Below, piece after piece: positions 1 through 64,000 of a DNA stretch of 64,000 nucleotides. Each line of letters opens with the position of its first letter. Position 1 is the stretch's first letter. Under the pieces are notes generated by a model, which saw only the letters and a list, made by a program, of their open reading frames with translations, ran no database searches and had not been told where the DNA came from. Made by a program: the position numbers and the translations under genes. This DNA comes from a plasmid, in the NCBI RefSeq assembly GCF_054482525.1, contig NZ_JBTHVG010000003.1, one strand, 5' to 3'.

Positions 1-127
1 CTCTATAAGGAAAAAGATGCCAGCTTTATGTCTTCAGGTACAAAGATATCTTGCTAAGAATACTCCTTATCTTCCTTGTGCAGACTGTTTCGTGCTTTCG
101 ATGTTGTTCATGAGTCTTAAAATCTGC

Positions 128-412
128 TCACTGTTTAGGGTACTCATGCTGTAAATCAGCAAGAAGGAAGCGCAGAACAACATAAGCAATCGGAAAAGGA
201 AACCATGCCAGTGACAGGCCATATATAGCGGAGATAAACATAGGGTAATTTAACTCACTTACAAAATTCGCTTCATTGTATTGTTGAATCGAAATGGCAG
301 AAGCAAAAATTATAATTAAAGTAAGAAAAATCCACTCTAGCCATCTCTTTTTATAACAAGCATAAGCGAAAGCTGTAGGGTAAAAAATAAAGCAAAAAAA
401 TTCCAGCTGCAA
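128..412 (-). CDS. hypothetical small membrane protein
   Basis: 94-aa ORF in track with hydrophobic stretches; no recognisable family. Confidence 0.3.
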   Translation of the reverse strand: MQLEFFCFIFYPTAFAYACYKKRWLEWIFLTLIIIFASAISIQQYNEANFVSELNYPMFISAIYGLSLAWFPFPIAYVVLRFLLADLQHEYPKQ

Positions 413-725
413 TTACGTTCATAAAAGTAACTTTCCTGATAGCGCCGTTATTTTTCGAATGCAGTATCATGAACAACTGCCATAACATTGATGATTGGCT
501 TTCTTTTTCTGAAGAACCTTCCGCGCGGCAAAGTTTCTCCCGCTTTGAGACGATAAAGCCAGAAAACATAAGCCGGAGGAACATTGCTGTCAAAAATATC
601 TGAACAAGTTTGAACTGTGATGCCTACTGTATTGTCTTTCCTCATCTCTTTAAAAGTGCCTTGCAATGCAGCGGATAACGTCATTTTTAAGAAACCTTTT
701 TTCTGTTTGAACGGATAGACTTGAC

Positions 726-1181
726 TTAGCTGGCTTGACTGTAATGTTTGCCACTAAAGATCCCTCGTTCTGAGGATGCAGGCACTACAAAGTTACCGTC
801 AGGTCTAATCATACGAGTTTGGATGAAATTTTTGCCGGATTTGGTTTTTTCAACCTGGTGCTCGATCTTCCATTCTTCTTTGACGGGACCGGATGACAAA
901 TGAACTAGAACCGGTACTTTTTTACGTGTTCTATCCAGAACAATACAATTTGATTTATCCGTATCAAAGCTTCCCTGAAGAGTATTCAAAGAGCAATTAT
1001 CATATCCCTCAACCGGAACTGCATTACCTTGGATATCAATTTTGAATCCTCCAGCTATTACAATTTCGGGTGCGTTATCATTTAAAGTCTCGTCATAGGC
1101 AGCATCAACTACATCGCAAGCAGTAAGAGTAAGTGACGATGCCACAGCAAGACACAATAAAGAAAATCTGTTTTTGAACAT
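726..1181 (-). CDS. putative lipoprotein
   Basis: 151-aa ORF; N-terminal signal peptide with lipobox-like LTAC; no family recognised. Confidence 0.5.
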   Translation of the reverse strand: MFKNRFSLLCLAVASSLTLTACDVVDAAYDETLNDNAPEIVIAGGFKIDIQGNAVPVEGYDNCSLNTLQGSFDTDKSNCIVLDRTRKKVPVLVHLSSGPVKEEWKIEHQVEKTKSGKNFIQTRMIRPDGNFVVPASSERGIFSGKHYSQAS

Positions 1182-1240
1182 ATTTGAGACCTTTTATAAA
1201 AATAAAATAACAGGAGAATTGTATCATTAACAGTCTAGTT

Positions 1241-1828
1241 CTAACGACTACCACTTTTAAGTATGTATTGAGCCAGTTTTATATTCAGGCACACCATATT
1301 GCACTCTAGCTCTTTCATCATTCTTGAAGAACTCTTAATTAAGTATTCTTCAAGTGGGCCAGCATATGCCCCTGATGTCACGATCGTTAGTTGCGTAAGA
1401 GGATGAGTCAAACTCTCAATGCCCTTCAGGATGTCATTCTGGACAGCAGCAATATAAACAGGCGAAGCCGCAATCAAATATTCATCATTCGGGCTGGACT
1501 GCATTAACTGGCTTATAGTTGCGCAACGGTTATGCTTACCTAGTGATTTTGTGATGGCTTTCCACCAGAGATCATGCCTGAATGGTACTTGATGAAATGT
1601 CGCCTCGTAAGAGGGCACCCGATCTCGACTATTTAAAAACCCCATCCCGGCAGAGATTATCCACAACTCCAGATTTCTGGTTGAGTTTAAAATTTCCTTT
1701 GCCGTAGACCAGTGATTACCTGAATACAAGGACAATGCCGGTACCGCCTGATTACTTCTGGCGTCGTCTACAATGTTACTCCAGGCATATGCTGCGTCGT
1801 CCGGGGTTTGTTTTGGATCTATGTCCAA
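1241..1828 (-). CDS. hypothetical protein
   Basis: 195-aa ORF directly left of the transposon insertion point; no family recognised. Confidence 0.5.
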   Translation of the reverse strand: MDIDPKQTPDDAAYAWSNIVDDARSNQAVPALSLYSGNHWSTAKEILNSTRNLELWIISAGMGFLNSRDRVPSYEATFHQVPFRHDLWWKAITKSLGKHNRCATISQLMQSSPNDEYLIAASPVYIAAVQNDILKGIESLTHPLTQLTIVTSGAYAGPLEEYLIKSSSRMMKELECNMVCLNIKLAQYILKSGSR

Positions 1829-1912
1829 TGTCGGCCAGACGTGGCCCTGATGATTCTTGCCCTTTGTACAGGAAGTGATTAAGTGTACTGGGGTCAGTTT
1901 GGATATCGAAAA

Positions 1913-4900
1913 TTATTGTACGTTAAGGTTATTTTTTGACCTGCCTAATTTAGCTGGCCTCAGCCGACGAAACTTACCGGCTGACGGTATCCGGTTGCTT
2001 TTCCATATATAATCGCCTGTCAGATTGATGTGTTCCCAGCCTAGCGGGGACAAATGCGACAGTAGTTGCTCGTTGATCTTCACTCCCTTACGCTTCAGAG
2101 CATCGACAGCTCTTTCCATATAGACGGTATTCCACAGGGATATGGCAGCTGTCAGGAGCGTCAGTCCACTGGCGCGATAGCTCTGATTTTCCGGTTTTCG
2201 GTCCCTGATTTCTCCCAGCCGGTGCATAAATACCGCTCGCGCCAGCGCGTTACGGGCTTCACCTTTATTCAGCCCCGCCTGTACCCGCCGACGCAGTGCA
2301 GGATCGCGGAACCAGTCGAGCATAAACAGAGTTCGTTCAATACGGCCAATTTCTCTCAGTGCTTTGGCCAGCCCGTTTTGCTTGGGGTAGCTGGCAAGCT
2401 TTTTCAGCATCAGGGATGCCGTCACGGTTCCCTGCTTTATCGAGGTTGCCAGACGCAGCACTTCACGCCAGTGAATTTCGATCTCTTTCAGATTCAGGCT
2501 GGTTGTTGATATCAGTGACTGAAGCGCCGGGTACTGGCCTGCTTTCCCTTTGATAAATAGCTTCTTGTCGTGGAGATTCCTGATTCGCGGACAGAACGCA
2601 AATCCCAGCAGATGCATCAGGGCAAAGACATGATCGGTGAAACCCGCTGTATCGGTGTAATGCTCCCTGATTTCCAGGTCGCTTTCGTGGTACAGCAAGC
2701 CATCGAGCACATGGGTTGAATCTCTGACCCGACTGATTATGCAGGTGTAAAACGGGCTGTATTGATCCGAAATATGGGTATAAAACTGACGTCCGGGCTC
2801 CTGCCCGTATTTCGGGTTAACCTGCCCTGCGTAGCGGCCTGATCTGCCTGTTCTGAAATTCTGTCCATCTGATGATGATGTTGTCCCGTCTCCCCAGAAT
2901 GCCGCCAGCGGCCTTTTCCCCTGCGCGTTTACCAGCTCTGCAAGGGCTGCTGAATAGGTTTCGTCGCGGATGTACCATGCCTGAATATCTTCGAGTGATG
3001 ATTTGGTGCTACCGGGGCAGGCTTCCGCCATTTTGGTCAGGCCAAGATTGATGCCATCCGCAAGAATGGTGGTGAGAAGCAGGCGGATATCGGGACGGGT
3101 AATGTCAGTTTTTATATGCGAAAAATGTCGGGTAAACGTCGTCCAGCTGTTTACCTCATCGAGAATTTCCGTGATTTTAGGGCGCGGTAGCATGCTGTAA
3201 ACCAGCTCTGCCAGCGGTGAAACCTGCACCGGAACGCTGTTATCCAGCGGAGAGACTTTTACGCCCCTGTAAGATATTTCCACATCGGGCAGTTCACCAA
3301 GGGCAGCCATGGCATTGACCTCTTCAAGCCTGGACTGAAGCAGGGTCATACGGCTGGTAATGTACTCATGATAATCAGCAGATACGGGAAGTGGCAGCGC
3401 CGGTGTGAGTTTGTCAAAGTCCTTTTCGGGAATGAGGTAATCATCAAAATTTTTGTAGCGGCGTGAACCTTTGACCCAGATGTCCCCGGAACGCAACGCC
3501 CCCTTAAGCTCGCTGAGCGCACAAAATTCATAGTACTGCCGGTCAATACCCGCAGGTGTAATTACCACCTTGCGCCAACTTTCTGGGACAAACTCAAGCG
3601 GCGCGGTGGCCGGAACTTTACGTGACTGCTTCCGGTACATATCCTTGATCACAACCAGCGCATCAGCCAGAGGTTGCGCTGCCGGAGTTGCGATTAACTG
3701 TAAAGCTGACAACATGCGCGGGGCATATTTCCGTAATGTGCTGTATTTCTCGGTAATAATATGCAGCGGGTCAAAATTATTTTTTCTGGCGAGATGGCGT
3801 GTTTCCTCCAGACTGGCGACAAATTCAGGCCATGGGAGTATGTTTTCTATTGCGAGCCATGGATCTCCCCCGGAATCACGGGCATCAGACAGCGCCTGAC
3901 CGACATTGATGTACTGCCTCAGTTTTGACTGGATCAGCTTTCCGGTCTGCTGAAGGCGCTCAGCCTGTGTTCTTTTGGCTTTGCTGAAAAGGCTGTTCAG
4001 CATTCGCTCATGCAACTCAATCACTTCGTCTGTCAGTGTGGCTCTGGCTTCTTCCAGCACGCACACCAGGATCGCATGACGCCGGGCTGCTGAAAATCGG
4101 GTCAAATCCCGGCTGCTCATCTTTCGGCCTTCCCGCGCCAGTTTCAGCAACCGGTTCTGGTGAATGGTACGATCTATACCTTCCGGTAATGCCAGCGATT
4201 CAATGCTACTGAGCCGATCAAGGTGTTGCAGCACGTTCTTACCATTGATTTTACCCGGAGGTTGCAGAAGCCATGTCAGCCTGGAAGACTGATTATCCGA
4301 TGACTCAAGTAAACAATCCAGAGCATCCCTGTGAGCCGGAGTTAACGGGGCATTCAGGGTCTGAAACACGATTTTATCGCCGCCTGCCATGGCCTCAGCA
4401 CAGGAACGCTCCACGACATCAATCGAGGGGATTATCACGTTGTTCTGCCGGAGCCAGACCAGTAGTTCTTCGGCCAGGAGAATACCTTTATCGGTGCGCG
4501 TCGCCATCGGCAGCAGGTGTGTAATACAGTCCTGCTGTATTTTGCCGGTGAACGCTTTTAAGCCAAGATAGCGGTACAGTTCGGTTAAATGTTCGCGTCG
4601 CGTAGTTTCCCTGCCGGAAAGGTAAGCTGGCCAGAGATCCCCGGTAAGTTTTAGCCTGCTGGCGATATGCTTCAGCAGCGCATCAGAGGGAGGGATTTTT
4701 TTATCCGGGGTAAAGCCGACATTTTTCAGATAGCAAAGAAGGACGGCAAAACCAAAACGGCTGGCAGGTTTACGGTGGGCACTGATAAGTGCCAGATCAT
4801 GTTCACTGAAATACGCCATCCGGGTCAGCGTTAACTCTTCGTCCGGTAATGCCAGTAATGATTCTCTTTCCGACAGAGAAAGAATCTGCCTCCTTGCCAT
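1913..4900 (-). CDS. tnpA: Tn3-family transposase TnpA
   Basis: 995-aa ORF, typical Tn3-family transposase length and N-terminus; stop codon lies inside the terminal IR. Confidence 0.9.
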   Translation of the reverse strand: MARRQILSLSERESLLALPDEELTLTRMAYFSEHDLALISAHRKPASRFGFAVLLCYLKNVGFTPDKKIPPSDALLKHIASRLKLTGDLWPAYLSGRETTRREHLTELYRYLGLKAFTGKIQQDCITHLLPMATRTDKGILLAEELLVWLRQNNVIIPSIDVVERSCAEAMAGGDKIVFQTLNAPLTPAHRDALDCLLESSDNQSSRLTWLLQPPGKINGKNVLQHLDRLSSIESLALPEGIDRTIHQNRLLKLAREGRKMSSRDLTRFSAARRHAILVCVLEEARATLTDEVIELHERMLNSLFSKAKRTQAERLQQTGKLIQSKLRQYINVGQALSDARDSGGDPWLAIENILPWPEFVASLEETRHLARKNNFDPLHIITEKYSTLRKYAPRMLSALQLIATPAAQPLADALVVIKDMYRKQSRKVPATAPLEFVPESWRKVVITPAGIDRQYYEFCALSELKGALRSGDIWVKGSRRYKNFDDYLIPEKDFDKLTPALPLPVSADYHEYITSRMTLLQSRLEEVNAMAALGELPDVEISYRGVKVSPLDNSVPVQVSPLAELVYSMLPRPKITEILDEVNSWTTFTRHFSHIKTDITRPDIRLLLTTILADGINLGLTKMAEACPGSTKSSLEDIQAWYIRDETYSAALAELVNAQGKRPLAAFWGDGTTSSSDGQNFRTGRSGRYAGQVNPKYGQEPGRQFYTHISDQYSPFYTCIISRVRDSTHVLDGLLYHESDLEIREHYTDTAGFTDHVFALMHLLGFAFCPRIRNLHDKKLFIKGKAGQYPALQSLISTTSLNLKEIEIHWREVLRLATSIKQGTVTASLMLKKLASYPKQNGLAKALREIGRIERTLFMLDWFRDPALRRRVQAGLNKGEARNALARAVFMHRLGEIRDRKPENQSYRASGLTLLTAAISLWNTVYMERAVDALKRKGVKINEQLLSHLSPLGWEHINLTGDYIWKSNRIPSAGKFRRLRPAKLGRSKNNLNVQ

Positions 4901-5067
4901 ATAGTTTCCCTCGTAAATTATCCGATGCGGTATTTTTAACAGAAATGCTTATCGCATAAGGGTACACCCTGACGCCATATTCAAAACGTGACGGCACACG
5001 ATGAATGACATAACCTATATGCGATAGATTAAATGCAATAACTTAAATGCGATAACGTGGTGGAAAA
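4901..5067. promoter_or_regulatory. res site and divergent tnpA/tnpR promoter region
   Basis: AT-rich 167-bp spacer between divergent tnpA and tnpR with repeated ATGCGATA-like motifs; position-based inference. Confidence 0.45.
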
Positions 5068-5703
5068 ATGTTCATCAGAGCTTATTTAAGGGCATCGACG
5101 GAAGATCAGTTCGCAGATCGGGCAAAAGAGATGCTGGAGCAGTTTGTTCAGGAGCGGGGACATAAAATAGCCAGTTACTACCGGGAGAACATCAGCGGTA
5201 CAAAACTTGACCGCCCGGAACTGGGGCGCTTACTGATGGACAGTCACCGCAATGATATTTTACTGGTCGAGCAGATAGACCGTCTGACCCGTCTGAGCAA
5301 CAGCGACTGGATGACTCTGAAAAAGCAAATCGAGCAACACGAGCTGCGGATTGTCAGCCTCGATGTACCCACCTCATGGCAGGCGCTGTCAGATAAAGAT
5401 CCTTCGCAGGCTGACCCAATCACCCGCGCCGTGATAACCGCCATCAATAATATGCTTATCGACCTGATGGCCGCGATGTCGCATAAGGACTGGCTGAGCC
5501 GCCGCCATCGGCAGAAGCAGGGAATTGAACGGGCACATACGCTGGGAAAATACCGGGGCAAACAGGCCGATCAGGAACGACATAAGAAAGTTCTGTATTA
5601 CCGACAGGTCAAGAAACTGAGCATAAGAGAAACTGCTGAAGCCACCGGTTACAGCACATCTCAGGTCTGCAGGATTCAGGCCCTGTTCAGGCCTGAAAAT
5701 TAA
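5068..5703 (+). CDS. tnpR: serine recombinase resolvase TnpR
   Basis: 211-aa ORF; resolvase-like N-terminus (RASTEDQ serine motif region) and C-terminal HTH. Confidence 0.85.
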   Translation: MFIRAYLRASTEDQFADRAKEMLEQFVQERGHKIASYYRENISGTKLDRPELGRLLMDSHRNDILLVEQIDRLTRLSNSDWMTLKKQIEQHELRIVSLDVPTSWQALSDKDPSQADPITRAVITAINNMLIDLMAAMSHKDWLSRRHRQKQGIERAHTLGKYRGKQADQERHKKVLYYRQVKKLSIRETAEATGYSTSQVCRIQALFRPEN

Positions 5704-5730
5704 GCACATTTTCTGAGGCTGGAAATCAAC

Positions 5731-6567
5731 TCATGCTGACAGCCTGAGCCTGTTGGCATGGTAAGCAATGTGCTCACCAATAAAGCTGGAAATGAAATAA
5801 TAGCTGTGGTCGTAACCAGTATGATATCGGAATGATGTGTTGATGTTCATCTCGTTGCACACTCTTTCAAGACTTTTAGTGCGTAACTGATCTTCATAAA
5901 AGGCGTCACTTAATCCCTGGTCAATAAAAATTTCTGGTAATTTCGCACCCTGTAAAATGAGACTGACGGGATCGTAGTGCTCCCACGTTTTTTTATTTTC
6001 ACCCAGGTACGCGGTGAATGCCTGTTGTCCCCATGGCACCTGAGAAGGTGACACTATTGGTGAAAATGCCGATACACTCACATATTCATCAGGATTTCGC
6101 AGCGACAGAACCAGCGCTCCCAGCCCCCCCATGGAGTGACCGGATATTGATTTCCTTGATGTTACAGGTAAATGCTCCATGACAACATCCGGAAGCTCAT
6201 GGAGAATATAGTCATACATCCTGTAATGCGTGTTCCACGGATGTTCCGTCGCGTTCAGATAAAATCCGGCACCCTGGCCCAGATCGTAGCTGTCAGCATC
6301 TGCGACATGCTCTCCACGGGGACTGGTATCAGGAACAACGACGATGATGTTGTTCCTGGCGGCATAATGCTGCATACCCGATTTGGTGATGAAATTCTGC
6401 TCCGTACAGGTCAGACCCGAGAGCCAGTACAGGACCGGCAGTTTTTCTGTTGCTGCTTTGGGGGGAAGATAAACACCGAAATTCATCTCACAATTAAGTG
6501 TTTGTGAATTATGGCGGTATACGTTTTGCCAGCCGCCAGCGCTGGCATGCTGCTCGATGAGTTCCAT
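5731..6567 (-). CDS. frmB: S-formylglutathione hydrolase (esterase D family)
   Basis: 278-aa ORF with esterase D/FrmB-like sequence including GHSMGG serine hydrolase motif. Confidence 0.85.
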   Translation of the reverse strand: MELIEQHASAGGWQNVYRHNSQTLNCEMNFGVYLPPKAATEKLPVLYWLSGLTCTEQNFITKSGMQHYAARNNIIVVVPDTSPRGEHVADADSYDLGQGAGFYLNATEHPWNTHYRMYDYILHELPDVVMEHLPVTSRKSISGHSMGGLGALVLSLRNPDEYVSVSAFSPIVSPSQVPWGQQAFTAYLGENKKTWEHYDPVSLILQGAKLPEIFIDQGLSDAFYEDQLRTKSLERVCNEMNINTSFRYHTGYDHSYYFISSFIGEHIAYHANRLRLSA

Positions 6568-6630
6568 TAGCCTCTCTCATGGTTATTTCCCCTGACAGGG
6601 AGTCAGGGGAAGTCTCTTTATAGCCGGACG

Positions 6631-7029
6631 TCAGATGAACGTATAAGCCGTGATTTTGTTACCCGCAGGGTCTCGCAGGTAGGCTGCATAGGCTCCAGGG
6701 AGATGGCTGCGCGGGCCAGGCTGACCTTCATCTTTCCCTCCGGCGGCAAGGCCCGCGGCGTGGAAAGCATCAACTTCTTCCGGACTTGCAGCTGCAAAGC
6801 CGACAGTAACGCCGTTGGCCGATGGCGCTTCACCGTTGCCCGGACGTGCAATAATAAAGGCTGGCTTTTCACGACCATAAAGTACCCAGCCATTGCCAAA
6901 CGGGCCGAGGTTATTGATGCCAAGCGTACCGAGGACAGCATCGTAAAAATCAGCGGATTTTTCAACATCGGATGCACCGATGAAGACGTGGGAAAAAACG
7001 TCATTACCAGAAATTACAGGTGTTGCCAT
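6631..7029 (-). CDS. VOC/glyoxalase-family protein
   Basis: 132-aa ORF with glyoxalase-like fold signature; sits between frmB and frmA. Confidence 0.65.
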   Translation of the reverse strand: MATPVISGNDVFSHVFIGASDVEKSADFYDAVLGTLGINNLGPFGNGWVLYGREKPAFIIARPGNGEAPSANGVTVGFAAASPEEVDAFHAAGLAAGGKDEGQPGPRSHLPGAYAAYLRDPAGNKITAYTFI

Positions 7030-7070
7030 GATCCATTTCCTTCAGTTGGTTTGACTCAGTTAAGACGCTA

Positions 7071-8210
<1,140 letters not shown>

Positions 8211-8486
8211 CTATTTAAGATAGGCGCGAACCAGTTCAATCGTATCGTCAACGGATTTACTGATTTCATGGCTGTAGCTGTCATTCTGGTCAAAGGTTTC
8301 CCGTATGTGGCTCTCGAGCACCTCTGCCATAAGACCGTTAGCTGCTCCGCGAACGGCAGCTATCTGCTGAAGAATGGAACGGCATTCAGCACCATTTTCC
8401 AGCGCTCTTTCCAGAGCATCAATCTGACCCCGAATACGGCGAACACGGGTAAGGACCTTTTTTTTCTCTTCAGGAGTACTGGGCAT
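8211..8486 (-). CDS. frmR: formaldehyde-responsive repressor FrmR (CsoR/RcnR family)
   Basis: 91-aa ORF with CsoR/RcnR-like helical sequence, first gene of the frm operon. Confidence 0.85.
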
Positions 8487-8510
8487 TATTTACCTCACCA
8501 TTTTTGATTT

Positions 8511-8575
8511 TATATACTATAGTGGAGTATATAATTATTATCAATGCATACTCCACTACAGTATAACTAAGAATA
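8511..8575. promoter_or_regulatory. frmR promoter/operator palindrome
   Basis: Inverted repeat CTATAGTGGAGTAT ... ATACTCCACTACAG immediately upstream of frmR. Confidence 0.5.
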
Positions 8576-8867
8576 AACATAACTACCTTTATTTGCGATA
8601 TAAATCATATATTTATATTATTTTTGGCTGTGATACTGTCGGAAGGAAAGTTACTACAAAAATGATATCTACCGATACGGGATTTGCGGCATAGGCGGTT
8701 CTGTTAAATTTCGCCAGATATTGGCTCATCATTGATGGTCAAAAAATGAGCCTAACGTACAATAATTTTCGATATCCAAACTGACCCCGTACTGAGCGTT
8801 CAGAGAACATTATCTTCCTTACATACCCATAGAACAGCTTTCTAAGAACGGTGGGCTCGCCTGAAAA

Positions 8868-9248
8868 TTACAAATCAGCCCCTTTCACGGCATCATTTTG
8901 ATTCTTCGCGTCTGCCCCCAGTAAGATGACCGGTTTTCTGCATGACAGTGTTATTCCTAACAAACGCAACACAAAACCACGCCAGCCAGAGCAAATTTTT
9001 TCATTTGCTGCGTAAAGCCTATTGTTTTCTCTTTTAAGCTTCGCCCACTCGTTACAGAGGGTAACATCATCAAGCGCTGTTATATGCTTCGCCTCACCTT
9101 CGACGATAACGGTATGGATACCGTATGCTGTAAATCTCATACTATTTTCCAGAACCCAGTTGCGGTATTCGTCGAGTCCACCTTCGGAACCGGTAGCTCT
9201 GCGCCACATTTCAATTTGCTTGTGTGATGGGTCAAGTGTACTTGTCAT
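8868..9248 (-). CDS. hypothetical protein
   Basis: 126-aa ORF immediately right of the transposon insertion; no family recognised. Confidence 0.45.
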   Translation of the reverse strand: MTSTLDPSHKQIEMWRRATGSEGGLDEYRNWVLENSMRFTAYGIHTVIVEGEAKHITALDDVTLCNEWAKLKRENNRLYAANEKICSGWRGFVLRLLGITLSCRKPVILLGADAKNQNDAVKGADL

Positions 9249-9507
9249 TGAAGCCTCGTCTCAGCGATAACGCTTGAAATAGCCCGCTTTGGTCATCATG
9301 AAATTAGCCATCTGACTGGCGATTTGATTGTATCTTACTCATAGTGCCCTACCTATAGGTTAAAAAGGGGCATTTTCGCTTTATAGCGTGTTCAGCAGCA
9401 TCAATCCTCCCAAGAAAGGCTGGCTTATTAAGCCGGTCCATCATTTTCTGTATATCTCTCATCAATTTTTATATCCGCCCTGGAGTGCACCGTTCAAGCA
9501 CACCGAT

Positions 9508-9536
9508 TAGGCAGATAGTCACTAGTTAACTCTTTA
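9508..9536. promoter_or_regulatory. perfect 10-bp-arm inverted repeat (candidate operator)
   Basis: AGTCACTAGT-N9-ACTAGTGACT in the AT-rich region upstream of the 9879 operon. Confidence 0.35.
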
Positions 9537-9784
9537 CTAGTGACTAAATTCCATTGATATACGTGACAACGTCACGTCATGAAAGCTTATAAATGCCTAT
9601 TTTTCATACAATGGGATTTAATTAGGAGTAAATCCCATAGGCTTACATAAGGATGACAATTAAAAGCGTTAAATATCAACCAGATAGAATGATTACCCCC
9701 AATTAATGGGCTCATCACATTATTTCACTGGCTGGGGTTATTGCTGGCATATCTGAAAGTGCTAATATGTTAGTCATTAGTAAT

Positions 9785-9803
9785 TAGTAAAGCCTTTACT
9801 AAA
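9785..9803. promoter_or_regulatory. perfect palindrome TTAGTAAAG-C-CTTTACTAA (candidate operator)
   Basis: 19-bp palindrome about 75 bp upstream of the 9879 start codon. Confidence 0.35.
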
Positions 9804-9878
9804 CGCGTTTCTACGTAAATTCTATAGGTTTTATAGTGTCCTACCTTTGCTCAAATCAAAATGTTCTGACATACCAAA

Positions 9879-10709
9879 ATGGAGTGTAAAATGACTCAAA
9901 ACCAGGGTTCTGAGCCAGTACCGGCGAGCCGGACAGGGCAGCTCATCAGCGCCCGGGATATGGCCATGCAGAAATTCGAAGAAGGGATGCGGTTAATCTC
10001 GGAAGCGTCGGAACTGTGCGGTCTCTCTCTCTTCACCAGCAGAATTATGCAGCCCAACGCATTTGGTCTTCCGTCGTCACTGGATCGCACCATCGAGGAG
10101 GGGCGTAAGGAAATTGACCGTAAAACGTGGAAAAGGCTCTTTGAAGAAACAGGTATGGACCGGTACTGGAACCATAAGCAAAAAGAAGCCTTTAACGAAT
10201 CCCTTCGTACGGATCCGCCCGTCGCTTCCCTGGAGATTGTTAAGGGAACATTACAGCATGCACTGGCTAACAGACGAGACACCCTTGCAGAAGGTTTCGT
10301 TGATGTTCTCAACAAGCTTGACCGAAGTTTCAAAAGCAATGCCAGGCAATATACAATGCCAAAAAAGCTTGTTCTTCGGGGGATTTTTCCTGGTGTGAAC
10401 GTGCTGAGGTACAACGGTTTCTCGCAGGACAATCACTTTTGTTTACGCGACTTTGAGAATATTGTATGCATCTGTTCTGATACTCCAACACCTGCAACCG
10501 GCGGTGGGCTGAGTATGGTCGACAGGCTGACGGCCATGAGAAATACAGAATTCACAGGCGAGGTCAGTGATGAGAATGGCTGGCGGTGTCGCCTGTTTGA
10601 GAATGGAAACGTTCATATTTGCATCGACAGTATCTCGCTTCTGAATGCTCTGAACGATCTTATCAGCATATATTTTGCAAACCAGCTTCCGGCCGCAGGA
10701 AAAAAATGA
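9879..10709 (+). CDS. hypothetical protein (plasmid backbone)
   Basis: 276-aa ORF; its stop overlaps the downstream start by 4 nt (ATGA), implying translational coupling. Confidence 0.5.
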   Translation: MECKMTQNQGSEPVPASRTGQLISARDMAMQKFEEGMRLISEASELCGLSLFTSRIMQPNAFGLPSSLDRTIEEGRKEIDRKTWKRLFEETGMDRYWNHKQKEAFNESLRTDPPVASLEIVKGTLQHALANRRDTLAEGFVDVLNKLDRSFKSNARQYTMPKKLVLRGIFPGVNVLRYNGFSQDNHFCLRDFENIVCICSDTPTPATGGGLSMVDRLTAMRNTEFTGEVSDENGWRCRLFENGNVHICIDSISLLNALNDLISIYFANQLPAAGKK

Positions 10710-11911
10710 TGATTGAAAATGATAAAGAAAAAAGCCTGAACGATGCTACCCCGCCAGAGGTGCAGAATGACATCCGCAGCGAATCCACTGAAAAATCAAA
10801 GGAAATGGGTCGTTCAAGGTACTCATCTATCGCGATGATCGATTACTTCAATGCAATCGAACGTCTGTGCAAAGAGAAAGAAATTAACCCGGAAAATATC
10901 GATCTGAGCTTCAAAGTTCACTGGCTCAGAAACGCTGTTGGCGGCTCGTTTGCAAGGTCACAGGAGATGTTCGCGGAGTACCAGAAGTATGTTAAAGAGG
11001 TTCCTGAAGAGGCCCGTTACCTGGATATACCCGATGAGGTAAAGGTTGCACTCGGCGATATTATCTCGTACATCACCTGGCACTACCGTAGAAGCTATAC
11101 CGCAATACAGAATGATAGTGTTAAAAAAGCTGAAGCACGTAGCATGCAGCTGGAGGAGGAGGTAACGCAGCTGTTACAGCGGCTTGAGCAAAGCGCTACC
11201 GATATGGATGAGCTGAAACTTGAGAATCAGGCACTACAGGGTCGATTAGAGATCCGGGACAGTACCGTCAAGGAGTTAGAAACAAGGCTGAATGTTGCCG
11301 AAGCAGAACTCGAAACCTGCCATCACCAGTTAGATAGCACACGGCATGAATTGAGCCTCGCACAGCAGTCAAATGACTCACTCTCCCAGCAACTGGCTGA
11401 ACGTAAAACAGAGATCGCTGGTCACCTTGAATATCAAAAAAAGCTGAACGAAGAGATCAACACGCAGCGTTCTGATAACGCCGGTCTTTCCAGACAATGC
11501 GACCAGTTAAGTCAGACTGTGTCAGATACAAAGGCAGAGAGGGACAGGTTTGAACAGGAATTGATTGCTGCACAGAACCTTTGTACTGAGCTGAAAAGTG
11601 CACTGTCCGGGAAAGAGGGTGACCTGGTGGCGGTGAATGCCGAGCTTACTGAACTCCATAAACTAAACGAGTCGCTGAGCGCCGACCTGAATAAAGTAAC
11701 TTTGGTCAGCCAGGGCTATGAAGCGGAAGTGGCTGAACAAAGCAATGAACTCAAAACGCTCCAGGCCAAAGTAATGAAGCTGGAAGCTACCCTGGAGGCG
11801 GAGAAAACAATCTCAGAATCCCTAAAAGGCACCATTGATACATTAACTGGTGCAATGGCAGGGGGAGGTACTGGAAAGTCAAAACAGCCGCGTAGCAGAA
11901 AAACATCATGA
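10706..11911 (+). CDS. kfrA: KfrA-like coiled-coil DNA-binding protein
   Basis: Start moved from the track to ATG at 10706; N-terminal KfrA-like domain followed by a long heptad-rich acidic coiled-coil and basic tail. Confidence 0.6.
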   Translation: MMIENDKEKSLNDATPPEVQNDIRSESTEKSKEMGRSRYSSIAMIDYFNAIERLCKEKEINPENIDLSFKVHWLRNAVGGSFARSQEMFAEYQKYVKEVPEEARYLDIPDEVKVALGDIISYITWHYRRSYTAIQNDSVKKAEARSMQLEEEVTQLLQRLEQSATDMDELKLENQALQGRLEIRDSTVKELETRLNVAEAELETCHHQLDSTRHELSLAQQSNDSLSQQLAERKTEIAGHLEYQKKLNEEINTQRSDNAGLSRQCDQLSQTVSDTKAERDRFEQELIAAQNLCTELKSALSGKEGDLVAVNAELTELHKLNESLSADLNKVTLVSQGYEAEVAEQSNELKTLQAKVMKLEATLEAEKTISESLKGTIDTLTGAMAGGGTGKSKQPRSRKTS

Positions 11912-11974
11912 TAAATGAAGCCAGGTTGATACACTTCTCTGCATCCCCTGGCACATAAGAACTTCTGCGGACAT

Positions 11975-12178
11975 TCAGCCCGTCCGCAGGAGTTTTCGTC
12001 CTTCAGTCAACAAATGCACTACCTTTTTTGAGTCTCCACTTTCCAGAGCAGAAAACACGTTACCGATTCTACCAACAGCTTGTATCTGAGTGATAACCCC
12101 AGTCTTGTAATCATCTAGGATCCCTGACAGGAAAGCGTTCAGTTTTGTCTGTTCGCTTAGCGAAAGCATGTAGGACAT
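11975..12178 (-). CDS. hypothetical protein
   Basis: 67-aa ORF, last gene of the minus-strand methyltransferase operon. Confidence 0.35.
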   Translation of the reverse strand: MSYMLSLSEQTKLNAFLSGILDDYKTGVITQIQAVGRIGNVFSALESGDSKKVVHLLTEGRKLLRTG

Positions 12179-12190
12179 TTTTTCTCCATT

Positions 12191-13510
12191 TTAAGCAGGT
12201 GTGTCAGTTGAAAGAGGTTTGCGTGATTCTGGAAAATGAGGCAGCACCATAGTTTCAGATGCTGTGGTCGCATCCCAGTGCCACCATCCATAAGGCCCAT
12301 ATTCACGGTTGTAATAATCTTTTTTGAGTTGCTTTCGGGCCAGATAAGCAGGAGTGGCCATACCAAATACTTCCATCGGGAACGGCTTATCGCTTTTTGT
12401 GTCGAGCAGGTAGAAGTCAGGGAACACCTCACTAATACTCGCATCATAACGCATGGGCTTAACGTACTGCCGGTGCTCTGCATCCAGCTTTTCTGCAACA
12501 ACCGCCTCATAGGAGGAGTCCAGAGGTATCCAGTTCTCGCTAACGTGCATCAGCACAATTTGATGAGCTCTTACAGAAGGGCCTCTGCCGGTTACCGCAG
12601 CTGGTGACGTCAACGCAAAGACAACTATTTTCGCCCCGGATTTCCATGCTGCGTACTCCGATGAAAATCGTTTCTTTACGCTATCCCAATGGACTTCTGA
12701 ATTGAAAAAAATCAGCGGTAGCCCCCCAAAATTCCGCAGGGGTAAAAATTTAAGTGGCTTCTCATGCTTTTCAGCATCGTAGCGAGGTAAAACTGACAGG
12801 AGCATGAGACGTTTATCACTCATCGCCTGTGATGAAAGACGCTGAATTTGCGACTGAGCGACAGGTTGTTTCGGGTCAGGTACACCAATGAATAAATGGT
12901 CACCTATGCAGGCTCTGCCGGTACGAATTTGTTTAGCGGTTTCAAGCAGACGATACCGTACCAGTGAATCGTTACGTTTCCCTGCCATTTTCGGGTACCA
13001 GACATTCAGACCAGACTCTGTCCACAAAAGACTAAGCAAGCCCAGGAGGGTCATTGAGGCCTGACCTCCTTCTGGTCGCTGAACATGGGGCAGGGGAGGC
13101 ACTTCTGATTTTTCAGGAGGATCTTTCTCTGTCATACCGATACCGAGCCTTACAGCCATATCACCTTCGGTTGTAATCCGGACCACACCACTCGCATATC
13201 CTTTCAGGCCGGTATGCCGGGCATCAAGGGAGAAGAATACACAGGAAGGATCATGCTCAATGCCCGTGTTAGCGGCTTTGACGAGAATAAAGGCATCACC
13301 GTTCGGTAAAGCACGAACATAAAGTCGCTTTTCTCCTTTTCCACGACATCCGCAGGTGATGACTGATTTTTGACCTGAGGTGTGGTGTGCCTTTTTAAGA
13401 GCCGACTGCCACCCTTTAGCAAACTCATCCTGCGTTTGAAAGTCAGGTGAATACCTTTTGACGTTTGGATCGTCGTCGTAAGCAATCATCACTGCGAATT
13501 TTTGGCTCAT
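12191..13510 (-). CDS. hypothetical protein, 439 aa (methyltransferase-linked)
   Basis: Large ORF co-directional with and downstream of the cytosine methyltransferase; no catalytic motif confidently recognised. Confidence 0.55.
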   Translation of the reverse strand: MSQKFAVMIAYDDDPNVKRYSPDFQTQDEFAKGWQSALKKAHHTSGQKSVITCGCRGKGEKRLYVRALPNGDAFILVKAANTGIEHDPSCVFFSLDARHTGLKGYASGVVRITTEGDMAVRLGIGMTEKDPPEKSEVPPLPHVQRPEGGQASMTLLGLLSLLWTESGLNVWYPKMAGKRNDSLVRYRLLETAKQIRTGRACIGDHLFIGVPDPKQPVAQSQIQRLSSQAMSDKRLMLLSVLPRYDAEKHEKPLKFLPLRNFGGLPLIFFNSEVHWDSVKKRFSSEYAAWKSGAKIVVFALTSPAAVTGRGPSVRAHQIVLMHVSENWIPLDSSYEAVVAEKLDAEHRQYVKPMRYDASISEVFPDFYLLDTKSDKPFPMEVFGMATPAYLARKQLKKDYYNREYGPYGWWHWDATTASETMVLPHFPESRKPLSTDTPA

Positions 13511-13532
13511 AGTAGTCTCCTAAACAGGAAGT

Positions 13533-13700
13533 TTAATATCCCAACCAGAGCAACACTTCCTGAGCGTCATACTGTTCCTTTACGCCCATGTCGCTAAAGA
13601 ATTCTTCGAAATCTGTTTCGGGAACGCAATGCCTGGACAGTTCTTGTAATGCTCGTTCTTTAGATACCGTCTCACCTTCAGCTGATTCGAAATACGTCAT
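13533..13700 (-). CDS. small hypothetical protein (55 aa)
   Basis: ORF below the track's size cut-off, translated by hand as MTYFESAEGETVSKERALQELSRH...; sits between the methyltransferase and the 439-aa gene. Confidence 0.3.
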   Translation of the reverse strand: MTYFESAEGETVSKERALQELSRHCVPETDFEEFFSDMGVKEQYDAQEVLLWLGY

Positions 13701-13760
13701 GGTTGACCTCTGACATTATTACAACAATCTTAAGCATTTAAATTGATGAAGGAGCTCAGG

Positions 13761-15230
13761 TCAGCTGACTTCGTCGTAAAACTGCCGCAAGCGCTGGGAG
13801 GCTGCAAATTCAATTCGTGACTTCAGCAGTTTGGCGACGGCCGCAAAGACATCAACGACCACGGAGTTCCCAAACTGTCTGTAAGCCTGTGTATTGGACA
13901 CAGGGATACGGAAAACACTTTCCCCGGGTTTATCGAAGCCCATTAGCCTGCTGCATTCACGTGGCGTTAGCATGCGTGGCCGACGGTCCATGTTGTATGT
14001 GTTATGGAAATCAGTTTCTCCCAGTTCATGAGACCAGCCCCGATCAATAAGAATTTCAGATCCGTCTTTCATATAGCGGCTTGAGAGGGTTCTGGTGACA
14101 CTATTAACATTGGAAGGATCTACTAGTCCAAAACCAAAACCATTGCCTTTTGCCGCATGTTTCTTTGCATAGTTGTATAAGTACTCCCAGAGTTTAGGGG
14201 AGAGGATGTATTTACTATCTACGCTCGGATCCAGTAAATCTGAGAGAGAAGGGCGCTTGTCCGGATAAAAGTCTTTAATGTCTCTCAGAGTAAAACCGTC
14301 TTTCAGACGTAGGTCGCGGCGAAAACCAATAAGGACGATACGTTCACGGTGCTGGGGTCGGAAATGACGGCCATCGATGACTTTAGGATCATCCGCGCCC
14401 GTGCTTTCGCTGTTTGCGACGTCGTAGCCAAGCTCATCGAGCGTTTTCATGATGATGTTAAAGGTATTACCCTTATCGTGACTCTTCAGATTTTTTACGT
14501 TTTCCAGAACAAAAATTGCAGGTTGTTTTGCCCGGATGATCCTGGCCACATCAAAGAAGAGCGTACCCTGAGTGTCGCACTCGAAACCGTGTTTGCGACC
14601 CATAGAGTTCTTTTTACTGACACCGGCGATGCTGAATGGCTGGCATGGAAATCCCGCAAGAAGAACATCATGATCCGGGATAGAGGCATCGATAAATTTG
14701 TATGCCTCGTCATCAGTAACCTCGGGCCGGTTGCTAAGAGTGATGTCACGGATGTCTGAATTGAAGCGGTGCTCGTTCTCATCGCAATACCAGTTCGCCC
14801 GGTAAGTACGGCTGGAATAAGTATTCCATTCGCTCGTGAAAAGACATTTACCACCGATGGCATCAAATCCGCTTCGCAGTCCACCTATCCCTGCAAACAG
14901 ATCGATAAAGCTAAAGTGCCTGTCCTCATAATCAGCAGGTCGTGAAGGTATTAAAGTCTGTAGATAGCGTCCATCTGCGATACTCAGCTCACAATGCTCA
15001 GGTATGCATGTAACCTGACGTTTAAGGGATGCACGGGACCAATTACTGCCATTTTCATCATTTAATACCTGAGCCAGATATTTCAGGTCATAAATGGTCG
15101 AAGCTGTTAACAAAGTTTTGTGGATCAGAGATGGTGTTTTATCCACATCATTCAGGTCTGTCTCAAGATCATGAGTGTAACGTTTCATCCAAACTCTCTC
15201 AGGAATAATATCTTTGAGATAGATTAACAC
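13761..15230 (-). CDS. DNA cytosine-5 methyltransferase, Dcm/M.EcoRII-like
   Basis: Motif I FAGIGG, motif IV PCQPFS, motif [12 protein letters not shown]; N-terminal extension as in Dcm; true start may be an internal Met. Confidence 0.85.
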
Positions 15231-15399
15231 GCTTAATTTGGATTATTTTTTGGTTCAGGTTCTAAATTTATTGTGATTATTCTGCCTTTAAGTTGCAAAA
15301 AGATTGGTTTTAAGCCCGCCCATGAAATAATGACTTGTTAAAATACTGCCTGTAAATAGGCTTGTGGATACATGTCTGTACTCAACAAATCAAGGTGAA

Positions 15400-15918
15400 A
15401 TGATGTTTTTTTTAACAAAGTTACTTTTGCCCATCATGATTGTTGTATTCCCAGTGGCGTCCTGGGGGAACTCAACAACTTTTGAGGCAAAGGTGGTTAA
15501 GATTGTTGACGGTGACACCATAACTGCGTTGGATGCTCAAAACACAACCATCAAAATACGGATGTATGGTATAGACGCTCCTGAATCTAAACAGGCTTTT
15601 GGCCAAAAAGCAAAACAGGCCTTAACCACAGCTATAGCAACTAAAATCGTTACCGTGATAGACCATGGTACGGATATCTATGGCCGTATGTTAGGTACCA
15701 TCTGGTTAGATGGATATGATATCAATGCCTCTATGGTGGACAGTGGATATGCGTGGGTTTATCGGTTCGAAGATAACGCCATTGTCCCTGGCTATATCAA
15801 ATATGAATCCGCAGCACAAAAGGAGGCAAAAGGGTTATGGGCAGACACCAACCCTGTCCCACCATGGCAGTGGAGACAGGCAAACGAAAAGCCCAGAAAG
15901 GTGAAAGAGAAGAAATAA
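15400..15918 (+). CDS. nuc: secreted thermonuclease (staphylococcal-nuclease fold)
   Basis: Start moved to ATG at 15400 after an AAGGTGA ribosome-binding site; signal peptide then SNase-like core (DGDT, GIDAPE motifs). Confidence 0.75.
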   Translation: MMFFLTKLLLPIMIVVFPVASWGNSTTFEAKVVKIVDGDTITALDAQNTTIKIRMYGIDAPESKQAFGQKAKQALTTAIATKIVTVIDHGTDIYGRMLGTIWLDGYDINASMVDSGYAWVYRFEDNAIVPGYIKYESAAQKEAKGLWADTNPVPPWQWRQANEKPRKVKEKK

Positions 15919-15920
15919 CC

Positions 15921-16817
15921 ATGATGAAAGAGCCTCATCCGTTACTTCAGTTGGTACTAAACGATTCCGGTCGTCTAACCATGCCTGTTTATTATAGAGA
16001 TCAACAGTATTGCCCGACTTGCCTTACAAAGGTGTTGAAGAGTGAGGATGGAAGTTTGGCGCACCTCGGGGAAATAAATCAAAATACATGTAGACCTTCT
16101 ATTTCAGTAGTTGTGACAAAAGCAATTATTGAAATGTTATGTGACGGGGAAAAAATATATGTAAATCCAATACGACACCGAGGCCGGGTGCTGGCACCCT
16201 CAGTAATTTTTTCTCCCGACACTCACACTTTCAAACCGTTTATAAATACAGACTATCAGCCTGTGGGAGCAAACTGGAAAAGTGAAAAGGGATATAAACT
16301 CGGTCTGTTTTATCTCAAAGATCGAGCCAACTCTATCAATAAAGAGGAATTTGATTTCATTGCCGTTATAGACCCTGAGGCAATGCAGAAAGAATTTATT
16401 TCGGCCTGGTCTGAGGTTGATGAAAAAAATCCATTGGAAACGCTGAAGCAGATCTTACGATCTAAAAACAACTCTTCTTTATGGGTAAAATGGCCTGGCA
16501 AAATTGAGCATGCGCAAAAAGGAAATTACAACGAAAATTACTGGTTCGATTATCAATCTGATAATCAGGAAGTGAACTGTACGGTCTCTGTTGTAGGTAT
16601 CGAAGGTAACAGTTCCGGTGAGACAATTTATAGATTGCAAACTTTGCTAAAGCGTAAGCTCAATGAATATCAACTGGTTCGGTCTTTAGGTACTATTATG
16701 CTTCTTGATAATACCGGGAATATGATTCCATCAAACCATCCTTATTTTGAAGTCATCTCAAAAGCATGTATAAATGGAGTGCGTGACTTTGTTCGTCAAA
16801 ACCCGTGGGTAGTCTGA
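15921..16817 (+). CDS. hypothetical protein, 298 aa, coupled to nuc
   Basis: Start at ATG 15921, 3 nt after the nuc stop; contains a CPTC motif; no family recognised. Confidence 0.5.
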   Translation: MMKEPHPLLQLVLNDSGRLTMPVYYRDQQYCPTCLTKVLKSEDGSLAHLGEINQNTCRPSISVVVTKAIIEMLCDGEKIYVNPIRHRGRVLAPSVIFSPDTHTFKPFINTDYQPVGANWKSEKGYKLGLFYLKDRANSINKEEFDFIAVIDPEAMQKEFISAWSEVDEKNPLETLKQILRSKNNSSLWVKWPGKIEHAQKGNYNENYWFDYQSDNQEVNCTVSVVGIEGNSSGETIYRLQTLLKRKLNEYQLVRSLGTIMLLDNTGNMIPSNHPYFEVISKACINGVRDFVRQNPWVV

Positions 16818-16864
16818 CGGTCAACTATAAAGCATAATATAATTAGTAATAACAAGGAACAGAC

Positions 16865-17272
16865 ATGAATGAAAACTCAGTAATCTTAATAAGTTTATTT
16901 TGGTTTTTTTTGGGATCGAGTGTTGTAGCTGGTTTTATGGATGCATCATTATATTGCTGGATTTTTGCAGCCATAAGCGCATTGTTTCTTCTTTCGGTGA
17001 TACAAACACCAAAGGAGTTAACGGTATCTATTAGTCATATGACAAGCAAAACGCTGATCTCAAAGACAGATGATGGATACACATTTAGCATTTCACCTTA
17101 CGGAGACGGGTACCGCTTATCAGTCTCGCCTGAAAATCGTCACAATGGTACCCAAAGCTTTGACGGCTGGTTCCCACGTTTTTTTTCCGAACCACAGTAT
17201 GCCAAATCATCTTTAACTAAATTTCTCGGTGAGTCCTTAGTATGGGAAGAAGATTCAAGTAATGCTCTATGA
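16865..17272 (+). CDS. small membrane protein
   Basis: 135-aa ORF with two N-terminal hydrophobic helices. Confidence 0.4.
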   Translation: MNENSVILISLFWFFLGSSVVAGFMDASLYCWIFAAISALFLLSVIQTPKELTVSISHMTSKTLISKTDDGYTFSISPYGDGYRLSVSPENRHNGTQSFDGWFPRFFSEPQYAKSSLTKFLGESLVWEEDSSNAL

Positions 17273-17317
17273 GATTACTTATTATAAATTTTTCTATTAA
17301 TCTCCATGGAGTGATAT

Positions 17318-17572
17318 ATGAATTTGGCCTATTTTTTATTTTTGTCTATAACTGTTATGCTTACGAGCTTTATTATTAAATCACTTGTCGTATTGGTAAA
17401 GTTCAAATTACTTCGTGATGAACGTCTCGAATATACCAGCAATAAAAATATTGATGAGATGTACGATTTAATGAATGCGAAGGAAGAAATCCTCATAAGG
17501 CATCATAAGCAGATGTTGGCATTGCATCTTTCACTATTAATATTCGTTCTATTTATTGCTTACATTTACTAA
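17318..17572 (+). CDS. small membrane protein
   Basis: 84-aa ORF with hydrophobic helices at both ends. Confidence 0.4.
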   Translation: MNLAYFLFLSITVMLTSFIIKSLVVLVKFKLLRDERLEYTSNKNIDEMYDLMNAKEEILIRHHKQMLALHLSLLIFVLFIAYIY

Positions 17573-17609
17573 AAATAATTTTATTCAACATTTCAACAAA
17601 GGGTTTTCA

Positions 17610-17897
17610 ATGGAAAGCTTCGAAACTGAACAAATGATTCAATATGCTTTCTACATAAATATCGTAATAACGACTGGTTTGGCATGGTTTTGCTTGCGGT
17701 CAGGATTGCATTACAATTTTTTCAGAAAAGCAGAGAGTGCCAGAACAAAAGGGCTGAGTAGTACCTCTACTGAACACGGTCCAGCAATAGTGAGACTAAA
17801 GAAGCTACAAGCATTAGTAGATTTTATTAGTAACTGTGCTTTTCTAATCCTTTCAATTGGCACAGCTTATATTTTGTATGTTTGGAGCCACAGTTAA
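17610..17897 (+). CDS. small membrane protein
   Basis: Start moved to internal ATG at 17610 after an AAAGGG ribosome-binding site; two hydrophobic helices. Confidence 0.35.
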   Translation: MESFETEQMIQYAFYINIVITTGLAWFCLRSGLHYNFFRKAESARTKGLSSTSTEHGPAIVRLKKLQALVDFISNCAFLILSIGTAYILYVWSHS

Positions 17898-17966
17898 CTC
17901 ATACGAGGTAACTTCGGCAGGTAACAACTTCTAATGCAGGACTTTAATAACTCTAAGGGATTCTAC

Positions 17967-18164
17967 ATGAAAAAAGACGATCTAATTACGCGTTGTAAAT
18001 TACTTAAAGGCGAACGCGATGAGTCTATCTTTACCATATTAATTGGGATAGTAGTAAAGCTGGGGCTGGTAGGCCTGGCATTCTATCTGTTGCTTGGTTC
18101 CACGATTGATTGGTCAAGCTGGAAAACTTATGCCGCCATGTTGATCTTGGGAGCATTTCTCTAA
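17967..18164 (+). CDS. small membrane protein
   Basis: Start moved to internal ATG at 17967 after an AAGGGA ribosome-binding site; hydrophobic C-terminal half. Confidence 0.35.
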   Translation: MKKDDLITRCKLLKGERDESIFTILIGIVVKLGLVGLAFYLLLGSTIDWSSWKTYAAMLILGAFL

Positions 18165-18500
18165 AATCTTGAACCTTTTTTCACTCATTACAAGCCATGA
18201 CCTAGTGCGTAGATCATACGATCTTTAAACCTTATGTCATTGATTTATAAGTACATATAACAAAGATTATGTTAAATACTGTATGTATGTACAGCATCAA
18301 CAGTTGCCCCCCTCATATTGAGGTAATTGCTACATTCATACCACTATTCTTCTTATAGTATCGACATCCTGAATTATTGCACCCTACTGCTTTGTCTTTA
18401 GCTGTTCCGAATTAAAATTCATTGCTCAATTTGGATCACATGACGATCAGCGTATTCCTTTGCTTTATCAAAGTTAAGTTTTTAAAACATAAGATATGTA

Positions 18501-18962
18501 ATGACAAATTCTCAATCTGATTTTCCTTTGAACGATCAAAATTTTCAGGCAGATTTGCTGAAAATCAAAAAGGTTTTCGCCGACCTTATAACGCAGGCAT
18601 CAGATGGTAAGATACCCATAAGGTCTTCTCATGTACACGGCTTACACCATTTCGAGGAGCTCTACATCCGGGCAAGAGCAGGCATGTGTTCGGTCCTGGG
18701 ATATCCGGTCATGGTTGTTTCAACTATCTCAGTTAAAGAGCCCGGCACAGGCATTTTTAGAGCGCTTCTTGCAGAATTGAAATGTATTGCAGATGAACAA
18801 AATTACATTTTGAAAATTGAAAATGTACTGCCTCCCCTATTCCGCAAATACCTTATTCAAGAAGGTTTTGTTTTCCCAGGTGAACCTTGGATGTGTGGTT
18901 CCGGCTATTGGTTTAAGAACCCACAAGTACTTCATGAAAATATTGAGTTATTATCTGTTTAA
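18501..18962 (+). CDS. hypothetical protein
   Basis: 153-aa ORF; no family recognised. Confidence 0.45.
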   Translation: MTNSQSDFPLNDQNFQADLLKIKKVFADLITQASDGKIPIRSSHVHGLHHFEELYIRARAGMCSVLGYPVMVVSTISVKEPGTGIFRALLAELKCIADEQNYILKIENVLPPLFRKYLIQEGFVFPGEPWMCGSGYWFKNPQVLHENIELLSV

Positions 18963-18991
18963 GTCGATCTAACAATTTCACTGGAGCTAAC

Positions 18992-19399
18992 ATGTCCCCG
19001 GAATTGGTATCAGACATTGCAAGAGTGGCGCATGAAAAGCTACTTTCAATTTTAACGGAGTGCGGCATAGAGAAGACGGCAGGCACTTGCCTTTTTGCAA
19101 GCTATCTTGTGTGTTATTTAGCAAAAACTAAAGGTCTAGATGCTGTTGTCCGTGGGGGTAACGGTGCAGATGATGGCGGTATATTTATAGAGTGTGGTGG
19201 CTTTGGCCATTATTGGTGTGAGTTGAATTTCGAAGAAGTGCAATATTATATTGACATCACTTCCGAACAGTTTGGGTTTCATCCATACATAGTGAAACTC
19301 GCCAACGATATAACAGGATGGCCTCGATATATTCCTGGTGATCAGGAAACGGTCGATAGTCATTTAGAACAATTATTACGCGACGGCTATACAGAATAG
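18992..19399 (+). CDS. hypothetical protein
   Basis: 135-aa ORF, contains a conserved-looking Cys/His patch (CGGFGHYWC); no family assigned. Confidence 0.45.
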   Translation: MSPELVSDIARVAHEKLLSILTECGIEKTAGTCLFASYLVCYLAKTKGLDAVVRGGNGADDGGIFIECGGFGHYWCELNFEEVQYYIDITSEQFGFHPYIVKLANDITGWPRYIPGDQETVDSHLEQLLRDGYTE

Positions 19400-19449
19400 G
19401 CTGCGTATACCCTATCGCAGCCTTTCAGGCTCTTAACCCTTGTGACCTG

Positions 19450-19977
19450 TTAACGGAACCACTCAGGATGACGCTGCCGATCAACTTTGATAACCTGCGA
19501 ATTAAATTCAACGACATCCGCTGGAGTAAGCATTAATTCATCAGGATTTACAATAAATGGTCTTAAAACCACTTCGCCACCGTCTTCTTTTGCACCGTAG
19601 ATATTAATAAGAAAGTGCAGTCGTTGATTTCCTTCAGCATTGCGTTGCCATTCTCTAAAAGTCAAAGTTTGTTTAATATAGTTTGTTAAAAGAAATGCGA
19701 ATTCAGATTCTTCCGTTTGTGAGATACCGATTTTGTTAGACATTTTTTTTAGTATCTTTCCGAGCATGGACACACAGGCATCTAGACTTAACGATGTTGA
19801 AATTTTGGTCGTATTAAAATCCTCCTGCGAAAGTGAAATCATCCATGTATTATCTTTATGATAGTCGGTAATATAAATAAAATGAGATGTAAAAGGCGTT
19901 GAGTGATTGAACTCTCCTAAGTTCCATCCATACTGACTCACTGTATTTGAGCTAAGTTCTTTGTCGGTAATGTTCAT
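19450..19977 (-). CDS. hypothetical protein
   Basis: 175-aa ORF convergent with the preceding gene. Confidence 0.45.
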   Translation of the reverse strand: MNITDKELSSNTVSQYGWNLGEFNHSTPFTSHFIYITDYHKDNTWMISLSQEDFNTTKISTSLSLDACVSMLGKILKKMSNKIGISQTEESEFAFLLTNYIKQTLTFREWQRNAEGNQRLHFLINIYGAKEDGGEVVLRPFIVNPDELMLTPADVVEFNSQVIKVDRQRHPEWFR

Positions 19978-20143
19978 AATTCATACCTTTCGATAAAGTC
20001 TGTAATGATAATTAGCTATCTCAAAGGACCAGAACAACTCTTGAAATAACCACACTCGAAGAATTTATCATATTGAACACCCCTACCTAATAACCTTGCC
20101 GACTTAATAAATCACAATAGCCCTCCCCTGACATTTTAAAATG

Positions 20144-20530
20144 CTACTTGAATTTTTGATAGCTTATGGTTGTTTTATGTTCTTTGTGATACGCATATGT
20201 CATCTTCTCTTTCCAGTACCAATCTTGTAGATCCTGCAAGTCTAGCCCATTTTTCTCACGTATGCTTTCGTGTAATTCGCTAAGCGCGAGTTTATCATTA
20301 GGTTTATAAATGGCTAATTTTTCTTCAAATAAATCCAGCCAACGTTTCCCCATCTTACGACGCAAAACAAACACCATCGTGATAAATGTAATGAAATGCA
20401 CAGCAATTAGTTCCAACTTATGCGATTGCTGACCAGATAAAATTACTATTGTAACAACAGGGATGGCCGTATATAAAGCAATCAAAGCGACCATAAGTTG
20501 GTATGGTTTTTCCCGTATTACCATGTTCAT
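20144..20530 (-). CDS. hypothetical membrane protein
   Basis: 128-aa ORF with two hydrophobic helices; last backbone gene before the resistance region. Confidence 0.4.
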   Translation of the reverse strand: MNMVIREKPYQLMVALIALYTAIPVVTIVILSGQQSHKLELIAVHFITFITMVFVLRRKMGKRWLDLFEEKLAIYKPNDKLALSELHESIREKNGLDLQDLQDWYWKEKMTYAYHKEHKTTISYQKFK

Positions 20531-20570
20531 GGGTAAACCAGAGGACGCTACTGCTTGCCAAAATCTTAAA

Positions 20571-20608
20571 GGGGAGCCCGCAGAATTCGGAAAAAATCGT
20601 ACGCTAAG
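20571..20608. repeat. 38-bp terminal inverted repeat of a Tn1721/Tn21-subgroup transposon
   Basis: GGGGAGCCCGCAGAATTCGGAAAAAATCGTACGCTAAG, matching the Tn1721 IR as I recall it; the tnpA stop lies within it. Confidence 0.7.
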
Positions 20609-22120
20609 GTTTTCCGGGCATCCGTAAGGGCCGAAACTTCCCGTCTTCCAGTCTGCGGCTCTGCCGCCAGACGTAATCGCCGGTTAGGTTGATGTGCTCC
20701 CAGCCCAGCGGCGACAGGAATTGCAGCAGCTCGCCGTCCACCGGCTTGCCGGCCTCGACCAACCCCTGGGTGGCGCGTTCCAGGTACACCGTGTTCCACA
20801 GCACGATAGCCGCCGTCACCAGGTTGAGGCCGCTGGCCCGGTAGCGCTGCTGCTCGAAGCTCCGATCCCTGATTTCCCCAAGGCGGTTGAAGAACACCGC
20901 CCTGGCCAGCGAGTTGCGCGCCTCACCTTTGTTCAGGCCGGCATGCACGCGGCGGCGCAGTTCAACACTTTGCAGCCAGTCCAGGATGAACAGCGTGCGC
21001 TCGATCCGGCCCAGCTCGCGCAGGGCCACGGCCAGTCCGTTCTGGCGCGGGTAGCTGCCGAGCTTGCGCAGCATCAGCGAGGCGGTGACGGTGCCCTGCT
21101 TGATCGAGCTGGCCAGGCGCAGGATGTCGTCCCAGTGGGCACGCACGTGCTTGATGTTCAGGGTGCCGCCGATCAGCGGGCGCAACGTCGGGTAGGCTTG
21201 CACGCCCTGCGGCACGTACAGCTTGGTTTCGCCGAGGTCGCGGATGCGCGGCGCGAAGCGGAAGCCTAGCAGGTGCATCAGGGCAAAGACGTGATCGGTG
21301 AAGCCGGCCGTGTCGGTGTAGTGCTCCTCGATCCGCAGGTCGGACTCGTGGTACAGCAGGCCGTCGAGCACATAGGTGGAATCGCGGACGCCGACATTCA
21401 CCACGCGGGTGCTGAACGGCGCGTACTGGTCGGAGATATGGGTATAGAACAGCCGTCCCGGCTCGCTACCGTACTTCGGGTTGACGTGCCCGGTGCTCTC
21501 GCCCCGGCCACCCGCGCGGAAGCGCTGGCCATCGGAGGATGAGGTCGTGCCGTCGCCCCAGTGGGCGGCAAAGGCGTGGCGATACTGGTGGTTGACCAGC
21601 TCGGCCAAGGCCGCCGAATAGGTTTCGTCGCGGATGTGCCAGGCTTGCAGCCAGGACAGCTTGGCGTAGGTCAGGCCGGGGCTCGACTCGGCCATCTTGG
21701 TCAGCCCGAGGTTGATCGCATCACCGAGGATTGCGGACAGCAGCAACGTCCTGTCTTTGGCCTCGGCCCCGTCCTTCAAGTGGGTGAAGTGGCGGCTGAA
21801 GCCCGTCCAGTCGTCCACGTCCATCAGCAGTTCGGTGATCTTGATGCGCGGCAGTAACTGGCTGGTTTGGTCGATCAGCGCCTGCGCCCGATCCGGCACC
21901 GCCGCATCCAGCGGGGTGATTTTCAGCCCTGACTCGGTGAGGATGGCATCGGGCAGCTCGTTGTCCTTGGCCAGGCGGGTGACGGTGGCCAACTGCTCGT
22001 CCAGCAGCTGCAAACGCTCTTCCAGGTACTGGTCGCTGTTCGGGTTGATCGCCAGGGGCAGGGCCTGCTCGCGCTTGAGTGCGGCGAACTTCTCGGCCGG
22101 CAGCAGGTAGTCGTCGAAGT
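20604..22120 (-). pseudogene. tnpA: Tn1721/Tn21-family transposase, 3' fragment truncated by IS26
   Basis: High-GC ORF encoding the C-terminal ~505 aa of a Tn3-family TnpA; reading frame runs into IS26 at 22121. Confidence 0.85.
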
Positions 22121-22940
22121 GGCACTGTTGCAAATAGTCGGTGGTGATAAACTTATCATCCCCTTTTGCTGATGGAGCTGCACATGAACCCATTCAAAGG
22201 CCGGCATTTTCAGCGTGACATCATTCTGTGGGCCGTACGCTGGTACTGCAAATACGGCATCAGTTACCGTGAGCTGCAGGAGATGCTGGCTGAACGCGGA
22301 GTGAATGTCGATCACTCCACGATTTACCGCTGGGTTCAGCGTTATGCGCCTGAAATGGAAAAACGGCTGCGCTGGTACTGGCGTAACCCTTCCGATCTTT
22401 GCCCGTGGCACATGGATGAAACCTACGTGAAGGTCAATGGCCGCTGGGCGTATCTGTACCGGGCCGTCGACAGCCGGGGCCGCACTGTCGATTTTTATCT
22501 CTCCTCCCGTCGTAACAGCAAAGCTGCATACCGGTTTCTGGGTAAAATCCTCAACAACGTGAAGAAGTGGCAGATCCCGCGATTCATCAACACGGATAAA
22601 GCGCCCGCCTATGGTCGCGCGCTTGCTCTGCTCAAACGCGAAGGCCGGTGCCCGTCTGACGTTGAACACCGACAGATTAAGTACCGGAACAACGTGATTG
22701 AATGCGATCATGGCAAACTGAAACGGATAATCGGCGCCACGCTGGGATTTAAATCCATGAAGACGGCTTACGCCACCATCAAAGGTATTGAGGTGATGCG
22801 TGCACTACGCAAAGGCCAGGCCTCAGCATTTTATTATGGTGATCCCCTGGGCGAAATGCGCCTGGTAAGCAGAGTTTTTGAAATGTAAGGCCTTTGAATA
22901 AGACAAAAGGCTGCCTCATCGCTAACTTTGCAACAGTGCC
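22121..22940 (+). mobile_element. tnp26: IS26 copy 1 (canonical Tnp26)
   Basis: 820 bp bounded by GGCACTGTTGCAAA terminal repeats; Tnp26 coding 22184-22888; residue 184 is Gly. Confidence 0.95.
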
Positions 22941-23529
22941 CGCTGTACCAAATGCGGGACAACGTAAGCACTACATTTCGCTCATCGCCGGCCCAGTCGG
23001 GCTGCGAGTTCCATAGCTTCAAGGTTTCCCTCAGCGCCTCGAATAGATCCTGTTCAGGAACCGGGTCAAAGAATTCCTCCGCTGCCGGACCTACCAAGGC
23101 AACGCTATGTTCTCTTGCTTTTGTAAGCAGGATAGCTAGATCAATGTCGATCATGGCTGGCTCGAAGATACCCGCAAGAATGTCATTGCGCTGCCATTCT
23201 CCAAATTGCAGCTCGCGCTTAGCCGGATAACGCCACGGGATGATGTCGTCATGCACGACAAGGGTGACTTCTATAGCGCGGAGCGTCTCGCTCTCGCCAG
23301 GGAAAGCCGAAGCCTCCATAAGATCATTGAGCAATGCTCGCCGCGTCGTTTCATCAAGCTTTACGGCCACAGTAACCAACAAATCAATATCGCTGTATGG
23401 CTTCAGGCCGCCATCCACTGCGGAGCCGTACAAATGCACGGCCAGCAACGTTGATTCCAGATGGCGCTCAATGACGCTTAGCACCTCTGATAGTTGGTTC
23501 GAAATTTCGATGGTCACCGCTTCCCTCAT
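22941..23529 (-). pseudogene. aadA2: aadA2 aminoglycoside adenylyltransferase, 3'-truncated by IS26
   Basis: N-terminal ~196 aa match the AadA2 sequence as recalled (MREAVTIEISNQLSEVLSVIERHLEST...); sequence diverges after RIWYS at the IS26 junction. Confidence 0.85.
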
Positions 23530-23534
23530 GATGT

Positions 23535-23825
23535 CTAACGGGCGAGGTAAGCCGACCGCAGAATGCGGGTCGGCTTGACCGAAATGTTAGAACCAGAAGC
23601 CAAAACGGATAACTTGAATTTGGCGACGGGCGCTAACCGTGAAAAAACGCTGCGCCACCGAGGCGGCACAGCACTGCAAAAACGATAGCTGCTTGCGCTT
23701 GCTACGCAAGGGCTAGAGGCCAAAAAGACTGAAAACCTGCGCAGCCCATGCAGGCGAAGCCCGGAAAAAAGGCAAAACAGGCACTGAATAACGCCTGAAA
23801 AGCTAAATGCCGTTTGAATAAACAT
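23535..23825 (-). CDS. gcuF: gene cassette of unknown function (gcuF/orfF)
   Basis: 96-aa ORF lying between dfrA12 and aadA2 in the classic dfrA12-orfF-aadA2 array; assigned by position. Confidence 0.5.
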   Translation of the reverse strand: MFIQTAFSFSGVIQCLFCLFSGLRLHGLRRFSVFLASSPCVASASSYRFCSAVPPRWRSVFSRLAPVAKFKLSVLASGSNISVKPTRILRSAYLAR

Positions 23826-23936
23826 GAGCTAAATAAAGCTGGGTTTCAGTGGTGCTAACGTTGGACGTAACGAGAGCCGGAGCGCAGCGGAGGGAACCAA
23901 AATGCGCAGCATTTTGGCGTCCCGTTGACGGAATGG

Positions 23937-24434
23937 TTAGCCGTTTCGACGCGCATAAACGGAGTGGGTGTACGGAATTACAGCTTGAATGGTTTCGGTT
24001 GAGACAAGCTCGAATTCTGTTTCGTTGAGCATTGGGAAGAAGGCGTCACCCTCGAAGGTTTGATGTACCTCAGATAGAAACACGCCGTGGGCGTGAGGTA
24101 GTGCCAGAGTGTATATCTCAGCTCCGCCCGCGACGTAGAGTTCATTGCCGAGTTCGGATGCCAAAGCGATAGCGTGCGACAGCGTTGAAACAACTACGCA
24201 GCCAGTGGCGCGGTAGTTAGCTTGGCGTGAGATTACCAATGTGTGACGGTTCGGTAGAGGCTTGCCGATAGACTCAAAGGTCTTTCGCCCCATGACAACG
24301 ACTTTTCCCTCAGTGAGTCTGCGAAAAATCTTCTGCTCACCCGGAATTTTCCAGGGGATATTAGGACCATTGCCAATAACCCGATTGGCTCCCATCGCAG
24401 CAACGAGATAAATGCGTACTGATTCCGAGTTCAT
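23937..24434 (-). CDS. dfrA12: trimethoprim-resistant dihydrofolate reductase DfrA12
   Basis: 165-aa ORF matching the DfrA12 sequence as recalled; first cassette next to attI1. Confidence 0.9.
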   Translation of the reverse strand: MNSESVRIYLVAAMGANRVIGNGPNIPWKIPGEQKIFRRLTEGKVVVMGRKTFESIGKPLPNRHTLVISRQANYRATGCVVVSTLSHAIALASELGNELYVAGGAEIYTLALPHAHGVFLSEVHQTFEGDAFFPMLNETEFELVSTETIQAVIPYTHSVYARRNG

Positions 24435-24578
24435 ATGGCTAACTTTGTTTTAGGGCGACTGCCCTGCTGCGTAACATCGTTGCTGCTCCATAACATCAAA
24501 CATCGACCCACGGCGTAACGCGCTTGCTGCTTGGATGCCCGAGGCATAGACTGTACAAAAAAACAGTCATAACAAGCC
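24435..24578. promoter_or_regulatory. attI1 and cassette promoter region of a class 1 integron
   Basis: Position between the intI1 start and the first cassette; inferred, not motif-checked. Confidence 0.45.
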
Positions 24579-24775
24579 ATGAAAACCGCCACTGCGCCGT
24601 TACCACCGCTGCGTTCGGTCAAGGTTCTGGACCAGTTGCGTGAGCGCATACGCTACTTGCATTACAGTTTACGAACCGAACAGGCTTATGTCAACTGGGT
24701 TCGTGCCTTCATCCGTTTCCACGGTGTGCGTCACCCGGCAACCTTGGGCAGCAGCGAAGTCGAGGCATTTCTGTC
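24579..24775 (+). pseudogene. intI1: class 1 integrase IntI1, N-terminal ~65 codons, truncated by IS26
   Basis: [66 protein letters not shown] then IS26 at 24776. Confidence 0.85.
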
Positions 24776-25595
24776 GGCACTGTTGCAAATAGTCGGTGGT
24801 GATAAACTTATCATCCCCTTTTGCTGATGGAGCTGCACATGAACCCATTCAAAGGCCGGCATTTTCAGCGTGACATCATTCTGTGGGCCGTACGCTGGTA
24901 CTGCAAATACGGCATCAGTTACCGTGAGCTGCAGGAGATGCTGGCTGAACGCGGAGTGAATGTCGATCACTCCACGATTTACCGCTGGGTTCAGCGTTAT
25001 GCGCCTGAAATGGAAAAACGGCTGCGCTGGTACTGGCGTAACCCTTCCGATCTTTGCCCGTGGCACATGGATGAAACCTACGTGAAGGTCAATGGCCGCT
25101 GGGCGTATCTGTACCGGGCCGTCGACAGCCGGGGCCGCACTGTCGATTTTTATCTCTCCTCCCGTCGTAACAGCAAAGCTGCATACCGGTTTCTGGGTAA
25201 AATCCTCAACAACGTGAAGAAGTGGCAGATCCCGCGATTCATCAACACGGATAAAGCGCCCGCCTATGGTCGCGCGCTTGCTCTGCTCAAACGCGAAGGC
25301 CGGTGCCCGTCTGACGTTGAACACCGACAGATTAAGTACCGGAACAACGTGATTGAATGCGATCATGGCAAACTGAAACGGATAATCGGCGCCACGCTGG
25401 GATTTAAATCCATGAAGACGGCTTACGCCACCATCAAAGGTATTGAGGTGATGCGTGCACTACGCAAAGGCCAGGCCTCAGCATTTTATTATGGTGATCC
25501 CCTGGGCGAAATGCGCCTGGTAAGCAGAGTTTTTGAAATGTAAGGCCTTTGAATAAGACAAAAGGCTGCCTCATCGCTAACTTTGCAACAGTGCC
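24776..25595 (+). mobile_element. tnp26: IS26 copy 2 (canonical), left arm of a Tn4352-like unit
   Basis: 820 bp with 14-bp terminal repeats; Tnp26 coding 24839-25543; Gly184. Confidence 0.95.
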
Positions 25596-25732
25596 AATTT
25601 ATGAGTAAAGGATTATGTCCACGATAAGCACCTGGGTCGATTCCTGGGAGGCGGCCATGAGGGTAGGGAAGCGCCGTCCCGTCAAGTCAGCGTAATGCTC
25701 TGCCAGTGTTACAACCAATTAACCAATTCTGA

Positions 25733-26548
25733 TTAGAAAAACTCATCGAGCATCAAATGAAACTGCAATTTATTCATATCAGGATTATCAATACCATATT
25801 TTTGAAAAAGCCGTTTCTGTAATGAAGGAGAAAACTCACCGAGGCAGTTCCATAGGATGGCAAGATCCTGGTATCGGTCTGCGATTCCGACTCGTCCAAC
25901 ATCAATACAACCTATTAATTTCCCCTCGTCAAAAATAAGGTTATCAAGTGAGAAATCACCATGAGTGACGACTGAATCCGGTGAGAATGGCAAAAGCTTA
26001 TGCATTTCTTTCCAGACTTGTTCAACAGGCCAGCCATTACGCTCGTCATCAAAATCACTCGCATCAACCAAACCGTTATTCATTCGTGATTGCGCCTGAG
26101 CGAGACGAAATACGCGATCGCTGTTAAAAGGACAATTACAAACAGGAATCGAATGCAACCGGCGCAGGAACACTGCCAGCGCATCAACAATATTTTCACC
26201 TGAATCAGGATATTCTTCTAATACCTGGAATGCTGTTTTCCCGGGGATCGCAGTGGTGAGTAACCATGCATCATCAGGAGTACGGATAAAATGCTTGATG
26301 GTCGGAAGAGGCATAAATTCCGTCAGCCAGTTTAGTCTGACCATCTCATCTGTAACATCATTGGCAACGCTACCTTTGCCATGTTTCAGAAACAACTCTG
26401 GCGCATCGGGCTTCCCATACAATCGATAGATTGTCGCACCTGATTGCCCGACATTATCGCGAGCCCATTTATACCCATATAAATCAGCATCCATGTTGGA
26501 ATTTAATCGCGGCCTCGAGCAAGACGTTTCCCGTTGAATATGGCTCAT
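25733..26548 (-). CDS. aph(3')-Ia: aminoglycoside 3'-phosphotransferase APH(3')-Ia
   Basis: 271-aa ORF matching the Tn903 kanamycin phosphotransferase sequence as recalled. Confidence 0.95.
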   Translation of the reverse strand: MSHIQRETSCSRPRLNSNMDADLYGYKWARDNVGQSGATIYRLYGKPDAPELFLKHGKGSVANDVTDEMVRLNWLTEFMPLPTIKHFIRTPDDAWLLTTAIPGKTAFQVLEEYPDSGENIVDALAVFLRRLHSIPVCNCPFNSDRVFRLAQAQSRMNNGLVDASDFDDERNGWPVEQVWKEMHKLLPFSPDSVVTHGDFSLDNLIFDEGKLIGCIDVGRVGIADRYQDLAILWNCLGEFSPSLQKRLFQKYGIDNPDMNKLQFHLMLDEFF

Positions 26549-26635
26549 AACACCCCTTGTATTACTGTTTATGTAAGCAGACAGTTTTATTGTTCATGAT
26601 GATATATTTTTATCTTGTGCAATGTAACATCAGAG

Positions 26636-27455
26636 GGCACTGTTGCAAATAGTCGGTGGTGATAAACTTATCATCCCCTTTTGCTGATGGAGCTGCACAT
26701 GAACCCATTCAAAGGCCGGCATTTTCAGCGTGACATCATTCTGTGGGCCGTACGCTGGTACTGCAAATACGGCATCAGTTACCGTGAGCTGCAGGAGATG
26801 CTGGCTGAACGCGGAGTGAATGTCGATCACTCCACGATTTACCGCTGGGTTCAGCGTTATGCGCCTGAAATGGAAAAACGGCTGCGCTGGTACTGGCGTA
26901 ACCCTTCCGATCTTTGCCCGTGGCACATGGATGAAACCTACGTGAAGGTCAATGGCCGCTGGGCGTATCTGTACCGGGCCGTCGACAGCCGGGGCCGCAC
27001 TGTCGATTTTTATCTCTCCTCCCGTCGTAACAGCAAAGCTGCATACCGGTTTCTGGGTAAAATCCTCAACAACGTGAAGAAGTGGCAGATCCCGCGATTC
27101 ATCAACACGGATAAAGCGCCCGCCTATGGTCGCGCGCTTGCTCTGCTCAAACGCGAAGGCCGGTGCCCGTCTGACGTTGAACACCGACAGATTAAGTACC
27201 GGAACAACGTGATTGAATGCGATCATGGCAAACTGAAACGGATAATCGGCGCCACGCTGGGATTTAAATCCATGAAGACGGCTTACGCCACCATCAAAGG
27301 TATTGAGGTGATGCGTGCACTACGCAAAGGCCAGGCCTCAGCATTTTATTATGGTGATCCCCTGGGCGAAATGCGCCTGGTAAGCAGAGTTTTTGAAATG
27401 TAAGGCCTTTGAATAAGACAAAAGGCTGCCTCATCGCTAACTTTGCAACAGTGCC
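26636..27455 (+). mobile_element. tnp26: IS26 copy 3 (canonical), right arm of a Tn4352-like unit
   Basis: 820 bp; Tnp26 coding 26699-27403; Gly184; direct orientation with copy 2, total span 2680 bp. Confidence 0.95.
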
Positions 27456-27664
27456 ATAAGAATATCATCAATAAAATTGAGTGTTGCTCTGTGGATAACT
27501 TGCAGAGTTTATTAAGTATCATTGCAGCAAAGATGAAATCAATGATTTATCAAAAATGATTGAAAGGTGGTTGTAAATAATGTTACAATGTGTGAGAAGC
27601 AGTCTAAATTCTTCGTGAAATAGTGATTTTTGAAGCTAATAAAAAACACACGTGGAATTTAGGG
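27456..27664 (+). mobile_element. ISEcp1 3'-end remnant with right IR, truncated by IS26
   Basis: Ends in ACGTGGAATTTAGGG followed by a ~41-bp spacer before blaCTX-M, the usual ISEcp1 promoter-providing arrangement. Confidence 0.8.
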
Positions 27665-27687
27665 AATACTGATGTAACACGGATTGA

Positions 27688-28581
<894 letters not shown>

Positions 28582-28583
28582 CT

Positions 28584-28932
28584 GGTTTTGTTGAATAAAT
28601 CGAACTTTTGCTGAGTTGAAGGATCAGATCACGTATCTTCCCGACAACGCAGACCGTTCCGTGGCAAAGCAAAAGTTCAAAATCACCAACTGGCCCACCT
28701 ACAATAAAGCCCTCATCAACCGTGGCTCCATAACTTTCTGGCTGGATGATGAAGCTATTCAGGCCTGGTATGAGTCAGCAACACCTTCTTCACGAGGCAG
28801 ACCTCAGCGCTATTCTGACCTTGCCATCACGACTGTGCTGGTCATTAAACGCGTATTCAGGCTGACCCTGCGCGCTGCGCAGGGCTTTATTGATTCCATT
28901 TTTTCTCTGATGAACGTTCCGCTACGCTGCCC
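28584..28932 (+). mobile_element. IS903-like fragment (left IR plus transposase N-terminus)
   Basis: Begins GGTTTTGTTGAATAAATCG; encodes MKDQITYLPDNADRSVAKQKF..., the IS903 transposase N-terminus; breaks off near 28932. Confidence 0.8.
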
Positions 28933-29192
28933 GGTGTAATGTCGGTGCTGATTTGGTCTTCAATAAGGCGATTTTTAGCCCGCTTTTTCCGGGGGGATGA
29001 AATGTTATTGGATTGCTAAATGATTTCAAAAAAGGGGTAACATAGAGCGGGGATTAGTGTGGCGAGGCGCAGGTTTCCGATGGCAGGCTAAACGCAAAAA
29101 ATGCGCTTTTTAGCCGGTGATGAGGTGAGGCCGGGAGGGGATGCGTCGCCGATCACAGTTTACAACAGGGTTTGATAACGGGAGGAAAAGTC

Positions 29193-29609
29193 ATGCTGCA
29201 GGGATTGAATCATCTGACGCTGGCGGTCAGCGATCTGGCGTCAAGCCTGGCATTTTATCAGCAGTTACCTGGAATGCGCCTGCACGCCAGCTGGGATAGC
29301 GGAGCCTATCTCTCCTGTGGGGCGCTGTGGCTGTGCTTGTCGCTGGATGAGCAGCGGCGTAAAACGCCCCCTCAGGAAAGCGACTATACCCACTACGCCT
29401 TCAGCGTGGCGGAAGAAGAGTTTGCCGGGGTGGTGGCTCTGCTGGCGCAGGCGGGGGCTGAGGTATGGAAAGATAACCACAGTGAAGGGGCGTCTTACTA
29501 TTTTCTCGACCCTGACGGCCATAAGCTGGAGCTGCATGTGGGGAATCTGGCGCAGCGGCTGGCCGCCTGTCGCGAACGCCCCTACAAGGGGATGGTCTTT
29601 TTTGATTGA
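29193..29609 (+). CDS. fosA3: fosfomycin-resistance glutathione transferase FosA3
   Basis: Start at internal Met ([15 protein letters not shown]...); 138-aa product matching FosA3 as recalled. Confidence 0.85.
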
Positions 29610-29613
29610 CGGG

Positions 29614-30132
29614 TTAGTTCAGCTTACTGCCGGATTTCAACGTGCAGATCCACAGCGGTGAATTGATAGAGCTGAGCAAGATAGCCTTTTCGTTGAGCTT
29701 CTGAGCGTTGAGAAACAGCCCGTCGTGGCTGTCGGACATCTCGCGCATAAAGTAGTCGAAAATCACGTTCGGCGATTCATCAATCGAGGAGGCGCTCGAT
29801 TCCCACTGATTGATGCGGTAATGACGCTCGGTGGCCGAGATGCGTTTGCTGCTGTAGGTAAACTTCACGTAGCGTTGCAGGTAGAGCCAGCCGGCGGCGG
29901 AGTCGGTGTAACCTTCGACCACCATCGAGCCTTTACCCTGCGCGCCAAAATTGAAGTGAATATTGCCGTTAACGTTCTCTTTGTCCATGTTCTCAAAGCG
30001 CATGATGCCCTTAGTGGAACAGCTCATGACACCCGCGTTGTCGGCAGGCAGCAGCCGCCAGGCGCTAAACGCGGCGGCGGCAATAAATACCAGAACGCAG
30101 AGGGCAAAGAACGGACGCGGCGCGAGTCTCAT
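29614..30132 (-). CDS. hypothetical exported protein linked to fosA3
   Basis: 172-aa ORF with N-terminal signal/TM segment, in the position of orf1 of the fosA3 module. Confidence 0.5.
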   Translation of the reverse strand: MRLAPRPFFALCVLVFIAAAAFSAWRLLPADNAGVMSCSTKGIMRFENMDKENVNGNIHFNFGAQGKGSMVVEGYTDSAAGWLYLQRYVKFTYSSKRISATERHYRINQWESSASSIDESPNVIFDYFMREMSDSHDGLFLNAQKLNEKAILLSSINSPLWICTLKSGSKLN

Positions 30133-30831
30133 TACGGCTTCCAGGAGTAGTAAAAGTAGTTATCGCAATAGCTGAACGGGTTATCTTCATGCATGGCGCA
30201 GTGGGCAAGGAACACGCGCCCCAGCCCGTTGGTTTCGAGCCGATCGCCGTAGAAGAAAAGAAAACGTTCACCGGGTTTACAGGCAATATTCAGCCGCTGG
30301 CGTACCTCATCGAAGTTTTTGCCGTAGGACTCTTCACTGACCGAACGTCGCATTTCATCGCTGGCCAGCAGTTCGCACTGGCTATGGCTGAGGCGGGTCA
30401 GCGCGATAGGCTGGGATTCACTGATGCCGACCAGACTGAAGGCAACCAGAAGCAGGGCAATGGTGAGCAAGCAGGCTCCGGCCATGTACCAGCACATCCC
30501 GCGAGCATGTGCGGAGCGCGGTGCGTCTGGCGTTGTCGTAACGGGCGGCGGTTCGGCAGGCGTCTGTTGTGGTGAAACCGGCGGCGCGTCGTCCAGCGCT
30601 TCGATAATGACCTCGGGATTAAGCTGCAAATAGCCGCGCGAGACGGTGACGATGATGTTATCGACGCCGTAATGGCGAAAGGTCTTCCGCAGCATGCTGA
30701 GATACTGATTCAGATTGCTGTTGGATGAGGTTAATCCATTGTCATCCCAGACTTTTTTCAGAACATCTTCCCGGCTGACAATCTCGGTATGGCGCAGAAA
30801 ATAGTTAAACAGGGCGCTGGCGGTGAGGGAT
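30132..30831 (-). pseudogene. winged-helix regulator gene, 5'-truncated by IS26
   Basis: ORF N-terminus MNKTKGCLIANFATVP is encoded inside IS26 copy 4; the native part has a transmembrane segment and a C-terminal DNA-binding-like region. Confidence 0.5.
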
Positions 30832-31651
30832 GGCACTGTTGCAAAGTTAGCGATGAGGCAGCCTTTTGTCTTATTCAAAGGCCTTACATTTCAAAAACTC
30901 TGCTTACCAGGCGCATTTCGCCCAGGGGATCACCATAATAAAATGCTGAGGCCTGGCCTTTGCGTAGTGCACGCATCACCTCAATACCTTTGATGGTGGC
31001 GTAAGCCGTCTTCATGGATTTAAATCCCAGCGTGGCGCCGATTATCCGTTTCAGTTTGCCATGATCGCATTCAATCACGTTGTTCCGGTACTTAATCTGT
31101 CGGTGTTCAACGTCAGACGGGCACCGGCCTTCGCGTTTGAGCAGAGCAAGCGCGCGACCATAGGCGGGCGCTTTATCCGTGTTGATGAATCGCGGGATCT
31201 GCCACTTCTTCACGTTGTTGAGGATTTTACCCAGAAACCGGTATGCAGCTTTGCTGTTACGACGGGAGGAGAGATAAAAATCGACAGTGCGGCCCCGGCT
31301 GTCGACGGCCCGGTACAGATACGCCCAGCGGCCATTGACCTTCACGTAGGTTTCATCCATGTGCCACGGGCAAAGATCGGAAGGGTTACGCCAGTACCAG
31401 CGCAGCCGTTTTTCCATTTCAGGCGCATAACGCTGAACCCAGCGGTAAATCGTGGAGTGATCGACATTCACTCCGCGTTCAGCCAGCATCTCCTGCAGCT
31501 CACGGTAACTGATGCCGTATTTGCAGTACCAGCGTACGGCCCACAGAATGATGTCACGCTGAAAATGCCGGCCTTTGAATGGGTTCATGTGCAGCTCCAT
31601 CAGCAAAAGGGGATGATAAGTTTATCACCACCGACTATTTGCAACAGTGCC
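30832..31651 (-). mobile_element. tnp26: IS26 copy 4 (canonical)
   Basis: 820 bp; Tnp26 coding 30884-31588 on minus strand; Gly184. Confidence 0.95.
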
Positions 31652-31801
31652 CGTCATACTTTCGCCTTCATGATCTGCAACGAGTTGATCAATAATAAGC
31701 GAAATTCGATAACGAAATTCGATATAAATCTAGAAAAAAATACCTCTATGTGTACTACGCAGTTTTAGCTGTGGCTTTCACAGGAGCACGCTTACTTACG
31801 G

Positions 31802-31839
31802 CTTAGCGTGCTTTATTTTCCGTTTTCTGAGGCGATCCC
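31802..31839. repeat. Tn21-subgroup-like 38-bp terminal inverted repeat
   Basis: Reverse complement reads GGGATCGCCTCAGAAAACGGAAAATAAAGCACGCTAAG, close to the Tn21 IR as recalled; abuts the orf5 break point. Confidence 0.5.
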
Positions 31840-32016
31840 TAGGAGCTCGGATCTCAGGACGAAGGTCTCCGCGAATGTCCGGTCGATCCGCGCGACGTCC
31901 CAGGCGGGCGTTCCCTTGGCGGACATCCACGCCGCAGCGTCGTGCATCAGCCGCACAACCTCGTCGATATCACCCGAGCAGGCGACCCGAACGTTCGGAG
32001 GCTCCTCGCTGTCCAT
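31840..32016 (-). pseudogene. orf5 (GNAT family) of the class 1 integron 3' conserved segment, truncated
   Basis: MDSEEPPNVRVACSGDIDEVVRLMHDAAAWMSAKGTPAWDVARIDRTFAETFVLRSELL then divergence. Confidence 0.7.
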
Positions 32017-32143
32017 TCGCTCCCCTGGCGCGGTATGAACCGCCGCCTCATAGTGCAGTTTGATCCTGACGAGCCCAGCATGTCTGCGCCCACCTTCGCG
32101 GAACCTGACCAGGGTCCGCTAGCGGGCGGCCGGAAGGTGAATG

Positions 32144-32983
32144 CTAGGCATGATCTAACCCTCGGTCTCTGGCGTCGCGACTGCGAAATTTCGCGAGGGT
32201 TTCCGAGAAGGTGATTGCGCTTCGCAGATCTCCAGGCGCGTGGGTGCGGACGTAGTCAGCGCCATTGCCGATCGCGTGAAGTTCCGCCGCAAGGCTCGCT
32301 GGACCCAGATCCTTTACAGGAAGGCCAACGGTGGCGCCCAAGAAGGATTTCCGCGACACCGAGACCAATAGCGGAAGCCCCAACGCCGACTTCAGCTTTT
32401 GAAGGTTCGACAGCACGTGCAGCGATGTTTCCGGTGCGGGGCTCAAGAAAAATCCCATCCCCGGATCGAGGATGAGCCGGTCGGCAGCGACCCCGCTCCG
32501 TCGCAAGGCGGAAACCCGCGCCTCGAAGAACCGCACAATCTCGTCGAGCGCGTCTTCGGGTCGAAGGTGACCGGTGCGGGTGGCGATGCCATCCCGCTGC
32601 GCTGAGTGCATAACCACCAGCCTGCAGTCCGCCTCAGCAATATCGGGATAGAGCGCAGGGTCAGGAAATCCTTGGATATCGTTCAGGTAGCCCACGCCGC
32701 GCTTGAGCGCATAGCGCTGGGTTTCCGGTTGGAAGCTGTCGATTGAAACACGGTGCATCTGATCGGACAGGGCGTCTAAGAGCGGCGCAATACGTCTGAT
32801 CTCATCGGCCGGCGATACAGGCCTCGCGTCCGGATGGCTGGCGGCCGGTCCGACATCCACGACGTCTGATCCGACTCGCAGCATTTCGATCGCCGCGGTG
32901 ACAGCGCCGGCGGGGTCTAGCCGCCGGCTCTCATCGAAGAAGGAGTCCTCGGTGAGATTCAGAATGCCGAACACCGTCACCAT
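32144..32983 (-). CDS. sul1: sulfonamide-resistant dihydropteroate synthase Sul1
   Basis: 279-aa product from internal Met [26 protein letters not shown]..., matching Sul1 as recalled. Confidence 0.95.
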
Positions 32984-33185
32984 GGCGTCGGCCTCCGCAG
33001 CGACTTCCACGATGGGGATCGGGCGAGCAAAAAGGCAGCAATTATGAGCCCCATACCTACAAAGCCCCACGCATCAAGCTTTTGCCCATGAAGCAACCAG
33101 GCAATGGCTGTAATTATGACGACGCCGAGTCCCGACCAGACTGCATAAGCAACACCGACAGGGATGGATTTCAGAACCAGAGAAC
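32977..33185 (-). pseudogene. qacEdelta1: qacEdelta1 efflux gene, additionally 5'-truncated
   Basis: C-terminal ~68 aa match QacEdelta1 ([22 protein letters not shown]...); stop overlaps the sul1 start as usual; N-terminal part replaced. Confidence 0.75.
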
Positions 33186-33189
33186 ATGT

Positions 33190-33327
33190 CATTGTACTGG
33201 AAGGCGCATTACAACTGCGGCTGGGGGATGAGTGGCACACCGTTTCTGCCGGGGAATCCCTGCGCTTCCATGCGGATATCCCGCACGCTTACGCCAATCC
33301 CGGTAAGGCCATTGTGACAGGGGTCTG
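33190..33327 (+). pseudogene. C-terminal fragment of a cupin-domain protein gene
   Basis: Hand translation ...[43 protein letters not shown], with the stop supplied inside the Tn2/Tn3 IR. Confidence 0.4.
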
Positions 33328-33357
33328 ACGCTCAGTGGAACGAAAACTCACGTTAAG
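33320..33357. repeat. Tn2/Tn3 38-bp terminal inverted repeat
   Basis: GGGGTCTGACGCTCAGTGGAACGAAAACTCACGTTAAG. Confidence 0.85.
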
Positions 33358-34655
33358 CAACGTTTTCTGCCTCTGACGCCTCTTTTAATGGTCTCAGATG
33401 TCCTTTGGTCACCAGTTCTGCCAGCGTGAAGGAATAATGGCCGAGCATATTGATATGTCCGTGGCAAAGCGGGGAGAGGCGTGCGATATCTTCATCATTC
33501 AGTGTTTCACCCTGCGCCCGGAGATGATCCAGGGCTGCCTGCATATAAATAGTGTTCCATAACACGACGGCGTTAGTGACCAGCCCCAGTGTGCCCAGTT
33601 GATCTTCCTGACCGTCGGTATATCGTTTTCTTATCTCACCTTTTTGACCGTGACAGATGGCTCTGGCAACGGCATGGCGACTTTCTCCCCGATTAAGCTG
33701 GGTCAGAATGCGCCGGCGGTAATCTTCATCATCAATATAATTAAGCAGATACAGCGTTTTGTTGATGCGCCCCACTTCAATGATTGCCTGAGTCAGTCCG
33801 GAAGGACGTTCACTTTTCAGCAATGAACGGACCAGCACTGAAACCTGTACTTTGCCCAGCTTCAGGGAGCCAGCGGTCCGGATCATTTCGTCCCACTGAA
33901 GGACTATTTTTCGGGGATCTGATTGCCCTCTGGCAATATCATTCAGCACGCCATAGTCGGCATCATGGTCCATTCGCCAGAAAACCGAAGCACCGGCATC
34001 AGCCAGGCGTGGAGAAAACTGGTATCCCAGCAGCCAGAAAAGGCCAAAGACAAGTTCGCTGGCACCTGCTGTATCGGTCATAATTTCGGTTGGATTCAGC
34101 CCGGTCTCCTGTTCCAGAAGACCTTCCAGCACAAAGATAGAGTCCCTCAGCGTCCCCGGTATAACGATGCCATGAAAGCCGGAATACTGATCGGACACAA
34201 AGTTGTACCAGGTGATCCCTCTGTTATTACCAAAGTATTTGCGGTTCGGTCCGGCATTGATTGTTCTGACTGGCGTAACAAAGCGCATTCCATCTGCAGA
34301 TGCCACTTCTCCTCCACCCCATATCTGTGCCAGTGGCAGCGTTGCCTGAAAATCAACCAGTCTGGCATTAGCGCTGGTGATAGTTTCAGCCCGCAGATAG
34401 TTCGCTTTTGTCCAGTTCAGCCGGTGTCGGGTCAGTGCAGGAACATTTGATCTGATCAGTGGTTCCAGACCGATATTGCAGGCTTCAGCCATCAGCACGG
34501 CGCTGATGCTGACGGGCAGATCATCAACTCTGGCACTGGCTTCACTAGCATGGAAAAACTCATCAGCAAATCCGGTATGGGCGTTAATTTCGAGCAGCAA
34601 CTCCGTTAAATCCACCGGAGGGAGTAGATCACTGATCATTTTGCTCAGTCGTTTC
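33353..34655 (-). pseudogene. tnpA: Tn2/Tn3 transposase, 3' fragment truncated by IS26
   Basis: 435-aa ORF with Tn3-type TnpA C-terminal sequence ending at the IR; cut at 34656 by IS26 copy 5. Confidence 0.85.
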
Positions 34656-35475
34656 GGCACTGTTGCAAATAGTCGGTGGTGATAAACTTATCATCCCCTT
34701 TTGCTGATGGAGCTGCACATGAACCCATTCAAAGGCCGGCATTTTCAGCGTGACATCATTCTGTGGGCCGTACGCTGGTACTGCAAATACGGCATCAGTT
34801 ACCGTGAGCTGCAGGAGATGCTGGCTGAACGCGGAGTGAATGTCGATCACTCCACGATTTACCGCTGGGTTCAGCGTTATGCGCCTGAAATGGAAAAACG
34901 GCTGCGCTGGTACTGGCGTAACCCTTCCGATCTTTGCCCGTGGCACATGGATGAAACCTACGTGAAGGTCAATGGCCGCTGGGCGTATCTGTACCGGGCC
35001 GTCGACAGCCGGGGCCGCACTGTCGATTTTTATCTCTCCTCCCGTCGTAACAGCAAAGCTGCATACCGGTTTCTGGGTAAAATCCTCAACAACGTGAAGA
35101 AGTGGCAGATCCCACGATTCATCAACACGGATAAAGCGCCCGCCTATGGTCGCGCGCTTGCTCTGCTCAAACGCGAAGGCCGGTGCCCGTCTGACGTTGA
35201 ACACCGACAGATTAAGTACCGGAACAACGTGATTGAATGCGATCATGGCAAACTGAAACGGATAATCAACGCCACGCTGGGATTTAAATCCATGAAGACG
35301 GCTTACGCCACCATCAAAGGTATTGAGGTGATGCGTGCACTACGCAAAGGCCAGGCCTCAGCATTTTATTATGGTGATCCCCTGGGCGAAATGCGCCTGG
35401 TAAGCAGAGTTTTTGAAATGTAAGGCCTTTGAATAAGACAAAAGGCTGCCTCATCGCTAACTTTGCAACAGTGCC
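34656..35475 (+). mobile_element. tnp26: IS26 copy 5 (Tnp26 G184N variant)
   Basis: 820 bp; Tnp26 coding 34719-35423; RIINATLGF instead of RIIGATLGF, plus one silent change. Confidence 0.95.
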
Positions 35476-35625
35476 GCCCCAGCAGCATCTCCAGCTGTGA
35501 ACGCTGTTCGGCTGACGGTATCAGTGCCAGTTTGTTCCACAGGCGCAACGTCGCCTTTTCCCTTACCTCTGAAATCAACCGGGTCAGCGTAGTGGCTCCG
35601 GGGAGAATAATAGTCTATCCCGGCA

Positions 35626-36003
35626 TTGCCAGTCGGGGATATTAAAAAGAGTATAGGTTTTTATTGCGATAAACTAGGTTTCACTTTGGTTCACCATGAA
35701 GATGGATTCGCAGTTCTAATGTGTAATGAGGTTCGGATTCATCTATGGGAGGCAAGTGATGAAGGCTGGCGCTCTCGTAGTAATGATTCACCGGTTTGTA
35801 CAGGTGCGGAGTCGTTTATTGCTGGTACTGCTAGTTGCCGCATTGAAGTAGAGGGAATTGATGAATTATATCAACATATTAAGCCTTTGGGCATTTTGCA
35901 CCCCAATACATCATTAAAAGATCAGTGGTGGGATGAACGAGACTTTGCAGTAATTGATCCCGACAACAATTTGATTAGCTTTTTTCAACAAATAAAAAGC
36001 TAA
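35626..36003 (+). CDS. bleO: bleomycin-binding protein, BleO-like
   Basis: Low-GC ORF matching the pUB110-type BleO sequence as recalled (PVGDIKKSIGFYCDKLGFTLVHHEDGFAVLMCNEVRIHLWEA...); the track starts it at a TTG, so the true N-terminus is uncertain. Confidence 0.75.
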   Translation: MPVGDIKKSIGFYCDKLGFTLVHHEDGFAVLMCNEVRIHLWEASDEGWRSRSNDSPVCTGAESFIAGTASCRIEVEGIDELYQHIKPLGILHPNTSLKDQWWDERDFAVIDPDNNLISFFQQIKS

Positions 36004-36020
36004 AATCTATTATTAATCTG

Positions 36021-36085
36021 TTCAGCAATCGGGCGCGATTGCTGAATAAAAGATACGAGAGACCTCTCTTGTATCTTTTTTATTT
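36021..36085 (+). terminator. tandem hairpins with T-run downstream of bleO
   Basis: TTCAGCAATC-GGGCGC-GATTGCTGAA then AGATACGAGAGA-CC-TCTCTTGTATCT followed by TTTTTTATTTT. Confidence 0.55.
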
Positions 36086-36090
36086 TGAGT

Positions 36091-36185
36091 GGTTTTGTCC
36101 GTTACACTAGAAAACCGAAAGACAATAAAAATTTTATTCTTGCTGAGTCTGGCTTTCGGTAAGCTAGACAAAACGGACAAAATAA
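36091..36185. repeat. long imperfect palindrome in the bleO module
   Basis: TTTTGTCCGTT...CCGAAAGAC...GTCTGGCTTTCGG...AACGGACAAAA, nested inverted repeats over ~95 bp. Confidence 0.4.
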
Positions 36186-36322
36186 AAATCTAAATATGCT
36201 TGAACAACTTGTAACTTAAATTCATAACTGTATTTTGCCATAAAAAATGACCTCCCATAAGTTAGATTTTTGGTCTAACTTATGGGGGTCAGTTCATTCT
36301 ACACTTGGGCTGCATGTTTTGA

Positions 36323-36715
36323 TTAATTATCTAATATCTCCGGATCTCCTGTAAAGGAATATAAAACTGCCTGCATGTTTTTCAAATAAAATACGGTGAA
36401 TTTCCCATCATCAGCGCTATACCAATCTCTCAAAAACGGATTTGCTTCAAGCATTGCTTCCCTTGCTTCCACGGTATCATCAATTACGGCTTCGCCGGTG
36501 AGCCGAATCCATTTTCCTTTTGCCATACCTGAGACTTCCACCTTTGAATTTGCCAATAACTGCTGATAAACTTTTTTCTGATTGGTTGTACCAAGATAGA
36601 CCTTGCCATTCCTCTCCATGGCTGCATTAAACGGTCTGACCCTTGGCTGGTCTCCTTCAACGGTTGCAAAATAAAAAGTTTTTGCTTCATTTAAAAAATC
36701 AACAACTTGACTCAT
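36323..36715 (-). CDS. pyridoxamine 5'-phosphate oxidase-like (split-barrel flavin-binding) protein
   Basis: 130-aa low-GC ORF; family assignment from general resemblance, unverified. Confidence 0.5.
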   Translation of the reverse strand: MSQVVDFLNEAKTFYFATVEGDQPRVRPFNAAMERNGKVYLGTTNQKKVYQQLLANSKVEVSGMAKGKWIRLTGEAVIDDTVEAREAMLEANPFLRDWYSADDGKFTVFYLKNMQAVLYSFTGDPEILDN

Positions 36716-36759
36716 CCTTTTTTACCTCCATAAATAAATTTTTCTTTACTTTTCTTTGA

Positions 36760-36997
36760 CCTAAATTCCACGTGCATTTTTTATTAGCTTAAAAGAACAC
36801 TATTTCACGAAGAATTTAAACTGATACTCCCACATTGTAACATTATTTACCACCACCTTTCAATCTTTTTCAATAAATTATTGATTGCAACTTTTGAGTA
36901 AAGATACTTATTAAACCCTGCAAGTTATCCACAGAGCAACACTCGATTTTCAAGATGATATCTTTATTATACCAGACATTTTTCATACACTTCCTTG
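36760..36997 (-). mobile_element. divergent ISEcp1-like (IS1380 family) 3'-end remnant, truncated by IS26
   Basis: Reverse complement aligns at roughly 85% identity with the ISEcp1 remnant at 27456-27664 and ends in ACGTGGAATTTAGG about 45 bp upstream of the 36715 start codon. Confidence 0.6.
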
Positions 36998-37817
36998 GGC
37001 ACTGTTGCAAAGTTAGCGATGAGGCAGCCTTTTGTCTTATTCAAAGGCCTTACATTTCAAAAACTCTGCTTACCAGGCGCATTTCGCCCAGGGGATCACC
37101 ATAATAAAATGCTGAGGCCTGGCCTTTGCGTAGTGCACGCATCACCTCAATACCTTTGATGGTGGCGTAAGCCGTCTTCATGGATTTAAATCCCAGCGTG
37201 GCGTTGATTATCCGTTTCAGTTTGCCATGATCGCATTCAATCACGTTGTTCCGGTACTTAATCTGTCGGTGTTCAACGTCAGACGGGCACCGGCCTTCGC
37301 GTTTGAGCAGAGCAAGCGCGCGACCATAGGCGGGCGCTTTATCCGTGTTGATGAATCGTGGGATCTGCCACTTCTTCACGTTGTTGAGGATTTTACCCAG
37401 AAACCGGTATGCAGCTTTGCTGTTACGACGGGAGGAGAGATAAAAATCGACAGTGCGGCCCCGGCTGTCGACGGCCCGGTACAGATACGCCCAGCGGCCA
37501 TTGACCTTCACGTAGGTTTCATCCATGTGCCACGGGCAAAGATCGGAAGGGTTACGCCAGTACCAGCGCAGCCGTTTTTCCATTTCAGGCGCATAACGCT
37601 GAACCCAGCGGTAAATCGTGGAGTGATCGACATTCACTCCGCGTTCAGCCAGCATCTCCTGCAGCTCACGGTAACTGATGCCGTATTTGCAGTACCAGCG
37701 TACGGCCCACAGAATGATGTCACGCTGAAAATGCCGGCCTTTGAATGGGTTCATGTGCAGCTCCATCAGCAAAAGGGGATGATAAGTTTATCACCACCGA
37801 CTATTTGCAACAGTGCC
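36998..37817 (-). mobile_element. tnp26: IS26 copy 6 (Tnp26 G184N variant)
   Basis: 820 bp; Tnp26 coding 37050-37754 on minus strand; Asn184. Confidence 0.95.
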
Positions 37818-38073
37818 AGTTTTATTGTTACATTTAAATCCACGCCGGGATCGCGGTTTTTTATCCCCCCCCTGGACCGCACATAAAGTGCAACAATTAT
37901 TCTTGCACTTAGTTAAGCGCCTTCCTACAATCGCCGCGATAGTGTATTCGAAATTGTTACAGTTTTGTGGCGATGATCGACACAAATGGCCTTAAGCCAG
38001 CCCGGACAAAGGAAGTGGCGCGGCTTCTCACGCTGCGTCTTGCCCGGCGGCTACATTTACCGGAATAAAAATA

Positions 38074-39249
38074 ATGAGCCTGCAAAAAACCTGGGGAAAC
38101 ATTCACCTGACCGCGCTCGGCGCGATGATGCTCTCCTTTCTGCTCGTCGGCTGCGACGACAGCGTCGCACAGAATGCTGCGCCTCCCGCCCCGACGGTCA
38201 GCGCCGCTAAGGTGCTGGTGAAGTCGATCAGTCAGTGGGATAGTTTTAACGGTCGCATTGAAGCGGTGGAGAGCGTTCAGCTTCGCCCTCGCGTCTCGGG
38301 ATACATTGATAAAGTGAATTACACTGACGGCCAGGAGGTGAAAAAGGGCCAGGTGCTGTTCACGATAGATGACAGAACCTATCGCGCCGCGCTGGAGCAG
38401 GCGCAGGCGGCGTTGGCAAGAGCCAAAACGCAGGCCAGCCTCGCGCAAAGCGAGGCGAACCGCACCGATAAATTAGTCCATACCAACCTCGTCTCCCGTG
38501 AAGAGTGGGAGCAGCGCCGGTCAGCCGCGGTTCAGGCGCAGGCCGACGTTCGCGCCGCGCAGGCGGCGGTGGATGCCGCGCAGCTTAACCTCGACTTCAC
38601 CAAAGTGACCGCCCCTATTGACGGCCGCGCCAGCCGGGCGCTGATCACCAGCGGTAACCTGGTCACCGCGGGCGACACCGCCAGCGTGCTCACCACCCTG
38701 GTCTCGCAAAAGACGGTGTACGTCTACTTTGACGTCGACGAGTCAACCTACCTCCACTATCAAAACCTCGCCCGCCGCGGGCAAGGCGCGTCCAGCGATA
38801 ATCAGGCGCTCCCGGTGGAGATTGGCCTGGTGGGCGAGGAGGGTTACCCCCACCAGGGCAAAGTGGATTTTCTCGATAATCAGTTAACGCCGAGTACCGG
38901 CACCATCCGCATGCGTGCGCTGCTGGATAACTCGCAGCGTCTGTTCACGCCGGGGCTGTTTGCCCGCGTGCGTCTGCCGGGCAGCGCAGAGTTCAAAGCC
39001 ACGCTGATCGACGACAAAGCGGTACTGACCGATCAGGATCGTAAATACGTCTATATCGTTGATAAAGATGGTAAAGCACAGCGCCGCGACATTACCCCAG
39101 GGCGGCTGGCAGACGGTTTACGCATCGTTCAGAAGGGGTTGAATCCTGGGGATAGCGTCATCGTCGACGGCTTACAAAAAGTGTTTATGCCGGGTATGCC
39201 GGTTAACGCCAAAACCGTTGCCATGACCTCCAGCGCCACCCTTAACTGA
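38074..39249 (+). CDS. oqxA: RND efflux periplasmic adaptor OqxA
   Basis: 391-aa ORF with lipoprotein signal (LLVGC) and membrane-fusion-protein sequence matching OqxA as recalled. Confidence 0.95.
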   Translation: MSLQKTWGNIHLTALGAMMLSFLLVGCDDSVAQNAAPPAPTVSAAKVLVKSISQWDSFNGRIEAVESVQLRPRVSGYIDKVNYTDGQEVKKGQVLFTIDDRTYRAALEQAQAALARAKTQASLAQSEANRTDKLVHTNLVSREEWEQRRSAAVQAQADVRAAQAAVDAAQLNLDFTKVTAPIDGRASRALITSGNLVTAGDTASVLTTLVSQKTVYVYFDVDESTYLHYQNLARRGQGASSDNQALPVEIGLVGEEGYPHQGKVDFLDNQLTPSTGTIRMRALLDNSQRLFTPGLFARVRLPGSAEFKATLIDDKAVLTDQDRKYVYIVDKDGKAQRRDITPGRLADGLRIVQKGLNPGDSVIVDGLQKVFMPGMPVNAKTVAMTSSATLN

Positions 39250-39272
39250 TCCCTAATCAGAGAATCCAAGAC

Positions 39273-42200
39273 ATGGACTTTTCCCGCTTTTTTATCGACA
39301 GGCCGATTTTCGCCGCGGTGCTGTCGATTTTAATTTTTATCACCGGGTTAATCGCTATCCCACTGCTGCCGGTGAGCGAATATCCGGATGTCGTCCCGCC
39401 GAGCGTCCAGGTGCGCGCGGAGTATCCCGGCGCCAACCCGAAAGTGATTGCCGAGACCGTGGCGACGCCGCTGGAGGAAGCGATCAACGGCGTTGAAAAC
39501 ATGATGTACATGAAATCGGTCGCCGGCTCCGACGGCGTGCTGGTCACCACCGTCACCTTCCGCCCGGGTACCGACCCGGATCAGGCGCAGGTTCAGGTGC
39601 AGAACCGCGTCGCGCAGGCCGAAGCGCGTCTGCCGGAGGATGTACGCCGTCTGGGGATCACCACCCAGAAGCAGTCTCCGACGCTGACCCTGGTGGTGCA
39701 TCTGTTCTCCCCCGGCGGGAAGTACGACTCGCTGTATATGCGCAACTACGCCACGCTGAAAGTGAAGGATGAGCTGGCGCGCCTGCCCGGCGTCGGCCAG
39801 ATCCAGATTTTTGGCTCCGGTGAATATGCGATGCGCGTCTGGCTGGATCCCAATAAGGTCGCTGCCCGCGGTCTGACGGCCTCGGATGTGGTGACGGCGA
39901 TGCAGGAGCAAAACGTCCAGGTGTCTGCCGGACAGCTTGGCGCCGAGCCGCTGCCGCAGGAGAGCGATTTCCTGATCTCCATTAACGCCCAGGGCCGTCT
40001 GCATACCGAAGAAGAGTTTGGCAATATCATTCTGAAAACGGCGCAGGATGGCTCGCTGGTCCGCCTGCGCGACGTGGCGCGCATCGAGATGGGTTCCGGT
40101 AGCTATGCGCTGCGCTCCCAGCTCAACAATAAGGATGCGGTCGGGATCGGTATCTTCCAGTCACCCGGCGCTAACGCCATCGATCTGTCGAACGCGGTAC
40201 GCGCCAAAATGGCCGAGCTGGCCACCCGCTTCCCGGAAGATATGCAATGGGCGGCGCCGTACGACCCGACGGTTTTCGTCCGCGACTCCATCCGCGCGGT
40301 GGTGCAGACGCTGCTGGAGGCGGTAGTGCTGGTGGTGCTGGTAGTGATCCTGTTCCTGCAGACCTGGCGCGCGTCGATTATCCCGTTGATCGCTGTGCCG
40401 GTATCGGTGGTGGGTACCTTCAGCATTCTCTATCTGCTGGGCTTCTCGCTGAATACCCTGAGCCTGTTCGGGCTGGTACTGGCTATCGGTATCGTGGTGG
40501 ACGACGCCATCGTGGTGGTGGAGAACGTCGAGCGTAATATCGAAGAGGGGCTTGCGCCGCTTGCCGCGGCGTATCAGGCGATGCGTGAGGTCTCCGGGCC
40601 GATTATCGCCATTGCGCTGGTGCTGTGTGCGGTGTTCGTGCCGATGGCGTTTCTCTCCGGGGTCACCGGCCAGTTCTACAAACAGTTCGCGGTGACCATC
40701 GCCATCTCGACGGTGATCTCGGCCATCAACTCGCTGACGCTCTCCCCGGCGCTGGCGGCCCTGCTGTTAAAGCCGCACGGCGCGAAGAAAGACCTCCCTA
40801 CCCGGCTGATCGATCGCCTGTTTGGCTGGATTTTCCGTCCGTTTAACCGCTTTTTCCTGCGCAGCTCGAACGGCTATCAGGGACTGGTAGGCAAAACGCT
40901 TGGACGCCGTGGCGCAGTGTTTGCGGTGTACCTGCTGCTGCTCTGCGCCGCTGGGGTGATGTTTAAAGTCGTCCCCGGCGGGTTTATTCCCACCCAGGAT
41001 AAGCTGTATCTCATTGGCGGCGTGAAGATGCCGGAAGGGTCGTCGCTGGCGCGCACCGACGCGGTGATCCGCAAAATGAGCGAGATCGGGATGAATACCG
41101 AAGGGGTCGACTATGCGGTCGCTTTCCCGGGGCTTAACGCGCTGCAGTTCACCAACACGCCGAATACCGGGACGATCTTTTTTGGCCTGAAACCGTTCGA
41201 CCAGCGCAAACACACGGCGGCGGAAATTAACGCGGAGATCAACGCCAAAATCGCGCAAATCCAGCAGGGCTTTGGCTTTTCCATCCTGCCGCCGCCGATT
41301 TTAGGTCTGGGTCAGGGTTCCGGCTACTCCCTGTACATCCAGGATCGCGGAGGGCTGGGCTATGGCGCGCTGCAAAGCGCGGTGAATGCGATGTCCGGGG
41401 CGATTATGCAGACGCCGGGGATGCACTTCCCGATCTCGACTTACCAGGCTAACGTGCCGCAGCTGGACGTGCAGGTCGATCGCGATAAGGCGAAAGCGCA
41501 GGGGGTATCGCTAACCGATCTGTTCGGTACGCTGCAGACCTATCTCGGCTCGTCTTATGTCAATGACTTTAACCAGTTCGGGCGTACCTGGCGCGTGATG
41601 GCCCAGGCTGACGGACCATACCGCGAGAGCGTGGAAGATATCGCCAATCTGCGCACCCGCAATAATCAGGGCGAAATGGTACCGATCGGCAGTATGGTGA
41701 ATATCAGTACCACCTACGGGCCGGATCCGGTGATCCGCTACAACGGTTATCCGGCGGCGGACCTGATTGGCGATGCCGATCCGCGGGTCCTCTCTTCTTC
41801 GCAGGCGATGACGCATCTGGAAGAGCTGTCGAAGCAGATCCTGCCGAATGGGATGAATATTGAGTGGACGGATCTCAGCTTCCAGCAGGCCACCCAGGGC
41901 AACACGGCGCTGATCGTCTTCCCGGTGGCGGTGCTGCTGGCATTCCTCGTACTGGCCGCGCTGTATGAAAGCTGGACCCTGCCGCTGGCGGTGATCCTTA
42001 TCGTACCGATGACGATGCTCTCCGCGCTGTTTGGCGTCTGGCTGACCGGGGGCGATAACAACGTCTTCGTGCAGGTGGGTCTGGTGGTCCTGATGGGCCT
42101 GGCCTGTAAAAACGCCATTCTGATCGTCGAGTTTGCCCGCGAGCTGGAGATCCAGGGGAAAGGCATCATGGAAGCGGCGCTGGAGGCATGCCGCCTGCGT

Positions 42201-42425
42201 CTGCGCCCGATCGTGATGACCTCCATCGCCTTTATCGCCGGGACCATTCCGCTGATCCTCGGCCACGGCGCGGGGGCGGAAGTCCGCGGCGTCACCGGGA
42301 TCACGGTGTTCTCCGGGATGCTGGGCGTGACGCTCTTCGGTCTGTTCCTGACGCCGGTGTTTTACGTGACGCTACGGAAACTGGTGACCCGCAGGAAGCC
42401 GGTCCAGGAGGATCTGCCCGCCTAG
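39273..42425 (+). CDS. oqxB: RND efflux transporter OqxB
   Basis: 1050-aa ORF, 12-TM RND permease, 23 bp downstream of oqxA. Confidence 0.95.
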   Translation: MDFSRFFIDRPIFAAVLSILIFITGLIAIPLLPVSEYPDVVPPSVQVRAEYPGANPKVIAETVATPLEEAINGVENMMYMKSVAGSDGVLVTTVTFRPGTDPDQAQVQVQNRVAQAEARLPEDVRRLGITTQKQSPTLTLVVHLFSPGGKYDSLYMRNYATLKVKDELARLPGVGQIQIFGSGEYAMRVWLDPNKVAARGLTASDVVTAMQEQNVQVSAGQLGAEPLPQESDFLISINAQGRLHTEEEFGNIILKTAQDGSLVRLRDVARIEMGSGSYALRSQLNNKDAVGIGIFQSPGANAIDLSNAVRAKMAELATRFPEDMQWAAPYDPTVFVRDSIRAVVQTLLEAVVLVVLVVILFLQTWRASIIPLIAVPVSVVGTFSILYLLGFSLNTLSLFGLVLAIGIVVDDAIVVVENVERNIEEGLAPLAAAYQAMREVSGPIIAIALVLCAVFVPMAFLSGVTGQFYKQFAVTIAISTVISAINSLTLSPALAALLLKPHGAKKDLPTRLIDRLFGWIFRPFNRFFLRSSNGYQGLVGKTLGRRGAVFAVYLLLLCAAGVMFKVVPGGFIPTQDKLYLIGGVKMPEGSSLARTDAVIRKMSEIGMNTEGVDYAVAFPGLNALQFTNTPNTGTIFFGLKPFDQRKHTAAEINAEINAKIAQIQQGFGFSILPPPILGLGQGSGYSLYIQDRGGLGYGALQSAVNAMSGAIMQTPGMHFPISTYQANVPQLDVQVDRDKAKAQGVSLTDLFGTLQTYLGSSYVNDFNQFGRTWRVMAQADGPYRESVEDIANLRTRNNQGEMVPIGSMVNISTTYGPDPVIRYNGYPAADLIGDADPRVLSSSQAMTHLEELSKQILPNGMNIEWTDLSFQQATQGNTALIVFPVAVLLAFLVLAALYESWTLPLAVILIVPMTMLSALFGVWLTGGDNNVFVQVGLVVLMGLACKNAILIVEFARELEIQGKGIMEAALEACRLRLRPIVMTSIAFIAGTIPLILGHGAGAEVRGVTGITVFSGMLGVTLFGLFLTPVFYVTLRKLVTRRKPVQEDLPA

Positions 42426-42440
42426 CCTGCAGCAGATAAC

Positions 42441-42478
42441 AAAAAAACCGCCTTCACAATTTGAAGGCGGTTTTTTTT
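42441..42478. terminator. bidirectional rho-independent terminator
   Basis: A-run, AACCGCCTTCA-CAATT-TGAAGGCGGTT hairpin, T-run; lies between convergent oqxB and oqxR. Confidence 0.7.
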
Positions 42479-42494
42479 CGTCACCAGAAAATGA

Positions 42495-43023
42495 TTAATG
42501 CGCTTTTTTAAAGCGGGCGATCATTTCCGGCACCGGGTCGCAGCCGCTGGTATCGGCGTTTTTGACCGCCTCCAGCGCGCTGGCCACGGTATGGCGAGCG
42601 AGGACGTTTAACGAAGCCTGCTCTGCTTCATCGGCAACCGATTTGAAGTACCAGCAGGCGTTGGCGCTGACCACGCAGCGGGCCGGGACGTCAGGACGCG
42701 ACGCCCACAGTTTTTTATCTTCGATAACCGAAAGATAGATATCACGCAGGGTGATCTTGTCCGCCGGACGGCCAAGATGAATTGAGCCGTTGCGACCAAG
42801 CGTGGAGACGATAATGCCGTCACGAGTTAGCGGAACCATTAGTTTACGGATAAAGCTCGGGTTCGCTTCCAGGCCGTAGGCCAGAATCGCACTCGTCGAA
42901 CGTTCACCCATCTGCTCCGCCATTGCTACGCTGAGAACCATCTGCAAAGCTGTCGGGAAGCGGTAATCTAACATGGCAGTGTCCTGGGTTGCGGTGAATC
43001 TTGTTCTTTTTAGCACCGCAGAG
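42495..43023 (-). CDS. oqxR: Rrf2-family repressor OqxR, N-terminus replaced at the IS26 junction
   Basis: Rrf2-like sequence from LDYRFPTALQMVLSVA onward; the in-frame N-terminus MNKTKGCLIANFATVP is encoded inside IS26 copy 7. Confidence 0.65.
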
Positions 43024-43843
43024 GGCACTGTTGCAAAGTTAGCGATGAGGCAGCCTTTTGTCTTATTCAAAGGCCTTACATTTCAAAAACTCTGCTTACC
43101 AGGCGCATTTCGCCCAGGGGATCACCATAATAAAATGCTGAGGCCTGGCCTTTGCGTAGTGCACGCATCACCTCAATACCTTTGATGGTGGCGTAAGCCG
43201 TCTTCATGGATTTAAATCCCAGCGTGGCGTTGATTATCCGTTTCAGTTTGCCATGATCGCATTCAATCACGTTGTTCCGGTACTTAATCTGTCGGTGTTC
43301 AACGTCAGACGGGCACCGGCCTTCGCGTTTGAGCAGAGCAAGCGCGCGACCATAGGCGGGCGCTTTATCCGTGTTGATGAATCGTGGGATCTGCCACTTC
43401 TTCACGTTGTTGAGGATTTTACCCAGAAACCGGTATGCAGCTTTGCTGTTACGACGGGAGGAGAGATAAAAATCGACAGTGCGGCCCCGGCTGTCGACGG
43501 CCCGGTACAGATACGCCCAGCGGCCATTGACCTTCACGTAGGTTTCATCCATGTGCCACGGGCAAAGATCGGAAGGGTTACGCCAGTACCAGCGCAGCCG
43601 TTTTTCCATTTCAGGCGCATAACGCTGAACCCAGCGGTAAATCGTGGAGTGATCGACATTCACTCCGCGTTCAGCCAGCATCTCCTGCAGCTCACGGTAA
43701 CTGATGCCGTATTTGCAGTACCAGCGTACGGCCCACAGAATGATGTCACGCTGAAAATGCCGGCCTTTGAATGGGTTCATGTGCAGCTCCATCAGCAAAA
43801 GGGGATGATAAGTTTATCACCACCGACTATTTGCAACAGTGCC
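43024..43843 (-). mobile_element. tnp26: IS26 copy 7 (Tnp26 G184N variant)
   Basis: 820 bp; Tnp26 coding 43076-43780 on minus strand; Asn184; direct orientation with copy 6 around oqxAB. Confidence 0.95.
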
Positions 43844-43990
43844 ACGCAAAGACGTAATGAGCAGTGTATCCCCTGCCACAATACCCTCTTCAGGGATGCT
43901 GTCAGTGGACGTCCAGTACTGACCCGCCAGCAAAGAATGAAATCGCTCTAAACGGTCAATGCTATTTTTGCTGACCAGGTCACCCATATA
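43844..43990 (-). pseudogene. backbone gene 5' fragment truncated by IS26
   Basis: Hand translation from ATG near 43990: MGDLVSKNSIDRLERFHSLLAGQYWTSTDSIPEEGIVAGDTLLITSLR, running into IS26 copy 7. Confidence 0.3.
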
Positions 43991-44237
43991 CTTTTCCTTC
44001 CAGATTCGTGTGTTAGGTGAATCATACCAGATTGCCCTTGCCGTCTAATAACGCAGAAAACTGTGAATCCAAAATTCCTTAAATTCAAACCTGTCCAATA
44101 TAAAAGATGGCTCTTTTTCTTATCCAGTGTTAAGCGATAATGCTCAATTTTATTTCATTATTGTCAGAATCAAAATAATCTGAAAATAAAAAAGGCTTCA
44201 GAATTGAAGCCTCTATATTATACAACGTGAATGTATT

Positions 44238-44594
44238 TTATTTATCTTTCACCGGGTTCATTTCCCAGTATCTTTCACGTACGTTTTCTTGGCAATGGTC
44301 CGCTCGCTCCGGCGTGTCCCTTTTACGAGTAGCAAATGCTTCAATTACGGCATTCAAGTCTTTTTCTTTGATTTTAGATCCAACAGGCAAGTTTTCTTCA
44401 AACTCAGTCCTTACCAGTTCTTTCGTTTTTTTATAATCGGTTTCACTTTGGATTTCAGGTTTTAAACAAATATCGGCAACCATCACATCTGATTTGCCCG
44501 GGATCGGTTTTTTCCCGTTTTCAGATGCAAGGACCGCAGAGGAGGTAAAGGCGACAGACAGAGTTGCACATAACAGAAGGTATTTTAATTTCAT
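44238..44594 (-). CDS. secreted hypothetical protein
   Basis: 118-aa ORF with signal peptide (MKLKYLLLCATLSVAFTSSAVLA). Confidence 0.45.
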   Translation of the reverse strand: MKLKYLLLCATLSVAFTSSAVLASENGKKPIPGKSDVMVADICLKPEIQSETDYKKTKELVRTEFEENLPVGSKIKEKDLNAVIEAFATRKRDTPERADHCQENVRERYWEMNPVKDK

Positions 44595-44743
44595 GACTCA
44601 CTCCATGATTATCAATGATGGTTGCTCAGACACATCATTTATACCATGCCTGTCACCGAATACGAGATCCCCATATTTTGGCTTTAAATATTATCCAATA
44701 GGGTTTCATACACCTGGCTTCTGAAAGCAAGGTTCAAGGAGCT

Positions 44744-45361
44744 TCAGGGGGAAATCAGATTGTTGTCGACCCAGTACTTGTGCAAACCTACCACCCAATT
44801 CCTGGAAATGGACGAAAGTTCATGCGCCAGTTCACGACAGCATTCAGGCGTAAAAATACGTATGGGTCCTGAAGTACCGATATCAACAGACATGATAAAC
44901 TCCAGAATGTTGCCATGGCATAGGTTGTTTCTCAGCCTGACAATTTCTGCTTCAGGTGTTCTCCCGGCTGCTACCTTAACCAACATATCCTGCTCGGCTG
45001 GAAATGAAAGTAATTCTACCGGCACCCCTTCCTGCTTGGCCTTTCTCAGTAAGGCATTACTCATTACGGAGATACCCTCCAAGTCCACCAGCTCAGGAGC
45101 TGCATGCTGATCGTTAACTGTTGGTTTCAGCATCAGCGACTTCAACGTAACCATGAGTGATGTTTCAATCCCGTTCAGGAAGCTCGTACAGGCCGGTATC
45201 CATAGTTCGTGATGCAACGCCTCGGTTGCTTGTTTAAAGAACCAGTCAATCACGGGGACAGTGTGATAATCATAATAGTGATTTATCTCGCTGAATCTTG
45301 ACATATAAGCATCGTACTCAGCCTGGTCTTCAGGAGATAAAAAATTTGGTGGGAGGGGCAT
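44744..45361 (-). CDS. hypothetical protein
   Basis: 205-aa ORF; no family recognised. Confidence 0.45.
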   Translation of the reverse strand: MPLPPNFLSPEDQAEYDAYMSRFSEINHYYDYHTVPVIDWFFKQATEALHHELWIPACTSFLNGIETSLMVTLKSLMLKPTVNDQHAAPELVDLEGISVMSNALLRKAKQEGVPVELLSFPAEQDMLVKVAAGRTPEAEIVRLRNNLCHGNILEFIMSVDIGTSGPIRIFTPECCRELAHELSSISRNWVVGLHKYWVDNNLISP

Positions 45362-45515
45362 CAGAATCCTTTCATCCTAGCTTGTATACCTTCTTCGTAG
45401 GCCAGCTCGCCATTATCGGTAAAAGATGGTTTTTGGTGTTTGTGACAAAGCTTAATTTTTCGTCAGGCTCGATAGCGTTACCGGAGAGATTTGATCTTTT
45501 CTCTGTAACTCGCAA

Positions 45516-45535
45516 TACTGTTTATACATACAGTA
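45516..45535. promoter_or_regulatory. LexA (SOS) box
   Basis: TACTGTTTATACATACAGTA, a close match to the TACTG-N10-CAGTA consensus, 20 bp upstream of the umuD-like start. Confidence 0.65.
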
Positions 45536-45554
45536 TGAGAATTCGAGTGTAGCT

Positions 45555-45989
45555 ATGTCTGTTATCCTTGAGCACATTAGCAACAAGCCTTACGAAATGG
45601 CACCTTTTTTCAGTGATTTACTGAGCTGTGGAGTGATGAGTCCGTGCGCCGGGCATGAAGATAATGAATTAAATTTGCATGAATATGTAGTCCGTAACCG
45701 CCCCTCAACCTTCTTTGTCAGGGCGGCGGGCCTCAGTATGATCAATGCCGGTATCAATGATGGCGCTATTCTGGTTGTGGATCGGTCTTTAACGGCACGA
45801 CACGGCTCTATCGTCGTTGCGCTGGTGGATGGAGAGTTCACGGTAAAGATCTTACACACGTATCCTGAGCTGCTTTTGATGCCTTCTAATCCAGCCTATA
45901 AGCCGATACGTGTAAATCCCGAATCCCTTGAGATATGGGGCGTCGTCACCTTTGCACTGAATCAGTTTAGCCATGTACATGCACGTTGA
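45555..45989 (+). CDS. umuD: UmuD/MucA-like self-cleaving accessory subunit of error-prone polymerase
   Basis: 144-aa ORF with LexA-like S24 peptidase features (cleavage-site-like CG, Ser/Lys dyad region). Confidence 0.8.
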   Translation: MSVILEHISNKPYEMAPFFSDLLSCGVMSPCAGHEDNELNLHEYVVRNRPSTFFVRAAGLSMINAGINDGAILVVDRSLTARHGSIVVALVDGEFTVKILHTYPELLLMPSNPAYKPIRVNPESLEIWGVVTFALNQFSHVHAR

Positions 45990-47232
45990 TATTAACGGGG
46001 CCTATGCGGCATTTGAGTGTGCGATGGATCCCAAGCTGGCAAAAAAGCCGCTCATCATAGCCAGCAATAACGATTCGTCCGTCATTGCAATGAATAAACT
46101 GGCTAAAAGCGTTGGTATTAAGCGTGGGACCCCAATTTTTAAGTGCAGGGATTTGATTCAGCAACACCAGATCGAAGTCCGGAGCTCTAACTTTACTTTG
46201 TATGAAGACTACTCAAATCGCTTCCATGAAACGCTGGAAAGCTTCGCGCCTCAATCGAGTCGATATAGCATAGATGAAAATTTCATGTTATTGAAAAACA
46301 TGAACAAGATAATAGATTATGAAGATTACGGCCGGTTGATCAGAAGTACACTTCTTCATAATCTGTCCCTTACCTGTGGTGTGGGGTGTTCAAGCACCAA
46401 AACCCTGGCTAAATTATGCACCTATGCGAGCAAACGATGGGCAGCTACAGGCGGGGTTGTAGTTTTGACTGATCAGGCCAGGATCAGGAAGCTCCTGGGC
46501 CTTATCAGTACCAGAGAAATATGGGGTATTGGTCAAAAGATCAGTGAACGCCTGTCGGCTTTCGGGATCATCACTGCCGGTGATTTTTATAATAGCGACG
46601 TTCGCTTTTTACGTAAAAGCTTTGGCGTTGAAATCGAGCGTACCTGGCGGGAACTGCATGGCGAACCATGTTTCCGGCTGCATGAATCCCCTCCTGTCCG
46701 GCAACAGATTATCGTTTCCAGAAGTTTTGGTCAGCGCCTTAATGAGATAGGCAAGCTACATGAGGCAGTTTCATTTTTTACCGCCCGGGCGGCAGAGCAG
46801 CTGCGCAAGGATGGCTCGTGGACCCGTCAAATCACAGTCTTCATTCAGAGCAGCAATTATGCGCAAGGTGAAAACCGCTACAGCAATTGTGGTATCGAGC
46901 CGCTTACCGCTACACAGGACACCCGCGATCTGGTTGATGCAGCCATGACCATCCTGAACCGCATTTACAAACCCGGGATAGCGTATGCGAAAGCTGGGGT
47001 AATGCTCTCCGCTATGACTGACGGCACAGAGCAACTCAGCCTGTTTGATGAGCGCCCGGCCAGGCCTGGCAGTCAGGCACTGATGAAAGTTATGGACCGG
47101 TTCAATAAAGAAAAGCGCGGAGCTCTGTTTTTGCTGGGGGAAGGCATTCAACAGGATTTTCGTATGAAACAGGCCATGCTATCACCGAGATATACGACCC
47201 GCTGGGATGAATTACTCGTTGTAAAAGCGTAG
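45973..47232 (+). CDS. umuC: UmuC/MucB-like Y-family DNA polymerase
   Basis: 419-aa ORF overlapping the umuD stop; N-terminus VDINGAYAAFE resembles the UmuC palm start; true start may be ATG at 45979. Confidence 0.85.
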   Translation: MYMHVDINGAYAAFECAMDPKLAKKPLIIASNNDSSVIAMNKLAKSVGIKRGTPIFKCRDLIQQHQIEVRSSNFTLYEDYSNRFHETLESFAPQSSRYSIDENFMLLKNMNKIIDYEDYGRLIRSTLLHNLSLTCGVGCSSTKTLAKLCTYASKRWAATGGVVVLTDQARIRKLLGLISTREIWGIGQKISERLSAFGIITAGDFYNSDVRFLRKSFGVEIERTWRELHGEPCFRLHESPPVRQQIIVSRSFGQRLNEIGKLHEAVSFFTARAAEQLRKDGSWTRQITVFIQSSNYAQGENRYSNCGIEPLTATQDTRDLVDAAMTILNRIYKPGIAYAKAGVMLSAMTDGTEQLSLFDERPARPGSQALMKVMDRFNKEKRGALFLLGEGIQQDFRMKQAMLSPRYTTRWDELLVVKA

Positions 47233-47277
47233 CGGCCATGACCGGCATGGCCGTACTCATCAAAAGTGAAAGTAACT

Positions 47278-48087
47278 TTAGGCCCCGCGAGCTTTTTCGA
47301 TTGCGCCCTGCAAAGTTGCTGCGTCCATAGCCCCGGGGATAAATGTGGTAGTCGCCGCATTCGGCTTTTTCATATTCATAATGATGAAGCCGGGTGTGCC
47401 GGTGATCCCAAGCGCTTCGCCCAGCTGCATGTTGCCGGAGATCACGTTTTCATATCGGTTTTTTTCCCTGTCAGAAAACGTGCTGTTAAACCCTGACTTA
47501 TCCACCACAGTATTAAAGTCGCTGAGTTCGAATTTGCGTTGAGAGGTCATGAAGGTATGAGCCACAGCCATCAGGTTGTTGTGGTATTTACGATAGGCTT
47601 CAGCACCGAAATTCTGATAGACGTGCAGACCCGTAGCGGCCCCCATGGCAGATACAGGTTTTGAACCGGCAAAAATCGGGAATTCTTTAAAGAAGAATTT
47701 TACATCTTTGCTCTGATTCATTACCGATTCAACAACAGGTGTAACCCGCATGCAGTAAATACACTGATAGTCGAAGAACTCGATTACCGCGACGTCGGCG
47801 TCATCCGGGCCGATGTTTGGCGTCTCCTTGGTATCCAGCAGAGCTGGCGCATATGGAATTATTCGTTCCACTGAGGCACTTACGTTCTGATTTTCCAGCG
47901 CCTTACCTGCTTCCACTAAATAATGGGGATTTTTTACCAGGTAAGTAGCGGCAATTTTGCCAATTTCTTCCTCACTGAGCACCTTCGGTTTAAAATAAGT
48001 TGCCGCGATTAACGCCGAGGCAGCGGTAGCAATTACCGCAGAAATTAAAATCGTGGCCATCGGTTTTAAATAAAATTCTTTAGACAT
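47278..48087 (-). CDS. DsbA-like thiol:disulfide oxidoreductase
   Basis: 269-aa ORF with N-terminal membrane anchor and thioredoxin-fold CIYC active site. Confidence 0.7.
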   Translation of the reverse strand: MSKEFYLKPMATILISAVIATAASALIAATYFKPKVLSEEEIGKIAATYLVKNPHYLVEAGKALENQNVSASVERIIPYAPALLDTKETPNIGPDDADVAVIEFFDYQCIYCMRVTPVVESVMNQSKDVKFFFKEFPIFAGSKPVSAMGAATGLHVYQNFGAEAYRKYHNNLMAVAHTFMTSQRKFELSDFNTVVDKSGFNSTFSDREKNRYENVISGNMQLGEALGITGTPGFIIMNMKKPNAATTTFIPGAMDAATLQGAIEKARGA

Positions 48088-48193
48088 AGCTACCTTTATG
48101 CTTTTCAGCCTGTTAGTTATTAACCTGCGATGGATTATACTGGCCCGGTAAATCGGAATTATTCGTGAAACAATGCTTTTTGGAGATTAAAGG

Positions 48194-48805
48194 ATGATTA
48201 GGCAGGGCTTTATACTCACAACCGCAATGCTTTTGAGTGGTTGTGGATATCATTTCGCAAACCAGGTAGATGCGTACGATCTAATGCCTCGTCCTGTTAC
48301 AAATAAAAGGTTTCAGATAGTCCCTCCGGACGAAAGTATTCAGTCCAGAATGTTTTCAGGCCGTTTTGCTGATGGATTAGCAAAAAAAGGAGTCATTATT
48401 TCCACTCACCAGCCAGATTATGTGCTCAGGTTCCGAATGAGCAGCTCACAGGAGAACATGCAGTATAGCGAGCAGCTTCTTACTGGGGTGACAGGCTACG
48501 TTGTAGATAAAAAGACAACGAGAACTGACAAGCATGGCGAATCGCATACTGACTATGACTACAGGCCGGTCGATGGGGTAATAGGCACTGAGACGATGTC
48601 GCAGATGCACTATATGCGACAGCTGGATGTCGAGGTATACCCGTCAGCGAAAGGAGCAAAGCAGGTTCTGAAAGTGAGTATGCAAAGCAATGCACCTGTG
48701 CCGTCAGACAGCATTGCTTATTCAGCAATGATCGACGCCTTTACTGATAAATTTGATGCGCCGCTGCGTTCCGGAAATTATGTTGCAGTGATCCCCTGGA
48801 ACTGA
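48194..48805 (+). CDS. putative lipoprotein
   Basis: 203-aa ORF with lipobox LLSGC. Confidence 0.45.
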   Translation: MIRQGFILTTAMLLSGCGYHFANQVDAYDLMPRPVTNKRFQIVPPDESIQSRMFSGRFADGLAKKGVIISTHQPDYVLRFRMSSSQENMQYSEQLLTGVTGYVVDKKTTRTDKHGESHTDYDYRPVDGVIGTETMSQMHYMRQLDVEVYPSAKGAKQVLKVSMQSNAPVPSDSIAYSAMIDAFTDKFDAPLRSGNYVAVIPWN

Positions 48806-48864
48806 AAGCAGACGGCGGGAAGAGAATGTTCAAAAGTGACTTTTGGACACGCACATAAACGTGG

Positions 48865-49287
48865 CTATCGCCCTCCCCCATTAAAATCATAAAGTCGGTA
48901 AAGATCGCCCATCGTGATGGAATTGGGCTTATTAATGATTAGATACTGTAACTGTTCTTTATGTTGAGTACTGGCGGCTGCATTCATAAGCACTTCCAGG
49001 TAGAACTTGTAGCCTATGCTTCGCTCTGAATACATATACTGGAACTGCATCAGTAAAATGCCTGACATAACATACAACAGCAGCAGACTGAGTAACACAG
49101 TGCTATCAGGCTGTTCCAGTGCCATACTGACATACCCTGAACCCAGAATGCACAGAAGCCAACCCGTCATTAGAGCAGGCACCCTACGACTCAGACGTTC
49201 ATAACAACGTTTTATTACGGGATCCCGGAGATACTTTTTGTCAGGTATCCCCGTTGCCCTGATGACGAAGTTACTGAGTATCGACAT
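48865..49287 (-). CDS. hypothetical membrane protein
   Basis: 140-aa ORF with two central hydrophobic helices. Confidence 0.4.
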   Translation of the reverse strand: MSILSNFVIRATGIPDKKYLRDPVIKRCYERLSRRVPALMTGWLLCILGSGYVSMALEQPDSTVLLSLLLLYVMSGILLMQFQYMYSERSIGYKFYLEVLMNAAASTQHKEQLQYLIINKPNSITMGDLYRLYDFNGGGR

Positions 49288-49320
49288 CTTTTTTCCTTCT
49301 GGACGCTCTCAGTCAATAAA

Positions 49321-49719
49321 TCAGGCCAGGCGCTCATTGAAAGCTACCACGAGCTGCGAATCGGGATTTTTTACCAGTTCGGGCCGGATAACTTTTAGTT
49401 GCCTCGTTGGGGCGAGCTCATCTGTAGGCCTGATGGTGGTATTACCCGGCCCCTTGCGGGTACTGTCGGTGTTTACCTTGAGCTTTTTATTTCCCAGGTA
49501 GCTTTCCATCTTTTTAGAGATGGTGTCACCTGTGGTCGCAACACCAGAGAGTTCCTTTAGTTGTTCACCTTGATCCATTTGTACCGATGACATCAGAAAT
49601 ACGATTCCTGGATCGTTTTCCGTTCCACAGGCTCCGTACTGACATTGTGCAGCGAAAACGGGCTGTACACCTACAGCAACCAGCATTAACGTACTCAGTA
49701 AAGTAGATTTCATACACAC
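49321..49719 (-). CDS. secreted hypothetical protein
   Basis: 132-aa ORF with signal peptide; start may be the internal Met at 49713. Confidence 0.4.
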   Translation of the reverse strand: MCMKSTLLSTLMLVAVGVQPVFAAQCQYGACGTENDPGIVFLMSSVQMDQGEQLKELSGVATTGDTISKKMESYLGNKKLKVNTDSTRKGPGNTTIRPTDELAPTRQLKVIRPELVKNPDSQLVVAFNERLA

Positions 49720-49737
49720 CTCTTACAGTCGGAAAAG

Positions 49738-50487
49738 TTACTTTTGCGCAGCGCCCATTTGGGTCACCAGGTTTTCCGGGCTCAGCCACCCCGTAAATAA
49801 CTGCGGTTTGCCGCTTAGTGTCACCATGGTAGGAGTACCTTGCAGCGGGATTGTTGAGGCCACCTGGAAATGCGATTTGATAATGTTTAAGCAAGCCTCA
49901 TCAGGACGTCCTTCCGGGATAGTTGAAACCGGATTCATCGCTGCATCCAGAGCTTCGTTTGGCTTTGCTGAACACCAGATTTTGGCCATGTTCCCGGCTA
50001 CTACCGAGTTCAGTCCTGCACGTGGGAATGCAAGAAACTTAATCGAAATACCGGCATCAAGATAAGACTTCAGATCATGATGCAGTTTTTGGCAGTATCC
50101 ACAGGTTATATCGGTAAAGATAGCAAGCCGGTATTTTTCGTTTGGTGATTTGTAGTCGATGGATTTTGTTTTGGATGCGAATTCCCGGACGCCCATTAAA
50201 ATGGCCTGCTCAGTGGTGTTTACCACATCTTTACCTTTCACGTGGAATAAGCTTCCGGTAAAAATGTAATCTCCGTCTTTGCTCACGTAACTTACCCCCT
50301 CCCTGGAAATCACCGTAAAAATATCTTTTACTGGCGAGGGTTCGACGTGCTCGATTGAAAGCCCAATGGCTTTGAGCTTATCCCGGGCTGCATCTGGCAG
50401 TACCATTGTATTAACCGGCTCGGCATTCATCGTGAAGGCGGTACTTAATGAAAGAAGTAATACCGATGCCTTAATAATTTTTTTCAT
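49738..50487 (-). CDS. DsbC-like periplasmic disulfide isomerase
   Basis: 249-aa ORF with signal peptide and CGYC active site in a thioredoxin-like C-terminal domain. Confidence 0.75.
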   Translation of the reverse strand: MKKIIKASVLLLSLSTAFTMNAEPVNTMVLPDAARDKLKAIGLSIEHVEPSPVKDIFTVISREGVSYVSKDGDYIFTGSLFHVKGKDVVNTTEQAILMGVREFASKTKSIDYKSPNEKYRLAIFTDITCGYCQKLHHDLKSYLDAGISIKFLAFPRAGLNSVVAGNMAKIWCSAKPNEALDAAMNPVSTIPEGRPDEACLNIIKSHFQVASTIPLQGTPTMVTLSGKPQLFTGWLSPENLVTQMGAAQK

Positions 50488-50634
50488 TTATGCTCCTTGA
50501 ATCGAGCACTAATATTATCACGCCCAAAAATTCCAGAATTTTGCTTAAACGCTTAAATCAACGGGTAAAGCCGAAAGAAAGTCGATAGATATATGGGAGA
50601 ATAGATAAAACGTAGATTCAGTGGAGAAATCGTT

Positions 50635-51174
50635 GTGTTTACACCACCAGCAGATGATGTGAAACCTATTCCCGTTCCTGATGAGATTTACACTCAGTGC
50701 ATTACGGATGCCGCCCGCTTCTTCGGAATTGATGCCGAACTGGTTTTTACGTTGTTTGACAATGAAGGCGGTAAGGTTGGTACTTTCAGCAGGAATACTA
50801 ACGGCACTTATGATATTGGCCCGATGCAGATCAACTCATCCAATCTGCCTGAAATAAAAAAGCATTTCCCGACTGTAACGTGGCGGGTTCTGGCTTACGA
50901 TGCTTGCGCTAGTTTCTGGGTTGGAACATGGTGGCTCTACAGAAAAATTGTTGATCGCAAGGGCAATGTGTTTGAAGGGATTGCAGATTACAACAGCAAA
51001 ACCCCAAAGGTACGTGCAAAGTACATATTTAACTTCATGGTAAAGTACAATCGCCGGATCCAGCAGCGTAACGGGATGGGTGAGCTTTATCAATGGACCC
51101 AACAACCTCCTCGATACAATGGCCATATAGCTAAAAATGTCCCGGAGCAAAACCCGACTCCTGTTGTTAAATAA
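50635..51174 (+). CDS. lytic transglycosylase (conjugation-associated)
   Basis: 179-aa ORF with SLT-domain-like sequence; assignment from general resemblance. Confidence 0.6.
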   Translation: MFTPPADDVKPIPVPDEIYTQCITDAARFFGIDAELVFTLFDNEGGKVGTFSRNTNGTYDIGPMQINSSNLPEIKKHFPTVTWRVLAYDACASFWVGTWWLYRKIVDRKGNVFEGIADYNSKTPKVRAKYIFNFMVKYNRRIQQRNGMGELYQWTQQPPRYNGHIAKNVPEQNPTPVVK

Positions 51175-51256
51175 ATTCAACCTGATATTACAGAAGATCA
51201 TCGAGTAGCTTGGGTACCCCCCCGCAAAAAATTCGCATAGACTCAGGGGTAATAAA

Positions 51257-51823
51257 TTGTCTTTTTCTGCAAGAAATATATTTAAGATTCTCTCTTCTTT
51301 CTTGATGCAGAAAAGCCCTCTTCATGAAGAAGTATGTGTTCCTGAAGAAACAACAGCTGGTTTATGGGGCCCTCTCCCTGATTCGCATGTCGTGCTTTTC
51401 TTAGATTTCGATGGGGTTTGTCACAGGTGCAAAAATGAAACCTTTGAGCGAATGCCATTGGTGGAAAAATTACTGGATAAATGCCCTTCCATGGTGATTG
51501 TCATCTCCAGTTCGTGGCGTGAATGTGCCAGTATAACTTACCTGAAATCTCTTTTCCGGCTACCTTATAGAGACAAAGTCATAGGTGCTACCGATTCGGT
51601 ATATTTAAAACCTAATCAGTCAGGTGTGCGGGCTGCTGAGTGTGAGGACTTTGTATTTTCACATCGAGTTAAAGCATTTATCTGCCTTGATGACGACGAA
51701 TCATTATTCCCGGTCGGTTATCCACATTTGCAAAAAACCAATTATTACACCGGCCTCACCGAATCTGATCTTGCAGCTCTTAACACCAGGTATCATCTGC
51801 TTATGAAACGTTGGGCTTCCTGA
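51257..51823 (+). CDS. hypothetical protein, possibly HAD-like hydrolase
   Basis: 188-aa ORF with FLDFDGV motif resembling HAD motif I (DxDG[TV]); weak. Confidence 0.4.
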   Translation: MSFSARNIFKILSSFLMQKSPLHEEVCVPEETTAGLWGPLPDSHVVLFLDFDGVCHRCKNETFERMPLVEKLLDKCPSMVIVISSSWRECASITYLKSLFRLPYRDKVIGATDSVYLKPNQSGVRAAECEDFVFSHRVKAFICLDDDESLFPVGYPHLQKTNYYTGLTESDLAALNTRYHLLMKRWAS

Positions 51824-51930
51824 ATTAAAGTAACTTTTACGGAGAGCATGCCCGCATTATCAGTTCTATGCTTCTCCATTTCTGCCCCGGGTCAAAGCAT
51901 TGCACAGTTGGAAGAAAACATGCCGGTCTC

Positions 51931-53220
51931 TTAAGCTTGCTGCTCAGTTTGGTTCCGGTGCTGAAAAACCTGCCAACGGTGCTTTAGGAATTCAGTATTG
52001 ATGGGTTTACGCAGCGGCTTAATAAACTCTCCTTGATATGCCGCTAAATCATGATCTACCGCCAAAGCTTCAGCGAGAATGTTAACCTCCAACGTCACCG
52101 GATGAATGGCAATCATGTTTGCGTCGAAAAGATCGTGTATATCATGGCGTAAGAGCAACCCATTTGTATAATGGTCTACTCCTCCGTTACGATGCTCCAT
52201 CAGATGAGCAGCCTCAGTGCGCTGGCGCAGTCTAGAGCCTGTAATCACACATTGGTCATAACAGTTGTTGCGGACGGCTTCTGCAAATGAGGCCTGATCT
52301 GGTCGTGTCTCGACAGTTGTCTTACTACCCTTACGCTTACCCGGTACAGTAGTTTCATCAGGAATATTCGGCTGAAGCTCCTTTTCTTCTATACCATCAG
52401 TCTTCATAGCGACCATAATCGCGGCCGGTGGAGATTTAGGCTGATCTTCCTGCGATCTTTCGCGGCCACCAACTGGATACCCTAGAAAACCCTCAATGAT
52501 CTCTAGTGGAGGTAATGTAGCGTTTGAACGTGCATAAATAGCGAACTCTGCGGCACGTCCGCCGGGAATATATCTACGTACCAGTATTGGAAGAGAGGCT
52601 TCTTCATCTGGTTCCTCTTTTTCCGACAGGATTATTCGTTCGGTGAGACGGGCTGAATTTTTTTTCATTTCACTCAACAGTCTATTGCGTTCTTTTACCT
52701 TTCGGTCATTATCCTCCAACATCTTACGATGACTAACCTTAGCCAGATGGTCTTCCAGTTCCTGTATATATTCGGGATCGATAGTGTCAATTAGACCGAA
52801 CGCCATCAACCGCTCCCCCCTTGTTTTACAAGATTCTAGCCGAACGCGAATGTACTCCTTACGCTTGGCCATCAAATGTTCTTTTTGTTTTTTTTCTCGA
52901 ATTACACGGAGCTGAGTATTGTAATTAGAATAAACGGTTTCGCTATTCTGCTCTGTCTCTAGAGCAAATTTTTGTAGGTGTTCACGTAGTTTTTTACGGG
53001 TATTTTTGGGGGCATGCATTACGGTACGCTCAATGTATGAGCCTGTGCAGCGTAAAGAAAGTACAGTTTCAGCATGGGAATAACCAGCATTGAGACGATA
53101 GCGGGCAATTTTAAGCAAATTATTAAAGTGTGCACCATTACATATACCTAGTTCTTCCAAGACACGACGTTCTCTATCATTAATAGATGGATGGTTAATA
53201 TCTTTTACTTTGTTTGCCAT
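51931..53220 (-). CDS. HNH endonuclease-domain protein with long N-terminal coiled region
   Basis: 429-aa ORF; C-terminal CYDQC ... HLMEHRNGGVDHYTNGLLLRHDIHDLFD resembles an HNH motif. Confidence 0.6.
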   Translation of the reverse strand: MANKVKDINHPSINDRERRVLEELGICNGAHFNNLLKIARYRLNAGYSHAETVLSLRCTGSYIERTVMHAPKNTRKKLREHLQKFALETEQNSETVYSNYNTQLRVIREKKQKEHLMAKRKEYIRVRLESCKTRGERLMAFGLIDTIDPEYIQELEDHLAKVSHRKMLEDNDRKVKERNRLLSEMKKNSARLTERIILSEKEEPDEEASLPILVRRYIPGGRAAEFAIYARSNATLPPLEIIEGFLGYPVGGRERSQEDQPKSPPAAIMVAMKTDGIEEKELQPNIPDETTVPGKRKGSKTTVETRPDQASFAEAVRNNCYDQCVITGSRLRQRTEAAHLMEHRNGGVDHYTNGLLLRHDIHDLFDANMIAIHPVTLEVNILAEALAVDHDLAAYQGEFIKPLRKPINTEFLKHRWQVFQHRNQTEQQA

Positions 53221-53308
53221 GTCCTGTGTCTCAGTGCCTATTCAGCCGGAACATCTACTACATAAAGAACGAGATTGTACAGAAATCAGCTAAGTTTATG
53301 AATAAAAA

Positions 53309-53345
53309 AGGCCGCAAATTTATACTTTGCGGCCTTCACTGTTTA
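53309..53345 (-). terminator. hairpin terminator downstream of trhG
   Basis: AAGGCCGCAAA-loop-TTTGCGGCCTT with flanking A/T runs. Confidence 0.45.
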
Positions 53346-53400
53346 ACACCATATTTTAGTAAATACGTTTAATTTTCATTAGGTTATATTTGAAACTCAC

Positions 53401-56400
53401 CTACCTTTTATTTTCATTAAGCCACTGATCCGCTTTATCGACACGTGACTGGTAAGGCTCATTTGTGTTGCTCAGCTCTGACTTCATGTACTGAATGAAT
53501 TCATCTGCTTTCTGAGGCCCAAAGCGTGGGTCATCCGTCAATTGCTGCCGGATAGCCCTTTCAGAGTTCTGCGCTGCATTCGCATAAGTCGAAACGCCGT
53601 CGCTGCTAATACTCTGATACCGGTCACTTACAGCTGCGACGCCATCAGACATCTGCATGTGATTAAGGACTTTACCCTGGAGAGAATCAGGCATATTTGC
53701 AGGGTTAGAGGCATCATTTGCTATCGATGTCTGGGTTTGAAGGATGCCCGCTCCCGTAAGCATCTCATTTACCGGTTTCGCCCCAACGCTGGTTAGCGTA
53801 TCCGAAACAAATTGCTGGCCCCCGAGTAGCGCACCAGAAATCGCGCCCCGCTCAGTGTTGGCCTCTATCTTTTCCCCAACCAAGCGATCTGTGACGGTCT
53901 GAGTGCGGTTACCAACGAGACCACCGCCCGACCCACCCTCTCCTAGGTTTGCCCGTACGACTGACTCAAGTGAACCATCAGCTCTGTTATGAGTGTTGAA
54001 ACTGCTATGGATGCTCTGAACGTCATTCATACTCCAGTTAACGTTATAGTTACCCAGTTCATTAAGGATCTTCTGGGTATCCGCTTTGAGCTGCTCTCTT
54101 TCGGCACCGGTAGCCATGGTGCTGGCACCATAGGTAAAGACAGCTTGCTGTGCCAATTCAGCTCGCTTATCGTCCCGGCTTAAGTTCGGGTTGTTGGCAA
54201 CACGACTAAAGTAGTTATCAGTGTTATTAGATAAGCCACGAACTTGACCGCTCTGATACATACTGTTCAAAGCAGTGGCTCGTTGATCCATTCCATCACC
54301 AACCACCCGACCTCCGGTAGCCTTTTCCAGATCGTTAAATGTGCCTTCTGCATTTCTGACATCCTGACCTGAATTGACGACTTTCTCTACACCCTGATTA
54401 TTCAGTACAGGGCCATTCGTTTTGAGAGAATTGAGCACATTCCTTTCTTCATCAGAATAAGTGCGGCCCACGTTGTTGTTATGTATTCCCTGAATATCGC
54501 CTTTGCCCGCGTTATCAAGGTTATACGGAGTAAAGCCAGCTTCACTTTTTCCAGGGACACGCTGAGTCGCGTCCTGAGCGTTGGAGGAAAGACCGAGTTT
54601 AGCCTGCGAATCAACACTTCCACCCAGTTCCCCTACGCGTGACGCACTCATCACGCCAGACGTATTTACGCTGTCAGGAGTTCTATCCTGTGCCTGAGTG
54701 ATAGTATTAATTCCTGACCCTTCGCCTGAAATTCTGTCGAGCTGATTGGTGATAGGTAGCAGCTGCTGTGCATTACCACCGAAGTCGGAAACCAGACTTT
54801 TAAGCAGGCTGGAGGTTTCACGGAGATCCTGTTTATTACTTTCGGCCGTCTCTCCCCGGGCGGTATCAATCGCAATTTTTTGCTCACTGAAATCTCGTGT
54901 TGCAGCCACAAGCGCGTCAGTACGTTGAAGCTGCGAACCAAGCTGATTACTGGCCTTGAAGGTATCGTTATAGGAGTTGAATTTCTCCATAAACGCATTC
55001 TCATCCAGCCCATTCTTACGAGCAAAATTCCTTACATCATCATCACTGAAGTTTTTGTTGCGAATAGAATCGGAGAACCTGTCCAGGTTAATGCTTTGTT
55101 TAGAATCAAGGCTCATTCCACTATTGGAGCTGGCGTTAGTCGATACCGATGTAGAAATGTTTTGCGCCATCGTCTGTGTCGCCTGGTTCATTTTCGACGA
55201 TGCTTCTTTAAACGCATTAGTATTGGATATCTGATCGCTGCTTACCTGAGACGCCGCTTTACTGAACTGGTCAGTCAAAGCAGAATCCTGGCTAAGCTGA
55301 TTCGTGATTGCTTTTGAAAGGTCATTTGAAAGCGAGTCACTGCCTGTATTGGTCTTAGATGCGCCGCTACTCAATTGCCCTGCTACAGCTGCTTTCAGCC
55401 CGGCTCCGTTGCCAGTTCCAGCACCTCCATTAAGCCCAGCGTTTAGAATAACATTTGAAGCAATGCTGGCCATCTGAGACGCACTCACCCCATGTTTCGT
55501 TGCAATACCTTCTGCTACAGAGGCACCAATCTTATCCGAGATCTGCTTCATTGTTTGCAGGTTGGTTGAGAACTGCTGGCTCGACTGTCCTGACCTTCCA
55601 ATTTCACTCATCTGACTGTAACCAGCCTGGAATGAATTACTTGCCGCACTCATAACTGATGAGGTTACAGCTGATCCTTGCCCCTGGCTGTTAGCGATAC
55701 TTGAACCAGCATTCCACATTCCAAGACGGAAATTACTTGAATCAACTGCGCCGCCATCGCTGTATCCCTGACCGGTACTGGTCAAGGCGGTTCGTGTCAC
55801 GTCACCAAATGAAGATTTACCGCTGTTAGGGCCATCCCATACTTTGGGCGTTACATGACCAGTATCCACCGGCGCATCGGGGGTCACTCCCTTAACCGCA
55901 TTCATCATCGGGTGAATCGACTGTGTCATCAGGAATAATGTGAGTACCGGAATCAGAGCATAAAGCGCGGAAGCAACAGACAGGTATGAACTGTATGTTT
56001 CCGCAAGCCCTGGGAGCCCCATCCACGTGACGGCATTATTCTGGCTGTTGAGGGTGCTCCAGGTATCCAGATCGGCCGTCGCGACTTTCTTCACATACGC
56101 GTTGACCATTACTGCCGTAAGCGGCCACATATTCACGAAGAGAATAAGTTGCAAATATTTCGCCGCAGCGGCAACACCATTACCACCTAACGCCAGCAGC
56201 ATAAGCAAAGCAAATGGAGCAACCATGTAAGCAAACATCTCAAGGAATGCGATTGCTGCTCCAGACAGTTGTAACCACAACTGGCCCTGTGAAGCCATTG
56301 TGTTGGTTCGCTTCAGAGAAGCCTCAAACAACTGCATATCGGAAGCCAGACTGAGTGGGGTCTTATATTTGCTTGCGCCATTTCTGAGCTCATTCATTAT

Positions 56401-57354
56401 GAACAGGTTCAGGGTGGCGTCATACGAACCAATAGCCTTACCGTACATACCATTTGCTGACGCCATAACATCAGTAAAACTTGCGCCGGTAGGTGCACCA
56501 TTTGCTTCGTCTGGAGTAAGGATGCCGTTTGTCTGTCCTATAAGGGAAATAGTCTGGCGAGCTTCAGCTGTACTGGTAACCTGTTTCACAGTTGACCAGA
56601 CCTCATCACACGTACCAGATTTTGAACCGTTAGCGCCAACAATACTGGCAGAGGCATTCTTCAGTGCGCCTTTCATCGCCTGATTAATCCGGTCCATGCT
56701 ATCTGCCAGATTAGCTGAGAAAATATCGTTAAAAATAGTTTCTTTACCGGCAATATTTGCGCTTGAGTTTTGGGTAGCCTTCAGGCAGTTGTATGCAAGA
56801 GACTGAACGGTAGCACATACGTTCATTGGCCCTAGCCCGCTGGCCGGTTCAGGAAATGCAGAACAGTAGCCCTGGCTATCGCCGCCCCATTGCAAAAACT
56901 TCACGAATCGGATCATCGGACCGAGGGTGATGTCATCGTCCAGAGTTGTTGCAGACAGGTCCACCGGAGAAAGCGGATCAAACGCAGTTTTATAATCCTT
57001 CAGCAAACCCTGGCTTAAGTTAGTGGTGACGGTGGCCATCGCAGCAATAAAAATTGGAATTCCGTCGACGTTTCTGACCTCTCCCGACTTTACAGATTCA
57101 ATAGTTACATCCACTCGAACCATTGCCATCATGAAAAGGATCAACCCCAAAAACCAGGAGAAAAACGGTAATTCATTTTTGGTCGGAGCCTGAAGCCATA
57201 GCCACGTTTTATAGAATAGGCTCACACCTGCTACAACGGCGGCCGTGGTCAGGAACTCTTTTACACCAGTATATTGAGAAAAGATTAGGGCAATACCGGT
57301 AAAAGCCGACCAGACAAAATCAATATCACCCAGGGTATATATGTTGTAATCCAT
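53401..57354 (-). CDS. trhG: conjugative mating-pair stabilisation protein TraG/TrhG
   Basis: 1317-aa ORF; polytopic N-terminal membrane domain and long Ser/Gly/Asn/Gln-rich C-terminal region typical of F-type TraG. Confidence 0.85.
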   Translation of the reverse strand: MDYNIYTLGDIDFVWSAFTGIALIFSQYTGVKEFLTTAAVVAGVSLFYKTWLWLQAPTKNELPFFSWFLGLILFMMAMVRVDVTIESVKSGEVRNVDGIPIFIAAMATVTTNLSQGLLKDYKTAFDPLSPVDLSATTLDDDITLGPMIRFVKFLQWGGDSQGYCSAFPEPASGLGPMNVCATVQSLAYNCLKATQNSSANIAGKETIFNDIFSANLADSMDRINQAMKGALKNASASIVGANGSKSGTCDEVWSTVKQVTSTAEARQTISLIGQTNGILTPDEANGAPTGASFTDVMASANGMYGKAIGSYDATLNLFIMNELRNGASKYKTPLSLASDMQLFEASLKRTNTMASQGQLWLQLSGAAIAFLEMFAYMVAPFALLMLLALGGNGVAAAAKYLQLILFVNMWPLTAVMVNAYVKKVATADLDTWSTLNSQNNAVTWMGLPGLAETYSSYLSVASALYALIPVLTLFLMTQSIHPMMNAVKGVTPDAPVDTGHVTPKVWDGPNSGKSSFGDVTRTALTSTGQGYSDGGAVDSSNFRLGMWNAGSSIANSQGQGSAVTSSVMSAASNSFQAGYSQMSEIGRSGQSSQQFSTNLQTMKQISDKIGASVAEGIATKHGVSASQMASIASNVILNAGLNGGAGTGNGAGLKAAVAGQLSSGASKTNTGSDSLSNDLSKAITNQLSQDSALTDQFSKAASQVSSDQISNTNAFKEASSKMNQATQTMAQNISTSVSTNASSNSGMSLDSKQSINLDRFSDSIRNKNFSDDDVRNFARKNGLDENAFMEKFNSYNDTFKASNQLGSQLQRTDALVAATRDFSEQKIAIDTARGETAESNKQDLRETSSLLKSLVSDFGGNAQQLLPITNQLDRISGEGSGINTITQAQDRTPDSVNTSGVMSASRVGELGGSVDSQAKLGLSSNAQDATQRVPGKSEAGFTPYNLDNAGKGDIQGIHNNNVGRTYSDEERNVLNSLKTNGPVLNNQGVEKVVNSGQDVRNAEGTFNDLEKATGGRVVGDGMDQRATALNSMYQSGQVRGLSNNTDNYFSRVANNPNLSRDDKRAELAQQAVFTYGASTMATGAEREQLKADTQKILNELGNYNVNWSMNDVQSIHSSFNTHNRADGSLESVVRANLGEGGSGGGLVGNRTQTVTDRLVGEKIEANTERGAISGALLGGQQFVSDTLTSVGAKPVNEMLTGAGILQTQTSIANDASNPANMPDSLQGKVLNHMQMSDGVAAVSDRYQSISSDGVSTYANAAQNSERAIRQQLTDDPRFGPQKADEFIQYMKSELSNTNEPYQSRVDKADQWLNENKR

Positions 57355-57362
57355 GTCAGACC

Positions 57363-58841
57363 TCAGTTACGTGTGCCACGAATACTTTCAGTGAAAGCCT
57401 TCCGTTGCAGGCGACGGTTATCCCAGGTTGAAATGACGTCCGAGCTGGTACCGACCTGGCTGTGCGATAGCTCATAGGCGGCTTTAACCTGTTTTGAGAG
57501 ATTGTCTGTTAATCGGTTGAGATCATCCCTTTTACCCGACAGCGACTCACTCGGTATGCTCATGGTTGAAATTTTGGCCTCAACCTGGCGCAACATGTTG
57601 ATTACGAGGCTCGTCGCAGCAATAGTGCTTATGTCCTGAATGTATGCGTACCCTTCCGGTGCTTCGAATGTTTGCAAAGAGTCGATAATGGTCGGGATGC
57701 CGATATAGGAGATAATGCGTAATTCATCATCTGAAACACGAACGTCGTTGATGATTTTTTTCTGTACGTTTAAAAGAAGATCAGAAATGGTATCCTTCAA
57801 TCCCTTAAAACCACCGTCATTAACTTCTGACATGACAAGGCACTGAGCCTTTCGTGGGGATGATGGATCTGGTGCCGGAGAACACTTGAGCATTTTAATT
57901 GATCCGCCAGCTGGTGGCCCCATGATGTAATCCGTGACAGTCATGGTAGACGGGCGGACTTCCATTCCCGCTTTTTCGCCTTTGCTATCCCAGTTGATAA
58001 TGACAGTACCCACGAGAGACATAAGTTGTTCTGCCAATTTATAACCGGATAACTCCGTTACCCCTCCGATGTTCATTGTTCCCTTATCAATATCCATGAA
58101 CGACATATAGAAGAGGTTACCACTGAATTTTTCAGCGAACTCTTCGGGATCCTTTGCTTTAACCTGAGAAGTGACAGCTTCAGGTGACTTTGTCATCGAT
58201 GAGCCAAAATCAGGAATGAGACCATTAATCGATCCCAGAATTGAGGCTGGTCCAGAGCTAACTGAGTTAGCAAACTGGCTTGGCGTACCCACGTTTTCAG
58301 AAAGGAAAGAGTAAGTTGCATTGCATGAATCTTTCGCAAATTTATTTAGCGCTTGCAGTTTGTTTTGGATGTCATTAATCGTTGCAGCACAGTCAGCACA
58401 AATAGCTGAAACAGCAACGTTAAAAGCATAGATAGCCGCACCCTGGGCAATACCACGGGCCACCTGCACAAGCTGGTCCCCGTTGATCATGCTGAAGGAC
58501 CCAAGAAAAACGTCAATACCATTACAACCGACAGAAGCTTTTGGAAACGACATGGAAACAAGGTTGGTATTAACGTTTGTTGTTCGGTAAGACATTGACC
58601 CGCCAACTATGCCTGTACGGGTTGCTGTGGAAAAGGTGGCCGGGCTGGTAGACGTCATCATGCCATTGAAAATGTTACGCATTGCGTTGTCTGCATTTGC
58701 AGTCGGGGCTAAAATTGCAGCACAAACAGAAAGAGACAAAAGTAACTTTTTGAAGTTGAAAACGGCATTACTGCGCATAAGTGCCTCCAAAACTGCCGCC
58801 AGCATTGAGATAATTGACCGGATCGGCCGTAGGCATGTCAT
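57363..58841 (-). CDS. trhH: conjugative pilus assembly protein TraH/TrhH
   Basis: 492-aa ORF, periplasmic with signal peptide; true start probably an internal Met (for example near 58778), since the track ORF overlaps the trhF 3' end. Confidence 0.8.
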   Translation of the reverse strand: MTCLRPIRSIISMLAAVLEALMRSNAVFNFKKLLLSLSVCAAILAPTANADNAMRNIFNGMMTSTSPATFSTATRTGIVGGSMSYRTTNVNTNLVSMSFPKASVGCNGIDVFLGSFSMINGDQLVQVARGIAQGAAIYAFNVAVSAICADCAATINDIQNKLQALNKFAKDSCNATYSFLSENVGTPSQFANSVSSGPASILGSINGLIPDFGSSMTKSPEAVTSQVKAKDPEEFAEKFSGNLFYMSFMDIDKGTMNIGGVTELSGYKLAEQLMSLVGTVIINWDSKGEKAGMEVRPSTMTVTDYIMGPPAGGSIKMLKCSPAPDPSSPRKAQCLVMSEVNDGGFKGLKDTISDLLLNVQKKIINDVRVSDDELRIISYIGIPTIIDSLQTFEAPEGYAYIQDISTIAATSLVINMLRQVEAKISTMSIPSESLSGKRDDLNRLTDNLSKQVKAAYELSHSQVGTSSDVISTWDNRRLQRKAFTESIRGTRN

Positions 58842-59814
58842 AGCCTTCGAGTTTTTGGTCCATTATTTTTTGAAGTAAGAATGGGTCTGATTCCATTTCG
58901 GATTTATTAACGGTAATAACGCCATCATCACCGATGGTATATTGCCTTTTAATATCTAGAGTTGACTGAAACGAAGCGTCATCGATCAGATTCATGCCCT
59001 TCGCGGCAAGTATAATAGTGTTCTTTAATTCATCAGCGGAGATCATGCCTTCACTAATGCGCTGAGCTGATGTCCCATCCTTTGAAACCAGGAAAATTGT
59101 AGGTACCTCTCGAATTTTAAATTGATCAATAATTTGTGCATTGGGGATGTTAAAATCCTGAAAAAGGCCATTATGCAATGGCCTTCCATCCATACTGATT
59201 GGAAGAATATCTACCGAATAATAGTTCTGCATAAATTGAAGTATTTGGCTCTCTTCGTGGCAAAACTGGCAAGTACTCTGGAAAAAGAAAAATAAACCTG
59301 ACTTAGTAAAGATATCTTTCATTACCGTTTGCTGATTTTTTTCAACAACAGTGCGGTGAGCATCCAGTGCCACCTTTTCCACTGGTTGCCTGCGTTTTTC
59401 AGACATCATCGGGTTTTTAAGAAAATAATCTTTTGATTTGTCAGAAAAACGCGTACTGATATCCAGCATTAACCTTTGCGCCGTGTAATAACGTGATAGA
59501 TTTTCTGCGGTAGGGTTATCCATTGCCTGCGTTAACAGTCGAGGCATATTCTCTTTTAGCCATTTTGAATTTAAATCTACCTTTTCCTCTTTTGAAGGCG
59601 AGCTAGCAGCACCGGTTGGTGGCAAAACCTTTTCTTCTTCAGCTTCGCTTTTTTTAGCAGGATCGTCATACCAGAAGAAACCCTTCTTATAAGCCTGGCC
59701 TGATACAAAGGGCGTATCTTTTATTAGGGGTTGCTCAGGGCTGGCGTGGGCACCAGTAATTACCAAAGACATAAGCAAAACCATCTTTGAAGGCGCTAAT
59801 GCAATACGAGTCAT
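58768..59814 (-). CDS. trhF: conjugative pilus assembly protein TraF/TrhF (thioredoxin-like)
   Basis: 348-aa ORF with signal peptide and thioredoxin-like CQFC motif. Confidence 0.8.
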   Translation of the reverse strand: MTRIALAPSKMVLLMSLVITGAHASPEQPLIKDTPFVSGQAYKKGFFWYDDPAKKSEAEEEKVLPPTGAASSPSKEEKVDLNSKWLKENMPRLLTQAMDNPTAENLSRYYTAQRLMLDISTRFSDKSKDYFLKNPMMSEKRRQPVEKVALDAHRTVVEKNQQTVMKDIFTKSGLFFFFQSTCQFCHEESQILQFMQNYYSVDILPISMDGRPLHNGLFQDFNIPNAQIIDQFKIREVPTIFLVSKDGTSAQRISEGMISADELKNTIILAAKGMNLIDDASFQSTLDIKRQYTIGDDGVITVNKSEMESDPFLLQKIMDQKLEGYDMPTADPVNYLNAGGSFGGTYAQ

Positions 59815-60407
59815 AGACCGTTCTCCTTTTCTGATGCGGTTATGATGGCATACAAAAAAAAGGTTAGAGCTCGTATAGCATGGTCGTTTTTATGTTGAAA
59901 AGGACGGAAAAGGAGTGCTGACTAAGAAGATAGTCTCGGTGATGGAAAGATCATCCATCTTGCACATTGTGAAAAATCCGGTGTAACAAAAACATGGTTT
60001 TATCGAATATCTAAAAGCAAATATTGCTTTGAAAACAGGTGTATTAAGAGCTGAAAAAAATCATCACCAGTAACGCTGTTTCTATATTTCAAAGAAGGAA
60101 TAGCTAAGGATCAAAGAAGCGAACTTAGGCAAGAATATAAAATATATTAATTGAAAGCGATTAAGAAGTCGTCATGCATAGAAGGTTTTAGAGAACCTAA
60201 GTAGTTTTACGTTTTCAACAGAAAAAAAGGTGAACATTTTTTGGAACGAAGAAAGACTGTATAAAGAAAAATCAAATTATATCTTTACTTGTCAAGAGTT
60301 AATATTTAAGTTGTAACTAATATTTGATTGTAAAGCAAACAACAGAATTTGACTTAAGTCAATATTTAGATTCAGACAAGGCAAGTTTCGCGATATCTTT
60401 TTTAAAT

Positions 60408-60920
60408 TTAATCTAATTCTTCTTGAGAATACCTCTCTATGGCTGAAGCAGTTGAAGATAATCTGCAACGTGGACAATAAGCATCATTTGTCACTGGCAC
60501 AATGTATGGGCGTTTACATTTTTCGCAGGCACCTAGTTCTTCAATTTCTTTCATAGAAGTAAGGATTTCTATTATTTTATTAACTTCCGGTGCGCATACA
60601 AAGTATCCCAGATTATGAAGGACACTCATTATTCGGTTGAAGTCAATTTGCCGAAAACTCGCTTCCGGATTTATTGGATCAAAACCAAAATAGTTAACTG
60701 CGACATCAATAACAGCAGAAAAAGCTCGGCGGTTATCTGTGCGTTTGCTCCAGCCCCGGATACCTTTTTTGAGTTTTGTTTTTGCACCAGGCTCAAAATC
60801 GATATTTTCAGCAACATGATTACCGTACAAAATTCGTATTGTATTTTTATTTGCCCCAAGCGACATAGTCCTTGCTGCTCGCAATAGAGCATTAGCTTTT
60901 GTTTGATCGACCTTTGCCAT
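60408..60920 (-). CDS. zinc-ribbon protein, candidate transfer activator (TrhY-like by position)
   Basis: 170-aa ORF with C-terminal CEKC...CPRC; placement upstream of trhF-H-G matches my recollection of the IncHI trhR-trhY-trhX-trhF-trhH-trhG operon. Confidence 0.4.
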   Translation of the reverse strand: MAKVDQTKANALLRAARTMSLGANKNTIRILYGNHVAENIDFEPGAKTKLKKGIRGWSKRTDNRRAFSAVIDVAVNYFGFDPINPEASFRQIDFNRIMSVLHNLGYFVCAPEVNKIIEILTSMKEIEELGACEKCKRPYIVPVTNDAYCPRCRLSSTASAIERYSQEELD

Positions 60921-60921
60921 A

Positions 60922-61722
60922 TTAATAATCCTTTAACATAACTTTATTTGTTAAAGTGTTGAACACATCCTGACGGTGACTGGTGAACATAGTGTCATAA
61001 CGTAATAGTTCCATCAAATCATCACTAACTTTTCCTAACCGGATGTCAGCAGACAATTCATAAGCCCAGGCAAAAACTTTCGTTTTAAGTGAAACACTCT
61101 CTTCAATATGCCCTTGTGAGAAAGCAATTGTACGTGGGAAAAGAACGACATCGTTAATTGTTTTTAACGATGAATAACCAATGTCTTTAATAGCATCAGC
61201 TGTAGTTGGTTTTAAACCAAAGAAAACACTTACAAACTCTGGTGCGAGCATTGAGATAAAGAACACCTGCATAAAGTAGTCATTCTGTATATCAACACAT
61301 TTAGAACGCAACTCATGAATCTTCTTGGGATTATAGATATCCACTGTACCATTCAGAAAAGTCACTTTTTCACCGGCATCGTAAATACCATAGTCAATAT
61401 CATTTGTATCATATTCACGAATTACATTGGAATCACCGTCCAAGACCGCAGAAAAAAACCTCTCCCATGTAATTTCCTTTCCGAGTGTACGCGGAACCAA
61501 AAAACTACCTGGACGTGTTTCCACTTCAAAAGCTAAATCAGCGGCTGTACTAAATCCTTTCCCAAATAGGCGACGCTGGAGAAGAGGAGTCCCAGTTTGA
61601 TATGCAGAAGATCCATGCACAGGCAATAACATTAAAAATGCACGGTAACTACGAATAAGCGAAATCTCAGTGCGGAAAAGTTTACCGAGTAAGCTACGAG
61701 TTAAATTATCAGATTCTGACAT
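60922..61722 (-). CDS. candidate transfer activator (TrhR-like by position)
   Basis: 266-aa ORF, first gene of the minus-strand operon, 1 nt before the downstream gene. Confidence 0.4.
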   Translation of the reverse strand: MSESDNLTRSLLGKLFRTEISLIRSYRAFLMLLPVHGSSAYQTGTPLLQRRLFGKGFSTAADLAFEVETRPGSFLVPRTLGKEITWERFFSAVLDGDSNVIREYDTNDIDYGIYDAGEKVTFLNGTVDIYNPKKIHELRSKCVDIQNDYFMQVFFISMLAPEFVSVFFGLKPTTADAIKDIGYSSLKTINDVVLFPRTIAFSQGHIEESVSLKTKVFAWAYELSADIRLGKVSDDLMELLRYDTMFTSHRQDVFNTLTNKVMLKDY

Positions 61723-62071
61723 GTGCTGATTGTCCTTGCGCCATTACAATTGTTCAAATCTTCAACATGGATTTTTTGTTAGGTGTTCGGTAGGGTGAAA
61801 AGTAACTTTTAGTATTTTCTTAAGGCTTGAATAAGCCTTAAATCTATCCCTTCAACCACACCGCTTACTTGTAACACTTTTTAACCAAACTGACCAGAAT
61901 TTTATCAAAATTTCTTCGCATGCTAACGAAATGTGAAGCGATTAAAAAAAAACCTAAATCCAGCCCCTCCCAACGTTGGATTAGAATAACGACGTCTTTC
62001 ACTGACCGTCATAAACTGACATTTTTACTTTTCATCAACCTCATGCTTACATAGGATCACTAAACAAAGAA

Positions 62072-62191
62072 AAGTGACCCTATGAATACCTCACATAGGG
62101 TCACTTATGTTTGAAAAGTGACCCTATGTAATGTCGTCATAGGGTCACTTTTTATAAAAGTGTCACTATGGACAAAGTTCCATAGGGTCAT
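62072..62191. promoter_or_regulatory. array of three palindromic operator-like sites
   Basis: AGTGACCCTATG-N9-CATAGGGTCACT at 62072-62105 and 62117-62150, plus a degenerate third copy at 62159-62191, in the divergent intergenic region. Confidence 0.55.
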
Positions 62192-62480
62192 TTTTTTTGG
62201 AAAAGTGGCACTAGATATATGTATAACTTTAATAGAGCAATGCACATTATCAAAAGCAATAATCCACAATGGTCATTCCCTCAAAAGTAACTTTAGAGGG
62301 TAGCGATGGAAGTGAGGCTAAACTCGCTGTTACTGTTTCTGAAGGCCCCTCCCGAATGGGGGAAACAGCGAGTGCATTACATCTGTTCAATTCCCTCATC
62401 AAAGAGCATTCAAAAATCTTCTGTTCGTGAAAAAAAACGGAAATTTCCTCCGGTATAGTAATTTCACATCAGGAGGCGTC

Positions 62481-62966
62481 ATGAGTAATTCGAATCTTAT
62501 AAGTTCTATAGAGCTAACACGTAAAAATTTACGTGCTCAGATTGAAGGTTTGCGTGTTGAGGCTGAAGATCTCATTACAAAATACTGGATCAAGTGGAAG
62601 GAACGAAACCACCAAGAGATTAACCTTACCCGACATAGCAAAGTTCCAAAGAGGGAGTATCTGGGTTCTTACGCACCAAAAGTTGAGCTAATTGGTAATG
62701 CCAGAAAAGTAACGATCACTTGGCATCAGTTCAGCCCTTATAAAACAAGAGCGCCTAGTCACATGTCAAAACGGGTGCAACCAATGAAAAGTGGAAAATA
62801 TTCTAAGAACTGTTTTGTAAACCATGCCAGCTGGGAATACGAAATGATTTCTGAAACGGAAGCATTGCTGGAGCCTTACAGAGAAATGCTTGAGCTCTAT
62901 CATTCAGCATATATCGAACTTGGACGAAAAATCCGTCAATACTCAAAAACTAAGGTGGCACAATGA
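62481..62966 (+). CDS. hypothetical protein, first gene of the divergent plus-strand operon
   Basis: Start taken at internal Met (MSNSNLISS); by position this could be an HtdA-like regulator, but that is a guess. Confidence 0.35.
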   Translation: MSNSNLISSIELTRKNLRAQIEGLRVEAEDLITKYWIKWKERNHQEINLTRHSKVPKREYLGSYAPKVELIGNARKVTITWHQFSPYKTRAPSHMSKRVQPMKSGKYSKNCFVNHASWEYEMISETEALLEPYREMLELYHSAYIELGRKIRQYSKTKVAQ

Positions 62967-63700
62967 CCGACGCAATTATCACGGACAATGAGCGTATTAA
63001 CATTGAACCAAAAGATGTAATGGTAAAAGGTTCAAATAAAAAGCAAGGCGTAAACGCTCAAACTTCTACTCAACGTAGACCAGAGCACCAGGGTATGGCC
63101 AAAGTTATTATTAACCCCGGCACCCCAGATTTTAACCGGTTTTTAACTGCCAGAAATGGAGCAGTCATCAGAGGTTTTGATGATGTGAGTATCGCTATTT
63201 CCTCTCTCTTTAAAACGGTTGATGCAGTTAAACATCCTGACCTTGTTCAGGCTATTCAGGATTGGTTCAACGAGCTGCATGAAGAAAACAATAAGATGAA
63301 AGAAAATCTTGTTGCTTATATTAAGTCAATTGAGTTCGACAAGAATGACTCATTCATGTCATCAACTCAGTTTGTACCTTTCAGTTTTGAACCAGTACAA
63401 CTCAACTTCAATAACCACAACACCATGAGGTTTTACAAGTACATCTTCGAGATGAACCAGCTCATGAACACAATGTATGAGTACAACTCATTGGGTTTAC
63501 TGGCTGTAAGCGACTATCCGGTTATGTCTCACAACATTATAAAGAGTATTAATTTATATGTTGAGAATGTGAAAAAGACTCTGAATGTTTCTCGCCGTAA
63601 GGATGGGCCATACAGTCCAGCAGAGTTCATCACCAAAGTAATGCAATATAAAAGTGTGCAGGCATACATTGCAGCCGAACTGTCAGGCAAACGTCGATAA
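62963..63700 (+). CDS. hypothetical protein
   Basis: 245-aa ORF overlapping the upstream stop by 4 nt. Confidence 0.4.
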   Translation: MTDAIITDNERINIEPKDVMVKGSNKKQGVNAQTSTQRRPEHQGMAKVIINPGTPDFNRFLTARNGAVIRGFDDVSIAISSLFKTVDAVKHPDLVQAIQDWFNELHEENNKMKENLVAYIKSIEFDKNDSFMSSTQFVPFSFEPVQLNFNNHNTMRFYKYIFEMNQLMNTMYEYNSLGLLAVSDYPVMSHNIIKSINLYVENVKKTLNVSRRKDGPYSPAEFITKVMQYKSVQAYIAAELSGKRR

Positions 63701-63703
63701 GGT

Positions 63704-64000
63704 ATGATGATGAATTTCAGGGCGCTGTATTTATGTATTAAACGGATTTTGGGGATATTCTCATCTCAGGAGAATGATGCAACCTCTGTAATGATTGAGG
63801 ATATATCAAGCCTCTCTCCTTTTGCGCAGATTCTAGGAGATCAGAAGTACACTGTTCCTGATCATCCAAATCCAGAAGTCCTGAAATTCATCGAGTATCC
63901 AACTCGTCCGACGGGCATACAGACATTTAATGAACAGTCAATCCTGTCTCTGTATCGGGAAAAGCTGCACTCAATTTCAATGATGTTAGCTATCAGCGAT
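63704..64000 (+). CDS. hypothetical protein, 3'-incomplete at window edge
   Basis: Open frame from ATG at 63704 to the end of the window. Confidence 0.35.
   Translation, partial: MMMNFRALYLCIKRILGIFSSQENDATSVMIEDISSLSPFAQILGDQKYTVPDHPNPEVLKFIEYPTRPTGIQTFNEQSILSLYREKLHSISMMLAISD

What the first reader, a model, noticed from the sequence alone, without database searches (positions are those of the whole stretch)
62072..62191. Three evenly spaced palindromic operator-like sites between divergent transfer-region operons
Each site has 12-bp arms AGTGACCCTATG / CATAGGGTCACT around a 9-10-bp spacer, flanked by A-runs and T-runs; centres are about 42-45 bp apart, roughly four helical turns. They sit in the ~700-bp AT-rich region between the minus-strand operon starting at 61722 and the plus-strand operon starting near 62481. 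This looks like a cooperative binding array for a dimeric regulator controlling one or both operons.
Basis: seen in the sequence. Interest (0 to 1): 0.5.

Follow-up and report, generated by a model that had tools for sequence, protein, structure and literature searches.

The report
Repeat array in IncHI2 transfer origin
The palindromes are real and belong to a conserved array of eight protein-binding half-sites in the origin-of-transfer region of a common IncHI2 resistance plasmid. They most likely dock the transfer-initiation helper protein MobI/TraH rather than acting as ordinary gene operators, so this is an ordinary kind of element that has not been dissected in detail.

Summary
The window ends in the Tra1 region of an IncHI2 plasmid that is 100% identical to pSTM6-275. 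The repeats lie between trhR-trhY (minus strand) and the traH/mobI-relaxase operon (plus strand).

The array is larger than reported. It has eight alternating half-sites at 62050-62215. They are best read as four about 35-bp palindromes, CATAGGGTCACTT-N7-9-AAGTGACCCTATG, spaced 43-44 bp apart.

The 12-mer (at most 1 mismatch) occurs nowhere else on the 276-kb plasmid. This argues against a site shared by the TrhR/TrhY regulon.

Relatives whose MobI is only 32-86% identical keep the same architecture, with the same period, position and AAAAGT/ACTTTT inner core. Their outer arms are lineage-specific.

The gene to the right is a Pfam MobI protein. In IncA/C, SXT, Rts1 and R27, oriT lies next to mobI.

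Best explanation, at confidence 0.6: a phased binding array for a relaxosome accessory protein, probably MobI/TraH, within oriT, possibly with a side effect on the divergent promoters. Binding, the nic site and cis-function are untested.

A separate and more surprising side finding is a 13-bp palindrome, AAAAGTWACTTTT. It is dispersed about 19-50 times over the plasmid backbone and flanks the array.

The parts
62050..62084 (.). Array unit 1: CATAGGATCACT-N11-AGTGACCCTATG. This is an R->F palindrome, meaning a reverse-oriented then a forward-oriented half-site converging on an A/T-rich centre. The left arm has 1 mismatch.
   Evidence: The half-sites are invariant in IncHI1 and pNDM-CIT.
62094..62128 (.). 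Array unit 2: CATAGGGTCACT-N11-AGTGACCCTATG. Both arms are exact.
62138..62170 (.). Array unit 3: CATAGGGTCACT-N9-AGTGTCACTATG. The right arm is a variant that is itself conserved as AGTGGCACTATG in IncHI1.
62181..62215 (.). Array unit 4: CATAGGGTCATT-N11-AGTGGCACTAGA. The right arm is a conserved variant.
   Evidence: (families D4 and D1).
62210..62227 (.). Conserved non-repeat element ACTAGATATATGTATAAC directly after the last half-site. A GTAT(A/T)AA core follows the last unit in most lineages examined. It is a candidate nic region by inference only.
61798..61810 (.). Copy of the dispersed 13-bp palindrome AAAAGTAACTTTT, 76 bp upstream of the trhR ATG. It is a candidate operator of a plasmid-wide regulator.
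   Evidence: (D9).
62283..62295 (.). Copy of the same palindrome with 1 mismatch (AAAAGTAACTTTA), about 55 bp right of the array and 197 bp upstream of the mobI ATG. The distance is 191-207 bp in seven lineages and about 224 bp in the Klebsiella loci.
61869..61887 (.). Isolated half-site-like element CTTGTAACACTTTTTAACC in the left conserved block, just downstream of the promoter-like site for trhR.
   Evidence: (I13, I15).
61899..61926 (-). Promoter-like site for the R operon (trhR-trhY): TTAGCA-16-TAAAAT with an extended-10 TG, inside a block conserved between IncHI1 and IncHI2.
   Evidence: This is a consensus match only.
62481..62966 (+). mobI-family gene, the homologue of R27 traH. It is the first gene of the H operon (mobI, orf245, MOBH relaxase, T4CP, ..., DUF4400/traJ) and encodes the most likely binder of the array.
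   Evidence: Pfam PF19456, E 4.8e-22. Annotation. pI 9.7.
62963..63700 (+). The 245-aa ORF conserved downstream of mobI in all lineages. Its function is unknown and it is an alternative candidate binder.
60922..61722 (-). trhR (266 aa), a co-activator of the tra operons.
   Evidence: (RefSeq names the homologue trhR).
60408..60920 (-). trhY (170 aa), a co-activator with an invariant Cys4 motif.

Best explanation
The repeats form a phased array of four about 35-bp palindromic binding sites (eight half-sites, period 43-44 bp, roughly four helical turns). They lie in the oriT-containing intergenic region of the IncHI2 Tra1 transfer region.

The most likely mechanism is as follows. Dimers of a relaxosome accessory protein occupy the sites cooperatively on roughly one face of the A-tract-rich DNA. 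The best candidate is the basic MobI-family protein TraH, encoded immediately to the right. The alternative is the conserved 245-aa ORF behind it. The bound protein bends or wraps about 170 bp of DNA. Through MobI's interaction with the relaxase C-terminal domain, it recruits the MOBH relaxase TraI to a nearby nic site. The lineage-specific outer arms would give each plasmid lineage its own oriT specificity. Occupancy may also modulate the divergent trhR and mobI promoters.

Shown here: the array exists, is unique on the plasmid, has a conserved architecture with lineage-specific arms, and sits next to a mobI gene and a MOBH relaxase operon.

Taken from the literature: oriT lies next to mobI in R27, SXT, IncA/C and Rts1. 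MobI self-associates and binds the relaxase C-terminal domain in IncC.

Inferred and untested: that MobI/TraH binds these sites, the position of nic, and that the array is required in cis.
For: - The window is an IncHI2 plasmid. The array lies between trhR and a mobI-MOBH relaxase-T4CP operon.
- The 62481 gene matches Pfam MobI with E 4.8e-22, and its product has pI 9.7.
- Literature on MobI and oriT: MobI-like genes lie directly next to oriT in SXT, R27 and Rts1 (PMC10838148). The IncA/C oriT is an AT-rich, repeat-rich region of about 150 bp immediately upstream of mobI (PMC5587640). MobI self-associates, binds the relaxase C-terminal domain and sets oriT selectivity, and R27 TraH is named as the MobI-like factor of MOBH11 (bioRxiv 10.1101/2025.04.21.649884).
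- The half-site (at most 1 mismatch) occurs only in the array on the whole 276-kb plasmid.
- In IncHI1 and pNDM-CIT the array is the best-conserved block of the intergenic region. Most of the half-site positions are invariant and the linkers vary.
- More distant relatives keep 3-6 palindromic units 200-450 bp upstream of mobI, with different outer arms that have changed in concert. Units are 43-46 bp apart in most lineages. In the Klebsiella, L019 and L020 loci some intervals are about 56 bp, and L019 shows only two clear units. MobI identity is 86% in L015, 54% in L016/L017, 42% in L018, 38% in L019, about 38-40% in the Klebsiella loci L011/L013 and 32% in L020.
- A Vibrio plasmid with a 31%-identical MobI and no trhR/trhY neighbours still has eight repeated sites upstream of mobI.
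- A natural IncHI2 variant has lost exactly two units, 89 bp. This parallels the tolerated copy-number variation of direct repeats in the IncA/C oriT.
Against: - No binding data exist for any MobI protein. The literature says it is 'thought to' bind oriT.
- The AlphaFold model of MobI (pLDDT 89) has no recognisable DNA-binding fold and no PDB match.
- Papers that used oriTfinder place the IncHI2 'oriT' in a 252-bp stretch. That stretch maps to window 61707-61958, the left conserved block, which ends about 90 bp before the array (PMC8252965; PMC13055346). I read this as the limit of a BLAST match to the R27 entry, but I could not verify it. nic may therefore lie outside the array.
- MobI, orf245, TrhR and TrhY all diverge at the same rate across lineages. 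Co-variation therefore does not single out MobI as the binder.
- The primary R27 and R478 papers (Lawley 2002; Gilmour 2004) could not be read.
Confidence: 0.6

Rival explanations
1. The array is a purely transcriptional element. It would be an operator or upstream activating array for a regulator such as TrhR/TrhY, HtdA or another plasmid regulator that controls the divergent R (trhR-trhY) and/or H (mobI-relaxase) operons. It would have no role in DNA processing.
For: - The array lies between divergent operons.
- The sites are palindromic and phased.
- The H operon is known to be activated by TrhR/TrhY.
- The inner core AAAAGT/ACTTTT of every half-site is shared with a plasmid-wide palindrome that looks like a global operator.
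- An isolated half-site-like element lies just downstream of the promoter-like site for trhR.
Against: - The full half-site is absent from the other TrhR/TrhY-dependent promoter regions (F, AC, Z) and from the rest of the plasmid.
- The array overlaps no promoter-like hexamers. It lies more than 260 bp from the mobI ATG and more than 320 bp from the trhR ATG.
- The R operon is reported not to be under HtdA control.
- The outer arms are lineage-specific. This is what is expected of oriT specificity determinants.
Confidence: 0.15
2. The palindromes act as hairpins in single-stranded DNA. They could be recognition or termination structures for the relaxase on the transferred strand, or a priming signal in the recipient. 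They would not be duplex binding sites.
For: Both strands of 62040-62235 fold far better than shuffled sequence as ssDNA: -40 and -37.6 kcal/mol, z = -8.7 and -7.7. Many oriTs carry an inverted repeat next to nic.
Against: - The units are repeated 3-6 times with helical phasing. This is a property of duplex-bound arrays, not of a nic-proximal hairpin.
- The variant arms in units 3 and 4 (AGTGGCACTA) are conserved as variants in IncHI1, IncHI2 and Photorhabdus even though they weaken pairing.
- Pairing is ambiguous between the two possible registers, so no single hairpin is favoured. The minimum-free-energy structure has an ensemble frequency of about 0.0002.
Confidence: 0.1
3. The array is a partition centromere or a replication-iteron-like array that happens to lie here.
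For: Arrays of phased short repeats are typical of type Ib and type II centromeres and of iterons (general knowledge).
Against: - The par genes (ParA/ParB, ParM) and the rep genes lie elsewhere on the plasmid, at record positions 14975-22022, 1-876 and 261304-262392.
- The array is always linked to mobI and the relaxase in every lineage.
Confidence: 0.03
4. The repeats are terminal inverted repeats of a small mobile element (a MITE or IS remnant).
For: None beyond the presence of inverted repeats.
Against: - The array is single-copy on the plasmid.
- It sits at the same position between trhR and mobI in plasmid lineages whose proteins are only 30-40% identical.
- There is no transposase and there are no target-site duplications.
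- The arrangement is tandem, not a pair of ends.
Confidence: 0.01

Closest known systems
oriT region of the IncHI1 plasmid R27 (Tra1 intergenic region between trhR and traH; Lawley et al. 2002, J Bacteriol 184:2173)
   Same: It is the homologous locus, with the same flanking genes. In IncHI1-type plasmids the eight half-sites are nearly identical and the array is about 80% identical overall. The R27 intergenic region is reported to be mobilisable. I rely here on my memory of the abstract. PMC10838148 states that oriT lies directly next to the MobI-like gene of R27.
   Different: This is the IncHI2 version, and the linkers and flanks differ. I could not read the primary paper. I therefore do not know whether the repeats themselves were described or whether the cloned fragment included them. 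Papers that used oriTfinder mark only the left 252 bp as oriT in IncHI2 plasmids.
oriT of IncA/C (IncC) plasmids and SXT/R391 elements, upstream of mobI (Hegyi 2017, PMC5587640; Ceccarelli 2008)
   Same: It is an AT-rich, repeat-rich cis site next to a Pfam MobI gene and is used by a MOBH1 relaxase. Natural repeat copy-number variants are tolerated. MobI gives oriT selectivity.
   Different: The sequences are unrelated. The IncA/C oriT is about 150 bp, abuts and overlaps the mobI promoters, and uses 14-bp direct repeats plus short inverted repeats. Here there are four about 35-bp palindromes at a 44-bp period, 265-430 bp from mobI. The relaxase clade is MOBH11, whose C-terminal domain differs.
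Accessory-protein site arrays in other oriTs, such as TraM sbmA-C and the TraY sites of F, TrwA sbaA/B of R388 and TraK wrapping of RP4 oriT (textbook knowledge)
   Same: These have multiple phased, partly palindromic sites next to the gene of the binding protein. The sites serve relaxosome assembly and often also autoregulate the adjacent promoter.
   Different: The proteins are unrelated. MobI has no ribbon-helix-helix fold, TraM fold or any other recognisable DNA-binding fold. Binding has not been shown here.
Activator boxes of FlhDC-like master regulators of MOBH12 elements (AcaCD, SetCD)
   Same: These are heteromeric activators encoded near oriT and mobI that bind long bipartite inverted repeats. 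TrhR/TrhY play the analogous activator role in IncHI.
   Different: Such boxes occur at every regulated tra promoter, whereas this half-site occurs only here. TrhY gave no Pfam, PDB or fold match to FlhC.

Membership tests
oriT of MobI-dependent MOBH1 conjugative elements | Lies upstream of and adjacent to a MobI-family gene (Pfam PF19456). | tested here: met
   The 62481 gene matches PF19456 with E 4.8e-22. The array ends 265 bp upstream of its ATG.
oriT of MobI-dependent MOBH1 conjugative elements | Linked to a MOBH (TraI_2) relaxase, a T4CP and a DUF4400/TraJ gene. | tested here: met
   The annotation of the identical plasmid lists a MobH relaxase, TraD and a DUF4400 protein. Relatives carry PF07514.
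oriT of MobI-dependent MOBH1 conjugative elements | An AT-rich region with multiple inverted or direct repeats, single-copy on the replicon. | tested here: met
   G+C is 36% against 48% for the window. There are eight half-sites. The half-site is unique on the 276-kb plasmid.
oriT of MobI-dependent MOBH1 conjugative elements | Acts in cis: the cloned fragment is mobilised by the cognate helper. | not testable with these tools
   This is reported for the homologous R27 intergenic region (Lawley 2002, cited), but I could not read that paper. It is unknown whether the array is needed.
oriT of MobI-dependent MOBH1 conjugative elements | Contains the nic site cleaved by the relaxase. | not testable with these tools
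   To my knowledge no nic site is defined for MOBH1 elements. The candidate is a conserved GTAT(A/T)AA after the last unit. Coordinates reported from oriTfinder point instead to 61707-61958.
oriT of MobI-dependent MOBH1 conjugative elements | Repeats are bound by MobI or another relaxosome accessory protein. | not testable with these tools
   MobI is basic, with pI 9.7, and self-associates in IncC. It has no known DNA-binding fold.
Transcriptional operator array of a tra regulator | Sites overlap or abut the -35/-10 hexamers of the regulated promoters. | tested here: not met
   Promoter-like sites lie at 61926-61899 and 62253-62226, and none is inside 62047-62215. This scan matches a consensus only.
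Transcriptional operator array of a tra regulator | The same motif is present at other promoters of the regulon (F, AC and Z for TrhR/TrhY). | tested here: not met
   There is no other copy with at most 1 mismatch on the plasmid. The 2-mismatch hits are at the level expected by chance.
Transcriptional operator array of a tra regulator | Bound by the regulator, and its deletion changes promoter activity. | not testable with these tools
   This needs EMSA and reporter fusions.
MITE / IS terminal repeats | Multiple dispersed copies, target-site duplications and variable presence at the locus. | tested here: not met
   The array is single-copy. It is fixed between trhR and mobI in 9 lineages.
Partition centromere / iterons | Adjacent to the cognate par or rep genes. 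| tested here: not met
   The par and rep genes lie elsewhere on the plasmid.
Known RNA families | A match to an Rfam model at its gathering score. | tested here: not met
   There are only hairpin-type matches far below the gathering scores.

The most novel reading that the evidence does not exclude
The array units may be composite sites. The lineage-specific outer arms (CATAGGGTC in IncHI1/IncHI2, CATAGTGTT in L016, CATTAGTA in Klebsiella and so on) would be read by the fast-evolving MobI/TraH. The invariant inner AAAAGT/ACTTTT core would be read by the same, still unidentified, protein that binds the 13-bp palindrome AAAAGTWACTTTT. That palindrome is dispersed about 19-50 times over the IncHI backbone and flanks the array at fixed distances. 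If so, initiation of transfer at oriT would be wired directly into a plasmid-wide regulon, possibly the TrhR/TrhY-HtdA circuit, whose loss derepresses most R27 genes.
Probability: 0.15. Interest if true: 0.6.

Novelty: new member of a known kind. Interest (0 to 1): 0.3.

Why it matters
IncHI2 plasmids are major carriers of mcr-1, mcr-9, ESBL and metal-resistance genes. More than 950 PLSDB records carry this exact region.

Their oriT is poorly defined. No nic site, minimal oriT or accessory-protein site has been mapped, and papers that used oriTfinder place the IncHI2 'oriT' in a 252-bp block that excludes this array.

The four-unit array, its lineage-specific arms and the adjacent conserved GTAT(A/T)AA element give concrete, testable targets for three purposes:
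- defining oriT specificity in MOBH11 plasmids;
- predicting which plasmid fragments or hitchhiking elements can be mobilised by IncHI helpers, for example the IS1-flanked array-mobI cassette and the Klebsiella virulence-plasmid remnants;
- testing whether MobI proteins bind DNA at all.

In kind, however, it is an ordinary oriT feature.

Tried and rejected
- Tandem Repeats Finder found nothing. The units are too divergent in their linkers.
- NCBIfam gave no hit for MobI, TrhR or TrhY. Pfam gave nothing for TrhR or TrhY. PHROGs gave only families of unknown function.
- The MobI AlphaFold model (pLDDT 89) gave no significant PDB fold match. The best matches were prefoldin and V-ATPase stalk coiled coils at E > 0.1. 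A profile search against PDB sequences gave nothing.
- I tested whether TrhY is FlhC-like, which would have favoured an AcaCD/SetCD-type activator box. The model had low confidence (pLDDT 66) and gave no fold hit. There was no PDB sequence hit either. The result is inconclusive, so I dropped the idea.
- Rfam gave only matches far below the gathering scores, of the kind a hairpin produces by chance.
- I compared the divergence of MobI, orf245, TrhR and TrhY with the divergence of the repeat arms, hoping to identify the binder. All four proteins diverge in parallel, so the test does not discriminate.
- I looked for k-mers conserved across distant lineages in order to locate nic. Only the dispersed palindrome is conserved at the level of 7-8-mers.
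- The primary papers on R27 Tra1/oriT and on the R27 sequence are not held in the library. A full-text search for the motif sequences found nothing relevant.
- RefSeq and PLSDB annotate nothing over the array.
- I rejected the mobile-element, centromere and RNA-gene readings. The reasons are given under the rival explanations and the membership test.

Full report
**Observation**

AGTGACCCTATG occurs exactly at 62073 and 62117. Its reverse complement occurs exactly at 62094 and 62138. Degenerate copies lie at 62050 (1 mismatch), 62159 (2 mismatches) and 62181 (1 mismatch). A further variant, AGTGGCACTAGA, lies at 62204.

The third is imperfect.

With the two extra half-sites the array spans 62047-62215 and consists of eight half-sites of alternating orientation, about 22 bp apart. 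The intergenic region is 37.9% G+C and the array 36.1%, against 48% for the window.

On the complete plasmid (276 kb, reassembled from the window and loci L006-L010) no other copy with at most 1 mismatch exists. The cluster is therefore far beyond chance.

**Context**

Window positions 61700-62500 are 100% identical to hundreds of IncHI2 plasmids, such as pSTM6-275 (CP019647). The annotation of that record and the ORFs give the following layout:
- On the minus strand: a 266-aa protein (named trhR in RefSeq and GenBank records), a 170-aa protein (trhY), a thioredoxin/TraF-like protein, TrhH and a TraG-N protein.
- On the plus strand: mobI, a 245-aa ORF, a MobH relaxase, the TraD coupling protein and a DUF4400 protein.

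The 62481 gene matches Pfam MobI (PF19456, E 4.8e-22). In R27 the corresponding genes are trhR (R0123, R operon) and traH (R0122, 'relaxosome protein', H operon) (PMC7366339).

TrhR and TrhY together activate the F, H, AC and Z operons.

**Anatomy from comparison**

Closest relatives. I aligned the intergenic region with IncHI1-type plasmids, pNDM-CIT and p1079. The repeat block is the best-conserved part. Most of the half-site positions are invariant. The A/T-rich stretches between a reverse-oriented (R) and the next forward-oriented (F) half-site keep their T-run/A-run character.

Distant relatives. These settle the register of the units:
- Two metagenomic contigs (L016/L017, MobI 54% identical): CATAGTGTYACTTTT and AAAAGTRACACTATG, with a period of 43-45 bp.
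- Contig L018 (42%): five to six copies of TGTTTAACTTTT-N5-AAAAGTTAAACA, every 44-45 bp.
- Contigs L019 (38%) and L020 (32%), and Klebsiella IncHI1B-type plasmids (about 38-40%): CATCTCAAACTTTT..AAAAGTTTGAGATG and CATTRGTAYCTTTT..AAAAGRTACYAATG, with the A/T-rich centre only 1-7 nt long.

The conserved unit is therefore the palindrome that converges on the A/T-rich centre. It has a lineage-specific arm, then ACTTTT, a few nucleotides, AAAAGT, and the complementary arm.

Read this way, the IncHI2 array is four complete units with no orphan half-sites: 62050-84, 62094-128, 62138-70 and 62181-215. Their centres are 44, 43 and 44 bp apart.

The arms have changed in concert on both sides and in all copies in each lineage. 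The period, the position (200-450 bp upstream of mobI) and the AAAAGT/ACTTTT core are kept.

Variation within IncHI2. The 98.8%-identity sublineage differs inside the array at a single linker base. One natural plasmid, pRHB16-C07_2, has lost exactly two units (89 bp).

**What it most likely is**

MobI-family genes mark oriT. The IncA/C oriT is an AT-rich, repeat-rich region of about 150 bp immediately upstream of mobI, and copy-number variants of its direct repeat are functionally equivalent (PMC5587640). [quoted passage not shown]

In IncC, MobI self-associates and binds the C-terminal domain of the relaxase. It determines which oriT is processed. R27 TraH is named as the equivalent factor for MOBH11 relaxases (bioRxiv 10.1101/2025.04.21.649884).

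A Vibrio plasmid with a 31%-identical MobI and no trhR/trhY neighbours still has eight repeated 18-nt sites right upstream of mobI.

These points, together with the array's uniqueness on the plasmid, make the best explanation a phased binding array for a relaxosome accessory protein within oriT. MobI/TraH (pI 9.7) is the prime candidate. The model is that dimers on four in-phase palindromes bend about 170 bp of A-tract-rich DNA and present the relaxase to a nearby nic.

A short element directly after the last unit is a candidate nic region: ACTAGATATATGTATAAC (62210-62227). Its core, GTAT(A/T)AA, follows the last unit in most of the lineages examined. This is inference only.

**Caveats**

- No MobI protein has been shown to bind DNA.
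- The MobI model (pLDDT 89) consists of two long helices and a small sheet. It has no PDB neighbour.
- I could not read Lawley 2002.
- Two papers that ran oriTfinder on IncHI2 plasmids report a 252-bp 'oriT'. By its distance from the relaxase gene, this maps to window 61707-61958. That is the left conserved block next to trhR, and it ends about 90 bp before the array. Its right end coincides with the point where IncHI1/IncHI2 similarity drops. I therefore read it as the limit of a BLAST match to the R27 entry and not as an experimental limit. It does mean the position of nic is open.
- MobI, orf245, TrhR and TrhY diverge in parallel. Co-variation does not identify the binder.

**Rivals**

Pure transcriptional operator or upstream activating array (0.15). 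The location and symmetry fit. However, the half-site is absent from the other TrhR/TrhY-dependent promoters, and the array overlaps no promoter-like site.

ssDNA hairpins (0.1). Both strands fold with z about -8. Against this, helical phasing, multiple copies, conserved arm variants that weaken pairing and the ambiguous register all favour duplex recognition.

Centromere or iterons (0.03) and mobile-element ends (0.01). Gene linkage and locus conservation reject both. Rfam gives only hairpin noise.

**Side finding**

The 13-bp palindrome AAAAGTWACTTTT occurs 19 times exactly on the plasmid, against 0.07 expected under a third-order Markov model. The 11-mer AAAGTNACTTT occurs 50 times against 0.8 expected. 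By my manual comparison with the annotation tables, at least 10 of the 19 exact copies are intergenic.

Two copies flank the array: one 76 bp upstream of the trhR ATG and one 197 bp upstream of the mobI ATG. In seven of the nine lineages examined a copy lies 191-207 bp upstream of mobI, and in the two Klebsiella loci it lies at about 224 bp. This includes lineages with 32% MobI identity. The palindrome is the only 7-8-mer of the intergenic region conserved across all distant lineages.

It shares AAAAGT with the inner core of every array half-site. No paper in the searchable library contains it. It looks like the operator of a plasmid-wide regulator. It is a better candidate than the array for control of the two divergent operons.

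**Novelty and verdict**

The locus is the oriT/divergent-promoter region of a very common, well-known plasmid family, and the kind of element is ordinary. The following were not found described in any source I could search:
- the four-unit register of the array;
- its conservation with lineage-specific arms across MOBH11 relatives;
- the adjacent conserved element;
- the natural two-unit deletion.

The array is also unannotated in RefSeq and PLSDB.

I rate the finding a new member of a known kind, with interest 0.3.

Noticed in passing
window 61798-61810 and 62283-62295; also 48832, 49733, 58738 and 61357; the rest of the plasmid via L006-L010: The 13-bp palindrome AAAAGTWACTTTT is dispersed over the IncHI2 backbone. 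There are 19 exact copies against 0.07 expected, and 50 copies of AAAGTNACTTT against 0.8 expected. At least 10 of the 19 exact copies are intergenic. In seven of the nine lineages examined a copy lies 191-207 bp upstream of mobI (about 224 bp in the two Klebsiella loci), and in the IncHI1, IncHI2 and pNDM-CIT lineages a copy lies 76 bp upstream of trhR. It is a candidate operator of a plasmid-wide regulator. It appears in no paper of the searchable library.
   Followed up: partly
L022 (CP057760 pRHB16-C07_2), aligned to window 62067-62155: A natural IncHI2 plasmid lacks exactly two of the four array units, an 89-bp deletion between repeats. It is still typed 'conjugative' in silico. It is a ready-made test of how many units are needed.
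   Followed up: partly
L014 (NZ_CP010146, 112-kb E. coli plasmid) 3149-7404; also L004 (p1079-IncFIB-N): An IS1-flanked cassette, frameshifted trhR - array - mobI - orf, without a relaxase gene sits in non-IncHI E. coli plasmids of about 100-130 kb. It could make them mobilisable by an IncHI1 helper, in the way oriT-mobI islands are mobilised by IncC.
   Followed up: no
L011 (pQDE2-C) and L013 (pCT77-Vir), about 2580-2760: Klebsiella IncFIB/IncHI1B plasmids typed 'non-mobilizable' (L013, pCT77-Vir, is named a virulence plasmid) keep a trhR/trhY-like - array - mobI - orf remnant between IS5 copies. The two plasmids have different arm sequences (CATTGGTAYC against CATTAGTAC) although their MobI proteins are 93% identical.
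   Followed up: partly
L012 (Vibrio parahaemolyticus pVPS92-VEB) 2455-2944: Eight copies of an 18-nt direct repeat, AAAGTCGGCACCGAACTA, lie immediately upstream of a 31%-identical mobI, with spacings of 55, 88, 55, 87, 55, 75 and 57 nt. There are no trhR/trhY neighbours.
   Followed up: no
window 61707-61958: Published oriTfinder results for IncHI2 plasmids (p1575-1 and pGS32-1) place 'oriT' in a 252-bp stretch. By its distance from the relaxase gene, this maps to the block next to trhR and excludes the repeat array. It is probably the limit of a BLAST match to the R27 entry.
   Followed up: partly
window 61869-61887: An isolated half-site-like element, TTGTAACACTTTTTAACC, is conserved in IncHI1, IncHI2, Photorhabdus, L016 and L019. 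It lies just downstream of the promoter-like site for trhR (61926-61899, minus strand), which is an operator-like position.
   Followed up: partly
window 60408-60920 (TrhY): TrhY has four invariant cysteines across seven lineages (C132, C135, C149, C152, in a CxxC...CxxC pattern), suggesting a zinc ribbon. It has no Pfam, NCBIfam or PDB match, and the AlphaFold model has low confidence.
   Followed up: partly
window 62481-62966 (MobI/TraH): The MobI family is small: 61 representatives at E<=1e-3 among 1.84 billion cluster representatives. The confident AlphaFold model, two 45-residue helices plus a three-stranded sheet, has no structural neighbour in the PDB.
   Followed up: partly
window 62322-62373: A perfect 10-bp inverted repeat, ACTCGCTGTT/AACAGCGAGT, with a 32-nt G+C-rich loop lies between the array and mobI. 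It is specific to IncHI2 and is not conserved in IncHI1.
   Followed up: no
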